A stretch of DNA of 63,816 nt, filler included, from Elsinoe ampelina (Eukaryota): NCBI GenBank assembly GCA_010093995.1. It is 32 parts of 32 records of this genome, joined end to end, with 100 filler letters (N's around TTAATTAATTAA, not from the genome) between each part and the next. Parts side by side here need not be neighbours in the genome. Positions count along the whole stretch, not along the records: positions 25,159 to 27,113 come from ML992626.1; 31 more parts are not named here. One strand, written 5' to 3'. The position numbers were made by a program, and so were the translations under genes. Positions 1 to 63,816 of this stretch are shown piece by piece. The notes beneath the pieces were generated by a model. That model searched no databases, was not told the origin of the DNA, and worked only from the letters and a program-made list of their open reading frames with translations. Positions within the stretch are counted from its first letter, which is position 1; the number at the start of each line of letters is the position of its first letter.

Positions 1-905
1 GGCTCTACTAAATCCTAAAGATTACTACTAAACTATCTACTATAGGGCATCTATAAATAGATAGCTAATTAGAGGTTATAAATTGCAAGTTTAAGTAAGT
101 TATCCGTTTATACGCTATACGCTTTAGTAATTAGATACTTATTCTACTAGTCGTAGAATTCTCCGCTAACGTTAACCTATTAGAGAGTACTAAGCTATCG
201 CTGTTTAAGGTTACTAGAGAATATAAGCTAAGGCTAAGCTTCTAGCTCCCTTCTAACGTACCGTTAATAAGAGCTAAGCTAAATAAGGTCGATATCTACG
301 TACTTACTAAGTAGCTAGAAGAGGCACTAGCTATTACTAAAGCTAACCTTACTATTACCTAGTTACAAATAGTAGAATAAGCTAATAAACACCGCTAGCT
401 AATAGAGTTTAAGGCTAGCGATTTAGTTTAGCTATTAACGAAGAACCTCTAGCTATAGGGCAATCTAAAGCTACTACTAAAGCATGTTAGTCCCTATAAG
501 ATCCTTAAGAAATAATCGCTACTAGTATATAAGCTTAATCTACTAGCTACGCTATAGAGGATTTACCTAGTATTCTATACTAACCTCCTTACTAAGCACC
601 TAAATAACCCTCTACTAGGCTAAGCCTTTAATGTACTACCTCTAGTAGAGGTCGATAGTAAAGAGAAGTATAAGGTAAATAACGTAATTAATATATATAT
701 ACTATAAGAGAAGCTAGTTACTTATATAAGCTAGAAGAGCTATCTAGAGGATCTTACCTAGTAGCTAATTAACAATCTTAAAGGAGTAGCTAATATGCTA
801 CGTAACTATCTAGACTTTTATATAGATAAGCTAAGGCTAAAATAGATCGATAAATAATATATAATAGCGTTCAAGAGTAAACACATTTAAGAGAGAAAGT
901 AGTAA
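1..905 (+). mobile_element. Gypsy family A, RIP-mutated integrase C-terminus, chromodomain and polypurine tract
   Basis: De-RIP reading gives KLSTAGHPQTDGQSE near 30-75 and a chromodomain (EEYEV...WKGYPEDPTW) near 660-770. A purine tract at ~889-900 precedes the LTR. Confidence 0.85.
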
Positions 906-1103
906 TATAAGATAGATACGAACTAGATTTAGTTAGGATATAGTTTAGATTAGTTACGTAATCTTAGCATCGCGGCCTAGGCTTCCGGCCGCTCCGCTCT
1001 CGATATTATATATGCTTTATACACTAGTTTCTTCTTCTTCTTCTAAGTCTCGATATCTTAATAAATAGACGTAATTAACCTCTTGTCTTACTAGTCGTAA
1101 TTA
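906..1103 (+). repeat. Gypsy family A 3' LTR (~200 bp)
   Basis: Matches the reverse complement of 8458-8657; the two copies diverge right after ...CTAGTCGTAATTA. The ends TA...TA are consistent with RIP-mutated TG...CA. Confidence 0.8.
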
Positions 1104-2738
1104 CTACTCGCTAAGAATTAGTGTCTCTTAGCTCTTATATTAAATTATTAAACTATATAAGCTATAAGTGTTTTACCTATAAAGAGAACTTAGATCTACT
1201 ACGTAAGTATAGGACTTAAGGTAGCTCTCGAGAAGGAAACTACTACTAGTCTAGTAGTAGCTCTTAAGCTTATCGTAAGTAGAAGGCTACTAACTTATCT
1301 ACTAAATAGTTTAGTAAGTAAGGGGGCACCTTTAAGGTATAGAAGAAGAATACTAAGTGTTATAGCTATAGTAGAACTAGCTATATTAAGCCGGAGTATA
1401 GATTAAAGCACTTATAGAAAGATAAGGAGTTATAGGTAGTACGTAAGGTAGCTACTATAGACAAAGTTAATAACTCTAAGCTAGTAAACTCTAAGGGCTT
1501 AGCTAATAAGCGTAACTAAGCTCTACTTCCCTTTTAATTAATACTTACCTATTACTACTCTATTATAGCGCTATTATAGCGCCTATAGACTATAAAGACT
1601 ATATATTCCTTATAGACAATTATATAGAAGTTAATCTTATATCTTAGGTATTTACTCTTCGCTATAATCTACTAAGGGTTAAGTGTACTTAGTACCTAAG
1701 TATATCTTCCTTTATAGAGTAAGCTAGATTCTACTATAGCGTGCACTATCTTCGCGTATATCTAGTAGACTTCTATAGTAACCTTAGGGAGATAATTAGT
1801 CTCTTCTACGCTATAGACTTAGAACTAGGCCCTCTAGTTATTTTAGAGCGCCTATAGTAGAGAAGACAATATATAATTATAGATAGTACTATAGATAACT
1901 AGTTATATAGCTACTTCTTATATATAGTTTACCTACGCGAACTAGAAGACTTTATAAAGGACTTCTAGAATAAGCTAAAGATATACGCTATAGTATAGAC
2001 TCTATCTAAGGACCGTACCTATACCGTAGGCGACTTAGCTCTACTATTAGAGTTCGTAGAGTTCTTTAATGTCTTTGTCTATAAGGATATTACTAAATTA
2101 CTACGCCTACTAGGCGCCGAGTATATAATTAAGCTAGAGCCTAGTAAAAGGCCTCTATTCTAGCCCTTATATAACCTTTTAGTTAATAAGCTAGAAGTGC
2201 TTAAAGACTATCTCGAGACTACTAAATTAAATAGGTAAATCTAGTACTCTATAAGTAAGATAGGTACTTCTATCTTATTTATACCTAAAAAGAATAGTAC
2301 TCTATACTTATATATAGATTACTAGAGCTTAAATAAGGTAACTATTAAGAATTGTTACTTACTTCTACTTATTAGTAAGACGCTTAATTAGCTTAGGTAA
2401 GCTTAGTAGTTCTCGAAGTTAGATCTAAAGGATACTTATTATAGAATCTCTATTAAGTATAGTAACGAGTAGAAGACTATATTCCGTATGTACTATAGCT
2501 ATTTTAAGTACTTAGTTATACCTTTTAGATTAACTAACGCCCTAGCTACCTTCTAAGTATATATTAATAAGGCGCTAGGTAAGCTAGTTAATACTATCTA
2601 TATTGTCTACCTTAATAATATTCTTATCTATAGCAATTCGAGAGAGAACTATATATATTATATTTATAAGATTCTAGTAAGGCTATAGAAGTTTACTTTA
2701 TATACTAACCTTAAGAAATGTAAATTCTTTACTAAGGA
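1104..2738 (+). mobile_element. Gypsy family B, RIP-mutated gag end (zinc knuckle), protease and reverse transcriptase
   Basis: De-RIP KCYGCGRTGHIKPEC at ~1355-1400, FVPKK...LCVDYR at ~2275-2325, YLDDILIYS at ~2608-2634. Homologous to 29205-31088 and 33162-35026. Confidence 0.88.
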
Positions 2739-2838
2739 NNNNNNNNNNNNNNNNNNNNNNNNNNNNNNNNNNNNNNNNNNNNTTAATTAATTAANNNNNN
2801 NNNNNNNNNNNNNNNNNNNNNNNNNNNNNNNNNNNNNN
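2739..2838. other. Artificial contig linker N44-TTAATTAATTAA-N44 (stop codons in all six frames); first of 31 such linkers
   Basis: The same 100-nt spacer recurs at 5413, 8057, 10662, 13189, 15609, 18025, 20409, 22749, 25059, 27114, 29105, 31089, 33062, 35027, 36912, 38790, 40650, 42476, 44273, 46069, 47847, 49569, 51272, 52952, 54625, 56257, 57831, 59399, 60896 and 62383. Contig lengths fall monotonically from about 2.6 to 1.4 kb. Confidence 0.98.
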
Positions 2839-5412
2839 CCCTTAGTAAGAAGAAGCTTTAGGTACTTCGAGAGTATATAGATAATAGCTTAGTAACGGGT
2901 TAACTCTAGTATAGTACTAGCTCTATAGGGTCTTCTATTCTATTCGTTCCTAAGAAGGATAGTTCGCTACGCCTATATATTAACTATTATAGGCTAAATA
3001 ATGTTACTATTAAGAACTATTACCCCTTGCCTCTAATTACTAAGATACTTAATTATATCGAGGGCGTATACTTATTTAGTAAGCTAGACCTTATAGATGC
3101 CTACTATAAGGTATATATCTAGTATAGTAACGAATAGAAGATAGTATTCCGCTATTGCTATAGCTACTTCAAATATACTATTATACCTTTTAGCCTTACT
3201 AATGCCCTAGCTACGTTCTAGACTTATATATATTAGTACTTAAGTAGCTTAGTAGACTACTACTATATTATATACCTAGACGATATTCTAATCTACGCTA
3301 GTAACGAGTAAGAGTATTACTAGGCTATTAGAAGTATACTAGACCGCCTATATAAGAATAGCCTCTATATAAAACTAAAGAAGTATATCTTTAAGGTAAT
3401 ATAGGTAGTATTCCTAAGCTATGTCGTTAGTAGTAATAGCGTCGTAATAGAGTAGCCCCGGGTATAAGCCGTCGCTAACTAGCCTACCTCTACTAGCCTT
3501 AAGAAGTTATAAACCTTTCTCGGATTTACTAATTTCTACTATCGATTTATTAAGAGCTTCTCCTACGTAGTACTACTACTAACTATACTTACGTAAGAGT
3601 TAGTCTAAGGGAAGTAAGTAGGCCTATTTCTATAGAGTAATAATATAGTATAGGCCTTTAATAAGCTTAAAGCTACCTTTACGTAAGTGCCTATACTACG
3701 CTACTTTTTATTAGGTAAGTCTCTCTAGCTTAAGACTAACGCTTTAGATTTTACACTCTCCGGAGTAATCTCCTAGTAAAACGAAGGCGATACTTCTACA
3801 TAATACTAGTACTCTATAGTATTCTAGTCCTAAAAGCTATAAGGTATAGAACTAAACTATACTACCTATAATAAAGAGCTTCTTGCTATTATAGAAGCGG
3901 CGTAGTACTAGCGCTAGTACCTACTTAGCGCTACTACCTTAATTAAAGTCCTCTTTAACTATAATAACCTTAGGTATTTTCTAACTACTAAGAAGCTTTT
4001 ATAGCGCTAAGCCTACTACGCTAAGGTACTAGCGTAGTTTAATATTATTATCTAGTACTATAGTAGGAAGACTAACCTAGCTAACGGCCTATTATATAGG
4101 CCTAACTACTATAAGTATAAAGAAGATATATAGGAAAAGCGCTATATATTAGTCTCTCTCTTAGAGTAAGTGTTATAAATACAAAGCGAAGGAGTTATAC
4201 CTATATCTATTATAGATAAGAAACCTAAGACTAGTAGAGCCTAGGAAGATAGTAATAAAGCTAATATAGCTTATATGTCTTAAACTACTCTCTAACGTAA
4301 CGTACTTATATAATTCTAGCGTGCCTCTAGAATAGCGCCTATAAGTCTACCTATTACCTTAGGAGCGCTATAGCTATACTAAGAAGAGTTAGAGCCTCTA
4401 GAGTAAGAAGAGTAGCGCTTAGAGAGCACTTATATAAATCTTCCTCTAAGTCTAACTAGTAATATTAAATTAGAACAATATATATCTACCCTAGTATCTT
4501 AGAACGTACTACTACTCGCCTAGGAAATAATAGAGAGCTAAGGGTATAAAGATAATATAACACCTACGTAACTCTAGGACACCTCTAGTAGAAAGCCTAT
4601 TATAATTTTAGACTAGAGTTAGTAGATTACGCGCCTTTATACTATATAAGTACTAGTAGACGAGACTATATATACCTCTTCTACTCCTATGTTACTCTAG
4701 GACCTTATCTACGTAGTATAGTAAAGAGACACCTTTACTTATAGTAAGAAATAGAAACTTCTAAAAGAGAGAACCTTAACTAGTAATAGTACTACCCTTA
4801 AGTAGAGCCTATCTAGTAATAGCTTACTCTAGAATAGAGATAGGGTATATATCCTAGAAGAAACTACCTTAAAAGTAGAGCTTATATAGTATAATTATAA
4901 TAACCCCTTAGAGAATTACTTTAGCTATATAAAGACCTACCTTAATATAAGGAGGAAGTACTAGTAGCTAGGTATATCTATCGCTACGAAAGTGTATATT
5001 AAGCGCTATAATAGCTACTAAAGATATAAGGTAACGTAGTATAAGTCTTATAGCCTTCTATAACTCTTACTAATCCTACCTATACTTAAGGCCTTATAAC
5101 ACTAGTCGCTTAATTTTATTACTAGCTTACCCCTAGTAGAGCTCTAGCCTAGCGTCGTTATAGACGCAATTATCGTATATGTCTATTACTTATCTAAGTT
5201 TAGTATCTATATACTAACGTCGACTAAGCTTAATACTAGAGACTTTACTAATCTATTTAAAATAGACATTATAACGTTGTTTAGAATGCTAAAGATACTA
5301 GTCTTAGATAGAGAGTTTATCTTTATAAGCAAATTCTAGAGTGCGCTATACTAGCGCTAGAAGGCGTAATATAAGCTTAGTACTAGTTTCTATCTATAGA
5401 TAGATAGCTAAA
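2839..5412 (+). mobile_element. Gypsy family C pol (RT, RNase H, integrase), RIP-mutated
   Basis: [17 protein letters not shown] at ~2935-2985, literal TAC CTA GAC GAT (YLDD) at 3273-3284, LETDASDF at ~3730 and FHPQTDGQ at the contig end. Confidence 0.9.
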
Positions 5413-5512
5413 NNNNNNNNNNNNNNNNNNNNNNNNNNNNNNNNNNNNNNNNNNNNTTAATTAATTAANNNNNNNNNNNNNNNNNNNNNNNNNNNNNNNN
5501 NNNNNNNNNNNN

Positions 5513-8056
5513 ATTAGCTCTCCTATATTTACGTAATTCTCTTTAGGTTCCTAGCTATTAAACTTAATAGGCTAGTCCTTCTACTTTACTAAGTAGAATA
5601 CCTTACTCTTTATAGTTCTTCTATCTAGGATTTTCTCTACTATCTACTTATCTACTTTATTAGTAAGAGATATACTCTCTTCTAGCTCCTTACTAGCTTT
5701 ACCTATCTATAGTTTAAGAAGAGATATATAAAAGACATTATAGATGTAATACTAACTTAGTAAAGCTAGGTAATACACCTATAATCTAATTATATTAAGT
5801 ATACGAAATAGGCTAAGGAATTATAGTTCTATCTTCTTCTTTAGTATAGGTAGCTATAAGTTCTTAGCTAAGAGTAGTACTAAGTTACTTACGCTATATA
5901 CCCTTAGTATATACTTTCTATTATAGTACTTAGCCTAGTAGGCGAAAGTCTCTTTTTATTACTCTATTAGCTTCGTATATATATCTCGTAAGTATTACGC
6001 TAACTCCGCTACTACTAGTACTCTTCTCTCTAAAGTCTTGTCCTAAGACTTAATAACTATTACTTCTAACTCTAGATAGTAGCTATATATTATTTAGAAG
6101 AGGCTTATATATAGCGTAGTATAAATACTATTATTACTTATAAATTCTACTTATAATAGACATTTAGCCTAGTTGTTCTATAGCTCTATATAGTAGTACC
6201 TTAGGTACTATTCTAACGTCTAGTTTTGCTACTTAGTTTAACTGTCTATCTATAGGTAAAAGGCTATACTAAGCCTATACTTTACATGCGTTTCGTAATA
6301 GAATTTACTCTAGAACTAGCTAGTAAAGACCGATTCTTAATTACTTACTATTTCTCTTAGAACACTATAATAGCGAATAATATAGTTACGTAGGATCTCT
6401 ACTAGCTCTATAGATATACACTTCTTAGTAGTAGAGACATATAGTAATATCTTAGTGTAATAGTCTATAATTACTAGTACTATATTATAGACGCTACTAC
6501 CTTACTTACTTAGTAGTAGGTTAGTAATAAAATCTATTATAATTTCTTACTATAGGTAGTCTAGTATCGGTAGCGTATATAGCTTACTATAGGGGCAATA
6601 GTAGCACGCCTTATATTTCTAGTATACTTAGTATAACTATATATAGTTATTAATGTCTTTTCTTATATTTAGCTAGAAGTATTTCTATAAGAGGAGATAA
6701 AGCGTCTTATCTTTACTAAAGTAACTAGCCTATTCGCTATTATAGTATATATATAGTACCTACGCTCTTAAGGCACTATTATTTAGAATAACTAATACGT
6801 TCTAGTAGAATAAGAGATTGTCTTATAGGTTCTATAGCGCCTTACTCTTGTCTCTACTACTTCTCGCTTATAAATATAGCTTTATAACTTTAGAGTCTTA
6901 TCTCTATAGTAGCTCTATAACTAATAATAAATCGGTAAATAGATCTTTAAAGGGATTCTCTCTCGCTATTACTATAATAGTAACTCGCTAGGTTATTATA
7001 AGACTCTAGAAGTTCTTAGAAGAGATTTTACCTTTATATAGTATATAGGTAGCCCGGGCCTACTCTAGGGTAGTCTTATATATAGCTTAAATATGTCTAA
7101 CTAGCAGAGTAGCTTCTTTAGAGTTAGTAGTCTAGTTCTAGATCTAGAGCTTATTCTAAAGAGTTAGAAGGAGGTAAGACACCTTCTACTTCTTAGCTAC
7201 GTAGTTAGAGCGCCTCGAGGGTATATTAGCTAGGTTCCTTATACCTAGCTAATACTCTATTATAAAGTTAAAAGTAGTAAGGAAGGTAGCCTAGTAAGCT
7301 TATTAGCTATTTAGCTATTTTAGCTTTATAAATCCTTAGAGATTATTATAGTTAGTAAGTACTTAAATTATATATAAGGCACCTTCGAGGTAGTACTACT
7401 ATTACTTAAATATATATATAATTACTAATAGCTCTTAGTTATACATCTCGTAATTATACTTAGCTAAGATAAACTTCCTTAACTAAAAGGCAATTAGGTA
7501 CTAAGTACTATTAAATAGCTAGGATAGAATTACTACTACTATAAACTTTAATATATTACTTTCGATATGTAGGGGTAGCGTAGAATTATAGTAATAAAGG
7601 ATAGAGACATATATAAAGGTGTCTCTAATATTCTTAAATGTCTACTATTTGCTTATGCCCTATATAAAAGAGCTATACTTACGACCTTTAACTAAGCCTT
7701 TAAGAAGGCTAGAGAGGAAAGTAATAATCTTAAAGTAGTACTATATAAAGTAACAATAGAAGTTCGTAAAGCTAGTAAACTACTAAACCTTATAATAACT
7801 CTTTAGCCTTAGCTAATTCTTAATTATAGTTACTCTACTAGGATCTATTAAGACGCCTATAGTAGAGATAATATAGCTAAGGAATTTTATCTCCTTAGTA
7901 AAGAATTTACATTTCTTAAGGTTAGTATATAAAGTAAACTTCTATAGCCTCGCTAGAATCTTATAAATATAATATATATAGTTCTCTCTTAAATTGCTAT
8001 AGATAAGAATATTATTAAGGTAGATAATATAGATAGTATTAACTAGCCTACCTAGT
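5513..8056 (-). mobile_element. Gypsy family B pol (RT, RNase H, integrase, chromodomain), RIP-mutated
   Basis: Minus-strand YLDDILIY at ~8000-8025. It is the reverse complement of the family B sequence in 46169-47846. Chromodomain (W..EFDSWEPEEN) at ~5530-5580. Confidence 0.88.
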
Positions 8057-8156
8057 NNNNNNNNNNNNNNNNNNNNNNNNNNNNNNNNNNNNNNNNNNNN
8101 TTAATTAATTAANNNNNNNNNNNNNNNNNNNNNNNNNNNNNNNNNNNNNNNNNNNN

Positions 8157-8457
8157 TTTACTAATCTACTAAGGGAATTATACTCTAAATTATATAGATT
8201 AGTAGCCTATCTAATTAATAGAATACCTCTTAAGAAATTAGACTAGAAAACTCTCTTTAAGCTAGTTTATAGATGTCCTCTATTAGTTACTTACCTTAGG
8301 CTACTTAGATATAAAGCTTATACTTTAGATAACCTTATTATAAGTAGTAATAAGCTTATACTAAGGACTTATATTAGCTATCTAGTTAGTTATAACTTAA
8401 CTAACATATTTAGAATCTTTATACTAGCCTCTAAGAAGGTTATTAGAATAAGAGATA
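8157..8457 (+). mobile_element. Ty1/copia integrase C-terminal fragment, RIP-mutated
   Basis: De-RIP: AAYLINRTP...LDWKTPFE...HLRLLGCKAY...KL.PRAHIGYLVGYDSTNIFRIF.P.SKKVIRTRD, a typical copia integrase/GKGY region. Confidence 0.8.
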
Positions 8458-10661
8458 TAATTACGACTAGTAAGATAAGAGGTTAATTACGTCTATTTAT
8501 TAAGATATCGAGACTTAGAAGAAGAAGAAGAAAAGCTAGTATATAAAGCACGTGTAATATTAAGGGCGGAGTAGCTAGAAGCCTAGGCTACGATACTAAG
8601 ATTATATAACTAATCTAAACTAGATACGAACTAGATTTAGTTAGGATCTATCTTATATTACTACTCTCTCTCTTAAGCGCGTTTACTCTTAAACGCTATT
8701 ATACATTATTTATCGATCTATTTCGGCCTTAGCTTATTCGTATAATAGTCTAGATAGTTACGTAGTATATTAGTAGCTCCTTTAAGATTGTTAATTAGCT
8801 ACTAGGTAAGATCTTCTAGATAGCTCTTCTAGCTTACGTAAGTAACTAGCCTTCTATGTAGTATATATATATTAACTACGTTATTTACTTTATACTTCTC
8901 TTTACTATTGACTTCTACTAGAGGTAGTTCTTCGAAGGCTTAGCCTAGTAGAAGGTTATTTAGATACTTAGTAAGAAGGTTAGTGTAGAATACTAGGTAG
9001 ATCCTTTATAGCGTAGCTAGTAGATCGAGCTTATATACTAATAGCGACTGTTTCTTAAGGATCTTATAAGGACTAATATACTTTAGTAGCAATTTCGAAT
9101 TGCTCTATAGCTAGAGGTTTTTCGTTAATAACTATACTAAGTTACCTACCTTAAACTTTATTAGCTAGTAGTATTTATTAGCTTATTCTACTATACGTAA
9201 TTAGGCGATAGTAAGGTTAGCTTTAGTAATAGCTAGTGCTTCTTCTAGTTATTTAGTAAGTACGTAGATATCGGCCTTATTTAGCTTAGCTCTTATTAAC
9301 GGCGCGTTAGAAGGGAGCTAAAAGCTTAGCCTTAGCTTATATCCTCTAGTAACCTCGAATAGTAATAGCTTAGTACTCTCTAATAGATTAACATTAGTAG
9401 AGAATTCTACGACTAGTAGAACGAGAGTCTAATTACTAAAGCGTGTAGTATATAAGCGAATAACTTACTTAAACTTACAATTTATAACCTCTAATTAGCT
9501 ATCTATTTATAGATACCTTATAGTAGAGAGTTTAGTAGTAATCTTTAGAATTTAGTAGAGCCTCTTCTATACGTCGCTAACGAACTAAGGGCCGTAATCC
9601 GAAGTAATACTATCTAGTAGACTATATAGTTTCTATACGTAGAAGAATAATAGCTTAGCTATTTTAAACACTAAAGTACTACCTTCTCTAGAGAAGTAGA
9701 GGATTAAGTATCGTTCCTTAGATAGGTAGTTAACGATATAGAGCACTACGTTATAGCCGTCTACTAAAGGTAAACTAGTAACGAAGTCTATAGTAATATA
9801 TTACTAGGGTCTTTCCGGAATAGGTAATAGTAATAGGAGGCTAGCTAGTAAGCTATAGCGAGCCTTTAAGCGTTTATAGTTGTAGTAATTAGTAATAAAC
9901 CTCTTAACGAAGTTATTATAGCCTAGGATATAAAAGGTAGTCTTAATTATAGTAGCTATCTTAGTAGCTCTAGTATGTACGTAGTTCTTTAATATATAGA
10001 CCTCTTAGATAACCTTTATAGCTATTAACTACAGTACGAATAATTAGCTAGCGACCTATAACATCCCTTTATTAATAGTAACATTAGTTAATAGTAGCTA
10101 TTTCCTCTTTAAGAAGGCCCCTATTATATAGTAGATACCTCTAACTATTTTATACTTAGTGTCCCGTAAGTTAGCTTTAGCTACTTCTTTAAAAAGGGGT
10201 AAAGGTTCTTCCGTAGCTAAGATAGGTACTATATAGGTGCCTAATTCGGCAGCCGAGATAGATGCCGATATAGGTAGCAAAATAGGTAATAAACTAGTTT
10301 ACGAACTAGATTTTAGTTCGGTAGCTAAACTAGTTCTTAGTTTAGCTCGGGATAGTAATCTAGTTCGGGTGCGACCTAGATTTAGTTTATTAATAATGCG
10401 TAGATTAAGTACTTTATATAGTAACAGCGTTTAGCGTAGATTAGAGTCTTCTTTTAAGCGTAGTATATCTCTATTTCTCCTCGTAAGTATATTAGCTTTA
10501 CTATTCGTAGCACTAGGCCTATATATAATCTTAAAGTTAAACTACGTAAGGTAGAGGGCCTAGCGTACTTAGCGGCGTAATAGCTTCTAAGTCTTTATAA
10601 AGTGTATTAAGGATTAGTAGTTAGTAAGGACGTAGATAGCCTTATTAGATTAAGTACTTAT
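8458..10661 (-). mobile_element. Gypsy family A 3' half (RNase H end, integrase, chromodomain) with 3' LTR at 8458-8657
   Basis: Reverse complement of 1-1103 and of 61400-62382. Confidence 0.88.
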
Positions 10662-11441
10662 NNNNNNNNNNNNNNNNNNNNNNNNNNNNNNNNNNNNNNN
10701 NNNNNTTAATTAATTAANNNNNNNNNNNNNNNNNNNNNNNNNNNNNNNNNNNNNNNNNNNNTCTCTGGACCTCCAGCCAGCCAATTTTGGTGAGCAGAAG
10801 TCGGTGAAGAGTACCGCCAAGCCCGGGGTGGCTCGGTTGAACTCAAAACGACTGTAGGTGTGTCGGATTGAAGTGAGTGTATGCCATCTCTTTGTAAAAA
10901 CTTTCGCTCACACCTCGGTCAAAAGCTGCATTTCTTGCGACGGCTTTGAACCAAGCCGCAGGCGTTCTTCACGATGCACCATTGTTCACTGCAATATACG
11001 CAGCCAACACACTGCCTACTGGCTTATCCGCATCGACTAAGCAGATGCTAGTACGCATAATCTGTAAGCGAGCGAATTGTCGCTGGTTGACACTTCCGTG
11101 CTTGCGCCGCAATGACAGTGATCGTTTCTGTGAGTTTGATTATTTCATTCACGCACTTTCTCAGCCTCATTCGTTAGGTCCCGTCGCTATAATGCTCGGA
11201 TCCAGCCATGAAATGACCCGTGATGATACATCGGGCGTGATTTGGCGGACTCTTGACGATGGTAGGACGTCTGGGGCTGCAATCTCTTCGTGCTCGACTA
11301 AGACATGAGAGTCGTCAATCCAGGTCTTAGAGAACCCTATATTTCGTCGGAGCTCGTTGGAGGTCTTGCTCGGAAGGACCTGGTTGCACTTTGGTCCTGA
11401 ACAGAGATCAATGTAGTAGCGCTTCTGCACTTGGGCCTAGC

Positions 11442-12800
11442 TCAATATATTTGGACCTCGACTTCATGCTGGAGAACCATTCCCTCTAGCTTCGCCACCT
11501 GTTGCAAAGTGTCAGCGTGACTCGGCTCCCAGGACATACTCTTGAGCGGTACCGTAATGTGACTCAGCTTATTGTAGAATTCTGGCCAGGATCTCATCCA
11601 GTCCTCAATGAGCTCAAACAATGACTCGCCATCCCAGTCGTTTACATCAACGTCACCACCACCGCCAAAACGGTCGAAGCAGATATGCGGAAACAAGCCC
11701 AGATTGATGACCAACGTCTTGATCGATCTGGGTACAACATCCTGCAATCGAATGCGATTTGAAGGATTGAAGGTGACCAGAAAAGCCAGAGGTATCTCTA
11801 ACTTATCCAACCTGAAATCCAGCATCTTGGTAGGCGAACCGCGCACCATAATCCATGGATGCGCCATGCCATCGTCTATTTCACAATTTGCTTGGATGAC
11901 TAGTTCCTTTAAGGAGTGACGAACTGGAACGAGATTGTCACAAATCGCTTGGACATCCAAAAAGGGCTGGTTGGACTCATGCCTGAAGGCTGACTTGTAG
12001 TGCCAATCCCAATGAAGCCGCTTGAGATTTTTGGTCGTTGATAATACAAAAGCGAGCTGGCCTTCGCGAATACCGCCTAGTCGAAGTGACGTAAGCATAG
12101 AAGGACACGGCGGATCCGCAGCAGGCCATACCATCGTGCGCGGGTTATCGAGGTGGACAGTCAGTTCCTCCAATACTGGCAGGTAGAAGAAGGATAGAGC
12201 ATCCGATGTCCGTGCCCCTACAGGCTTACGAGTGAAGCTATGATGTTGCACAGATCGCAAGCGCATGTATTTGCTCGCATTCCTGCGCAACAAATCTCCT
12301 ACTAGCCGGGTGTGGCGAGTAAAGCTCCACTCCATCGTGAGTGACGTAAGTCGCTCTGATCGTAGTAAGATCAAAGCCACGTAGGCATCCACTCTGCCTG
12401 CGAGAAGCTGTCCTTCCCAATCGTCTGAGAAAGAGGTTCCAGAAGCGTCGATCAGTCTACATGCGCTTTGCTGGTCGACCATCCGGGAGGGGATGTGGGC
12501 AGAAGCATCGGAGAACATATTTCTACCAAGCAGAGCCAGTCTCTGAACATAATTGGCAACATCTGAGCGATGCAGCAGGGTGTTGACCAGCGATGGAACC
12601 AAGCATGGGCGATTCCTTGTCCAGGTACATGTGATATCCGAGTAGAGATGCCGCTCAGCATCGACACGCGAGCTTCGATTGACCAGACAGAGATTGAGCA
12701 GATCCGCTGGTAACAGCGAGGCCAATATGCACTCCACCGCATCGCCAACATAATCCCGTAGTGACGCGTGAGGCACCAGCCCTGTTGATTTTGCAACCAT
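11442..12800 (-). CDS. F-box domain protein with a probable LRR-like C-terminal region (452 aa)
   Basis: Intact single ORF, ATG to TGA, in non-RIP DNA. N-terminal F-box-like ...ECILASLLPADLLNLCLVNRSSRVDAERHLY..., followed by LxxLxL repeats (LTSLTM, LEELTV, LTSLRL, LKRLHW, LKELVI). Confidence 0.8.
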   Translation of the reverse strand: MVAKSTGLVPHASLRDYVGDAVECILASLLPADLLNLCLVNRSSRVDAERHLYSDITCTWTRNRPCLVPSLVNTLLHRSDVANYVQRLALLGRNMFSDASAHIPSRMVDQQSACRLIDASGTSFSDDWEGQLLAGRVDAYVALILLRSERLTSLTMEWSFTRHTRLVGDLLRRNASKYMRLRSVQHHSFTRKPVGARTSDALSFFYLPVLEELTVHLDNPRTMVWPAADPPCPSMLTSLRLGGIREGQLAFVLSTTKNLKRLHWDWHYKSAFRHESNQPFLDVQAICDNLVPVRHSLKELVIQANCEIDDGMAHPWIMVRGSPTKMLDFRLDKLEIPLAFLVTFNPSNRIRLQDVVPRSIKTLVINLGLFPHICFDRFGGGGDVDVNDWDGESLFELIEDWMRSWPEFYNKLSHITVPLKSMSWEPSHADTLQQVAKLEGMVLQHEVEVQIY

Positions 12801-13288
12801 GGCTGGGGTTGTTCGTCATAACTAGCGGATGGTAATGACCTGTACAAAACAAATGGGAAATCGTCGCTGCAAAGTTCCTGGAAAGGCGGTCCACTGCATT
12901 AACAAAAATGGAATGGCGGAGGAATCGCTTGGGTTTTTGATGCCGGAAGCGAAGCTGAGAGGGTTGGACATTTCTTCAAGGGGTTCGAACAGTCGCAGAA
13001 CCGGATAGGAGTCATGCTTCCCACCGAACTTGAGACAGTCCTTGAGCTGCATTTGCAAGGGACAACAAGTTAGAAGCTGGAAACAAAAAGCATAAGATAC
13101 AGCACCTGGGATTCACACGTGGTCACCCACCGCATTACTAATCAGGCGATCAGTTGCTTAAATATGGCAGATCTGACGGGATGCCTTGNNNNNNNNNNNN
13201 NNNNNNNNNNNNNNNNNNNNNNNNNNNNNNNNTTAATTAATTAANNNNNNNNNNNNNNNNNNNNNNNNNNNNNNNNNNNNNNNNNNNN

Positions 13289-13320
<32 letters not shown>
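13289..13320 (-). repeat. (CAG)n polyglutamine microsatellite at the contig break
   Basis: tgctgctgctg... run on the + strand. Confidence 0.9.
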
Positions 13321-13323
<3 letters not shown>

Positions 13324-14032
13324 GTGTGCTTGTTGCTGATGAAGCTGTTGCTGCTCATGATGTGACTGAGGCGGCAACATTTGCGGAGTGTACCCATGAT
13401 TGCTGCTGATAGACTGGCGGTGCTGTATAGGTGGAGGCGGCTGAGGTGCTGATATTGGAGATGGTCCTACATTAACCGGCGATGGTTGTATGGGAGATGG
13501 ATTCGACATGGTTGGTCGGATCGGCTCAAAGCCGTTTGATATGCTCGGTATAGACATCTGTCGGAGCTGAGGATGGATATGACCATTGTAGGACGCATGA
13601 TGATTCGAATTCTGTGATTCAACATCCGAGGGCGGGCGCGCGGGGACTCGGCCAGCGTAGATGGGTTCTGTCACGTTCGGATCATGATGTTGAGGATGAT
13701 GCTGTTGGCCATTCTGTGGGGGATGAATTGCGGTTGGAGATATGGCTTGGTCGTTTCCAGCTTGTGGAGAATGAAGCTTGGTGTGGCGAAACAAGACGTC
13801 GCTATCATGATTAGCGATACCCGGTGAGAAGGTTCATTAGCATCGTGATTACCTTCGTGAGAAGCGTTTCTGACACGTCGGGCATTCGTACGGCCTTTCC
13901 TTTGTGTCTGTCATGGATCGTCAGCAAGGTCAATCAACATGAATCGAAGCACGAACGCGATCTTTGATGCCGTTTAAAGTGCTCGGTCTTTGTGAACTTT
14001 CTGTCGCAAAGTTGACATGTACGCAATACCAT
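13289..14032 (-). CDS. C2H2 zinc-finger transcription factor (two N-terminal fingers, Adr1/AmdX-like layout), 3' truncated
   Basis: Exons 14032-13957, 13907-13853 and 13801-13289 with GT-AG introns carrying CTGAC/CTAAT branch sites. Spliced protein: MVLRTCQLCDRKFTKTEHFKRHQRSHTKERPYECPTCQKRFSRSDVLFRHTKLH..., then a Q/H/P-rich region. Confidence 0.92.
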
Positions 14033-14448
14033 GGTCGCCGGTCAGACTCCGGGTGGCCGCGACTGGCCTCGGTGGGAGGTGTTTATGCCGGTAAATGTCG
14101 TATGTCGGCAGGTCGAGGCAAGGTTCACGAGATGCAGCGGGATAGTGATGCAGACGTCGAGATGGGGTTCGAGTTGCAAGGGACGTTTGCTGAAGACTCG
14201 AGTGGGGCCAGAGTGGAAGCTCTGAAAGACCAGATCCACAGCCGCCGGATGCGAAGATCCGATCGTCGCGGTGATCGATGGAGGGTGGTGGTGCTGCGAG
14301 TGTTGGTGCTGGACCAAGATACCTGCTCTGGCAATTGAAGCTGAGCGTGAGCGGACGAGGGTATGTGGATTGAACGTGAAGCTCTCGAGGAAGCTGAAGT
14401 TATGCCAACTGGCGTTGTCGAGGGTGGGACGAGGGAGCTGGAAGCCTC

Positions 14449-14498
14449 CAAGAGTTCAAGAGTTCAAGGGCTCAAGGGCTCAAGGGCTCAAGGGCAAG
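14449..14498 (+). repeat. 8-bp tandem repeat CAAG(A/G)G(T/C)T, about 5-6 units, in the divergent intergenic region
   Basis: caagagtt caagagtt caagggct caagggct caagggct caaggg. Confidence 0.85.
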
Positions 14499-15110
14499 CC
14501 GCAAAGAGGCGAGTCCACGGTCCAAACGGGGCGCGGCTCAGTAGAGAGACAAGACACAAGACACTCTCCGTCGCGTCTGATTGGCCAGCAACTGCCCCGT
14601 GCCGTGCGGGACCCGTTGTATTTCTCCGCAGATTTTCCCACAAAAGGCGAGATCCATCCGGATGAACAACAGTTCACAAGTAAGCCATCGACCTGAAAAA
14701 AGACCTCCCACATTTTGTCTTCTGACCCTGTTGTCGTTTGAAGCTCTCGATAAAACTCCTTCGTCTTCTGCTTGTCTTTCACCTCGAGAAATAATCAGGA
14801 TCAGGCTCAACAGGATGCACATGGCGCGAAACACCCCCGACACCCAGCTTCAGTTCCTTCCTGATCCGGCTGGGCTTTCCTTCAACCTTGATTAAAAAAA
14901 AGTCGCCCCTCATCAGTGACATCGTTACATTTCCATGGTTTATTGGCAAGAACACCAGATCCAATTTACACATCGTTCTCCAGGCCGCCAATCCCGCTGC
15001 TCTGCTTCATCCACGCCGCGTGAAACGCCGCTACCTCATCTGCATCGCTTTATCCGCCATACTTCCGCGACCATCTGGTTTTAGATCCTGCCATTGGCTT
15101 CTCCCCAGCC

Positions 15111-15608
15111 ATGTCTGGCGAGACCAAAGCCTGGGTCTTCAACCATGAAGGTTACCCTCGAGCACTGCGCTTGTCCACAGTGCCGATAAAGACTTCATTG
15201 GGCACAAATGAGGTTCGCGTCAAAGTGAAGGCCGCTGCCATAAACCCTGTAGACATACAACTCATGAACTTTCCTCTCTGGCCGTATCTTCCTGCCTCCA
15301 TTGCCGCGCCAGAGCATGGTGTCGCCGCCGACTTTTCTGGCATCGTCGAAGCTGCAGGAGAAGACTCGGGCTACAAGAAAGGCGACGAGGTAAGTCTGAT
15401 GTTTTCCGCACCATGTATCTCGCAAGACTCCCCCCTCTCCAATTCATCTCTAGTACAGTCCGGACAATCCCATCCCACCCTCCCACCATCCCCTACCATC
15501 CCCTACCACCCACTAACCCCTCCCCCCAGATCTTCGGCATGCTCCCCCTCCTAACCGGCACCCTCCAACAAACCATCCAATTCGCCCCCTCCCTCGCTGC
15601 CACAGCCC
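15111..15608 (+). CDS. Medium-chain dehydrogenase/reductase (GroES-like domain; Yim1/Ast1-like or quinone oxidoreductase-like), 3' truncated
   Basis: Exon 1 15111-15389 (EVRVKVKAAAINPVD...DFSGIVEAAG...YKKGDE), intron 15390-15529 (GTAAGT...CTAAC...CAG), exon 2 in frame (IFGMLP...GTLQQ). Confidence 0.88.
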
Positions 15609-15708
15609 NNNNNNNNNNNNNNNNNNNNNNNNNNNNNNNNNNNNNNNNNNNNTTAATTAATTAANNNNNNNNNNNNNNNNNNNNNNNNNNNNNNNNNNNN
15701 NNNNNNNN

Positions 15709-16392
15709 TAGTAGAACTATTCTCTCTAGTTAAGTCTATTAAGCTTAATAACTAGTCTTCTTAAAGATAAGAACTAATCTTCTATAGTTAGGAATTAAGT
15801 TCTTTAAGGAGAAGAGAATTAAATAAATAAATAAAAGTTAAGTTTAGTTAATAACCTCTAGTTAATAGTTGTCTATAAGGCTAGCTAGGCCTTAGAGGAA
15901 GTTAATAAATCGAATATGTTTAGTTAATCTAGCTAATAAATAGTAGCTATAGTAGAACAATTATAGGAGTTAAATCTATGCTAAATAGAAGTACTATTCC
16001 TACTTATTGTCCTAAGTAGTATAATCTTTTACGACTTATAGTATAGTCTACTAGGCTTACTAAAGGTATCTAGATAGTTAACTATAAGGTAGTAGAGATA
16101 TTATAATTCTACTTCTGTTTTGTTTAAGTAGTAGGCTAACTACTATATATATAATTCTATACTTATGCTATAAGCTCTAGGCTTATAACCTGTTAAGCAA
16201 AAGGCATATTTAGGGATAGAGTATTATATAGAACTAATCCGCATACTAGTTAGGTAATAGACGAGTTAATTAATTAAGAAGTTTATTTACCGAAAGAAAG
16301 AATAGCTATAAATCCCTAGGACTTAGTATTATATAACTTATAGTTATATAACCTTTAGGCCTAATTATCTAGAGAGAGCTATATTCTTAACA
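15709..16392 (-). mobile_element. Copia element 5' end: 5' LTR (16191-16392), primer-binding site and start of gag
   Basis: LTR with intact TG...CA ends and TGTTAAG/CTTAACA inverted termini, followed on the minus strand by GGTTATAAGCC (RIP-mutated GGTTATGAGCC primer-binding site). Confidence 0.78.
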
Positions 16393-16491
16393 TTATTTAT
16401 AATTTAATATTAAGGAGAGTAGTTATTCTATATAATAACTATAAGAGAAGAGTAAAAACTTAAAGTAAAAGGTTAAAAAATATATTTTCCT

Positions 16492-18024
16492 TATTAAGTA
16501 GAAGGTATATTTAGGGGTAGAATATTATATAGAACTAATTATATACTAGTTAGGTAATAGATAAGTTAATTAATTAAAAGAAGTCTATCTACTAGAAGAA
16601 AGAATAGCTATAAATCCCTAGGCCTTAGTATTATATAACTTAAAGTTATATAACTTTATAGCTTAATTATCTAAAGAGAGCTATATTCTTAATACTTCTA
16701 CTTAGCTCCTATAGATAAGCTATTAGGTTAATAATAAACTAAGTTACTTTATAAACCTTATAAAGATCTAACCTTATAATAGCTTAGTTAATCTATTAGC
16801 TACTATGTCTACTATCTTTATAAACTCTACTTAAATCCTCTAGTCTCTTTATAGCCTCCTAATATAGTAGTAAGCGACATTAATATACTTTACTCTTTTA
16901 TAAGTATATAGCTCTTTTATAAGTAGAATAGCTACTTAGTTATTACTATTAATCCTAGTAGTAAAGGGTAATCTTATTATTACTTTCTAAAATTCCTTTA
17001 TAGTTAGCTTCTATAGTAATTACCTAACTATCTTATAATAGCCTATATCTCTTAGTAACTAAGATAGGAACTATAATTTCTTTATATAAGAGTATATTAC
17101 TATATATTTAGCCTCTATAGTAGAGGTTAAAATAGACTTTTACTTCTTACTTATCTAGCTAATAGAACTACCTATAAGTATAAAGATATATCTAAGAATA
17201 GAGACCTTATCTAACTTATCTAAGGTATAGTCTAAATTAGAGTATCTCTTAAGAGTCTTATTCTTATTCCTTCTAAATATAATACTAAGATCTTTAGTTA
17301 ATCTAATATATCTTAATATCTTCTTTATTTTAATAGTATAACTATCTATTAGATCTACTATAAACTAACTTAGCCTTCCTAAGGTAAAGGTAGTATCTAG
17401 CCTTATTAAGGTACTAAGGTATATCTAGCTTCTAATAGTATATAAATACTTAGTTCTACTATACCTTTTATTATTTTCCTAAGCTCTTTAAAGAAGCTTA
17501 TTATCTATTAGCTACTTTGTTAGAGTAACCTTATTAGAGGTTATATTAAGCCTCTATAGTACATTATCTATATAGTAGGTTTAATTAAGTCTTAAGGTGC
17601 TTTATTATCTATCCCTTATAACTTTAACCCTAAGAACTTTATTAACTTTACTAAGATTTTTAATCTTAAAGATCTTACTAAGTTCTTACTTAAACTACTA
17701 AATATTCTTTTTACTTTATACTATAAATAGTATATTATTAATATAAACTAAAAGAATAATCTTCTTATTATAGTATATAAGTAGATAGAGATCTACTTTA
17801 CTCTAAGTAAAGCCTAGCTTTAGGAGCTTAGAGATATAGTGCTAGTTCTAGTCTCTAGTAGCTTACTTAAGTCTATATAAGCTCCTTAGAATCTAAAAGG
17901 TAAATCTAGAACTAACCTTTAGTCTAGGTAGTAGCCTTATATAAATTCTTTTATAAAGAAAGAACTTTATAAAGGTGTTATTAATATCTACCTAGTAACA
18001 CTTAAGGTTATATATATAAATAAT
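16492..18024 (-). mobile_element. Copia element 3' end: RT/RNase H, polypurine tract and 3' LTR (16492-16694), RIP-mutated
   Basis: Reverse complement of 47947-49222. De-RIP motifs YVDD, SSTEAEY, DNQAA and SKHIDVAYH. The LTR duplicates 16191-16392. Confidence 0.88.
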
Positions 18025-18124
18025 NNNNNNNNNNNNNNNNNNNNNNNNNNNNNNNNNNNNNNNNNNNNTTAATTAATTAANNNNNNNNNNNNNNNNNNNN
18101 NNNNNNNNNNNNNNNNNNNNNNNN

Positions 18125-18478
18125 AGGCGTTCCTAAGTGATCGAGCTGAAAGAGGTAACTAACGAGCGTCTCTTCTTCGGCCGGAGATAGTAACTGCTTC
18201 GGTAGATTACGTGTAGTACGTGATTGTCGGCTGTGAAGCCTATCTCGAAGCGTAGAAGGCGGAATCTTAAACGCGTCGGCAGCTTGTCGAATCGAGTCGT
18301 AAGTATCGTTCCGATAGCCTCGGAGAGCAGCTTTAATATCTGCTTCAGAATACATATAAAACAGCTCGAAGAATGATGTTTGTCACGTAGGAAGAAGGAA
18401 TAGTCACGAAGATTACGCGTTATATATATAGGGGCGTGCGCGAATTGTGGGGGTGCGCGACTCGTGGGTAGGTCACGT
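18125..18478 (-). mobile_element. pogo/Fot1-like DNA transposon 5' end with transposase N-terminus (HTH_psq/CENP-B-type), ORF from 18355
   Basis: MYSEADIKAAL...SIRQAADAFKIPPSTLRDRL...QLLSPAEEETLV. The terminal repeat begins ACGTGACC... right after a TA (18479-18480). Confidence 0.88.
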
Positions 18479-18705
18479 TAGTACGTAGGATTTTAAACGC
18501 GTTAGTAGTAGCGTTTAGAGAGTCGAATTGCTCGTGTCAATAGCCGTCTAGGGCGGCGGCGACGTTGGCTTCTATATACATAATGAAACAATTTAGATTA
18601 TAATGTTTGTTACGTAAAAAGGAAGGATAATTACGAAGTATATACGAAAAAAATAAGGAGGTGTAAGTCACTTATAGGGGTGCGTCGATTGTAGGGGAGT
18701 AATGT
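18479..18705 (-). mobile_element. Second, related pogo/Fot1-like 5' end, interrupted by the first
   Basis: ATG at 18581 reads MY(T)EA(D)VAAALDGY..EQFDSLNA...AFKI(P)RT, a paralog of the 18355 ORF. Terminal repeat ACATTACTCCCC... follows a TA. Confidence 0.75.
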
Positions 18706-18707
18706 TA

Positions 18708-20184
18708 ACTTAACCTAAGTTAAGTTATATAGTCTTAGGAGCTATAACATATAACACATGTTAGATTAACTTAACTTAACTTAAGTTACCCTAGATAGTC
18801 TTAGCGTTTAGAGTGCCTACTAGCTCTACTATAATTACATTTTGGCCTTAGTTATAATTCCTCTAAATGAATCGGCTTAGTATAACGCTACTCTTTGCGT
18901 TATATTACCTAAGACGACAAAATAGCACTCTTATAGACTGTATCTTCTATTGCGGGCTTACTCTTTGCGATTATTAAGGGTCTAAGTTAGCTAGTAATTA
19001 AGGAGCTATCGCTAGTAATATTCTACTAATGTTATCTACTAGGAGTTTACGCACCCCTAAAGTTCGCATATATAAAATAGCATTAACGAAGTAACTTCTT
19101 TAATTGCTCTATTAAATTAAGCTAATTCGTCACTAGAATTAGACTCTAAAGGCTCTAGCTCTTCTTCTTTCTCTTCCTCGAGTATATCTTCTAGTGTAGG
19201 TAATTTCTTATGCTTTTTTTGCTTCTTCTTCTTTATTGCTTCTTTAGCTTTATAAAGAATATTAATCGTTTCTTGCTTACTAAAGACGAAATAGCCTTTA
19301 ATAGTAACGCGCTTACTACTTTTCTTATACTTACGCGTCTTAAGGAGCTATTACTATTGTTTAATTTTGCGCTATAATAATGTAAAAGCTATAGTTATTA
19401 ATTCTAAATGTAATGTCATTCTTAAGATATATCGCTTAACTAGTAATTCGATATCTACGACAGCTATATACGCGTTAAGATTATAGTTAACTAGATATAA
19501 TAGTACGCCGGATTATAGCTCTAACTATAAGACATTTTTGTTAGATAGGACCTATTCTACTAGAGTAACTAATTAATTATGTAATTCGTATAGTAAATTA
19601 GTAAGCACTATAATAGGGCTTATTAGATAGATACTAGAGTATCTAAAACTAGATTTAATATTTCTTATACGTTAGTTAGAGCGTATATCTCTATATACGT
19701 ATAGGATTCGGCCTACTATATATAGTATATTTAGCTAGAATTAAGACGTTAGAGGTTATTAATCTCTATTGTAAGAGCTATCTTTAATAGTGAAAAACAT
19801 ATAATGTTAAGTAGCTAAAGAATATATAATACATAAGGGAGAAATATAATAAGGTTAATATTATACTTAAAATAGAAAAAGATAAATATAGCTATAACAT
19901 ATAAGCTATAGCTATCTAAAATAAGGAGGCGTTAATAGCTATCGATGTTATATATTTTAGGCTTAAAGATAGTTATAAGCTACTTATAACTATACGCGTT
20001 ACTTGTCTAGCCTTTATTCGATATTAAGAAACACTATCTAGCTAGCTACGGATCTAGAATCTACTATATTATAAGGTATTTAGCCTTATAGATAATAAGG
20101 GAGAGAAGAGCGTCTCTAGAGACTTATATATACTCGAGGATTAATATCTACTCTTGTCGGCTAATAATACGTTTTCTAGCCTTC
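18708..20184 (-). mobile_element. pogo/Fot1-like DDE_1 transposase catalytic and C-terminal region, RIP-mutated
   Basis: De-RIP RLLILDGHSSH at ~19900-19930 and HILQPLD..CFSPLK at ~19785-19830. Confidence 0.82.
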
Positions 20185-20397
20185 TATAAGGGCTTAGTAT
20201 TAGAGTAGCACTTAGTAGCGGCTAGTCCCGCTTACGTAACGTACTTAAATATCCTACGTAGCACTTACGCCTAAGGCTTAATAGTAATTAGTTCTACTAC
20301 TAACGGACTATTTAGTTAGATAGGCGTTCTCTATATTATAATATATATAGCTTTAATATAAGGCTTTAATAGTTCTAATTACTCCCCTATAGTTATA
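20185..20397 (+). repeat. Gypsy family B LTR (~213 bp; 3' boundary inferred)
   Basis: Same sequence at 31189-31366 (-), 41548-41760 (-), 42127-42339 (-), 51466-51596 and 51597-51810. It starts TGTAAG (literal at 51597). Confidence 0.8.
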
Positions 20398-20508
20398 ATC
20401 TATTAGACNNNNNNNNNNNNNNNNNNNNNNNNNNNNNNNNNNNNNNNNNNNNTTAATTAATTAANNNNNNNNNNNNNNNNNNNNNNNNNNNNNNNNNNNN
20501 NNNNNNNN

Positions 20509-22748
20509 AACTCTCGCTCTAAGTTACTATTAGCATCTTCGATTACTAGTAAGCTAGGAAAGCTTACTATTAACGACATGTCTACTACTAGTTTAACCTC
20601 GGGTAAGCACCGAAGGTCTCTTAGCATAGAGGAAGGACAAGGTAAGCCTAAGTTAGAGGTAGAGCCCTTCTATAGGGACCGCGCCTACTTAAGGCGCTTC
20701 CTTGTTCAACTTAAAGCCTTCTTCGCTCTAGAGAGAGACAAATACGCTAACGACGCAGCAAAGGTTCTCTATGCCGGGATGCACCTTAAAGGCGCCGCCT
20801 TCGGGTGGTTCGAGCCTTACATAAGTAGCTACCTAGACGGACAACTAAGTCTAGATACGAAGGCTATCTTTAAGAGTTTTAGTATCTTCTAAGCGAAGAT
20901 TAAGTAAGTCTTTAACGTATCTAACGAAGAATACGTCGCCGCAACGAAGATCTAACAACTATAACAACGTAGGTCTATAGCCTAGTACTACTCCTAGTTC
21001 TAACAACTCGTAATGCATCTAGATTAGGATAATAGTGCCAAACATTTAGCATTCTACTAAGGACTAAGCGACTCGGTCAAAGACTAAATAATACCCGAGC
21101 CGCCCGACAGCCTCTAAGAACTAGTAGATACTACGATTGCTATTGACAACCGACTTTACGAACGACGCATAGAACGTCGTAGAGGATATAAGGCGAACAC
21201 CGGATATACGCGTTCCTCCCGGAACTATAGAGACCCTATAGAACTTGACGCTATACGCGAAGGTCGCCCCTTACGGGCAAAAGGCTAAGGTCGCGGAGGA
21301 AAGTTCCTTAGTGGAAAAGAGAGAGAGAAGTACAGACGAGACAACCTATGTTTCAAGTGTAAAAGACCTAGGCATCGGGCTAGGGACTGCCGACAAGGGG
21401 CGCCAGCCGATGGATTACATATGATAGTTGCCAGGCCAGTAGAAAAAAAGGCTAACACTACTACAGAAGACCTAACGACCTTTAGCGTAGGCAAGGAAAC
21501 ACAGAAGAAGTCTATAATAACTCGAGAGGCGAGAAAATCCTCTCCGGATGTTACGCTTAATATCTCCACGACTAATAGCAAATAACAAAGCTAACACGCG
21601 ACGCTATTATAGACAGCATATTACGATAACTCTTGTTACATTCACTTATTAGATAAGCAGGGATCTAGTTAGTTTCTACACAAGCTATCTAAGCGTAGGC
21701 AACTAACGAAACAGCTAGACTAGGAACCTAACCTAGAAGGGTTCTCTATAATTAGCGGCAAAACTAACTAACTATAGAAGGTAGTCAGCGACAATTACTA
21801 ATATACGATCATCGAGACGAGGTATTAGAACGCGAGTGCCACACGACAACATAGTAGCCTTACCTTTAGCCCTTACGGCGAACTACAAGGAAAGGCATAT
21901 TATGTGTCGCTCTAGAAATGTACAAATCCAGATTGCGAATAGTACTACTCTGTCTACTCACACGATGTACTTAGAGAAGACGCCGTTAGTCTCGAATACA
22001 CTACGGACTTCTCGGTAATCGAGATAGGCAGTACCGTTCCCTGTAGCCAAATACGAGAGTGTACTCGGTGCAGCCTTACTGACTGCAACTACGCTAGGGG
22101 CAGCAGCGACGAGGAGGAATACAACGAAGGATACACCGAACGAATACAATATAACAACACGGACTCATCCGACGACGACGATGTACCGCTACTAGGCAGA
22201 CGACTTAAAGCATACCTTATAGGGATATAGAGGAATTATATGATAATATACACCTACTACTAGAATAGGACACGACAAGACGAATCTACACAACCTGCTT
22301 TCGTCTTTAATGCTAACGCCTAGCTACACCTAGAGGGAATAGTTATACCAATACGGGTGTGCGACACTACTTAGTGCAACTAGTAGAGAATTATCGGACT
22401 TTATAGTTATTAAGGAACGCAAGCACTAGAAGTTTACCTCGCTATGTCAAACAGCGACAAGACACGACTTGCCTAATAGATACGGTACTAACAGTAGATA
22501 CGTGTAGGAAGGGATTAGCTACTTATCTAAGGAGCTGCAATAACAAAAAACTAGCAAGTTGTCGCCTAATAAGGCAAGACAACAACACTGGCCAAAGCCT
22601 TAGCATAATAAAGATCCACACGTTAAATCACTTTATACTAGAAGTCTAGATACAAGGAAATAAGGTAAGAGCAATAATAGATTTAGGAGCTAACTATAGC
22701 TACGTCTCTATAACAGTTGCTAATTGGCTTAAACCTTATTAACATTAG
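20509..22748 (+). mobile_element. Gypsy family F gag (lightly RIP-mutated), gag/pol junction and protease start
   Basis: ATG 20578: ...EPFY.DR..LRRFLVQLKAFF...KVLYAGMHLKGAAFGWFEPY. CCHC knuckle CFKCKRP(G)HRARDC at 21349-21390. AAAAAAC-TAG at 22545-22554. De-RIP AMIDSGA at ~22670-22692. Confidence 0.9.
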
Positions 22749-23539
22749 NNNNNNNNNNNNNNNNNNNNNNNNNNNNNNNNNNNNNNNNNNNNTTAATTAA
22801 TTAANNNNNNNNNNNNNNNNNNNNNNNNNNNNNNNNNNNNNNNNNNNNTGTTGGTCATGTATCAGCAATTCCTCAAGCTATTTGAAGCGTACCCGCTGGT
22901 CAATGACGATGCTTAGGACTTGGCTGCTGGATCGAGTCTCCACCATAGAGCACCATTGTACATCGCAGACTCCAATCCATTGTAACATAGTAACATCACA
23001 AACTTGATGAACGAGGCGTCTTCTAGAACGGAACGTGTTAGCTGTGACCGGCGGCTTCAAAGCATAGATTGCTCCGACAACCGATCACGCCGATGACCCA
23101 CCTGACCGCCGCCTAGTCCAGATACGACACATGAATCCTACCAGTATCGGTCATTATTGCCCAGCCTGCTAGGTTCTGATATCACCATCAATTTGTCCGA
23201 CGTTTACATAACCCTACCCCAATCGCCGAACCGGAGCAGAACCAGATAATTCGGCAGGGTCACTTCCGTGTGAATGTTCATCCGTATGTCGCTTTGTCCG
23301 CCGCCCCGGCGTACGTGAATACGCAAATACGAAATACGAGACACGCGCATACGAGCGTTCTCAGCCGGGAAGTGTTCTACTGTCATCATGGACCATGTAC
23401 ACTCCTGGTACCACACACAGGCCTCAGACAAGGCGAGAGCCATCGCTTAACTACTCATGGCTCACTAGCTGTGTGATAATGATGATCGTATATGGTCTCA
23501 ACAAACAAGGCCGCGACACCAGCACCAGTCTTGAATCAT

Positions 23540-24482
23540 GGATCATGCAGTACTGCTCTGCTCCAACTAGAACATACCTCTGCCGTCTTTGTTCAACGCC
23601 AATGCCACCGCCTCCGTTTTGAACTTGGTGATCAACTTGACCCGAGCGGTATCCGACAATCTGTAGTACAACAATCCTTCGGTCCAAGCAAGAGGCATCG
23701 AATTTTGCAACATCGCGGTCACCTACACGCATGCAGGGCAGGGCGATAGCATCAATACTGGGACATGGCTTCCCTTGAAGGAGTTCAATGGGCGACCACA
23801 AGCAGCTGGTGGAGGTCGCTACATCTCTGGGCGGTTCGAATTGACCTATGCCGGAATGGCAGGTGCACTAGCTCAGGGCTACGCCACGACCAGCACAGAT
23901 GCAGGCCTAGGAAGTGCCATGCTGCCAGACGAGTGGGCGCTTCTTAGTCCCGGCAATGTGAATCTATGCAACCTGCAATACTTAGGATCCGTCTCCTTGC
24001 GCGATACAGTAGGCTTACAGGCTTACTCTTGGATTGAAAACTAATGCTTGTAGACTTTGATCGCGAAGAATCTCATCAGCAGTTTCTATGGATGACCAGC
24101 AGCGTACTCGTACCGCAACGGCTGCTCTCAAGGAGGACGACAGGGTCTCATGCTTGCCCGTTTGCCAGACCTGTTCGACGGCATCGCTGCTGCGGCTCTC
24201 GCGGTCAATTGGAATGAGTTTGTCCCAACTGCGGTCTGAGGTCAAATTGTTACGAACATGCTCAACCACTACCCATCCAAATTAGAGTTGGGTGCTGTCA
24301 CCGCTGCGGCGCTCTTCGCTTGTGATGGACTCGACGGCGTGCTGGATGGCCTCATCGGCGATATAGATGCATGCCACTTCGATCCGTTCACACTGGTCAA
24401 CACATCCGTCATCTGTTAGGGAGTGAAAGTTAAAGACGGCCATGTCACTGCGGAGGTTGCCAATCTCTCATGGACGGGTCCA
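23540..24482 (+). pseudogene. Tannase/feruloyl esterase family pseudogene (5' boundary approximate)
   Basis: FCNIAVTYTH...WLPL..FNGR...GGG...GYATTSTDAG, intron 24009-24053, then [13 protein letters not shown]...FDGI...ACDGLDGVLDGLI. In-frame stops at 24093, 24237 and 24417. No catalytic C-terminal half is recognisable. Confidence 0.85.
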
Positions 24483-24793
24483 TTTGACGTTCTCCCAAAT
24501 TCCGTTCTTGACGTTGAGAAGACTATGTACCCGAAAGATGTCGGACTTGACGAGATCTCATATATCCATGTAGAAAGACAACTTCACAGATGTCAGACGC
24601 GGGTCTCTATCAAGTCGACGGTGATCAGGCCGCCAGCATGCGGGCACTCCGCAGGTTCCAAGCCCGGGAGCGGCACACATTAGGTATACCACCAACTAAC
24701 CTCACAGCTCAATCGGGCAGGAGACGCGGAAACAGGATCAGTGATATATTTGTTCTCACCGCCTACTTACTTCCATGATGTCCAGCCAATACC

Positions 24794-25058
24794 ATGAAGC
24801 TTGCCATCTGGTCTCTTTTCATCCTGGCCACTCGTGGCGCCTTCACAAATCCCAGTCAGCTCACTGTGTCGACCTTGACCGGAGGTTTCACAGGCGTGAT
24901 CGAACCCGCCTTCCCATCAACCCGGCAGTTCCGCTCGATTCCCTTCGCAGAACCTCCTGTAGGATCACGCCGCTGGCTGCCACCACAAAAACTCTCCGCT
25001 TCAGACGGTCACCGCTGGTCGACCAAGTTTCCGCCATCCTGCCCTCAGTTTGTCTCGG
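24794..25058 (+). CDS. Secreted carboxylesterase type B, 5' fragment
   Basis: Signal-peptide-like MKLAIWSLFILATRGAF, then F..IPFAEPPVG.RRW.PP and SCPQ motifs. Truncated by the contig end. Confidence 0.85.
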
Positions 25059-25158
25059 NNNNNNNNNNNNNNNNNNNNNNNNNNNNNNNNNNNNNNNNNN
25101 NNTTAATTAATTAANNNNNNNNNNNNNNNNNNNNNNNNNNNNNNNNNNNNNNNNNNNN

Positions 25159-26914
25159 TACTATTCTATATAAACTATAGAATATACCCGGATCTATACT
25201 ATAATATACTTAGAATTAAGCTAATATCTAAGGATACTAATATACTAGTAGCTAATATTAAGAAACTATATAACTAGCTATACTATAATATATTATTTAT
25301 ATTATAAAGAATAGTAGAGTTTACTAACTAGAAGAGAATTACAGGACTAATTCTATAGGAGGAGAAGAAAGTTTACCTCCTTAGTAAAAACATTAAAACG
25401 AAATAACTAAGTAAGAAACTTAACTACACTAAACTAGGACCCTTTAAGATCCTAGAAAAGAAAAATAAGAACATATATAAACTAGAACTACTAAGATATA
25501 TAAGGATCTATCTAGTCTCTTATATATTACTACTAGAGAGAGTACTATAGAATACTATACCTAGACCTATTAAACTAGATAAAGAAATACAGGAACTATA
25601 GTATAAGATTAAAAGGGTTTTATATTATAAACTTATTAAAGGAAAACGCTACTATCTTATTTACTAGAAGGGATATTAGTATAGTAAAGCAACATAGGAA
25701 CTAGAGGAGTACTTTACCTTATAAATAATTCTAAATTACTAAATTAAGAACCTATCCTAAGTAAACTAACTAGACGGACCTAGTACTCCTAATACTAAAC
25801 AAAAACGAGAATGCCTAAGGAAAGTTACTTAGCTAATAGAAGTACCTTAATCGTTGCTAAATAGAGAATCCTAGTTAGAGTTAGGCATAAATAATTACTA
25901 GTCCTATAGTAGGATAGGATCTACTAATAATAGTATTTCCTCCTACTCTAGGACTTAAATATAGGTCTCTTCTAGAGAGATTACTTTCTTTGCCTTATCC
26001 TTTAACTTTTATATCTCTTTATATAGGCGAAGCTTATTGCCTATAGCTCTTTAATAAGCCTCTTCTACCTTTTTATAAGCTTCTTTAGCTTCCTTTCTAG
26101 TAGTCTTAGCTATAACTAATTCCTTTTGTAAACGAATATACTTAGACTAGAGACGCTACTATTCTAATTTTATTACTTAAATATTATAACTTAAGTAGTT
26201 ACTTACGATATACTAGCTATAGATACCCGACTAAATATAAACCTTATAATTTAGCCTCTTTAATTTGTAACAAGAATAAGCCTATAGTATATTAGTTCCG
26301 AATAGTTCGATAAACTTTAAAAGATTCTTTCGTATAGATATGCTAGATTTACTATGCCTTTAATAACTAGGAGGTATATTTAGTATATAGCGTATAAAGA
26401 CAAGAAAGAATACTTACTTATTAGGACAACTTAATTAAAGAAGGAGAGTAATGTTATAAACTAGTAGAATAGCTAGAGCGTAGAGATATTAGGGCTAATT
26501 AAACTACTAAGGTTATTATATAACCTAGCCCGACATTTACCTAGTTCTCTATCTTCTTTAGTAGCTCTACCCTAGAGACTATAGAGTACATAGGTTACTA
26601 GTAGATATATACTCTATACTACTCCTAGCTTTCGCTACGGAGTATATAGAGTATATAAAGTACATAATAGAGAATATATATATATAGAAATAGTCCTTAC
26701 CTTATATAAGTACTATAGTTAACCTTGTCTAGATAGCGAATACTAGTATTACTAAGGCTAGCCTTTGTAATACTATCTAATTATACTTTATTATCTATAA
26801 GATATACCTTCTCTAACTCTTACCTTAGTACTATACTACTATAGAAGTAGAACTACCTCGTTCTTAGCTTAGCTTAGACTACTAGCGTAGACTATGTTTA
26901 GATAGTTCGTAATA
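25159..26914 (+). mobile_element. Gypsy family F 3' end: integrase tail, chromodomain, extra 3' region, polypurine tract and 3' LTR (26452-26914)
   Basis: De-RIP KNIKTKRPSKKLDYTKLGPF and YLIHWKGYQHSEATWEPEEH. AAAGAAGGAGAG purine tract, then a 463-bp LTR matching 59621-60083 and 37012-37290. Confidence 0.9.
25829..26377 (-). pseudogene. Antisense accessory gene of gypsy family F: Zn2Cys6-like cluster plus coiled coil (~182 aa), RIP-mutated
   Basis: 549-nt frame without indels. De-RIP reading: AC-SC-C-KSKGLD-C-KVHIRSGI-C-GQ-C-x7-C-DIQVTKSEWQRL...RLQKEL...; the stops are RIP-type (TGG/CAG/CAA to TAG/TAA). Confidence 0.7.
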
Positions 26915-27113
26915 TAGAACAAGAGTCTAATTACTAAAATGTATAGCGTATAAACGAATAATCTACTCGAACTTGCAATTTATAACCTCTAATTAGCTGT
27001 CGGTTTATAGGTGCCCTATAGTAGATAGTTTAGTAGTAATCTTTAGGATTTAGTAGAGCCTCTACTATACGTCGCTAACGAACTAAGGGCCGTAGTTAGA
27101 GGTAATACTATCT
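26915..27113 (-). mobile_element. Gypsy family A integrase fragment (target of the family F insertion)
   Basis: Matches 9415-9615. Confidence 0.8.
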
Positions 27114-27213
27114 NNNNNNNNNNNNNNNNNNNNNNNNNNNNNNNNNNNNNNNNNNNNTTAATTAATTAANNNNNNNNNNNNNNNNNNNNNNNNNNNNNNN
27201 NNNNNNNNNNNNN

Positions 27214-29104
27214 TAGCTGCTTAGTAAGTATATAGATGTTAACCTTATTTAGCTTAGCTCTTATTAATAGTACGTTAGAAGGGGGCTAGAAGCTTAGCCT
27301 TAGCTTATATTCTCTAGTAACCTTAAATAGCAATAGCTTAGTACTCTCTAATAGGTTAACGTTAGTAGAGAATTCTATAACTAGTAGAATAAGTGTCTAA
27401 TTACTAAAGCGTATAGTATATAAACGAATAACTTACTTAAACTTACAATTTATAACCTCTAATTAGCTATCTATTTATAGATACTCTATAGTAGATAGTT
27501 TAGTAGTAATCTTTAGGATTTAGTAGAGCCTCTTCTATACGTCGCTAACGAACTAAGGGCCGTAATCCGAGGTAATACTATCTAGTAGACTATATAGTTT
27601 CTACACGTAGAAGAATAATAGCTTAGTAGTCTCGAACGCTAAAGTGCTACCTTCTCTAGAGAAGTACGGGATTAAGTACCGTTCCTTAGATAGATAGTCG
27701 ATAATATAGAGTACTACGTTATAGCTATCTACTAAGGGTAGACTAGTAACAAAGTCTATAGTAATATATTGCTATAGTCTTACTAGAATAGGTAATAGAG
27801 AGAGAAGACTAGCTAGTAGGCTATAGCGAGCCTTCGACTATTTATAGTTATAGTAGTTAGTAATAAACCTCTTTACGTTACTATTACATCTAGGAATATA
27901 GAAGGTAGTAATTATAGTAGATATCTTAGTAGCTCCCCTATATACGTAGTCTTTTAATGTATAAACCTCTTAGATGACTTTTATAGCTATAGAGAAAGGC
28001 ACGATTAATTGGCTATCGGCCTATAGTATCTCTCTCTCGATTGTAACATTAGTTAATAGTAGCTATTTCCTCTTTAGGAAGGCCTCTATTATATAGTAAA
28101 TACTGTAGACTATTTTGAAGTTAGAATCTCGTAAGTTAGCTTTAGCTACTTTATTAAACAATAGTAAAGTTTACTCTCCTAAGGTCAAAATAGGTGCTAT
28201 ATAAGTACCTAGCTCGCGAGCCGAAATAGGCGGCGAACTAGTTCCTAAACTAGGTCCTAGTTCGGAGGCCGAACTAGATAGTAGTATAGGTAGTAAACTA
28301 GACAACGAACTAGTTCTTAGTTTAGCTTAAGTTACAAATCCGATTTAGACGCGACCTAGATTCAGTTCGTTAATAATATACTAATTAAGCACTTTATATA
28401 GTAATAGCGTCTAGTATAAGTTAGAGTTCTCCTTCAAGTGTAGTATATCTCCGTTTCTCCTTATAAGAGCGTTAGCTTTACCATTAGCGACGCTAGGCCT
28501 ATATATAATTTTAAAGTTAAACTAAGTAAGGTAGAGAGCCTAGCGTACTTAGCGGCGTAATAGCTTTTAAGTCTTTATAAAGTATATTAAGGATTAGTAG
28601 TTAGTAAGGACGTAGATAGCCTTATTAGATTAAGTCTTTATAAGCTTAGGGGCCTACTCCTCGAAGGCTTAGACGATAGCTAGTAGCTCCTTATCGTAGA
28701 TAGCGTAGTTACGCTCGGCTTTATTTATAGACTTACTAAAAAAGGTAATAGGCTAGAGGACGTTAGACTTATTATATTATAATAGAATTCTCGTAGTAGT
28801 AGTATTAGAAGCGTTAGTCTCGAGGACTATCTACTTTAAGTAATTAAAATATATAAGGATAGGCACACTCGTAATAGTATACTTTATATAGTTAAAGGTA
28901 GCAATATATTTGTCGTTCTATAGCGTAGCGTCCTTCTTAAGCAAGTTATTTAATAGCTTAGCGATAGTGCTAAATCCCTTAATAAAGTAGTAGTAGTAGC
29001 TATAGAAACTAATAAAGCTCCTTACCTAAGTAGTATTACTAGGGGCTAGCTATTTCTACGCTTATATAGCTTCTACCTTCTTAGGATCTATCTTAACTCT
29101 ATCT
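27214..29104 (-). mobile_element. Gypsy family A pol (RT end, RNase H, integrase), RIP-mutated
   Basis: Reverse complement of 60996-62382; also matches 9250-10661. Confidence 0.87.
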
Positions 29105-29204
29105 NNNNNNNNNNNNNNNNNNNNNNNNNNNNNNNNNNNNNNNNNNNNTTAATTAATTAANNNNNNNNNNNNNNNNNNNNNNNNNNNNNNNNNNNNNNNN
29201 NNNN

Positions 29205-31088
29205 AGAGAGACGCTAAGTGCTATAGTTATAGTAAAACTAGTTATATTAAGCCGGAGTATAGGTCGAAGCACCTATAGAAGAATAGTAAGTCTTAGGCAG
29301 TATATAAGGTTGCTACTATAGACAAGTCTAATAACTCTAAGTTAGGAAACTCTAAGGGCTTAGCTAAAGAGCGTAACTAAGCCCTTTCCCCCTTTTAATT
29401 AACGCTTACCTATCGCTACCCTATAATAGCGCTATTATAGCGCCTATAGAGCGTAAAGGCTATATATTTCTTATAGATAACTATATAAAAGTTAATCTTA
29501 TATCGTAGGTATTTGCCCTACGTTACGATTTACTAAGAGTTAAGTATACTTAGTATCTAAGTATATCTTCCTTTATAGAGTAAGCCGGATTCTACTATAG
29601 TACGCACTAGCTTCGTATATGCCTAGTAGACTCCTATAGTAACCTTAGGGAGATAATCGGCCTCTTCTACACTATAGACTTAGGACTAGGCTCTCTAGTT
29701 ATCTTAGGGCGCCTATAGCGAAGAAAATAATATATAATTATAGATAGCGCTATAGATAACTAGTTATATAGCTACTCCTTATATATAGTTTACTTACGCG
29801 AACTAGAAGACTTTATAAAGAACCTTAAGAATAAGCCGAAGATATACGCTATAGTATAGACTCTATCTAAGGAGAGCACTTATGCTATAAGTAACCTAGC
29901 TCTTTCGCTAGAGTTCGTAGAGTTCTTTAATATCTTTATATATAAGGACATTACTAACCTACTACGCCTACTAGGCGTAGAGTATATAATTAAGCTAGAG
30001 CTAGGTAAGAGACCTCTATTCTAGCCCTTATATAACCTTTTAGTTAAGAAGCTTAAAGTACTTAAGGACTATCTCGAGACTACTTAATTAAATAAGTAAA
30101 TTAGGCACTCTATAAGTAAGGTAAGTACTTCTATCTTATTCGTGCCTAAGAAAGATAGTAGTTTACGCTTATATATAAATTATCGAGGCTTAAACGAGGT
30201 AACTATTAAGAATTGCTACCTACTTCTACTTATTAGCGAGACGCTTAATTAGCTTAGGTAAGCCTAGTAGTTTTCGAAGTTAAATCTTAAGGATATCTAC
30301 TATAGGATCCCTATTAAGCGTAGTAACAAGTAGAAGACTACGTTCTATATATACTATAGCTATTTTAAGTATTTAGTTATGCCTTTTAGATTAACTAACG
30401 CTCTAGCTACCTTCTAAGCGTATATTAATAAAGCGCTAGGTAGACTAGTTAATATAATCTATATTGTCTACCTTAATAATATTCTTATCTATAGTAACTC
30501 GAGGGAGAACTATATATATTATATATATAAGATTCTAGTAAGGCTATAGAGGTTTACTTTATATACTAGCCTTAAGAAGTGTAAATTCTTTACTAAGGAG
30601 GTAGAATTTCTTAGCTATATTATCTCTACCGTAGGCGTCTCGATAGATCTAAGTAGAGTATCTATAATTAAGAATTAGCTAAGGCTAAAGAGTTATTATA
30701 AAGTCTAGTAGTTTACTAGCTTTACGAATTTCTACTACTACTTTATGTAGTATTACTCTAAGATTATTACCTCTCTCTCTAGCCTCCTTAAAGGCTTAGT
30801 TAAAGGTTATAAGTATAGCTCTTTCGTGTAGGGTATAAGTAAATAGTAGACGTTTAAGAATATTAGAGACATATTTACGTATACCTCTATCCTTCGCTAC
30901 TATAATTCTACGCTGCCTCTACGTATTAAAAGTAATATATTAAAGTTTATAGCGGTAGCGATTCTATCCTAACTATTCGATAGTACTTAGTATCTAATAG
31001 CCTTTTAGTTAAGGAAGTTTATCCTAGTAGAGTATAACTACGAGACGTACGACTAAGAGTTATTAGTAATTGTATATATATTTAAGTA
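29205..31088 (+). mobile_element. Gypsy family B zinc knuckle, protease, RT and RNase H, RIP-mutated
   Basis: Homologous to 1350-2738. De-RIP YLDDILIYS at ~30470 and NYETYDQELLAIV at ~31035. Confidence 0.88.
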
Positions 31089-31188
31089 NNNNNNNNNNNN
31101 NNNNNNNNNNNNNNNNNNNNNNNNNNNNNNNNTTAATTAATTAANNNNNNNNNNNNNNNNNNNNNNNNNNNNNNNNNNNNNNNNNNNN

Positions 31189-33061
31189 CTTATATTAAAG
31201 CTATATATATTATAATATAGAGAACGCCTATCTAACTAAATAGTCCGTTAGTAGTAGAACTAATTACTATTAAGCCCTAGGCGCAAGCGCTATATAGAAT
31301 ATCTAGGTGCGTTATATAAGTAGGACTAGCCGCTACTAAGTGCCGCTCTAATACTATACTCTTATAATTGCCTTCTCCTCTAGGGGAGCTATTCTTAGCT
31401 CTACGCTAGCACATTAAATGTATAATTTAAGGCGAAGGTAACGTAGGCCTTAAGGTATTTTCGGTTATATATTACATATAAATCGTATACTACTTAGTTA
31501 TTATAGTCCTAATAGTCTAGGTCGAAGGGGGCGTTTATCTAGTTACTATAGTATTAAAGCTAATTAGTAGTAACAATATTACTTTTTCTTAAAATTCCTA
31601 GTAGTACTATAGGGGACGCGCGCTCTACGCTAGCGGCTATAATAAAGATATAGTACACTAGAGGTTAGTATATATAACCTTACTATTGCCTCTTACTTTC
31701 TCTCTTCTATATATTAAAATATATTTTTATTTTCTTAGACCTCTACTTTAATATAGCGCTTCTTACTTAACTTATACTTACCTTGTAATGTCTACTCCTT
31801 TATATAATATATATAGCTCTAGCTCTTATTAGTCCCCTATAACTCTCTCGGGTGTGTCTTATACGACTCTCGCTAGCGTAGGTCCTACGCTAGCTTCCCT
31901 CTACTATAGGTGTACTATAGGCATTAATAAGAGTAAGTATAGTCTATTCGAATATAATTTGTAACTAATATATAGTAGAATTTAACTATATTAGTAGGAA
32001 TTTTAGTACCCTTACTAAGAAGAAGTATACTTACTATATTAAGAGTTACTATACCTACGAGCTACTTCTACCTTACCTATATAGTAACTATATAGCTATA
32101 TATAACGTATTTAACTCGCTTACGGAGATCGACAACAATAATAACAACACGCCTATAGACCGCGCGACTCTTAATAAGACTCTTAAGAACTTTAAGAATT
32201 TGTTAAAGGTATACTATACTAATAAGAATAAGGTTACTAGTAAGGTATCTACGCCTCGTGCTAGCTATATAGGCGCTATATATAGCGCACTTAACTAGGA
32301 GAAGGTAGTAGAGCTTTAGAAGATTAAGAGAACCTTAACTACCTTAGTAGCGGTTAGATAGGAGATATATTAGCTACGTCGCTTATATATCTATCTTACG
32401 ACTAATATACTTAGATAGTGTATAATACTAGTAGGTTAACTAAGTACTTCGATAGGATTATAGCTAGAGGAGAGTTTTTTAAGGATAAGAATAAGATTAA
32501 GAAGAATAATAAGAATAGAGAGTAGTAGGGTAGTTATATACAAGCTAGGTGTACGTCTCTAGTGCTATACCTATAAGGCCTTATATATAGTATAGAAGTT
32601 TACGGCGTTTAGAATAATACTTACATAGCTAGCGTAAGTATAGCGCTTTATTAAAATATATTACTCTAGACAAGGAGTCTATCCTTTAACTAGTTTATAT
32701 GCTTATATAATTTAACTACTTATATGCTCTATAATCTACACCTTCCGCGACTCTTCTTAGGCGCTCTTAGCTATAACTTATATATAGTAATTAGCTCTCT
32801 CGTATTTACGTAATTCTCTTTAGGTTCCTAGCTATTAAACTCGATAGGCTAGTCCTTTTACTTTACTAAGTAGAACACCTTACTCTTCGTAGTTCTCTTA
32901 CCTAGGATTTTCTCTACTATCTACTTATCTACTTTATCTACGAGAGGTATACTCTCTTCTAGCTCTTTACTAGCTCTACCTATCTATAGTTCGAGAAGAG
33001 ATATATAAAAGACATTATAGATATAATACTAACTTAGTAAGGCTAGGTAATATACCTATAA
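31189..33061 (-). mobile_element. Gypsy family B 3' end: chromodomain, ~1.4-kb extra region, polypurine tract and partial 3' LTR (31189-31366)
   Basis: 32790-33061 matches 5513-5785. The minus strand shows GAGGAGAAGG immediately before the LTR start. Confidence 0.87.
31788..32525 (+). pseudogene. Spliced antisense accessory gene of gypsy family B: six-cysteine cluster, helical region and acidic tail, RIP-mutated
   Basis: ATG 31788. Intron 31933-31975 (GTAAGT...ACTAAT...TAG) is phase-compatible. De-RIP C-HR-C-x10-C-x12-C-x2-C-x6-C-EPLP. A probable second intron at 32365-32414, then ...EDEDEIEEDDEDGE-stop. Confidence 0.62.
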
Positions 33062-33161
33062 NNNNNNNNNNNNNNNNNNNNNNNNNNNNNNNNNNNNNNN
33101 NNNNNTTAATTAATTAANNNNNNNNNNNNNNNNNNNNNNNNNNNNNNNNNNNNNNNNNNNN

Positions 33162-35026
33162 ATACGCTTAGAAGGTAGCTAGGGCATTAGTTAATCTAAA
33201 AGGTATAACTAAGTACTTAAAATAGCTATAGTATATATAGAATATAGTCTTCTACTCGTTACTACGCTTAATAGAGATCCTATAGTAGGTATCCTTTAGA
33301 TCTAACTTTAAGAACTACTAAGCTTACCCGAGCTAATTAAGTATCTTACTAATAAGTAGAAGTAGGTAACAATTCTTAATAGTTACCTCGTTTAAGCCCT
33401 AGTAATCTACGTATAAGTATAGAGTACTATCCTTTTTAGGTATAAATAAGATAGAAGCACCTACCTTACTTATAGAGCGCTAGATCTACCTATTTAATTT
33501 AGTAGTCTTAAGATAGTATTTAAGTACTTTTAGCTCGTTAACTAAAAGGTTTTATAAGGGCTAGAACGAAGGCCTTTTACTAGGCTCTAGCTTAATTATA
33601 TACTCGGCGCCTAGTAGGCGTAGTAATTTAGTAATATTCTTATAGATAAAGACATTAAAGAACTCTATAAACTCTAATAGTAGAGCTAGGTCGCCTACGG
33701 CGTAGGTATAGTCCTTAGATAGAGTCTATACTATAGCGTATATTCTTAGCTTATTCTAGAGGTCCTTTATAAAGTCTTCTAGTTTACGTAGGTAGACTAT
33801 ATATAAGAAGTAGCTATATAACTAGTTATCCGTAGTGCTATTTATAATTATGTATTATCTTCTCTACTATAGGCGCCCTAAAATAACTAGAGGGCCTAGT
33901 TCTAAGTCTATAGCGTAGAAGAGGCTAATTGTCTCCCTAAGGTCGCTATAGAAGTCTACTAGGCATATATAAAGCTAGTACGCGCCGTAGTAGAATCTAG
34001 CTTACTCTATAAAGAAAGAGATACTTAGATACTAAGTATACTTAACCTTTAGTAGATCGTAACGAAGGGTAAATACCTAAGATATAAGATTAACTTCTAT
34101 ATAATTGTCTATAAGAAATATATAGTCTTTGCGCCTTATAGGTGCTATAATAGCGCTATAATAGAGTAGCAATAGATAAGTGTTAATTAGGAGAGAAGAA
34201 GGGCTTAGTTATACTCTTTAGCTAAGCCCTTAGAGTTTACTAACTTAGAGTTATTAACCTTATTAGTAGTAGTAACCTTACGTACCGCCTACGACTTATT
34301 ATTCTTCTATAAGTGCTTTAACCTATACTCTAGCTTAATATAACTAGTTCTACTATAGCTATAATACTTAGTATTCTTCTTTTACTTATTAGAGGAACCT
34401 CTCTACCTACTAAACTATTTAGTAGGTAGGTTAGTAGCTTCGCGCTTATAGTAAGCTTAAGAGCTACTACCGGACTAGTAGTAGTATCCTCCTCGAGAGC
34501 TACTATAACTACTATACTTACGTAGGTAGTTACTTTTATCTTTCTATATAGCGTACTTACTACTAGTATAGTCTATAGACTTAATACGTAAGTCTAAAGA
34601 GACTAACTCCTAGCGCGTAGCTAGAATAGTATAGTGTTTAATAATAGTAGTACGTAGCGTAGGCTATAGCTTAGTAAGGAGGTAATATACCTTCTACTCC
34701 TTAGAGTAGAGAGCTAGTTACTCCTTAAGGGTAGTAAGCTCTAAGGCAAAGGCCTAGATAGATTAGCCCTTATATTATTAGGCTCCCTTATATACGAGAG
34801 TTACGCGTACTTTACAATTAATAGAGTTATTAACTATGTCCTATATAAACTAGTAGAATTACTCCTACGTATAGCTTTCTAGGCTATCTACGTAGTAGTA
34901 GTAATACTATATCTTATCTAGCTTACCTACGAGAAATATAACTCTATAGAGCACCTTCTACTAGTTAGTAGAATAAGCCTTAGAGGCTAGAGTAAAGATA
35001 ACCTCGAGATTCTTTAGGAAGGATCT
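33162..35026 (-). mobile_element. Gypsy family B gag, protease and RT, RIP-mutated
   Basis: Reverse complement of 1200-2560 and 52215-52951. Confidence 0.87.
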
Positions 35027-35126
35027 NNNNNNNNNNNNNNNNNNNNNNNNNNNNNNNNNNNNNNNNNNNNTTAATTAATTAANNNNNNNNNNNNNNNNNN
35101 NNNNNNNNNNNNNNNNNNNNNNNNNN

Positions 35127-36911
35127 ATCAGGAACTACACTGATGTTTGGGTAAAGCTGCTGAGGTTTATCTGGAGGACCTGGGACCTGGCTGAGGGGGA
35201 TAGACCAGGATACAAGCTGCTGACTACACAGAGGACATTCCTGATGAATGTTATGGACTTAGCAAGACGAGATGATGGGGATGATGACATCAGGAGCCAA
35301 CTGGTTGAGAGTCTTGGGCAATTCTGGCTGTCCATGTTCCAGCATGAGCTTGGTGATGATCATCATGAAAGTGCTCTGGTTAGTGGACTTGCTATTCTTG
35401 GCTTAAACACTGAAGATGGGAGCTGGGCCAGACCTGAGAACTTCAGCTCTACCATTGCAGCCCTGGTGACCATTGGCAAGGCACTGGTAGTCAGACAAGC
35501 ATGGAAGCAGAGGGAAGATGAGATAGACAACCTGGTTGAAGCTGAGGAGCTTAACAGGTCTAAGGCCAAGGAGATGGTACCAGGAATTCTCATAAGGGTA
35601 CAGGAGACAGTCCAGAAGTTCATGGCCATTGCTAGCTTCCATGGGCGACCAAATGTGATGGACAGGCTGGTTAGGATGCTCAAGTATGGCAGGGAGGTTA
35701 GGAACACCACCAAGGGTCCAGCCAGGATTGCCTGGGAAGGTGAAGTAATCATGGTTGATGAGGTCAAGTTCTCCATGCCTGACCTAAAGATGACTGTTCA
35801 TGGGTTACTGGCAACCTGCTGGAGGCGTATGAGGATTGACTTGATGCGTTTAGGAGAGGAAGATAAAAAGGGGCAAGAACTGCCATCCCTGGAGCTCAGG
35901 AACCTACAGGACTCCCCAGGAGAGATGAGGGAAGGCTTCAGCTTTCTTACCCTCCAGAGCAATCAATGGTCTGTGGATGGGTCATCCTGGCTGGCTCAGA
36001 GGCTGCTGAGGTACATTGGCAGACCTCAAGGTAGCAAAGGCTTTCTCCTGAACCAGGATGCAGTCAAGGAATGGGTCTCTCAGCTCAGGAAATTCAAGGA
36101 AGAACTGTTTGTCCTGGTACATCTCACTGGAGGCGCTCCTGCCAGGGGCACGGAGATAGTCAGTATCAAGTGCCAGAATGGCCCTGATGGGAGGATAGGC
36201 AGGGGGATATTCCTGGACAGAGGCCTGGTCAGCTTTGTGTCATCCTATCACAAGGTATCCAGGATCAAGAGCAGGGCAAGGACAGTGCATAGATATGTCC
36301 CTCAGGAAGTCAGCCAGTTGGTGGTATATTATCTCTGGCTTATAAGACCTTTCAGTAGGCAGCTGGATGGCTTCTGGAGGGGCAACTATGAGGACAGTGG
36401 GTATCTCTGGGAGCCAGAACCTGAGGCTGAGTGGAGTGATGAGGAGGCAGAAGATCATGGCTCCAGGTCTGACAGGGGAGAACTCATGGATGTCACTGGT
36501 TGGGATGAAGGGGTAGGAGGGTCAGCAGAGACCTCACCACCAGGACTGCCAGCTGGACAGCCTAAGAACCTTGATGGATTCTGGAGCACTAATAGGAGAA
36601 GAAGAGTACTCAGCAGGGAGACTTCTAGTCGCATGGGGGCCAGGATTACCATGGCATCCTGGAGGCAGGTCTACCCTGCTATCCAGAGGAACTATACTAG
36701 GGATGTATCTGCCAGGGCCGTCCTAGATGATCTGTTCACCCATGAAGAGGGGGCTTGGGCAAAGGGCTCGACAGGAAAGGGCAAAGAACTGTCCCTGAAC
36801 ATCAGGGAAGAGCAGTCAGGCCATAGTAAGTGGATGGAAGAGTTAGTGTATGGGATCCTCTACTCTGAGTCTCCTAACAGTACCCTGTCAGAAAGGGAAG
36901 ACTTCAGGAAG
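35127..36911 (+). CDS. Telomere-linked RecQ helicase (TLH)-type protein, N-terminal/central fragment, open across the whole contig
   Basis: 595 stop-free codons (IRNYTDVWVKLLRFIWRT...SALVSGLAILG...HLTGGAPARGTE...HRYVP...YYLWLIRPF...). 36300-36911 appears identical to 56357-56968, which continues into helicase motifs. Confidence 0.88.
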
Positions 36912-37011
36912 NNNNNNNNNNNNNNNNNNNNNNNNNNNNNNNNNNNNNNNNNNNNTTAATTAATTAANNNNNNNNNNNNNNNNNNNNNNNNNNNNNNNNN
37001 NNNNNNNNNNN

Positions 37012-38789
37012 TATAGAGTACATACAGCATATAGAGAACACAATAGAGAATATATGTATATAGGAATAGTCCTTACCTTATATAAGTACTATAGTTAACC
37101 TCGTCTAGATAGCGAACACTAGTATTACTAAGGCTAGCCTTTGTAATACTATCTAATTGTACTTTATTATCTATAAGACATACCTTCTCTAACTCTTACC
37201 TTAGTGCTATACTACTATAGAAGTAGAACTACCTCGTTCCTAGCTTAGCTTAGACTACTAGTGTAGGCTATGTTTAGACAGTTCGTAACATTTTAACTAC
37301 TCTTACTATAGTATAGCACGCTATAAGGTTAATAAGTAACTCTTGCTCTAAGTTACTATTAGCATCTTTAATCGCTAGTAAGCTAGGAAAGCTTACTATT
37401 AATAACATATGTACTACTAGTTTAACCTCGAGCGAACATAGAAGGTCTTTTAGTATAGAAGGACAAAGTAGGCCTAAGTTAGAGGTAGAACTCTTCTATA
37501 GGGACTATGCCTACTTAAGGCGCTTCCTTGTTTAACTTAAAGCCTTCTTCGCTCTAGAGAGAGATAAGTATAGCAACGACACAGCAAAGGTCCTCTATAC
37601 TAAGATACACCTTAAGAGCGCTACCTTCGGGTAGTTCGAGCCTTATATAAGTAGCTACCTAGATAGATAACTAGGCCTAGATATAAAGGCTATCTTTAAG
37701 AGCTTTAGTATCTTCTAGGCAAAGATTAAGCAAGTCTTTAATGTATCTAACAAGGAACGTGTCGCTATAACAAAGATTTAACAATTATAACAACGTAGGT
37801 CTATAGCCTAGTACTATTTCTAGTTCTAACAACTTGTAATATACCTAGACTAGGACAATAGTACTAAACACTTAGTATTCTATTAAGGACTAAGCGACTT
37901 AGTTAAAGACTAAATAATACTTAAGCTACTCGATAGCCTTTAGGAACTAGTAGACACTATAATTACTATTAATAATAGACTTTATAAACGACGTATAGAA
38001 CGTTATAGGGGATATAAGGTAAATACTAGATATACGCGTTCCTCCCGAAACTATAGAGACCCTATAGAACTTAATACTATATACAAAGGCTGCCTCTTAT
38101 AGGTACGAGGCTACAGCCGTAGAGGAAAGTTCCTTAGTAGAAAAGAGAGAAAGAAGTATAGATAAGATAATCTATATTTTAAATATAAAAGACCTAGGTA
38201 TCGAGCTAGGGACTACCGATAAGGGGCGCTAGCTAATAAATTATATATAATAGTTACTAGGCTAGTAGAAAAAAAGGCCGACACTACTATAGAAGACCTA
38301 ACGACCTTTAGTATAGGTAAGGAAATATAGAAGAGATCTATAACAACTCGAGAGGTAATAGAATCCTCTCTAGATGTTATGCTTAATATCTCTACGACTA
38401 ATAGCGAATAATAAAGCTAATATGCGACGCTATTATAGATAGTATATTATAATAACTCTTATTATATTTACTTATTAGATAAGTAGGGATCTAGTTAGTT
38501 CCTATATAAGCTATCTAAGCGTAGGTAACTAATAAAATAGCTAGACTAGAGGCTTAACCTAGAAAGGCTCTCTATAATTAGTAGTAATATTAACTAACCT
38601 TAGAAGGTAGTTAGCGACAATTACTAATATACGATTATCGAGATAAAGTATTAGGACGCAAGTGCTATATAATAACATAGTAGTTTTACTTTTAGCTCTT
38701 ATAGTAAACTACAAGGAAAGGCATATTATATATCGCTCTAGAAATGTACAAATCTAGATTATAAATAGTACTATACTATCTACTTATAC
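37012..38789 (+). mobile_element. Gypsy family F partial 5' LTR (to 37290) and gag, RIP-mutated
   Basis: The LTR ends GTTCGTAACA at 37290. The gag region aligns to 20509-21965 with extra C>T/G>A changes. Confidence 0.9.
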
Positions 38790-38889
38790 NNNNNNNNNNN
38801 NNNNNNNNNNNNNNNNNNNNNNNNNNNNNNNNNTTAATTAATTAANNNNNNNNNNNNNNNNNNNNNNNNNNNNNNNNNNNNNNNNNNNN

Positions 38890-40649
38890 TATAAAATCTA
38901 AAGCGTTAGTCTCGAGCTAGAGAGGCTTACCTAATAAAAAGTAGCGTAGTATAGGCACTTACGTAAAGGTAGCTTTAAGCCTATCGAAGGCCTATACTAT
39001 ATTATTGCTCTATAGAAATAGGCCTACTTACTTCTCTTAGACTAACTCTTATATAAGTATAGTTAGTAGTAGCGCTATATAGGAGAAGCCCTTAATAAAT
39101 TAATAGTAGAAATTAGCAAATCTAAGAAAGGTTTATAACTTCTTAAGGCTAGTTAGAGTAGACTAGTTAGTAACGGCTTACACCTAAGGCTACTCTATTA
39201 TAACGCTATTACTACTAATAACGTAGCCTAGAAATACTACCTATATTGCCTTAAAGATATACTTCTTTAGTTTTATATAGAGGCTATTCTTATATAGGTA
39301 GTCTAGTACGCTTCTAATAGCTAGGTAATACTCTTACTTATCGCTAGTATAGATTAGAATATTATTTAGGTATATAATATAGTAGTAGTCTACTAAGCTA
39401 CTTAAGCACTAATATATATAAGTCTAGAACGTAGCTAGGGCGTTAGTAAGGCTAAAAGGCATAATAGTATATTTAAAGTAGCTATAGTAATAGTAGAACG
39501 CTATCTTCTATTTATCGCTATACTAGATATATACCCTATAGTAGGTATCTATAAGGTCTAGCTTACTAAATAAGTATACGCCCTCGATATAATTAAGCAT
39601 CTTAGCAATTAGAGGCAAGGGGTAATAGTTCTTAATAGTAATATTGTTTAGCCTATAATAGTTAATATATAGGCGTAGTAAACTATTCTTCTTAGGAACG
39701 AATAGAATAGAAGACCCTATAGAGCTAGTACTATACTAGAGTCGACCTGTCGCTAAGCTATTATCTATATACTCTTAAAGTACCTAAAGCTCCTTCTCGC
39801 TAAGGGAGTAAATAGGTCCCTAGAGTAGCTATTTCCCCTCTTTAATATTAATAGAGTAAGTAAAATTATTACCTAGTAGCGCTATTACTACGCTCTTATT
39901 AAAAACGTCTATATAGTTATTAAGCTAGTATAGTAGAGTTAGGGCGCTAAGTTCGTCCTAGCGTATATATACTAGATAGAGCTAGGCATTAGGCTAATTT
40001 AGCTCCTAGAAGAAGAAGAGTATATCTAGGATCGACACCTATATAGCGCTAGTATAATGCCTCTATATACTAGCGCTTTACTAAATCTTAGAGTTGTAGG
40101 ACAATAGCTATAGTAGGCCTAATATAAGATTATAACTAGTTATATTAATACTTTTAAATCGCTAGCGTAATACTTACGTTATTTCTTCGCTATTCTTAAT
40201 AGTAAAGGCTAACTTAGTATATCTATAGGTAGTTAATTCGTATTTGTCTAAGCCGCGTACCTAGTATACTACTAGGGGGTCGATAGCGATATAATAGCGT
40301 ATAGTAAAATACTAGCTAATAAAGTTACTATTGGTACTACTATCTATTAGAGCTACCTCTTCGATAGGGCCTTTAGGTAGGTTAACTACAACGTTAGTAC
40401 AAATTTAGTATATATTCTATATCGCGCTAAAGCTACTTAGAGTTAGCAAATATAAGGACACTATTCGTTTTAAAGAGTTCTTCTAGGGATAGTTCGGCGC
40501 CTAATAGTCTAGGCTCTTATAGATATTATAAAGGTAAGTAGCGCTAGGTCGGAGAGCTATAGGGGTAGCGTTAGCGCTACTCTACTAGTCCTTTTAGCTC
40601 TTATAGTCTTTATTATAGTAAGGCCTTTTAGTAAAAGTATTAGTCTTCT
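38890..40649 (-). mobile_element. Gypsy family C gag end, protease, RT and RNase H start, RIP-mutated
   Basis: 38890-39805 is the reverse complement of 2839-3755. De-RIP LIDSGA(NS)NFI protease motif at ~40320-40350. Confidence 0.87.
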
Positions 40650-40749
40650 NNNNNNNNNNNNNNNNNNNNNNNNNNNNNNNNNNNNNNNNNNNNTTAATTA
40701 ATTAANNNNNNNNNNNNNNNNNNNNNNNNNNNNNNNNNNNNNNNNNNNN

Positions 40750-42339
40750 TATAGTACTTAATAATAGTAGTATATAGCGTAGGCTATAACTTAGTAAGGA
40801 GATAGTGTACTCTTTATTCTTCTAAGTAGAGAGCTAGTTACTTCTCTAGAGTAGTAAGTTCTAAGGTAAAGGCCTAGATAGATTAGCTCTTACGTTATTA
40901 GGTACCCTTATATATAAGAGTTATATACACTCTATAGTTAATAGGGTTATTAACTACGTTCTATACGAACTAGCGAAATTGCTCCTATATATAGCTCTCT
41001 AGGCTATCTACGTAGTAGTAGTAATACTATATCTTATCTAGCTCGCTAGCGAGGAATATAACTCTATATAGTACCTTCTACTAATTAGTAGAATAAGCCT
41101 TAGGGGCTAGAGTAAAGATAACCTCGAGATTCTTTAGGAAGAATCTTGCCTCTTTAAGCGTCTTACTCTAATAGGAATAAGGCTCCCTTAATTAAGGTTA
41201 TCCTAAGGACAGCCTTATAAATAATCCGCCTACGCTACGTACGCTCTAAGTACTAGCTTCGCTTACTACGTACTCTATAGAGGTACGCGAGCTATAGCTA
41301 AAGCTAGTAGAAGTATATTCTATATTATATATATAATATATCTACTTAATCTCTTCCTCGAGGCTCTAAGCTTTAAGCTTTAGCTCTAAATACTTACGCT
41401 TAGCGCGTAGGTATAGTAGCTACTCTACGAGAGTTTCTTCTTTCTCTAGGGAAGTCTACTTAATAGAGTCTATCTCTATAATATTGTTTATACGAGGTAT
41501 AGGCGCCTTGCTAATAGAGTTCTAGTTGTCTATAGAGTCTAATAGATTATAACTATAAGGGAGTAATTAGAACTATTAAAGCTTTATATTAAAGCTATAT
41601 ATGTTATAATATAGAGAACGCCTATCTAACCGAATAGTCCGTTAGTAGTAGAACTAATTACTATTAAGCCCTAGGCGTAAGTACTACGTAGGATATTTAA
41701 GTACGTTATATAAGTAGGACTAGCCGCTACTAAGTGCCGCTCTAATACTAAGCCCTTATAGTTCTCTTAGTTAAGGTTATCTAGAGGACAGCCTTATAAA
41801 TAGTCTACTACTACTATATATACTCTATATACTAGCGTTACTTACTATAGGCTTAGTAGAAGTACGCGAGCTATAGTTAAAGCCTTCTTAGTAGTATTCT
41901 ATATCGTATATATAGTGTATTTACTTAATCTCTTCCTTAAGGCTCTAAGCCTTAAGCTCTAGCTCTAAATACTTACGCTTAGCGCGTAGGTATAGTAGCT
42001 ACTCCGCGAGAGTTTCTTCTTTCTCTAGGGGAGTCTACTTAATAGAGTCTATCTCTATAATATTATTTACGTAAGATATAGGCGCCTTACTAATAGAGTT
42101 CTAGTTGTCTATAGAGTCTAATAGATTATAACTATAGGGGAGTAATTAGAACTATTAAAGCCTTATATTAAAGCTATATATATTATAATATAGAGAACGC
42201 CTATCTAACTAAATAGTCCGTTAGTAGTAGAACTAATTACTATTAAGCCTTAGGCGTAAGTGCTACGTAGGATATTTAAGTACGTTACGTAAGCGGGACT
42301 AGCCGCTACTAAGTGCTACTCTAATACTAAGCCCTTATA
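40750..42339 (-). mobile_element. Two nested gypsy family B 5' ends (LTRs 41548-41760 and 42127-42339, each followed by gag)
   Basis: The LTR+gag block is duplicated internally. The first LTR abuts gag sequence of the second copy at 41761. Confidence 0.83.
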
Positions 42340-42475
42340 GAAGGCTAGAAAACGTATTATTAGCCGACAAGAGTAGATATTAATCCTCGAGTATATATAA
42401 GTCTCTAGAGACGCTCTTCTCTCCCTTATTATCTATAAGGCTAAATACCTTATAATATAGTAGATTCTAGATCCG
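42340..42475 (+). mobile_element. pogo-like transposase fragment (same locus as 20049-20184)
   Basis: Appears to be the exact reverse complement of 20049-20184. Confidence 0.8.
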
Positions 42476-42575
42476 NNNNNNNNNNNNNNNNNNNNNNNNN
42501 NNNNNNNNNNNNNNNNNNNTTAATTAATTAANNNNNNNNNNNNNNNNNNNNNNNNNNNNNNNNNNNNNNNNNNNN

Positions 42576-44272
42576 TCTCTCTTAGAACTTATCCTTAACT
42601 ATAGAGGATAACAATACCTAATTAAGGTAGCTAGTGCTAACACTCTTAAAGGACAACTATAAGAAGTAGTTCTAATAGATAGAGCTCTAGCTAGCATCTA
42701 AGAAGGTGTTATAGACCCTTAATTCCCTTACTAAACCACTAGTAATAACTCTAGGGTTATTATTAGCTTCTTTATTTAACTCCTAGTATTCTCCTTAGTT
42801 AGTAGAGGAGAATAGTGCTACCCTTTACTAGATCTATAGATATATCTTAGAAAGAGATTAAGAGATAATTTAGGAATAGTAGTAGGCTAAACTAGCTTAG
42901 GAGAAGCTAAAGAGTAAGTACATAAAGCAGATAGGTATATAGGTAAGACAACTATAGAGAGAGTTTATTACATATACTATAAGTAATAAGATAACTATCT
43001 TAGAAGCCTAGTTACACCTAACTATGTTAGGAAGGAGGATTAATAGATCTTTATAGGTTAAGTAATACTCTACACTAACGACAAGAATCTAAACTCTGCT
43101 TACTACTCTTCTAGCTTTATAGTTATTTATAAGGGATGCCTTAGATGCTTAGCTATACCTTAGTATAAATAAGATCTATAATATCCTTAAGGAAAAGGAA
43201 GCCTAGAAGGGAGAAGGGGAATCTACTATGTTTATAAGAGATAGACTACAAGGAACTAGTAGAAGTCTAACTTATATATATATCTTATATAAGGAACCTA
43301 GACACTCTATGTCTAGGTGCCCTTATCTCTAATAAGCTAAGAAGCATGTCCCCTCCTATAGGGTTACTAAAAGAGCTAGTCCTATAAGGAGATAGTCACC
43401 TAAACGCTAGGAGCTGCTTAAACTTATAAGATAGCTTACTAAGAGAATAGATTCTCTAGAAGCAGCTAAGTTAAAGAGGAAAGGTAAAGCCTATCTAGCT
43501 ACTAAAGGAGGATCACTATTAACATCTCTATCTCTACTACTAGAGGTTCTTTCTAGAGGTAAAGAGCTTAAGACTATAGGTTCTATATTAGAGGTTTAAG
43601 GTAAGCTTCTACACTATTAGTAGATACTTAACTCTAGAGCATCTAACTATATAATAGACAGGCTAACTCTCTTTAGGGGCCTATTAAGTAAGATATATAC
43701 TCGATAGATCTAGGTTAGGGAGAGTTACCTTTAGTTATAGTTAATAGAAACTACTATTATTAAGACTAAGAAGAGAGATAAGATAAAGGTATAGGCTCTT
43801 TATATACCTAATCTTAGTGTTAATTTAGTCTCCTATTACAAGCTATATATAGACTTAGAAGTTTCTAGAGTTCTTAATTTAAATTCTTTTCTTGTTCTTA
43901 ATTTATAAAAGCAGCTACTACTTAAAGCTAGAATTCGAGGGGGGGTATATATTATCTAATCCCTCTTTAAGTAGTTAGCTAATTAAAAGCCGCATTCTAG
44001 ATCTAAGCCCGGCTTAATTCTAGATCTAGCTAATTAGGACATAGTATTCCTTACTACTTAGCTAGTAATTATATTACATACTAAGTATATATATCTAACC
44101 TAGGATAAGCAACATAAGGATCTTATTAATTTAAGACCTAATAACTCTAATATAGAGTACTAACTCTAGCATAGGAGATTTGCTTACCTTAGAGTTAAGA
44201 AGCTTAGGGATCTTTATAAGGTTATAACTCTTAAGAAGCTTATTAATTTAAACTATAATTTGTTAATCCTAT
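42576..44272 (+). mobile_element. Ty1/copia gag, protease and GAG-pre-integrase region, RIP-mutated
   Basis: De-RIP WILDSGASNHM at 43621-43653, ALYVPNLGVNLVS at ~43795 and LWHRRFAHLG at 44164-44193. Confidence 0.85.
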
Positions 44273-44372
44273 NNNNNNNNNNNNNNNNNNNNNNNNNNNN
44301 NNNNNNNNNNNNNNNNTTAATTAATTAANNNNNNNNNNNNNNNNNNNNNNNNNNNNNNNNNNNNNNNNNNNN

Positions 44373-46068
44373 TATATATTAGTTTAGGGTTTTATGTTAT
44401 AAGCTAGAGAACAAGGCGTATAATGTCTACTTTCCTATTATAGCAAAAGCGCTTCTATACTAAGCTCTAATAATATAGAGTATATACTCCCCCTCTATCT
44501 AGCGGACAAGATCTATAATAACACTAGCTTAGAGGGCCCTCTCCGGAAGATGCTTATTAATTTCTATATCTATTCTAGTTACGGCAAGTAGAGCGTTTAT
44601 CTAATCTAAGGCACGTACGGTGCGTTTAACTAAAATTAGGTAGGTATAGTGCGTTTAACTAAATTTAGATAGGTGCGGTGCGTTTATAGCGACCTAACGT
44701 AGTTAAACTTAGTTTAATGCGGAGAAACCTAATATTATAACTCCCTACGCTTAGGACTTTCGTAACGTAAGAGTTTACTAATATCTTCTCTAAAGAGTAA
44801 TCTAATATGCTCTCTCTATATCGGCCGGATTTTAACAATCGAATTACACTTAAGAATAGAGCTAAACTACTATACACTAAACCCCTACGCTATCTATTAC
44901 TAGAAGAGCTTAATATAGTAGAATAGTTTATCTATAAGTACCTCGATAAAGGCTTTATTACGCTAAGCTTAGCTAGCTATTCCTTGCCTATTCTCTTTGT
45001 TTATAAGCCTAGTAGTAGACTCCGCCTTTACGTTAATTACTATAGCCTTAATAAGGTAACTAAGTAAGATATCTATTTTCTCTCTTTTATTAAAGAAATA
45101 CTTACGCGCGTAAGTAAGGCTAAATAGTTTAGTAAGATCGACATTTATTAAGCCTTCTACTACCTCTATAATTCTATTAATAGTAAAGACCTTACTATAT
45201 TCTTTATATATATAGGTAACTTTAAGTAGCTAGTAATACTATTCGGCCTTACTAATACCTCTACTATATAGTAGAGGTTTATAAATTACAACTTCGTCGA
45301 TATACTAGAGCGCTTTATATCGATCTATCTAAATAATATTCTTATCTATACTAATAGCTTTCGCCGGGAGTATACTAAGTATATTAAGCTAGTACTCTAG
45401 AGGCTCTACGAATTAGGCCTAAATACTAATATTAAGAAGAGTAAGTTCTATATAACAAAAGTAAAGTACCTTAGTATTATTATTAGCTAAGATAGAGTTA
45501 AGATAGATTCTAAGAAGGTATAAGCTATATAAGCGTAGAAACAGCTAGCCCCTAGTAACACTACTTAGGTAAGGAGCTTTATTAGCTTCTATAGCTACTA
45601 CTATTGCTTTATTAAGGGATTTAGTACTATTACTAAACTGCTAAATAATCTACTTAAGAAGAACACTATACTATAGAACAATAAGTATACTACTATATTT
45701 AATTATATAAAGTACACTATTATAAGTATACCTATCCTTACGTACTTCGATTACTTAAAATAGATAGTCCTTAAGATAGACGCCTCTAACACTACTACTA
45801 CCGGAATTCTGTTATAATATAATAAGTCTAACATTCTTTAGCCTATTACTTTTTTTTAGTAAATCTATAAATAAAGCTAAACGTAATTATACTATCTATA
45901 ATAAGGAACTACTAGCTATTATCTAAGCCTTCGAGGAGTAGACTCCCGAGCTTATAAGTACTTAATCTAATAAGGCTATCTACGTTCTTACTAACTACTA
46001 ATCCTTAATGCACTTTATAAAGACTTAGAAGCTATTACGCTACTAAGCGCGCTAGGCTCTCTACCTTA
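44373..46068 (+). mobile_element. Gypsy family A protease end, RT and RNase H, RIP-mutated
   Basis: De-RIP GGLRLCVDYRGLN at ~45010-45050, YLDDILIY at ~45326 and RNYAIYDKELLAI at ~45880. Confidence 0.88.
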
Positions 46069-46168
46069 NNNNNNNNNNNNNNNNNNNNNNNNNNNNNNNN
46101 NNNNNNNNNNNNTTAATTAATTAANNNNNNNNNNNNNNNNNNNNNNNNNNNNNNNNNNNNNNNNNNNN

Positions 46169-47846
46169 CCTTTTAGTTAAGGAAGTTTATCCTAGTAGAG
46201 TATAACTACGAGACGTACGACTAAGAGTTATTAGTAATTGTATATATATTTAAGTAATAGCGACACTACCTCGAAGGTGCCGCGTATATAATTTAAGTAC
46301 TTACTAGCTATAATAACCTCCGAGGATTTATAAAGCTAAAATAGCTAAATGGCTAATAAGCTTACTAGGCTACTTTCCTTGCTGCTTTTAACTTTATAAT
46401 AGAGCATTAGGCAGGTATAAGGAACCTAGCTAATATGCCTTTAAGGCGCCCTAACTACGTAGCGAAAGAGTAAGAGGTGTTATACTTTCTCTCTACTCTT
46501 TAGAACAAGCTTTATATATAGGACTAGACTATCGATGTTAAGGAAGCTACTTCGCTTATTAGATATATCTACGCTATATATAAGGCTACCCTAGGACAGG
46601 CCTAGGCTACCTATATACTATATAGTAGCGACTTCTCTTCTAAGAACTTCTAGGGGCTTATAACGACCTAGCGAGTCGTAGTTATAGCAACTATAAGGGA
46701 GAATCCCTTTAAAGATCTATCTACTAACCTAATATTAGTAGTAGAGCTACTATAAGAATAAGACTCCGAAATTGTAAAGCTACATTTATAAGTAGGAAGT
46801 AGTAGAGACAAGAGTAGAGCGCTATAGAATATATAAGATAATCTTCTCTTCTATAAGAAGTTACTAGTTATTCTAAATAATAGCGCACTTAAGGCGTAAG
46901 TACTATATATATACTATAATAGTAAATAGGCTAGTTACTTTAGTAAGGATAAGACGATTAAGCTTCTCTTGTAGAAATACTTCTAGCTAACTATAAGAAA
47001 GAATATTAATAACTATATATAGTTATACTAAGTTTACTAGAAGTATAAGGCGCGCCGCTATTACCTCTATAGCAAGTTATATACGCTACCGATGCTAAAC
47101 TACCTATAGTAAGAAATTATAATAGATTTTATTACTAATCTACTACCTAGTAAGTAAGGCAATAGCGTCTATAATATAGTACTAGTAATTATAGACTATT
47201 ACACTAAGATATTACTATATATCCTAACTACTAAGAAGTGTACGTCCTTAGATCTTATAGAGATTATATAAGACTACGTAATTCGCTACTATAGAGTTCT
47301 AAGGAGTATTATAAGTAATTAAGGATCGGTCTTTACTAGCTAGTTCTAGAGCGATTTCTGTTATAAGACATATATAAAGCATAGGCTTAGTATAGCCTTC
47401 TACCCGTAGATAGATAGTTAGACTAAGTAGTAGAACTAGATATTAGAATAGTACCTAAGGTGCTACTATATAGAACTATAGAACGACTAGGCTAAACGTC
47501 TATCTTAAGCGGAATTCGTAAGCAATAACAGCGTTTATACTACGCTACGTATAAGCCTCTTCTAGATAATATATAGCTACTATCCTAAGTTAGAGGTAAT
47601 AGCTATTAAGTCTCGGGATAAGACTTTAAAGGGAAGAGTACTAGTAGTATTAGAGTTAGCGTAACGCTTATAAGATATATATACTAAGCTAGTAGAGTAA
47701 TAGAAAGAGGCTTCTACCTACTAGGCTAAGTACTATAACAAGAAGTATATACTAAGAGTATATAGCATAGGTAACTTAGTACTACTCTTAGCTAAGAACT
47801 TATAGCTACCTATACTAAAGAAGAAGATAGAACTATAATTCCTTAG
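46169..47846 (+). mobile_element. Gypsy family B RNase H and integrase, RIP-mutated
   Basis: De-RIP LSTAFHPQTDGQTERQNQ at ~47385-47440. Reverse complement of 5820-7500. Confidence 0.88.
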
Positions 47847-47946
47847 NNNNNNNNNNNNNNNNNNNNNNNNNNNNNNNNNNNNNNNNNNNNTTAATTAATT
47901 AANNNNNNNNNNNNNNNNNNNNNNNNNNNNNNNNNNNNNNNNNNNN

Positions 47947-49222
47947 TAAGAAGATTATTCTTTTAGTTTATATTAATAATATACTATTTATAGCATAAAG
48001 TAAGAAGAATATTTAGTAGTTTAAGTAAGAACTTAGTAAGATCTTTAAGATTAAAGACCTTAGTAAAGTTAATAAAGTTCTTAGGGTTAAAGTTATAAGG
48101 GATAGACAATAAGGCACCTTAAGACTTAATTAAATCTACTATATAGATAATATGCTATAGAGGCTTAATATAACCTCTAATAAGGTTACTCTAATAAAGT
48201 AGCTAATAGATAATAAGCTCCCTTAAAGAGCTTAGGAAGATAATATAAGGTATAGTAGAACTAAGTACTTATATACTATTAGAAGCTAGATATACCTTAG
48301 TACCCTAATAAGGCTAGATACTACCTTTACTTTAGGAAGGCTAAGTTAGTTTATAGTAGATCTAATAGATAGTTATACTATTAAAATAAAGAAGATATTA
48401 AGATATATTAGATTAACTAAAGATCTTAGTATTATATTTAGAAGGAATAGAAATAAGACTCTTAAGAGATACTTTAATTTAGACTATACCTTAGATAAGT
48501 TAGATAGAGTCTCTATTCTTAGATATATCTTTATACTTATAGGTAGTTCTATTAGCTAGATAAGTAGGAAGTAGAAGTCTATTTTAACCTCTACTATAGA
48601 GGCTAAATATATAGTAATATACTCTTATATAAAGAGATTATAGTTCCTATCTTAGCTACTAAGAGACATAGGCTATTATAAGATAGTTAGGCAATTACTA
48701 TAGAGGCTAACTATAAAGGAATCTTAGAAAGCAATAATAAGATTACTCTTTACTACTAGAATTAATAGTAATAACTAAGTAGCTCTTTTACTCGTAAAAG
48801 AGCTATATACTTATAAAAGAGTAAAGTACATTAATATTGCTTACTACTACGTTAGGAGGCTATAGAGGGACTAGAGGATTTAAGTAGAGTTTATAAGAAT
48901 AATAGATATAGTAGCTAATAGATTAACTAAGCTATTATAAGGTTAGATCTTTATAAGGTTTATAAAGTAACTTAGCTTATTATTAACCTAATAGCTTATC
49001 TATAGGAGCTAAGTAGGAGTATTAAGAATATAGCTCTCTCTAGATAATTAGGCTATAAAGTTATATAACCTTAAGTTATATAATACTAAGGCCTAGAGAT
49101 TTATAGCTATTCTTTCTTCTAGTAGATAGACTTCTTTTAATTAATTAATTCGTCTATTACCTAATTAGTGTATAATTAGTTCTATATAATATTCTACCCC
49201 TAAATGTGCCTTCTACTTAATA
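47947..49222 (+). mobile_element. Copia RT/RNase H, polypurine tract and 3' LTR (49020-49222), RIP-mutated
   Basis: De-RIP YVDD at ~47969, SSTEAEY at ~48587 and SKHIDIAYH at ~48820. The LTR matches 16492-16694. Confidence 0.88.
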
Positions 49223-49568
49223 TAAAGGATAGATATAAAGTTACTAGAATTATAGAACCTTATAAGAAGCTATTCTATAGTAATACCTTACTTAGCATTA
49301 AGAGTTAAAAAACTATTAATATTATAGCTCTTTATAAAGGAAAGTCTATAACTATCTATCTTATAAAGGTAGCCTATATACTATTAATTATAACTAATCT
49401 AGTTAGCCTTAAGAGGTTTATTAATAGTAGAGTCTACTAGAATACTTAAACTATAGAGATTAGCTATAAAGGAAGAGTACTCTTCTTAGTTATACTAAAG
49501 TATAACTAATATATTCTTAAGAATAACTCTAAAGTTCCTAATGTTACTACTATAGTATTAAGGGATAA
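49223..49568 (+). mobile_element. Probable protease region of a different copia element (insertion target)
   Basis: De-RIP ...VAYVP..(T)NLVSLKRF...GVHW... Confidence 0.6.
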
Positions 49569-49668
49569 NNNNNNNNNNNNNNNNNNNNNNNNNNNNNNNN
49601 NNNNNNNNNNNNTTAATTAATTAANNNNNNNNNNNNNNNNNNNNNNNNNNNNNNNNNNNNNNNNNNNN

Positions 49669-51271
49669 TCTTACCTTACTCTCTTATATTTCGACTTTTA
49701 GTATAAAGTAGTTTAACGTATAGATCTTTATTATATTAAGGCTTTAGCTAGTGTTATTGTCTTGCCTTATTAGGCGACAACTAGCTAGTTTTTTGTCATT
49801 GTAGCTCCTTAGATAAGTAGCTAATCTCTTTCTATATATATCTACTATTAGTACTATATCTATTAGGTAAGTTGTGTTTTGTCGCTGTTTAATATAGTAA
49901 GGTAAACTTCTAGCGCCTAAGTCCCTTAGTAACTATAAAGTCTAATAATTCTCTACTAGTTGTACTAAGTAGTGTTATATCTCTATATAGGTATAACTAT
50001 TCCTTCTAGGTGTAGCTAGGTATTAGTATTAAAGATAAAAACAAGTTATATAGATTTATCTTATCGCGTCCTATTCTAGTAGTAGATATATATTATTATA
50101 TAATTCCTCTATATCTCTATAAGGTATACTTTAAGTCGTTCGCTCGATAGTAGTACGTTATTATTGTTATTGTCGAATAAGTTCTTATCTATGTTATTAT
50201 ATTATAGTTGTTTAGTATATCCTTCGTTGTATTCCTCTTCGTCGCTACTGCCTCTAGTATAGTTATAGTTAGTAAGGCTACACCGAGTATATTCTTTTAC
50301 TTAGCTATAGGGAATAGTACTACCTATTTTAATTACTAAGAAGTCTATAGTGTATTTAAGACTAATAGTGTCTTCTCCGAGCATATTGTATAAGTAGATA
50401 GTATAGTACTATTTATAATTTAGATTTATATATTTCTAAAGCGATATATAATATACCTTTCCTTATAGTTCGCTATAAGGGCTAAAGGTAAAGCTACTAT
50501 ATTATTACGTAGCACTTATATTCTAATACTTTGTCTCGATAATCGTATATTAGTAATTGTCGCTAACTACCTTCTAAGGTTAGTTAATGTTACTACTAAT
50601 TATAGAGAGCCTTTCTAAGTTAAGCCCCTAGTCTAGCTATTTTATTAGTTACCTATACTTAGATAGCTTATATAGGAACTAACTAGATCCTTACTTGTCT
50701 AATAAGTAAATATAATAAGAGTTATTATAATATACTATCTATAATAGCGTTGCGTATTAGCTTTATTATTCGCTATTAGTTATAGAGATATTAAGTATAA
50801 CATCTAGAGAGAATTCTATTACCTCTCGAGTTGTCGTAGACCCCTTCTATGTTTCCTTACCTATGCTAAAGGTCGTTAGGTCTTCTATAGTAGTGTCGGC
50901 CTTTTTTTCTACTAGCCCGGTAACTATTATATATAATCTATTAGCTAGCGCCTCTTGTTAGTAGTCTCTAGCCCGATACGTAAGTCTTTTACACTTAAAA
51001 TATAGATTATCTCGTCTATACTTCTCTCTCTCTTTTCTACTAAGGAACTTTCCTCTATAACTATAGCCTTATACCTATAAGAGGTAGCCTTTGTATATAG
51101 TATTAAGTTCTATAGAGTCTCTATAGTTTCGAGAGAAACGCATATATCTAGTATTTACTTTATATCCTCTATAACATTCTATATGTCGTTTGTAAAGTCT
51201 ATTATTAATAGCAATTATAGTGTCTACTAGTTCCTAAAGGCTATTAGGCAGCTCGAGTATTATTTAGTCTT
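49669..51271 (-). mobile_element. Gypsy family F gag to gag/pol junction, RIP-mutated
   Basis: Reverse complement of 21080-22670. Confidence 0.88.
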
Positions 51272-51465
51272 NNNNNNNNNNNNNNNNNNNNNNNNNNNNN
51301 NNNNNNNNNNNNNNNTTAATTAATTAANNNNNNNNNNNNNNNNNNNNNNNNNNNNNNNNNNNNNNNNNNNNAATCTATTAATTACCTTCTAACTACTATA
51401 GTTAGTAGTAAACTAACTCTAACTAAGTCTAGTTTAGCTTAACTAATCTATCTTAGGTCTCTATA

Positions 51466-52951
51466 TATAAAGGCTTAGTATTAGAGTAGCACTTAGTAGC
51501 GGCTAGTCCTACTTACGTAATATACTTAAATATCCTATATAGCGCTTACGCCTAGAGCTTAATAGTAATTAGTTCTACTACTAACGGACTATTTAGTGTA
51601 AGAGTATAGCATTAGGGCGGCACTTAGTAGCGGCTAGTCCCGCTTACGTAACGCACCTAGATATTCTATATAGCGCTTACGCCTAGGGCTTAATAGTAAT
51701 TAGTTCTACTACTAATAGACTATTTAGTTAGATAGGTATTCTTTATATTATAATATACGTAGCTTTAATATAAGGCTTTAATAGTTCTAATTACTCTACT
51801 TATAGTTATAATCTATTAGACTCTATAGACAACTAGAACTCTATTAGTAAGGCGCTAGCGCCTTATATTATCGATATTATAGAGATAGACTCTATCGAGT
51901 AGACTCCTCTAGAGAAAGAAGAGACTCTCGCGGAGTAGCTACTATACCTACGCGCTAAGCGTAAGTATTTAGAGCTAAAGCTCGAAGCTTAGAGCCTTAA
52001 GGAAGAGATTAAGTAAATACACTATATACGCGATATAGAATACTACTAAGTAGGCTTCGACTATAGCTTACGTGCTTCTACTAAGCCTATAGTAAGTAAT
52101 ACTAGTATATAGAGTATATATAGTAGTAGTAGACTATTCGTAAGGCTATTTTCTAGACGACCTTAACTAAGAGAACCTTATCTCTATTAGAGTAAGACTC
52201 TAAAAGAGGCAAGATCCTTCCTAAAGAATCTTAAGGTTATCTTTACTCTAGCCTCTAAGGCTTACTCTACTAACTAGTAGAAGGTGCTATATAAAGTTAT
52301 ATTTCTCGTAGGCGAGCTAGATAAGATATAGTACTACTACTACTATGTAAATAGCCTAGAAAACTATATATAGGAGTAATTCTACTAGTTTATATAGGAC
52401 GTAGTTAATAACTCTATTAATTATAAAGTACGTGTAACTCTTATATATAAGGGAGCCTAATAACGTAAGGGCTAATCTATCTAGGCCTTTACCTTAGAAC
52501 TTACTACCCTTAAGGAGTAACTAGCTCTCTACTCCGAAGAGTAGAGAGTACGCTATCTCCTTACTAAGCTATAGCCTACGCTACGTACTACTATTATTAA
52601 ACACTATACTATTCTAGCTACGTACTAGGAGTTAGTCTCTTTAGGCTTACGTATCGAGTCTATAGACTATACTAGTAGTAAGCGCGCTATATAAGAAAAT
52701 AAAAGTAATTACCTACGTAAGTATAGTAGTTATAGTAGCCCCCGAAAAGGACACTACTACTAGTCTAGCGGCGGCTCTTAAGCTCGCTATAAGCGCGAAG
52801 CTACTAACTTACCTACTAAATAGTTTAGTAGTTAGGGAAGTTTCTCTAACGAGTAAAAGAGAGACGCTAAGTGCTATAGTTATAGTAAAACTAGTTATAT
52901 TAAGCCGGAGTATAGGTCGAAGCACCTATAGAAGAATAGTAAGTCTTAGGC
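51466..52951 (+). mobile_element. Gypsy family B: truncated LTR (51466-51596) interrupted by a full LTR (51597-51810) and gag
   Basis: LTR sequence restarts with TGTAAG at 51597. The gag runs to the CCHC knuckle at ~52870-52915. Confidence 0.83.
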
Positions 52952-53051
52952 NNNNNNNNNNNNNNNNNNNNNNNNNNNNNNNNNNNNNNNNNNNNTTAAT
53001 TAATTAANNNNNNNNNNNNNNNNNNNNNNNNNNNNNNNNNNNNNNNNNNNN

Positions 53052-54505
53052 AGACTAAAGATGCTAGAGCTAGTAAGTATAGTAGATAAGGGGATATAGC
53101 TAATCTTCCTTATAGCTATAATAAGGCTAAAGGATAAACCTAACTTGCTTACTATTATAAATCTTAGGGAGGAAGATCTAAGGATTATAAGGGAAGAGAC
53201 AAGTAGGAAGAACCTAGAGTATAGAGTATTAGAGTATAATAGACAGGATAAAGTAATAGAAGTTAGGAGGGTAGTTAAGTAGAAGCTAAGAGAGTATAAG
53301 CAAGGGAAGATTATTATCTATATTAGGGACATTAGGTAGAGTAACCTAATAGCTAATAATCTTAGAGCTAAGGTCTATAATGCTTAGATTAGGTTAGAGA
53401 AAGTTAAGAGAAGAGTGCTAAGGAGACTTTAGAAAGGGAAAGAGAAGGTATAGGTCGCTAGTAATGCCCTAGGTGTTAGGCTTAATATACCTAACATTAG
53501 GGTAGTTATTTATGTATATATAAGGAGCAAGATAAGGGACTATATCTAGGAAAGTAGTAGGGTAGGCAGGGATAGCTAGAAGAGTAAGGCTATTATTATA
53601 GAAGCTTTAGTAGGGTATAGAAGAGGCAGAATTCGACTAGGAAGAGGCTATATAAAGGCTAAGATAAAGAAGTACCTTAGTAGGGACTCCTATAGGCGAA
53701 AGGTCATTAATAGGGAGATAGATAGTAAAGGCAACAGACTAGGGTATAAGATTAAAGAGCTAAGGTATAATATATGTTAGAGAGTGTTAGTAGGCCCTAA
53801 GAGAAGAAGGATTATAGTGTAGAATTCTAGGGACTACCTAAGTCTAGGCTAGCTTTAGGGACATTAGGAGAAAGTTATCTAGAGTAGAGAGAGTTTATAT
53901 AGCACATAGGGAGTATAGGACTTAGTAGATATAGAGAGAAAGAAGCAGGAACTATCTAGGAAGATTATAGAGTTATAGAGGTAGAAGGTAGCCCTTAGGG
54001 AGAGAGAGGAAGCCTTAGGGATTATTAGTGCAGCTTAGGAGAATATTAAAATATTAGAAGAGAAGCTTAAGGATTAGCTAGAGTTCCCTAGGCATTCTAC
54101 TCCCGAGCTAGCTATCTCTATAGAAGGAGGCGACGCTAATAGTACATAGAATAGAAGTCTAGAATTAGGCAAGGGGCCTATAGCAATTATAAATAGAGTT
54201 AGGCTAGACAGTAATAAGGATAACTTAAGTAATAAGTTTAAGAGTTAGGTAAGCATATCTAAGAATCTACTAAACATAATAGAAACTCTAGAGTACTAGG
54301 ATTAGGTTTAGTAGAGATATAAGTATATTCTTAAGGAGAGAAAGAGGATTAAGAGGAGACTAGAGAGTAGAGAGGTTATAGAGTAGCTAGAGATAAAGCT
54401 AAGAGCCTAGAGGTCTAGCTGTCTATTCTATAAGGTTAAGGGCAGGTATAAGTCTTAGAATTATATATAGCCTTTATATAGTAGAATGTCTTAGGTAGAG
54501 AGAGC
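53052..54505 (+). pseudogene. RIP-mutated telomere-linked RecQ helicase, C-terminal half
   Basis: 53052-53349 aligns without gaps to 57533-57830 with C>T/G>A changes. De-RIP motif V VASNALG.GLD.PDIRVVIH, motif VI YIQESGRAGRDG and a RecQ zinc-binding CRR...C...CDVC. Confidence 0.92.
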
Positions 54506-54624
54506 TTAGGGTTAGGGTTAGGGTTAAGTTCTTAGGGTTAGGGTTAGGGTTAGGGTTAGGGTTAGGGTTAGGGTTAGGGTTAGGGTTAGGGTTAGGGTTA
54601 GGGTTAGGGTTAGGGTTAGGGTTA
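54506..54624 (+). repeat. Telomeric repeat (TTAGGG)n
   Basis: Three units, one variant (TTAAGTTC, 54524-54531), then 15 perfect units to the contig end. Confidence 0.97.
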
Positions 54625-54724
54625 NNNNNNNNNNNNNNNNNNNNNNNNNNNNNNNNNNNNNNNNNNNNTTAATTAATTAANNNNNNNNNNNNNNNNNNNN
54701 NNNNNNNNNNNNNNNNNNNNNNNN

Positions 54725-55829
54725 TTATAGTTAATTATTAGATAGCCAAATTAAAACTAGTAGACGTATAGTTCTTACTTGCTAAAGGGTACACCGACTG
54801 TGCTATTTATGCCACTACTAAGGTAGCTAGAGCTATAATCTACCAAATTTAACTATCCCTTAAGTTCTTTAGCACTCCTTATCCTCCTATTAAAGCTTAC
54901 GTACTACGCTCTTATACTCTTACCCCTTTCTTAGAAGATGTAAGTCCTTTATAGCTAAGCTCTTTCTATGCTAACCTATCTAAGGAGGTAATAGCCTACC
55001 TAAACGATATCTCTACTGCTTATCTTAACGAAGTTTAAGCCTTCTTAAGGGAGGTATATAATCGCTAGGTGTACTTAAGCACAATCTAGTACACGATCTA
55101 GCGCCGGCGGTAGTCTCGAAAGGTAGCTAAGAAGGTAGCGGCTAAAAGAGATATAATACTTAGGGCGAATTAGACTCGAAGGTATATACTTTAGCCGGTC
55201 GATAGGATCGTTTATATTAACAAGTCGGCTTGTAATAAGCACACGGCGTAGAGGAGGTATAGGTAGGCGCCCGTTAGTAAGGAGTGTATAGATATCTAGC
55301 TAAAGTAGCGTAGTAAGAGGTAGAGCGTGTTACTAGCTATTACTATTAATAGCTATCTCCCTAGTACCTTAATCCACTATAGATTAATTACTAGTAAGAT
55401 CTTCATTAGCTAGCTAATAGATATAATAATACTAGAGCTTCTAGCTAGCATAATCTTCGTTATAGATAATGCTTTAATTCACCGGAGCGATAAGGTAAAG
55501 GAGCTAGTATAAGAGTATAGAAGTTACCTTAAATATCTACTGCCCTATTCGCTAGATTTTAATTCTATTAAGTAATCCTTCTCGGTGCTAAAGGCGTAGG
55601 TAAAGCAATACTATAATCTAGTCGCTAGGTACGAGAAATACGCTAATTTCTTAGAGCTAGCTATTAACTCGTATAGCGGACTATACGCTAAGGCGTACTT
55701 TAAGAGCTATAGATATAGCGTAAGGTTATAGGGGATCTATTTAGTACGTAAGAAATTGCTTATATTAAATAAGTTTAATGCTAAGACCTAGTAAAAACTC
55801 TTTACTACTACTACGACTACTCTATACTA
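54725..55829 (+). mobile_element. Tc1/mariner-IS630 superfamily DD34E transposon, RIP-mutated
   Basis: De-RIP IVYIDES at ~55207-55227, FVMDNASIH at ~55456-55482 and YLPPYSPDFNPIE at ~55534-55572, with 34 residues between the second D and the E. Probable 3' terminal repeat ending ACT(G>A) plus TA at ~55826-55831. Confidence 0.87.
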
Positions 55830-56356
55830 TATATGTACTACTCCGAGTTAGATAAACTAAGTCTAGTTTAGCAGCCGAACTAGATTAACATCTATCTTAG
55901 CCGCCGAGCTAGTTAAATTGTCTATCGCGCTACGTAAATTAGTATCCATGTCGGCTGCTATAAACTAGGCAAAAGTACCTATTTCGACTGCCGAGATAGT
56001 AAGGTATCTAACTCGCTTAATTCGATCTAGCTCGTGTAACTATCTTAGAGCAATACTAGCGCTTAAAAGGGCTAATTTAGCTTTGAATCTAGTATAGAAG
56101 GCCTTTATTAAAGGCCTAGGTATCCCTCTACCTATCCGAGCGTATACCTCTTACGCCGTCGAGGTTGTAATTCTCCTTCTTTAGCTTAAATTTAACCTAA
56201 TCTAGCACCTAAATATCCCTTTTAAAGCTTCTCTTTCTCTTTATCTACTTAAAGAANNNNNNNNNNNNNNNNNNNNNNNNNNNNNNNNNNNNNNNNNNNN
56301 TTAATTAATTAANNNNNNNNNNNNNNNNNNNNNNNNNNNNNNNNNNNNNNNNNNNN

Positions 56357-57830
56357 CCTCAGGAAGTCAGCCAGTTGGTGGTATATTATCTCTGGCTTAT
56401 AAGACCTTTCAGTAGGCAGCTGGATGGCTTCTGGAGGGGCAACTATGAGGACAGTGGGTATCTCTGGGAGCCAGAACCTGAGGCTGAGTGGAGTGATGAG
56501 GAGGCAGAAGATCATGGCTCCAGGTCTGACAGGGGAGAACTCATGGATGTCACTGGTTGGGATGAAGGGGTAGGAGGGTCAGCAGAGACCTCACCACCAG
56601 GACTGCCAGCTGGACAGCCTAAGAACCTTGATGGATTCTGGAGCACTAATAGGAGAAGAAGAGTACTCAGCAGGGAGACTTCTAGTCGCATGGGGGCCAG
56701 GATTACCATGGCATCCTGGAGGCAGGTCTACCCTGCTATCCAGAGGAACTATACTAGGGATGTATCTGCCAGGGCCGTCCTAGATGATCTGTTCACCCAT
56801 GAAGAGGGGGCTTGGGCAAAGGGCTCGACAGGAAAGGGCAAAGAACTGTCCCTGAACATCAGGGAAGAGCAGTCAGGCCATAGTAAGTGGATGGAAGAGT
56901 TAGTGTATGGGATCCTCTACTCTGAGTCTCCTAACAGTACCCTGTCAGAAAGGGAAGACTTCAGGAAGGTCAGTGTAGATTGGCACAAGTTCCTGGGCTT
57001 CTCTTCTGCACTGGAAGATCCTGTTGAAGGCTCTGAGGCCAGGAGACAAGAAGAACTTCGGCTTAAGGCAGACCAGTTCCTTCGCTGGAAGAAGATCAGG
57101 GCCATCCAGCTCACCCAGGCACTGCATCAACTCCATGGGCCAGGTGCTGTATTCCGGGGCCTACAGAAGAAGGCCCTAAAGGCCATTATTGAGGGAGAGC
57201 GGAGGCTCATGGTGATCATGGGCACAGGAAAGGGGAAGAGCTTGTTGTTCATGCTACCAGTAAAGGCAGTCCCTGGGGGCCTGACAGTGGTCATTGTTCC
57301 CCTTGTCTCCCTGAAGGATGATCTGAAGAGAAGGTGTGATCAGTCTGGCATCAGGAGTGCTGAATGGTCCAGTAAGAAGCATGCCTTCCAGGCAGACATC
57401 ATCTTTGTTGTCCCAGAATCAGCTGTCACCAAGGAATTCCAGAGGTTCCTAGAGTCCAGGAAGCTTACAGGTGGGGTGGACAGGATCATCCTTGACGAGT
57501 GTCATATGCTCCTGGACTCCCTTACAGGCTGGAGACCAAAGATGCTGGAGCTGGTAAGCATGGTAGACAAGGGGATACAGCTGATCTTCCTTACAGCCAC
57601 AATGAGGCCAAAGGATGAACCTGACTTGCTTGCCATCATGAATCTCAGGGAGGAAGATCTGAGGATCATGAGGGAAGAGACAAGTAGGAAGAACCTGGAG
57701 TACAGGGTATTGGAGTATAACAGACAGGATGAAGTGATGGAAGTCAGGAGGGTGGTTGAGCAGAAGCTGAGAGAGTATGAGCAAGGGAAGATCATCATCT
57801 ATGTCAGGGACATCAGGCAGGGTGACCTGA
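56357..57830 (+). CDS. Telomere-linked RecQ helicase, central fragment with helicase motifs Q, I, Ia, II, III and IV
   Basis: Open throughout. FRGLQKKAL, MGTGKGKS, VIVPLVSL, DECH, LTAT, IIYV. Confidence 0.93.
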
Positions 57831-57930
57831 NNNNNNNNNNNNNNNNNNNNNNNNNNNNNNNNNNNNNNNNNNNNTTAATTAATTAANNNNNNNNNNNNNN
57901 NNNNNNNNNNNNNNNNNNNNNNNNNNNNNN

Positions 57931-59398
57931 TATCTACTAATAGTATTAGACCTAATCTAAAGAAGATTAAGTTAGTAAATAACTAGCTAGAACCTATAAT
58001 AGTTAAGGAGGTTTAAGCGCTACTAGGATTCTTTAACTACTACTATAAATTTGTTAAAGGATTCTCTAAAGTAGCTACGCTAATATCTAACCTTACGAAA
58101 AAGAAAACTAGCTTTATCTTTAACAAAAATTGTAGGTAGGCCTTTAAGGAGCTAAAGCTTAGACTTATAATAGTACCTGTCCTAGTACTCTTTAACCTAG
58201 ACCGATAAGTACTACTAGAAACAAATACCTTAGACTTTATAATAGAAGTATATCTAGTATAAAAGGATGCGGAAGAATAATGCTACTTAATTATATACTA
58301 CTTACGAAAAATAACTAGACCTAAACTTAACTATAATATATATAATAAGGAATTACTTATAATTATAGAAGTGTTCTACGAATAGAGAGTATACCTAGAA
58401 GAGATAACCTTACTAGTACAAGTCTATACTAACTATAAGAACCTTTTATATTAGATAATAACTAAGGTTCTTAATAGATAATAGGTTCGATAGTTAGAAA
58501 CACTTATAAGCTATAACTTTTAGATCTACTATATTAAGGAATTAGAGAATAGTAGAGTAGACGCTCTTAGCCAACAACTAGACTACTTAAAGAATATAAT
58601 AATAATAGAGGCCTCTATACTAAAGTAGTAAGATAGCGCTTTAGTCTATAAGTACTCGAAGATAGAGTAGTTATATAGCCTTACCTAGGAGCTTATATAA
58701 GAATAGAAAAAAGAAGTTATTTAAATATACTATAATAACTTAATAGCGGGACATAGCGGGATTAATAAGACTATTAAACTTATTATATAAAACTACCTCT
58801 AGAAAGAACTCCGAAACGATATTAAGATATATATTACTATATACGATATATACTATAAGTCTAAACACTCTCGATATAAACTATATAGCCTACTATAACC
58901 TTTACTACCACTAGATAAACTATAGTAATTAGTTATAATAGACTTTATAGGACCTCTACTACTATTAGAAGAGCTTCTTATAGGTATAAAGTATAATAGT
59001 ATTCTAGTTCTAGTAGATAGATTTATAAAATATTACTACTTTATACTATATAAGATAATAGTAACTACCGAGGATATAGCCTTTATCTTCCTCCGAATAA
59101 TTATTTTATAACATAGAGTACTATAAGACCTAATAACTAATAGAGATAAGCTATTTACGTTATAATTCTAGTAATTATTTATAGACTTACTAGGAGTTAA
59201 ATATAAGCTATTAACTTCCTTCTATCTATAAACGAATAGATAAACTAAATAAGTAAATTAAGTACTAGAGTAGTACCTATAATGCTACCTAAACTATAAG
59301 TAAGACTTATAGATAATACTACTACTACTTATAGAGCTCGCTATTAACAATAGAAAGTTAGTAAATAGAATTTTACTATTCTATATAAACTATAGAAT
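57931..59398 (+). mobile_element. Gypsy family F RT end, RNase H and integrase, RIP-mutated
   Basis: De-RIP ETDASDF, NYD.HDKELL.I and KLSTSFHPQTDGQTERVNQ. The last ~25 nt match the start of 25159. Confidence 0.88.
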
Positions 59399-59498
59399 NN
59401 NNNNNNNNNNNNNNNNNNNNNNNNNNNNNNNNNNNNNNNNNNTTAATTAATTAANNNNNNNNNNNNNNNNNNNNNNNNNNNNNNNNNNNNNNNNNNNN

Positions 59499-60083
59499 AG
59501 ACATGTCGTTAATAGTAAGCTTTTCTAGCTTACTAGTAATCGAAGATACTAATAGTAACTTAGAGCAAGAGTTACTTATTAACCTCGTAGCGTGCTATAC
59601 TATAGTAAGAGTAGTTAAAATGTTATAAACCGTCTAAATATAGCCTACACTAGTAGTCTAAGCTAAGCTAGGAACAAGGTAGTTTTACTTCTATAGTAGT
59701 ATAGTACTAAGGTAAGAGTCGAAGAAGGTATATCTTATAGATAATAAAGTATAATTAGATAGTATTATAAAGGCTAGCCTTAGTAATACTAGTGTTTACT
59801 ATCTAGACGAGGTTAACTATAGTACTTATATAAGGTAAGAACTGTTCCTATATATATATATTCTCTATTGTGTTCTCTATATACTCTTTATACTCTATAG
59901 CGAGAGTCGGGAGTAATATAGAGTACATGTCCGCTAGTAACCTATGTGCTTTATAGTTTTAGAGGTAGAGCCGCTAGAGAAGATAGAGAACTAAGTAAAT
60001 GTTAAGCTAGGTCACGTAATAATCTCGGCAGCTTAATTAGTCCTAACGTCTCTATATTCTAGCTGTCCTACTAGTTCGTAACA
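59499..60083 (-). mobile_element. Gypsy family F 5' LTR (59621-60083) and gag start
   Basis: 463-bp LTR with TGTTACGAAC/GTT(C>T)(G>A)TAACA inverted termini. The gag ATG lies at the contig edge. Confidence 0.87.
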
Positions 60084-60895
60084 CTATAATAACAAAAAAC
60101 TAGTAAGTTATTACCTAATAAGGTAAGATAATAACACTAGCTAAAGCCTTAGTATAATAAAGATCTATATATTAAATTACTTTATACTAGAAATCTAGAT
60201 ATAAGGAAATAAGATAAAAGTAATAATAGATTTAGAAGCTAACTATAGCTACGTCTCTATAACAGTTACTAATTAGCTTAAACCTTATTAATATTAGAAG
60301 GAGTTACCTTACCTACTTACTATAGTAGATAGAACCTCTATAGAGAAGAATAGGAAAGTTACTTAGAAACTATAAAACGTTATAATTTAAATCGAAACAC
60401 ATATAGAAAGATAATTAATAAATATAGTTAATATATAGTATAATATAGTACTTAGTATAGACTAGCTTTAATAACATAATCTAGACATAGACTAGATTAA
60501 AGAAATACTCGAATTTCCTAAGTATAATTATAGAACATAGGGAGTATAATTAGCTCTGCGGATACTAACTATAAGAATAGTATAAGTATAACTAATAGTT
60601 AGAGCTATTACTAGCGTAAGTAATTAAGTACTTCTACTAGGATATAAAGACTTTAAGGACTTATTTAAAGAAAGAGAAGATATTATAGCCTTACTCTAAT
60701 ATAAACTATAGAATTATAAAATACTCTTTAAAGAGAGTAAATCTCTAATACACTATTAAGGTCTTATACTACTATCGAAATAAGAAAAGAACATCCTTAA
60801 GAACTATATTAATAAGTACTTACTTAAAGGATTTATATAACTATTAAAATTACCTATTACGTATAGAGTGCTTTTTATACCTAAAAAGAATAGAA
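60084..60895 (+). mobile_element. Gypsy family F gag/pol junction, protease and RT start
   Basis: Matches 22535-22748, then de-RIP VLGMDWL..HNPDIDW and LFVPKK. Confidence 0.87.
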
Positions 60896-60995
60896 NNNNN
60901 NNNNNNNNNNNNNNNNNNNNNNNNNNNNNNNNNNNNNNNTTAATTAATTAANNNNNNNNNNNNNNNNNNNNNNNNNNNNNNNNNNNNNNNNNNNN

Positions 60996-62382
60996 CAAGC
61001 GTAGAAATAGCTAGCCCCTAGTAATACTACTTAGGTAAGGAGCTTTATTCGTTTCTATAGCTACTACTACTGCTTTATTAAGGGATTTAGTACTATTACT
61101 AAGCTATTAAACGACTTACTTAAGAAGGACGCCGCGCTATAGAACGATAAATATACCGCTGCCTTTAACTATATAAAGTACACTATTATAAGTGTACCTA
61201 TCCTTACGTATTTCGATTACTTAAAGTAGATAGTCCTCGAGACTAACGCTTCTAATACTACTACTATAGGAATTCTATTATAATATAATAAGTCTAACGT
61301 CCTCTAGCCTATTACCTTTTTTAGTAAGTCTATAAACAAAGCTAAGCGTAACTATACTATCTACGACAAGGAGCTACTAGCTATCGTCTAAGCCTTCGAG
61401 GAGTAGGCCCCTAAGCTTATAAGCACTTAATCTAATAAGGCTATCTACGTCCTTACCGACTACTAATCCTTAATATACTTTATAAAGACTTAAAAGCTAT
61501 TACGCCGCTAAGCACGCTAGGCCCTCTACCTTACTTAGTTTAACTTTAAAATTATATATAGGCCTAGCGTTACTAACGGTAAAGCCGACGCCCTTATAAG
61601 GAGGAATAGAGACGTACTACGCTCGAAGGAGAACCCTAACTTACGCTAGACACTATTACTACATAAAGTGCTCGATTAGCACATTATTAACAAACTAAAT
61701 CTAGGTCGCGTCCGAACTAGATTCGCGACTTAAGCTAAACTAAGAACTAGTTCGTTGTCTAGTTTACTACCTATACTACTATCTAGTTTAGCCTTTAAAC
61801 TAGGACCTAGTTTAGGAACTAGTTCGCTGCCTATTTTAGCTTACGAGCTAGGCACTTATATAGTACCTATTTCGACCTTAGGAGAGTAAACTTTACTATT
61901 GTTTAACGAAGTAGCTAAAGCTAACTTATAAGACTCTAACTTTAAAATAGTCCGTAGTATCTACTATATTATAGAGGCCTTCCTAAAGAGGAAATAGCTA
62001 CTATTAACTAATATTACGATCGAGAGAAGAATACTATAGGCCGATAGCCGATTAATTATGCCTTTCTCTATAGCTATAAAAGTTATCTAAGAGGTTTATA
62101 TATTAAAAGACTACATATACGGGGGAGCTACTAAGACATCTACTATAATTAAAACTACCTTCTATATTCCTAGATACAATAGTAATATAAAGAGGTTTAT
62201 TGCTAACTACTATAACTATAAATAGTTAAAGGCTCGCTATAGCCTACTAGCTAGTCTCCTCTCTCTATTGCCTATTCCGGTTAGACTATAGCAACATATT
62301 ACTATAAACTTCATTACTAGTCTACCCTTAGTAGATAGCTATAACGTAGTACTCTATATCGTCGACTACCTATCTAAGGAAT
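60996..62382 (+). mobile_element. Gypsy family A RNase H, linker and integrase N-terminus, RIP-mutated
   Basis: Matches 45525-46068 and the reverse complement of 27685-29070. Confidence 0.87.
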
Positions 62383-62482
62383 NNNNNNNNNNNNNNNNNN
62401 NNNNNNNNNNNNNNNNNNNNNNNNNNTTAATTAATTAANNNNNNNNNNNNNNNNNNNNNNNNNNNNNNNNNNNNNNNNNNNN

Positions 62483-63816
62483 CTCTCTCTCTAATTTAGA
62501 GTAGTTATTATTACTATAGCTTAGTACTATAGTAATATTGTCTAGTTAATTTATATTAGTCCTTAATAACAATTTAAGTAAATCGTTAGCATTAGTAGCC
62601 TTATCTTCTGTCTTTAGTTCTATATTAATCTATTCTAATAGTAAGGCTACTTTAAGCTTATACTTTAATATTATAAGCTACTAAATAGTTTAGGCTACTA
62701 ATTTATACCTCTATACACTAATAATATTCTTTATAATATTAAACACTTACTTAACTCTAACTTCTATAATTAAAATTACTAGAATATCTTTTGCTATATG
62801 TAATAGTAATAGATATTCTTCCTTCTTCTCTTTTTACTACTATAAGATATTAAGTTTCTAAATATAGACTAGTAGTGTTATAAGGTAGTTCTTATCTTCT
62901 TTAACTATAGTATACTTCGAGGGAATAAATAAGAAGTATAGACTATTACTTTATAGTAATAGGGCATAACCTTACTCTTTTTATTTTAGTTAGTTAAACT
63001 AGTCTTGTTACTAGTAATATAATAGCTTAGAGGTAGAGGCTAGTAAAGTAATTAAGGGGTCTATCTTATTATACTAACGAAGGTACTATAAGAACTTCTT
63101 ATAATAGTTGTCTTTATAGTAAGGTTCCTAAGTCTCTATATTCTAAGTGTTATTAGCTACTACTTACTAGAAAGACTATAGACACTTACATTATATACTA
63201 TAAGCTTCTTAGAGGGGTTAAGAATTGTTATATAGTTATAGAGTATACCCTTCCTGTCTTTAGTTTATATATAGTATTTCTTAAGCTTCTCTTGTCTCTT
63301 TACTACTACCTTTTATATAGTAGCTAGCTATATAGGTAGATTGTTATAATCCTTAGTGCTAATTAGGCCCTTTTCGATTTTATCTAAGAAGTTAAAGAGT
63401 ATATTATATATTATCTATATATACTAGAGAAAAGGTTAGCTACTAGTACTTAGCTATATTATTACTTTCTTAAAGTTCTCTAGTATTACTATAATAGATT
63501 TAAGATGCTACGACTTATTTAGATTAAGTAATAACTTAGTAAAGTTATAGTTATTAACGTTAGAGAGTAGTTTAGATATTAATACTTTAGAAGAAGTCCT
63601 TAGTACTTAGAGTATAGTCTTATTCTCGAGCTAATCCTTAATAAAAGGTTTAAGCTTTAATACTTACTTATATATATTATATATCGAATTCTAGTATATC
63701 TTAATATTATATATAACTTAGTACCTCTTCTTAGGTAGTAGATACTTCTAGAGGTCTATAAATTGTTTAAACTATTATAGAGAACTATTAATTATAATAT
63801 ATATTATATAGAGCTT
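62483..63816 (-). mobile_element. hAT-superfamily transposase, heavily RIP-mutated
   Basis: De-RIP ETRWNSTYDM at ~63672-63702, KLKKYY...ATILDP at ~63210-63290, and the hAT dimerization motif WW...YP.L..MAKDILAI....VGVERVF at ~62740-62845. Confidence 0.8.

Follow-up and report, generated by a model that had tools for sequence, protein, structure and literature searches.

We identified in the Elsinoe ampelina assembly GCA_010093995.1 the remnant of a gene that lies antisense in a Ty3/gypsy element, between the pol end and the 3' LTR. With good confidence, we read it as a copy, killed by RIP, of a conserved antisense accessory gene of chromoviruses, whose protein would be a zinc-cluster dimeric regulator of the element. 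The window, i.e. the whole stretch of DNA that was analysed (63,816 nt), consists of 32 small contigs with N44+TTAATTAATTAA+N44 spacers between them, and the gene (Table 1) falls entirely within a single 1955-bp contig (25159-27113). The composition of this contig is RIP-like, with a GC content of 0.29, a TpA/ApT ratio of 1.91 and a (CpA+TpG)/(ApC+GpT) ratio of 0.16.

Table 1. Features of the antisense gene and its carrier element (positions along the window).
Feature	Position	Strand	Remarks
Antisense accessory gene, RIP-inactivated copy	25829..26377	-	183 codons, 18 TAA/TAG stops; homology and profile match
Six-Cys cluster remnant	26186..26278	-	All six Cys codons now Tyr (TAT/TAC)
Long coiled-coil helix remnant (predicted)	25904..26170	-	Counterpart of helix 82-177 in the family model; coordinates mapped via alignment A1
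Acidic/aromatic C-terminal tail remnant	25829..25903	-	Family consensus LxLSPxTWxAxDGxPDxFW
Ty3/gypsy pol 3' end (integrase C-terminus and chromodomain-like stretch)	25161..25832	+	RIP-degraded, 15 in-frame stops
GTCCT, conserved hairpin loop motif	26423..26427	-	Hairpin between PPT and ATG in intact relatives
Polypurine tract, PPT (AAAGAAGGAGAGTAA)	26437..26451	+	Same arrangement in 16/16 intact loci
3' LTR, 464 nt	26452..26915	+	Starts with TGTTA, ends with ..GTTCGTAATA

The initial annotation had described an indel-free minus-strand frame of 549 nt at this place. The frame does exist there and is colinear with its relatives in one frame, but it is not open: its stops comprise 8 TAA, 10 TAG and no TGA, and the remaining two minus frames contain many stops as well. 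The first codon of the gene is ATA in the window; in other copies, ATG accounts for ~85% of the depth (T>C at 26375: 42726/50147 in run X1 and 62186/73887 in run X2), according to the thousands of contig pieces from these two runs of one sample that map onto the stretch. Among the 40 of 303 copy differences listed for X1 and X2, the majority differences removed 0 stops. Two further runs, X3 and X6, presumed to be RNA, did not cover the gene, which speaks neither for nor against its expression. The window copy cannot make the protein.

We searched the translation, with stops read as X, against 1.84 billion (1.84e9) proteins with phmmer and obtained eight matches at E <= 1e-3 (best 9.3e-12), all of 177-211 aa. 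Seven of the eight were colinear with query residues 6-159, and the eighth, P0012, aligned to query residues 9-111 only; the alignment with relatives is colinear from the MP start through to the tail. The family comprises 162 proteins at E <= 1e-3, with lengths of ~160-280 aa, and the 120 that are listed all lie at E <= 4.1e-49. When a 119-member profile was run against the six frames of the window, it gave a single match, in one frame, at 26359-25934 (-) with 59.5 bits. A cluster look-up with member P0026 returned only unnamed clusters from Ascomycota, none with Pfam families.

In the 119 members, C45, C48, C55 and C67 never vary, C64 and C76 reach a conservation of >= 90%, and the Cys spacing was 2-6-8-2-6/7/8 in 16/16 intact loci. 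By reversing RIP, the initial annotation had turned six tyrosines of the window into cysteines spaced C-x2-C-x6-C-x8-C-x2-C-x7-C. This reading was correct: intact relatives carry Cys at the six Tyr positions, with the spacing C-x2-C-x6-C-x8-C-x2-C-x6/7/8-C, and MAFFT placed the six Tyr codons (TAT at 26278, 26248, 26221, 26212 and 26188, TAC at 26269) gap-free on the six family cysteines. The hmmalign alignment differs from that of MAFFT: it opens a gap of one column and aligns a TGT codon of the window with Cys 2. The middle bases of the six codons (26277, 26268, 26247, 26220, 26211 and 26187) are not among the 40 of 303 copy differences listed. The family motif C[KR]VH[VI]RSGxC reads YKVYI*SGIY in the window. 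Conservation reaches >= 80% in 45 family columns, of which the window matches 24 and differs in 21; C>T/G>A changes alone can explain 18 of these 21 differences, and the reverse direction explains 0. The long helix and the acidic/aromatic tail that had been proposed alongside the cluster are also both present in the family, downstream of the cysteines, the helix measuring ~95 residues.

The [YC] pattern alone is no better than chance, as the AT-rich contigs of the window (96,520 six-frame codons) hold 12 instances of it, three of them in contig 25159-27113, and the GC-rich contig 13289-15608 holds four pattern starts with no evident zinc-cluster ORF. Together with the stop-rich state of all three minus frames and the lack of any match when the spacer was searched with Pfam in six frames (stops read as X), this count is what could speak for a non-coding spacer, made rich in TAT/TAC by RIP, that mimics a Cys motif where there is no gene. 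A word-index search with the window translation gave no match. Homology to a large family of intact ORFs, differences that run in the RIP direction and a conserved genomic context all argue against such mimicry, whose probability we consider negligible, and it was ruled out by the homology, the colinear alignment, the locus context and the profile match.

The initial annotation had suggested dN/dS as a check for purifying selection on the antisense frame. We obtained values of 0.13-0.16 in the closest pairs, and when pN/pS was compared over all six frames the gene frame was lowest in 9/9 pairs (median 0.32, against 0.51 and 1.17-1.75 in the other five). Most of the variation fell on codon position 3 of the gene frame (0.456, against 0.287 and 0.253 at the other two positions). 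Judged by these sequence comparisons, purifying selection acts on the antisense frame and not on the pol strand. In several loci, pol-strand open frames of 153-225 aa run across the gene (e.g. L013 326-1000, L014 147-785), as would be expected if the conserved signal came from the pol strand, where pol would be extended at its C-terminus or a sense ORF3 would be present, with the antisense frame as its mirror. The pN/pS ranking and the codon-position pattern make this very improbable, as do the stop of pol right after the chromodomain and the confident fold predicted for the antisense frame; a sense-strand ORF as the source of the family conservation was tested via the six-frame pN/pS and was not found.

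The carrier is a Ty3/gypsy chromovirus, as seen from the pol domains and gag of relatives and from the LTR and PPT in the window. PF24626 SH3_Tf2-1 matched the window pol at E 4.6e-7 (residues 70-115, roughly 25368-25505) and was the sole Pfam pass for the window element; in intact relatives, the pol ends with SH3_Tf2-1 followed by Chromo. In these relatives, the ORFs opposite the gene encode PR-RT-RNaseH-INT-Chromo and gag, and the gene is convergent with the 3' end of the complete PR-RT-RNaseH-INT-chromo pol, often overlapping it. The four complete pol ORFs scanned contained every domain, and the rve integrase core was without a stretch at E <= 1e-5 in three of nine scanned pol ORFs (L011, L009 and L014). 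The initial annotation had proposed to look up un-RIPped relatives and their place within the element. In 25 of the 31 related metagenome loci the opposite strand carries the pol C-terminus, at -82 to +237 nt relative to the gene end, and the antisense ORF is intact in 19 of the 31. The antisense gene that had been placed between pol and the PPT and 3' LTR of a gypsy element is real, and dead in this copy.

In all 16 intact loci, reading along the gene strand, a pyrimidine tract comes after the LTR edge TAACA, and this edge lies 49-118 nt upstream of the ATG (79 nt in the window). Hairpin arms around the GTCCT motif are unrecognisable in the window copy. Further LTR copies were located in the window at 60086-59620 and 37016-37291, with the junction at 26915. 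The TCACGTGA region belongs to the LTR of the element.

We also considered whether the gene might stem from the host, or from another element nested in this copy, and not belong to the retrotransposon. It is single-copy within the window, where blastn found no second copy of 25159-26449, and in two loci (L017 and L018) it is flanked by direct repeats of 300 nt and has no pol beside it. The position and orientation of the gene are nevertheless common to 25/31 loci, whose pol proteins are 42-83% identical to the reference, and the X1/X2 depth is of the same order over the pol end, the spacer and the LTR start. Longer or fused forms of the family protein were not found, which is weak evidence in the same direction. 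A host or nested origin is accordingly highly unlikely, and we retain the gene as part of the retrotransposon.

A fungal antisense gene at this position is already published: brtn, an extra gene between pol and the 3' LTR of Boty-like elements, dates from 2011 (Virology 417:248, as cited in PMC8365987, PMC7264820, PMC4227169 and PMC5987419). According to these citing papers, the brtn element resembles the carrier described here: both are fungal Ty3/gypsy elements whose pol has a chromodomain, with an extra antisense gene between pol and the 3' LTR. The passages of the citing literature that describe brtn mention no Cys cluster, coiled coil or function, and the two are compared by layout alone; by name, BRTN was absent among the family matches listed and among the P0026 clusters. 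Our literature search for a zinc-cluster or transcription factor-like antisense gene in fungal retrotransposons yielded the brtn citations only, and the terms 'antisense' and 'additional ORF' do not occur in the survey 'LTR Retrotransposons in Fungi'. In plants, antisense aORFs between pol and the 3' LTR have been described in RIRE2, Grande, Retand and PvRetro13, where they are conserved within families and of unknown function (PMC7264820). They share position and orientation with the fungal gene, but belong to non-chromovirus lineages, and the passages on them mention no zinc-cluster/coiled-coil architecture; they too are likened by layout.

We then examined whether the Cys module is of the GAL4 type, as the initial annotation had claimed. 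The Cys spacing fits the Zn2Cys6 consensus CX2CX6CX5-12CX2CX6-8C, but the HMMER comparison with PF00172 that had been put forward as a check remained below the gathering cut-off of 21, with 9.7-12.1 bits in three of the first eight phmmer matches. PF00172 matched 24 of the 119 members at E <= 1 (best E 0.012) and none of 112 rescanned members at E <= 0.002. Membership of the module in the GAL4 type (PF00172) is not proven.

Structural comparisons point towards this fold, but not significantly. The AF2 model of the family protein (pLDDT 83, with helix 82-177 at pLDDT 96-99) contains two short helices, each beginning directly after the first Cys of a CxxC motif. Zn2Cys6 DNA-binding domains made up 21 of the 25 best Foldseek rows with the full model and 23 of the 30 with the domain model, none of them significant (E >= 0.32); against 350,542 chains, the first 16 rows with the domain model were all Zn2Cys6 DNA-binding domains, again not significant. 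The match to HAP1 (1pyc) had a TMt of 0.70 and an rmsd of 2.2 A over 36 columns, for a model without zinc. VIA-align gave Z values of 2.6 for Ppr1, 2.5 for HAP1 and 2.1 for Gal4, in a wide search whose top Z of 2.8 belonged to an unrelated membrane protein (7d3u). A sequence profile search of the PDB ranked Gfh1 coiled coils (E 0.014) and LAC9 (E 0.44-4.2) highest, none of them at a significant level; the LAC9 alignment matched all six cysteines.

With the Zn2Cys6 domains of Gal4, Ppr1, Put3, Hap1, Leu3, LAC9 and Pho7, which also give the best fold matches, the family shares the spacing 2-6-8-2-6..8, two predicted short helices, a coiled coil directly after them and an acidic tail. It differs from Zn2Cys6 regulators in its KVHVRSG loop, in a much longer helix (~95 residues), in the absence of a middle-homology region, in scoring under the Pfam threshold, in its length of only ~190 aa and in being carried by a transposon. 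The loop lies between Cys 3 and Cys 4, where the usual Zn2Cys6 loop contains Pro.

The homodimer model scored 0.43, compared with 0.12 for the best control, and so passed a mark that was passed by 21 of 30 proteins solved as same-chain pairs and by none of the 23 whose structures are single chains. Agreement between runs was >= 96% of contacts, with a partner pLDDT of >= 83, although the pass may derive from resemblance to solved coiled coils. The predicted contacts are antiparallel (i+j ~233), which would leave one Cys cluster at each end of the dimer. In this it would differ from Gal4-type dimers, where a parallel coiled coil follows the cluster.

These differences bear on another reading, which we regard as possible but rather unlikely: that the six-Cys module is another zinc module, similar to DUF3716 (PF12511), which would bind protein or RNA, e.g. 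the RNA, Gag or integrase of the element, and act as a structural or copy-number factor and not as a transcription factor. PF00172 lies far under its threshold, whereas member P0030 reaches the DUF3716 cut-off (22.9 bits vs 22; profile positions 4-59 of 59), the only one of the 119 members to do so; two other members at 19.5 and P0007 at 17.2 bits remain below it, and 9/119 members match at E <= 1. DUF3716 is, as in our family, a Cys-rich fungal domain in a transposon-borne accessory protein: PMC8232023 describes the DUF3716 proteins REP9-1 and REP9-2 in Zymoseptoria tritici, where a class II transposon carries them. They differ from the family in length and in the class of their transposon. 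The antiparallel dimer model and the unusual KVHVRSG loop point in the same direction, as does a proxy for DNA binding, in which 16 LTR segments showed no enrichment of CGG-N-CCG, CCG-N-CGG or direct CGG spacing. The exact fit of the Cys spacing to Zn2Cys6, the first 16 Foldseek rows and the six of six cysteines aligned with LAC9 count against a DUF3716-like module.

We return to the zinc-cluster dimeric regulator. In this reading, the gene is a conserved accessory gene of one Ascomycota chromovirus (Ty3/gypsy) lineage, placed antisense between the pol end and the PPT and 3' LTR. A promoter within the U3 of the 3' LTR probably drives it, because the ATG is just 49-118 nt off the LTR edge. The six cysteines would bind zinc in a fold resembling the fungal Zn2Cys6 cluster, and the protein would dimerise via its ~95-residue coiled coil and regulate the element from within the nucleus. 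Its ligand could be nucleic acid, either the LTR or the RNA of the element, and its acidic/aromatic tail could recruit partners. As functions, the initial annotation had proposed that such a protein could regulate the LTR, counter silencing or guide targeting.

The HBZ protein of HTLV-1 is antisense, driven by the 3' LTR, and a coiled-coil dimerising nuclear factor of the bZIP class with an activation-type region. The layout of the fungal gene would be parallel to that of HBZ; the analogy is of layout only, as HBZ is a bZIP protein of an animal retrovirus, not a zinc cluster, and without homology to the family. Tentatively, and with considerable doubt, one may go further and picture an Ascomycota chromovirus lineage with its own dimeric zinc-cluster, transcription factor-like protein, expressed antisense from a promoter in the 3' LTR and with a conserved hairpin in the 5' leader. 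Such a protein might tune a bidirectional LTR promoter or blunt host silencing, as a fungal counterpart of HBZ, with brtn as one member of the family.

LTR retrotransposons rarely carry accessory genes, and the function of these is mostly unknown. The antisense gene described here is old, the pol proteins of its carriers having diverged down to 42% identity, widespread among Ascomycota and, by the comparisons above, under purifying selection. Its recognisable architecture, a Cys6 cluster followed by a long, putatively dimerising helix and an acidic tail, leads to hypotheses that can be tested, on the binding of zinc, DNA or RNA and on control of the LTR, where this class of genes previously had none. 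Reading Tyr back to Cys by de-RIP can rescue real genes from heavily mutated fungal repeats, and at least ~160 unnamed public 'hypothetical proteins' can now be labelled as retrotransposon accessory proteins.

The window consists of 32 separate contigs (1334-2738 bp) in descending length order, joined by N44-TTAATTAATTAA-N44 spacers (e.g. 25059-25158); thus, features that seem to run across a spacer are not true neighbours. The antisense-gene remnant was located wholly within a single contig, 25159-27113 (1955 bp). According to the thresholds in general use for such indices, the composition of this contig (GC 0.29; TpA/ApT 1.91; (CpA+TpG)/(ApC+GpT) 0.16) is a signature of repeat-induced point mutation (RIP). 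The initial annotation had described a polypurine tract (PPT) and an LTR some 600 nt beyond the stop of pol, and this anatomy was correct, since the pol end, PPT and LTR mapped at those places in the contig. The flank directly beyond the LTR (26915-27094) was itself repeated, with copies at 27385-27564, 9417-9596 and 146-1 (88-90% identity), and therefore the element sits inside other repeated DNA.

Features of the degraded element in the window
Feature	Position	Strand	Basis
Ty3/gypsy integrase C-terminus	frame from 25161	+	PF24626 SH3_Tf2-1, E 4.6e-7
Chromodomain-like stretch	after SH3_Tf2-1, ending near 25832	+	translation
Antisense gene, degraded	26377..25829	-	homology to family
Polypurine tract (PPT)	26437-26451		
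3' LTR	26452 (TGTTA...) to 26915 (...GTTCGTAATA)		ends inspected
Further copies of the same LTR	60086-59620; 37016-37291		

Taken by itself, without homology, the observation in the window was weak. The minus frame contained 18 stops (8 TAA and 10 TAG), the remaining two minus frames across the gene stretch also had many, and Tyr codons stood at all six putative cysteines. Across the 96,520 six-frame codons of the window's AT-rich contigs, [YC]x2[YC]x6[YC]x5-12[YC]x2[YC]x6-8[YC] had 12 occurrences, of which three fell within contig 25159-27113. No match was obtained by a Pfam scan of all six frames of the gene stretch or by a word-index protein search with the window translation. In two DNA runs from a single sample (X1 and X2; among the 40 of 303 differences listed), about 85% of the depth over other element copies supported ATG in place of the first codon, ATA (26377-26375). 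The window copy of the gene is dead.

At the level of sequence, homology settles that the frame is the remnant of a real gene, as had been proposed. A full phmmer scan of 1.84 billion representatives, using the window translation with stops as X, recovered 8 matches at E <= 1e-3 (best E 9.3e-12, 61.6 bits), all of 177-211 aa; query residues 6-159 were colinear in 7 of the 8, while the database member P0012 aligned to query residues 9-111 only. Searched against the six-frame translation of the window (127,628 residues), the 119-member family profile gave a single match, in one frame (26359-25934, minus strand; 59.5 bits). The reversal of RIP from Tyr back to Cys assumed in the initial annotation was borne out: in a MAFFT alignment, the six Tyr of the window fell gap-free on the six Cys of its intact relatives. 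The family has 45 columns conserved at >= 80%; the window matched 24 of them exactly, and 18 of its 21 differences were reachable by C>T/G>A alone, none by the opposite direction. P0012 itself had changed from Cys to Tyr at several cluster positions. RIP-like decay was also seen in six metagenome loci (L024, L026 and L028-L031) and in P0012, e.g. Cys to Tyr in ..VYKVYVRSGKYSEY.., and therefore the antisense gene meets the same fate in other fungi.

A profile search of a 5.8-billion collection recovered 162 family proteins at E <= 1e-3 (8000 candidates scored). The 120 best of the 162 all had E <= 4.1e-49, and none of the 120 listed carried a precomputed Pfam domain. Nearly all the listed proteins came from metagenomes or run assemblies, many of them on contigs of 6.3-7.4 kb, and one, labelled hypothetical, came from the MAG of a lichen fungus; Atlas placed the family in unnamed Ascomycota clusters. 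The natural proteins begin with MP, followed by SSTxRRxxLxxFIxxFG, a Cys cluster (C-x2-C-x6-C-[KR]VH[VI]RSGx-C-x2-C-x6..8-C), DVRVTxxE[WF]xRL, a long helix with AEEAIAVEE and the tail LxLSPxTWxAxDGxPDxFW, so the Cys spacing (x8 between the third and fourth Cys), helix and tail first read from the window are those of the natural proteins.

The scan of metagenomes identified 31 loci with the antisense gene, whose frame was intact in 19. The C-terminus of a gypsy pol was found on the opposite strand in 25 of the 31 loci, at -82 to +237 nt from the gene end; another four had less than 210 nt of DNA on the pol side. L017 and L018, which represent one element, account for the remaining two: here pol is absent, and the gene is flanked by direct repeats of 300 nt lying 2.1 kb from each other. 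In this 2.4-kb element (L018:9563-11946) the repeats, 95% alike, enclose a 175-aa antisense ORF and a 166-aa ORF on the opposite strand; it is an internally deleted derivative and a candidate non-autonomous element retaining the accessory gene. The opposite-strand ORFs of the loci were complete chromovirus genes, with protease, RT, RNase H, integrase (H2C2, rve, SH3_Tf2-1) and chromodomain, and included a gag with a zinc knuckle. The antisense arrangement is old, because the pol proteins that accompany it were 42-83% identical to the reference. The contigs of L009 and L011 (unit lengths 7284 and 6242 nt) carried an exact repeat of 127 nt at their two ends, likely produced by the assembly closing on a collapsed LTR.

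Selection on the antisense frame was examined in 153 pairs from 18 intact genes. The 27 pairs kept at 0.05 < dS < 2 had dN/dS of 0.13 to 0.53, and the closest within-subfamily pairs 0.13-0.16 (e.g. L010-L012; dS 1.20, dN 0.17). Because the pol strand opposite the gene is also open in several loci, all six frames were compared in nine of the less diverged of the 27 pairs. In all nine, pN/pS was lowest for the gene frame (median 0.32 vs 0.51 and 1.17-1.75 in other frames), whose third codon position varied the most (0.456 vs 0.287 and 0.253). The antisense frame is the coding frame.

The full AlphaFold2 model, built with the 119-member alignment (pLDDT 83), predicted a helix at 23-37, two short helices (46-51 and 65-70) beginning just past the first Cys of each CxxC, and a single long helix at 82-177 (pLDDT 96-99), in agreement with the helix proposed after the cluster. 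A model of the domain by itself had pLDDT 79. Foldseek against PDB returned nothing at E <= 1e-3 for either model. Zn2Cys6 DNA-binding domains made up 21 of the best 25 rows for the full model and 23 of the best 30 for the domain model, including the first 16; the rows listed comprised HAP1, Pho7, Ppr1, Put3, Leu3, Gal4, LAC9, AlcR and two CBF3 rows, CBF3 having a Zn2Cys6 cluster in its component Cep3. The local fit to HAP1 (1pyc) had TMt 0.70 and rmsd 2.2 A over 36 columns; VIA-align Z did not exceed 2.8 (Ppr1 2.6, HAP1 2.5, Gal4 2.1), within noise for a domain so small. PF00172, the GAL4-type profile, appeared at E <= 1 in 24 of the 119 members (best E 0.012), three members scoring 9.7-12.1 bits under a cut-off of 21, and a PDB profile search aligned LAC9 at all six Cys with E 0.44. 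A GAL4-type assignment fits the Cys spacing, and the top structural rows point to it, but neither the profile nor the Foldseek scores reached significance. DUF3716 was matched over its full length by 9 of the 119 members, P0030 alone reaching its gathering score (22.9 bits vs 22); a class II transposon in Zymoseptoria carries DUF3716 proteins, according to a passage of PMC8232023. Between these, a DNA-binding GAL4-like mode is somewhat favoured over a protein- or RNA-binding DUF3716-like one.

For two copies of residues 20-180 of the member P0007, the homodimer prediction passed, scoring 0.43 against 0.12 for the best control, with contact agreement between runs of at least 96% and partner pLDDT of at least 83. 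Of 30 proteins whose solved structures are one-chain pairs, 21 attain the mark used; of 23 with single-chain structures, 0 do. The listed contacts (i+j about 233) placed the modelled long helices antiparallel, which differs from Gal4-type dimers and would leave about 95 helical residues between one Cys cluster and the other. The prediction may also echo remembered solved coiled coils.

In all 16 loci with an intact gene, the ATG was preceded at 49-118 nt by the LTR edge (..TAACA, gene strand) and the PPT's pyrimidine complement (79 nt from LTR edge to gene start in the window), so that, judging from layout, the gene would have to be driven by an outward-in promoter within U3 of the 3' LTR. Among the LTRs of L001-L020, the palindrome TCACGTGA was present in 11 of 16, 72-128 nt from the U3 edge (any 8-mer was common to at most 5 of 16 in shuffled sequences). 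A TATA motif, GTATATAG when read on the pol strand, was present in 14 of 16 segments at a conserved spacing of 156-247 nt from that edge, the two segments without it each being shorter than 190 nt. CGG pair spacing was not enriched in the LTR segments examined. Since the LTRs share the palindrome and the TATA motif, one control region common to the sense and antisense promoters is suggested. Between the PPT and ATG, 20-45 nt after the LTR edge, all loci (L001-L025) carried a hairpin with a GTCC(TC) loop (e.g. L005:477-492 and L011:190-207; window remnant 26423-26427), with compensatory changes at 7 of 8 pairs. Its G-U pairs, 17 on the gene strand vs 4 on the pol strand, mildly favour folding of the leader in the antisense RNA.

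The plant elements RIRE2, Grande and Retand are described as carrying an additional antisense ORF between pol and 3' LTR (PMC7264820), and brtn of Boty-like elements is the known fungal case (Zhao et al. 2011, as cited in later papers), which by description shares position and orientation with our family. A gene of this kind at this place is already known. Full-text literature searches returned no zinc-cluster or coiled-coil antisense protein for fungal retrotransposons; on this basis, and with brtn compared by description only, the breadth, selection, architecture and leader hairpin of the family appear new. We propose that the gene would be expressed from the 3' LTR, antisense to the element, and that its product would be a small nuclear zinc-binding protein, with a zinc-cluster fold and probably dimeric according to the models, which, from the layout, may act as a regulator of its own element.

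Follow-up and report, generated by a model that had tools for sequence, protein, structure and literature searches.

In a RIP-inactivated Ty3/gypsy chromovirus from Elsinoe ampelina, the spacer that separates pol from the 3' LTR probably contains an antisense accessory gene, which is divided into three exons by two introns and once encoded a protein with six cysteines. The window analysed, a stretch of 63,816 nt, consists of 32 small unplaced contigs strung together by linkers of the form N44-TTAATTAATTAA-N44, and the genuine genomic context of the gene was limited to 31189-33061, one contig of 1873 bp. The features of this contig are shown in Table 1.

Table 1. Features of the focal contig; positions are those of the window.
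Feature	Positions	Strand	Basis or remark
LTR start (3' LTR cut by contig end)	31189..31368	-	blastn repeat matches, depth, loose ends
Polypurine tract, AGAGGAGAAGG	31371..31381	-	directly upstream of LTR; presumed role, from position
Putative promoter with 5' UTR, ~400 bp ahead of the antisense ATG	31382..31787	+	from position only
Exon 1: ATG, N-terminal stretch, first C-x2-C (TAC 31902, TGT 31911)	31788..31932	+	TAG at 31830
Intron 1: GTAAGT donor 31933-31938, ACTAAT branch site 31964-31969, tandem TAG/TAG acceptor	31933..31978	+
Exon 2: cysteine positions 3-6 (TAT 31987, 32026, 32035; TAC 32056)	31979..32352	+
Intron 2, 62 nt: GTTAGA donor (weak), ACTAAT 32401-32406, TTAG acceptor	32353..32414	+
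Exon 3: DRIIARGEF, then Lys/Asn-rich tail; stop TAG 32523-32525	32415..32525	+
pol 3' end: integrase C-terminus, chromodomain (~32777-32920), probable stop 32729-32731	32729..33061	-	Pfam, sister contig

Results

The focal contig belongs to the 3' region of a Ty3/gypsy chromovirus

On its minus strand the focal contig encodes an integrase end and a chromodomain, followed by a spacer of ~1.35 kb; beyond this come a polypurine tract and an LTR, of which the start is present. The Chromo domain was detected with Pfam at minus-frame residues 48-95 (E 1.3e-5, 25.4 bits, cut-off 25.1), and nine RIP-type stops were present in the first 111 codons of the pol end. The order of RT, RNase H and integrase was established on a sister contig (5513-8056) and not on the focal contig; positions 32790-33061 match the start of this sister contig at 90.8% over the shared 272 bp. 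The minus frame of the sister contig encodes a pol with the order RT-RNase H-integrase-chromodomain, which was confirmed by tblastn, and its best match was P0002 (E 3.9e-113, 99% coverage), a protein with the domains PF00078, PF17917/19, PF17921, PF00665 and PF00385. Elsinoe proteins were absent among the 10 matches listed for this search.

By blastn the LTR start recurred as five pieces, each 90-92% identical, which lie on contigs 51372-52951, 40750-42475 and 18125-20408. Summed contig depth here exceeded that of the spacer 10-40 times, with loose ends at 31366. The plus-strand letters of the polypurine tract are CCTTCTCCTCT. The chromodomain at the integrase C-terminus, and a polypurine tract next to an LTR of which copies lie on three other contigs, identify the element as a Ty3/gypsy chromovirus. 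The 5' LTR, the primer-binding site and the target-site duplication lie outside the focal contig.

The focal contig is heavily RIP-mutated, with a TpA/ApT index of 1.96 and a (CpA+TpG)/(ApC+GpT) index of 0.17. Transitions accounted for 307 of the 351 changed places between copies in one run of the organism's DNA (X1) and for 320 of 346 in a second (X2), and the high first index, the low second index and the transition differences between copies together are those of RIP.

An antisense frame in the spacer is homologous to an intact protein of Elsinoe fawcettii

Within the spacer the gene frame is read from the plus strand, between the minus-strand Chromo domain and the polypurine tract and LTR, as a first-pass annotation of this DNA had proposed, and the signals which that annotation had read here (ATG, GTAAGT, ACTAAT, TAG and the terminal stop TAG) were all present where it had placed them. 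The start codon occupies 31788-31790. Position 31790 reads A in other copies of the gene, which indicates that the G of the focal ATG is the older state under RIP. The focal copy is dead, as it contains three in-frame TAG codons (31830, 32296 and 32317).

The frame-0 translation of 31969-32370 matched a hypothetical protein of 213 residues from E. fawcettii, the citrus scab fungus (KAF4546987.1, locus tag D9617_77g092410, encoded on an 18,192-bp contig; hereafter P0001) at E 2.1e-9, and this was the one protein among 1,835,955,588 with E <= 0.001 (phmmer). When P0001 was compared with all 32 contigs by tblastn the focal contig alone was matched (E 1.8e-15; next best 0.29). BLASTP of exon 2 against P0001 gave 45 identities in 123 positions. 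The spliced model of 209-210 codons is collinear with P0001 over 193 aligned columns, 60 of which are identical as read. Reversal of RIP at TpA sites allowed 96 of the 193 columns to reach P0001, against 70 for a transversion control at the same sites; permitting any T>C or A>G change raised this to 116, with 81 for the matching control.

P0001 contains genuine cysteines in the arrangement C-x2-C-x9-C-x12-C-x2-C-x6-C, followed by an ELQKIRR...LVAL helix and a Gly/Glu/Asp tail. All six cysteines align to the six motif positions of the focal gene, where there is one Cys codon (TGT 31911) and five Tyr codons (TAC or TAT), each of the latter one G>A step from Cys. The six-cysteine motif had originally been read through de-RIP, and is borne out by real cysteines in P0001. 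Three more elements of that reading, the second intron, the ELQKI(K/R)R..L helix segment and the acidic tail, likewise have their counterparts there. Exon 2 further encodes a basic KKK stretch, a TNKNK.T..STP block and an EL.KI.R..T.LVA helix. In exon 3, DRIIARGEF pairs with DHIMGGGEY of P0001 and the Lys/Asn-rich tail pairs with the acidic tail.

The similarity was assessed part by part with a RIP-aware scan of 162 frames from RIPped contigs. The middle part of P0001 scored 165 in the antisense gene and 100 in the next-best frame, and the exon 3 frame ranked first for residues 171-195 (52 against 46). The similarity of exon 1 alone to P0001 was not significant, and its frame was not among the best of the 162 for residues 1-47.

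Further relatives of P0001 were absent from 5.8 billion proteins and from metagenome and viral contigs. Word-indexed searches, confined to proteins outside the 'longer' and 'shorter' length classes, scored 1476 candidates with whole P0001 and 644 with residues 28-172; both returned P0001 itself only. The case for conservation thus depends on a single hypothetical protein, itself an automatic prediction, and the suggestion of the first-pass annotation that the gene represents a recurrent module across fungal chromoviruses reduces to this single outside homologue.

P0001 might itself be a spurious frame in GC-rich DNA, so that the similarity would reflect a non-coding or sense-strand feature and there would be no protein gene. 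The composition of P0001, with much Ala, Gly, Pro and Glu, is one often seen in shadow frames of GC-rich DNA, the protein has no known domain, and the codon-aligned minus frame is fairly open, with 4 stops in ~130 codons. Nevertheless, start, stop and length agree between the spliced model and P0001, the six cysteines are all retained at zinc-finger-like spacing, conservation is block-wise, and strand-specific splice signals fall exactly at the frame switches. The stop-free run of exon 2 in the plus frame (31969-32295, 109 codons) is the second longest in 50.5 kb of RIPped DNA over six frames, while the minus frames of the spacer gave no Pfam match. These data make the absence of a protein gene very improbable. 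A protein-coding antisense gene is also consistent with its stop density, 3 in 210 codons against 73 in 847 in the sister-contig pol frame; this low density fits the few Gln (6) and Trp (1) residues counted by eye in P0001.

Removal of two probable introns restores a reading collinear with P0001

GT-AG models were ranked by their ability to keep the reading collinear with P0001. For intron 1 there are two possible acceptors, TAG 31973-31975 (43 nt) and TAG 31976-31978 (46 nt), the second of which gives a C-x9-C spacing equal to that of P0001. The two intron 1 models ranked first and second of 22 alternatives, scoring 132 and 124 against 99 unspliced. The intron originally claimed, 31933-31975, was the top-ranked model, and its removal gives a P0001-collinear reading. 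The intron 2 model ranked first of 41 (125; next 102; unspliced 72). Both candidates have GT..AG ends and a CTRAY branch site and restore the frame, as expected of spliceosomal introns, and ACTAAT is located 7-10 nt before the acceptor in each.

The unspliced frame 0 also yields a C-x2-C (TGT AAC TAA TAT, 31960-31971). This reading is less favoured, as its frame has no ATG, contains 5 stops in the 60 upstream codons and scored 99 against 132.

Splice-like signals are common in this TA-rich DNA, and the frame changes could instead be indels, of the RIP era or of the assembly, in an intronless dead gene, with the GT..AG boundaries arising by chance. Over 101 kb of RIPped strand the strict pattern GTAAGT..ACTAAY..TAG was counted 9 times, one of these on the opposite strand of the focal contig, and single-base deletions are present within exon 1 of one other copy. 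The intron 1 motif alone does not exceed chance; the gene does. The full signal sets were rare, at 0.089 (intron 1) and 0.28 (intron 2) per kb of strand, and the required frame switch is confined to ~70 nt and ~95 nt respectively; the chance of the signals in such short windows was estimated at ~0.006 and ~0.03, before the frame requirement. Moreover, each switch coincides with a segment, of 43-46 nt or of 62 nt, for which P0001 has no equivalent; the two segments begin with GT, end with AG and contain ACTAAT at branch-site distance, and the intron models were first among the 22 and 41 alternatives. Indels in an intronless gene are therefore a decidedly unlikely explanation, and the two segments are treated as probable introns below. 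Two runs presumed to be RNA (X3, X6) gave no contig on this stretch, a result that carries no information on expression.

Other copies of the gene are present in the same organism

The first-pass annotation had named a fragment found in this copy only as an outcome that would count against it. In DNA runs of the same organism the antisense gene region recurs in at least three further copies, all of them diverged. X1 records 4, 5 and 6 overlap 32335-32480 and differ at 43 of 265, 53 of 364 and 22 of 259 letters, respectively. In the other copies position 32327 is G, by which Lys becomes Arg, as in P0001.

The occurrence of these copies bears on a further explanation, that a P0001-like host gene was captured, either trapped between a gypsy fragment and an unrelated LTR or picked up recently at the DNA level. 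In its favour, the LTR and chromodomain exceed 31700-32640 several-fold in summed depth and in contig counts, loose ends occur at 31586, and the sole homologue bears the annotation of an ordinary hypothetical protein. Against this, the other copies are themselves diverged and RIPped, and X1 records 5 and 7 extend from the antisense gene to 32662 and 32729, beside the pol stop. A conserved host gene should also have orthologues in annotated fungal proteomes, yet the searches matched only one protein, and the polypurine tract and LTR stand in the order expected for a single element. Capture of a host gene is thus unlikely, and the data favour an antisense gene belonging to the element. Summed contig depth over the gene was 5-40 times below that of the LTR and chromodomain; such depth is not a copy number, and perhaps only a minority of family members carries the gene.

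A second P0001-like gene was sought in the window by tblastn and by a RIP-aware ungapped scan, and only background scores were obtained. The spacers of contigs 8157-10661 and 25159-27113, scanned with gaps allowed, also gave background scores for P0001. A raised score of 150-154 on contig 25159-27113 was rejected because the alignment is full of stops. A weak tail match on contig 42576-44272 (E 0.46) was set aside as well; by eye, this contig was read as unrelated and possibly copia-like. The proposal that a second family of the window has the same architecture was accordingly not upheld, as no other contig carries P0001-like sequence. Taken as a whole, the earlier interpretation stood with respect to the antisense gene, its motif, its introns and the presence of several copies, and went without support with respect to the second family and recurrence.

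Searches for a known domain or fold

An hmmscan of P0001 against Pfam (E <= 10) returned only Imm5_like, at E 0.013 and below its cut-off; Zn_clus was absent, as it was from the six frames of the window. Searching the PDB by sequence with P0001 gave 0 matches. The single-sequence model of full-length P0001 was unusable (pLDDT 43.5). For residues 28-91 one of five AlphaFold models reached a pLDDT of 75.1, the others giving 43.7-52.3. This domain model had 0 matches at E <= 0.001 in the PDB with Foldseek, and in a wide VIA-align search Z was 2 or more for 8 chains and nowhere above 2.5, with no known-fold match.

Discussion

The ancestral product of the gene would have been a protein of ~210 residues, in which a short N-terminal stretch preceded a six-cysteine motif with a basic second half, and helical segments were followed by an acidic Gly/Glu/Asp tail. 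Transcription may have been driven by the gene's own promoter, in the ~400 bp beside the 3' LTR, or by the LTR itself. The antisense introns would be retained because the genomic RNA of the element is the other strand, and the spliceosome would never be presented with them in that RNA; survival of an antisense intron through retrotransposition follows established logic. By analogy, the protein may tentatively be pictured as a small zinc-binding protein of the nucleus that would regulate how the element itself is transcribed or silenced. Such a regulator would combine a basic, Cys-rich nucleic-acid-binding head with an acidic effector tail, in the manner of the antisense-encoded HBZ of HTLV-1.

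The cysteines invite comparison with the Zn2Cys6 cluster, whose spacing is C-x2-C-x6-C-x5-12-C-x2-C-x6-8-C. As in Zn2Cys6 proteins (PF00172; GAL4, PPR1), the six cysteines of P0001 form two C-x2-C-x(n)-C halves; the 12-residue linker and the second half, C-x2-C-x6-C, fit the rule, this half is basic, and the downstream helix and acidic tail are as in small activators. Unlike Zn2Cys6, the first half of P0001 is C-x2-C-x9-C rather than x6 and has no basic residues, so that the rule as a whole does not hold. A Foldseek match to PPR1 (1pyi_B) had an E of 4.5 and a probability of 0.03 and was therefore given no weight.

LTR-retrotransposon accessory genes are rare and their roles mostly unknown. 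One fungal case, brtn, is described as an antisense additional gene of the Boty-like (BcGypsy1) retrotransposons of Botrytis cinerea (Zhao et al. 2011, Virology 417:248, as cited in PMC8365987 and PMC4227169). For the Boty-like element, gag, RT, IN and CHROMO are listed (PMC4227169). As far as those descriptions allow comparison, the present gene resembles brtn in being an extra antisense gene, and in belonging to a Ty3/gypsy element of a fungus with a chromodomain in its pol. A relative of P0001 with the name brtn was absent from the protein searches, and brtn was the one fungal LTR-retrotransposon accessory gene described in the literature searched.

Antisense ORFs between pol and the 3' LTR are also reported from plants, in maize Grande, in rice RIRE2 and in Silene/Retand with the TRP28 domain PF04195 (PMC11963269, PMC7264820). 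The Grande antisense protein is cited as nuclear and expressed from its own promoter, and a role in DNA binding or regulation is suspected for the plant ORFs (PMC11963269). The present gene shares with them its place in the pol-3' LTR spacer and its antisense orientation. As described, the plant elements are non-chromoviruses with spacers of 2.9-6.6 kb, whereas the element here is a fungal chromovirus with a spacer of 1.35 kb, and, unlike the plant ORFs, the gene has introns. Neither TRP28 (PF04195) nor another Pfam domain was found in P0001 or in the window frames for this gene. Accessory genes are thus known from plant elements and from one Botrytis element, and the six-cysteine protein family met here is undescribed.

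Animal retroviruses offer a further parallel. HBZ and APH-2 lie antisense near the 3' LTR and their products are small nuclear regulators, HBZ being a bZIP protein of an animal retrovirus; splicing of their transcripts is possible, since the strand that holds the introns is not the genomic one. They are given as antisense retroviral genes of HTLV-1 and HTLV-2, respectively (PMC11963269). The fungal gene shares with HBZ the antisense position near the 3' LTR, with no sequence relation, and a regulatory role for it would be conjectural.

As the focal copy is dead, its value is as a pointer to a protein family. A second, unrelated-looking fungal case would supply a concrete protein with which element self-regulation or effects on host defences could be tested, and the assets of this case are an intact homologue, a motif of metal-binding type and antisense introns. 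It also illustrates that Tyr, stop, Lys and Asn codons can be read back through RIP, recovering real genes from DNA that annotation discards. It is possible, though doubtful, that P0001 and the focal copy are the first two members of an undescribed family of zinc-cluster-like mini-regulators of Dothideomycete-type chromoviruses, antisense and intron-preserving, which combine a basic Cys6 head, a helix and an acidic tail, are expressed from the element's 3' end, and act in self-transcription or against silencing by the host. If so, repeat masking and RIP would have kept the family out of gene annotation until now, and it would be a fungal counterpart of HTLV-1 HBZ.

Contig structure of the window and layout of the element

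The window, of 63,816 bases, is divided into 32 contigs by 62 runs of 44 N, paired around TTAATTAATTAA, and contig sizes descend along it from 2738 to 1334 bp. It is not one locus; the layout is that of a bin of unplaced contigs, and adjacent contigs are therefore uninformative about one another. Any feature spanning an N44-TTAATTAATTAA-N44 linker (e.g. 31089-31188 and 33062-33161) is a concatenation artefact. Across the window, 27 contigs (50.5 kb) combine strong RIP indices with a G+C content below 0.45. Among the five contigs without RIP, 35127-36911 and 56357-57830 (G+C 0.52) returned the same chance hits in tblastn. This pair therefore has sequence in common and may represent duplicates or alleles.

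The focal contig (31189-33061; 1873 bp, G+C 0.33; TpA/ApT 1.96, (CpA+TpG)/(ApC+GpT) 0.17) contains the entire finding, an intron-bearing gene on the non-pol strand, within the interval that separates pol from the polypurine tract. An integrase end and chromodomain are read on the minus strand from 33061, and the first 111 codons of this pol end contain nine RIP-type stops. The segment 32790-33061 shared 90.8% identity with the opening 272 bp of contig 5513-8056, the minus frame of which carries a single continuous RT-RNase H-integrase-chromodomain pol (73 stops in 847 codons). The best database match of that pol was P0002 (E 3.9e-113, identity 32%, coverage 99%), a protein with Pfam RT, RNase H, integrase and chromo domains. 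Over the LTR stretch, summed contig depth from same-organism DNA runs was 10-40x that of the spacer, with loose contig ends at 31366. The pol end, the LTR repeat and the purine run therefore define the contig as pol end, ~1.35-kb spacer, polypurine tract and 3' LTR start, in agreement with the layout of the first-pass annotation.

Positions of features on the focal contig and on other contigs of the window
Feature	Position	Strand	Detail
3' LTR start	31189-31368	-	90-92% repeat on three other contigs
Polypurine tract, AGAGGAGAAGG	31371-31381	-	directly before LTR start
Exon 1	31788-31932	+	
Stop-free run, 109 codons	31969-32295	+	
Intron 2, candidate	32353-32414	+	62 nt; GTTAGA donor, ACTAAT 32401-32406, TTAG acceptor
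End of spliced model, TAG	32523-32525	+	
Pol stop, probable	32729-32731	-	
Chromodomain	~32777-32920	-	Pfam Chromo E 1.3e-5, 25.4 bits, cut-off 25.1, residues 48-95
Stop-free run, 79 codons	8247-8483	+	contig 8157-10661, in spacer, opposite pol
Pol match	~8871-9824	-	contig 8157-10661
Gypsy integrase end	~25371-25538	+	contig 25159-27113
69-codon run, FIVDLIDSYTIKIKK...	17158-17364	-	
	48350-48556	+	
TILVVS.LY.KIKV... run	52666-52950	+	
	34333-34572	-	
	1194-1403	+	

Splice signals and open frame in the spacer

The first-pass annotation had placed a gene with an ATG at 31788 and an intron with GTAAGT at 31933, ACTAAT at 31964 and TAG at 31973-31975, and each of these signals was found in place. 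A further TAG follows immediately (31976-31978); the tandem acceptors are 3 bases apart and in frame, and two protein forms differing by one residue would be possible. A search of 101 kb of RIPped strand gave nine matches to the strict GTAAGT..ACTAAY..TAG pattern, one of these on the opposite strand of the focal contig, and the intron motif set alone is no evidence. That opposite-strand match, 49 nt long and on the pol (minus) strand of the spacer at offset 1027 from 33061, shows how easily RIPped DNA mimics an intron. The 109-codon run stands out without any assumption, as it is the second longest stop-free run over six frames of the RIPped contigs (longest, 114).

An intact homologue in Elsinoe fawcettii

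The translation of 31969-32370, with X at stops, was searched by phmmer against 1,835,955,588 representative proteins. One protein was returned within E 0.001, namely P0001 (E 2.1e-9; query 10-129 against residues 47-170), and 45 of 123 residues were identical in pairwise BLASTP. P0001 is KAF4546987.1, 'Hypothetical protein D9617_77g092410 [Elsinoe fawcettii]', 213 aa, a singleton cluster encoded on an 18,192-bp contig and free of RIP. Its cysteines 31, 34, 44, 57, 60 and 67 form C-x2-C-x9-C-x12-C-x2-C-x6-C; it has the basic stretch GKKKCTYCVRLKHKC, also carries EKVKELQKIRRAMTALVAL, and has a Gly/Glu/Asp tail, the final letters being seven Asp and one Glu. These features mirror the cysteine motif, helical segment and acidic tail that had been reconstructed from the decayed copy.

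With P0001 as tblastn query against all 32 contigs, the focal contig was the sole match (E 1.8e-15; next 0.29), and RIP-aware scans of the RIPped contigs likewise found no second P0001-like sequence. No more relatives were found in the protein collection, metagenome contigs or viral contigs.

Gene model, introns and decay

Exons 1 and 2 lie in different frames and the tail stands in a third frame relation; two removals are therefore needed. All GT..AG pairs around each frame switch were scored against P0001 with a RIP-aware matrix, in which a codon was also counted as any codon convertible into the observed one by RIP at TpA. At the first switch, donor 31933 ranked first of 22 models when paired with acceptor 31978 (46 nt, score 132) and second when paired with 31975 (43 nt, score 124), against 99 for the unspliced frame; the intron originally proposed uses this donor, and the 46-nt form matches the x9 spacing of P0001 exactly. 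The probable second intron now has a candidate ranked first of 41 models (score 125; next 102, unspliced 72). The density of such signal sets is 0.089 per kb of strand for the first kind and 0.28 for the second, and the switches are restricted to ~70 and ~95 nt; chance placement is therefore unlikely, with estimates of ~0.006 and ~0.03 that leave the frame requirement out of account.

Exon 1 alone showed no significant similarity to P0001, and its frame was outside the best of 162 for residues 1-47. It is possible that the first C-x2-C is instead read in frame 0 upstream of exon 2, from TGT AAC TAA TAT at 31960-31971. However, that reading has no ATG, carries five stops in the preceding 60 codons and scored lower than the spliced models.

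The spliced model comprises 209-210 codons and P0001 213 residues, and both begin Met-Ser; the model has in-frame TAG stops at 31830, 32296 and 32317. Over 193 aligned columns, 60 residues were identical as read. RIP reversal at TpA gave the P0001 residue in 96 of 193, compared with 70 for a transversion control at the same sites, and any T>C or A>G gave it in 116 of 193 (matching control, 81). The six cysteines had been claimed for the de-RIPped protein; as read, five are Tyr codons, and Cys is obtained only by reversing RIP (TG>TA), the motif cysteines of P0001 aligning to one TGT and five TAT/TAC, each one G>A from Cys. The window has a Lys/Asn-rich tail at the position of the acidic tail of P0001. 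A D/E-rich tail after de-RIP is reasonable, because G>A turns Glu/Asp codons into Lys/Asn codons, but the strict TpA rule covers the tail changes only partly. The focal gene copy is dead by RIP.

Other copies in the same organism

Two DNA runs of a single sample, X1 and X2, supplied 541 and 828 contigs that aligned to the focal contig with a likeness of 80% or more. Variants of the gene region were present, and the antisense gene is repeated along with the element; it is not a one-off of the focal copy. X1 records 4, 5 and 6 span 32335-32480, differing from the window at 43/265, 53/364 and 22/259 letters, and records 5 and 7 extend to 32662 and 32729, adjoining the pol stop. Transitions, a RIP-like pattern, accounted for 307 of the 351 positions altered in X1 and for 320 of the 346 in X2. 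At 32327 five contigs have G, changing the window's Lys to Arg, the residue of P0001; at 31790 other copies have A, so the ATG of the window retains the older G. Both states fit decay from a P0001-like ancestor. Summed depth, which is not a copy number, and contig counts were several-fold lower over the gene than over the LTR and chromodomain, compatible with its presence in only a subset of the element family.

Related features on other contigs

Contig 8157-10661 holds a further gypsy 3' end, with ~700 bp behind pol, and may be the other family in which the first-pass annotation saw an antisense gene; the run in its spacer showed no similarity to P0001. In contig 25159-27113 the integrase end is followed by 1.5 kb without recognised content, and a raised RIP-aware score for a P0001-like gene there was a stop-filled alignment, i.e. 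noise. The TILVVS.LY.KIKV... run, 70-95 codons stop-free and unusually open for RIPped DNA, is common to three contigs. It is probably gag, since it lies upstream of the P0002 matches (residue 22 on) in both P0002-matched contigs, 1-2738 and 33162-35026. The two very AT-rich contigs sharing the 69-codon run probably represent another retroelement family.

Predicted protein

A Pfam search with P0001 returned no family, Imm5_like alone appearing below the cut-off (E 0.013); Zn_clus gave no match even at E <= 10, and a PDB sequence search found no relative. Compared with the Zn2Cys6 rule, the first half of the motif differs (x9, without basic residues), whereas the linker and second half agree. 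The full-length single-sequence model was unusable (pLDDT 43.5). One of five runs for residues 28-91 reached pLDDT 75.1, and there a longer helix accompanies a pair of knuckle-plus-helix units; Foldseek returned 0 matches for this model at E <= 0.001 (PPR1, at E 4.5, is weightless) and VIA-align no fold match (best Z 2.5). The fold and zinc binding of P0001 are therefore putative. Its layout, which combines a Cys6 head that is basic in one half with helices and an acidic tail, tentatively suggests, as the most likely candidate role, a small zinc-binding nuclear regulator of element transcription or silencing.

Mechanism and comparison with known systems

The observation made in the first pass is confirmed, and the independent intact homologue supports its core interpretation. 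By established retroelement logic the genomic RNA of the element would here be the minus strand, and plus-strand introns would be kept because they would never meet the spliceosome in that RNA and would be faithfully copied. Antisense-intron retrotransposition reporters rest on the same principle. The gene would need a promoter of its own, sited either in the 3' LTR or in the ~400 bp that separate the ATG from the polypurine tract.

The feature is of a known kind, but the protein family is undescribed and the focal copy is non-functional. Plant antisense additional ORFs are likened to HBZ of HTLV-1 (PMC11963269). Within the fungal literature searched, one case was found, brtn of the Boty-like BcGypsy1 elements of Botrytis cinerea (PMC8365987, PMC4227169).
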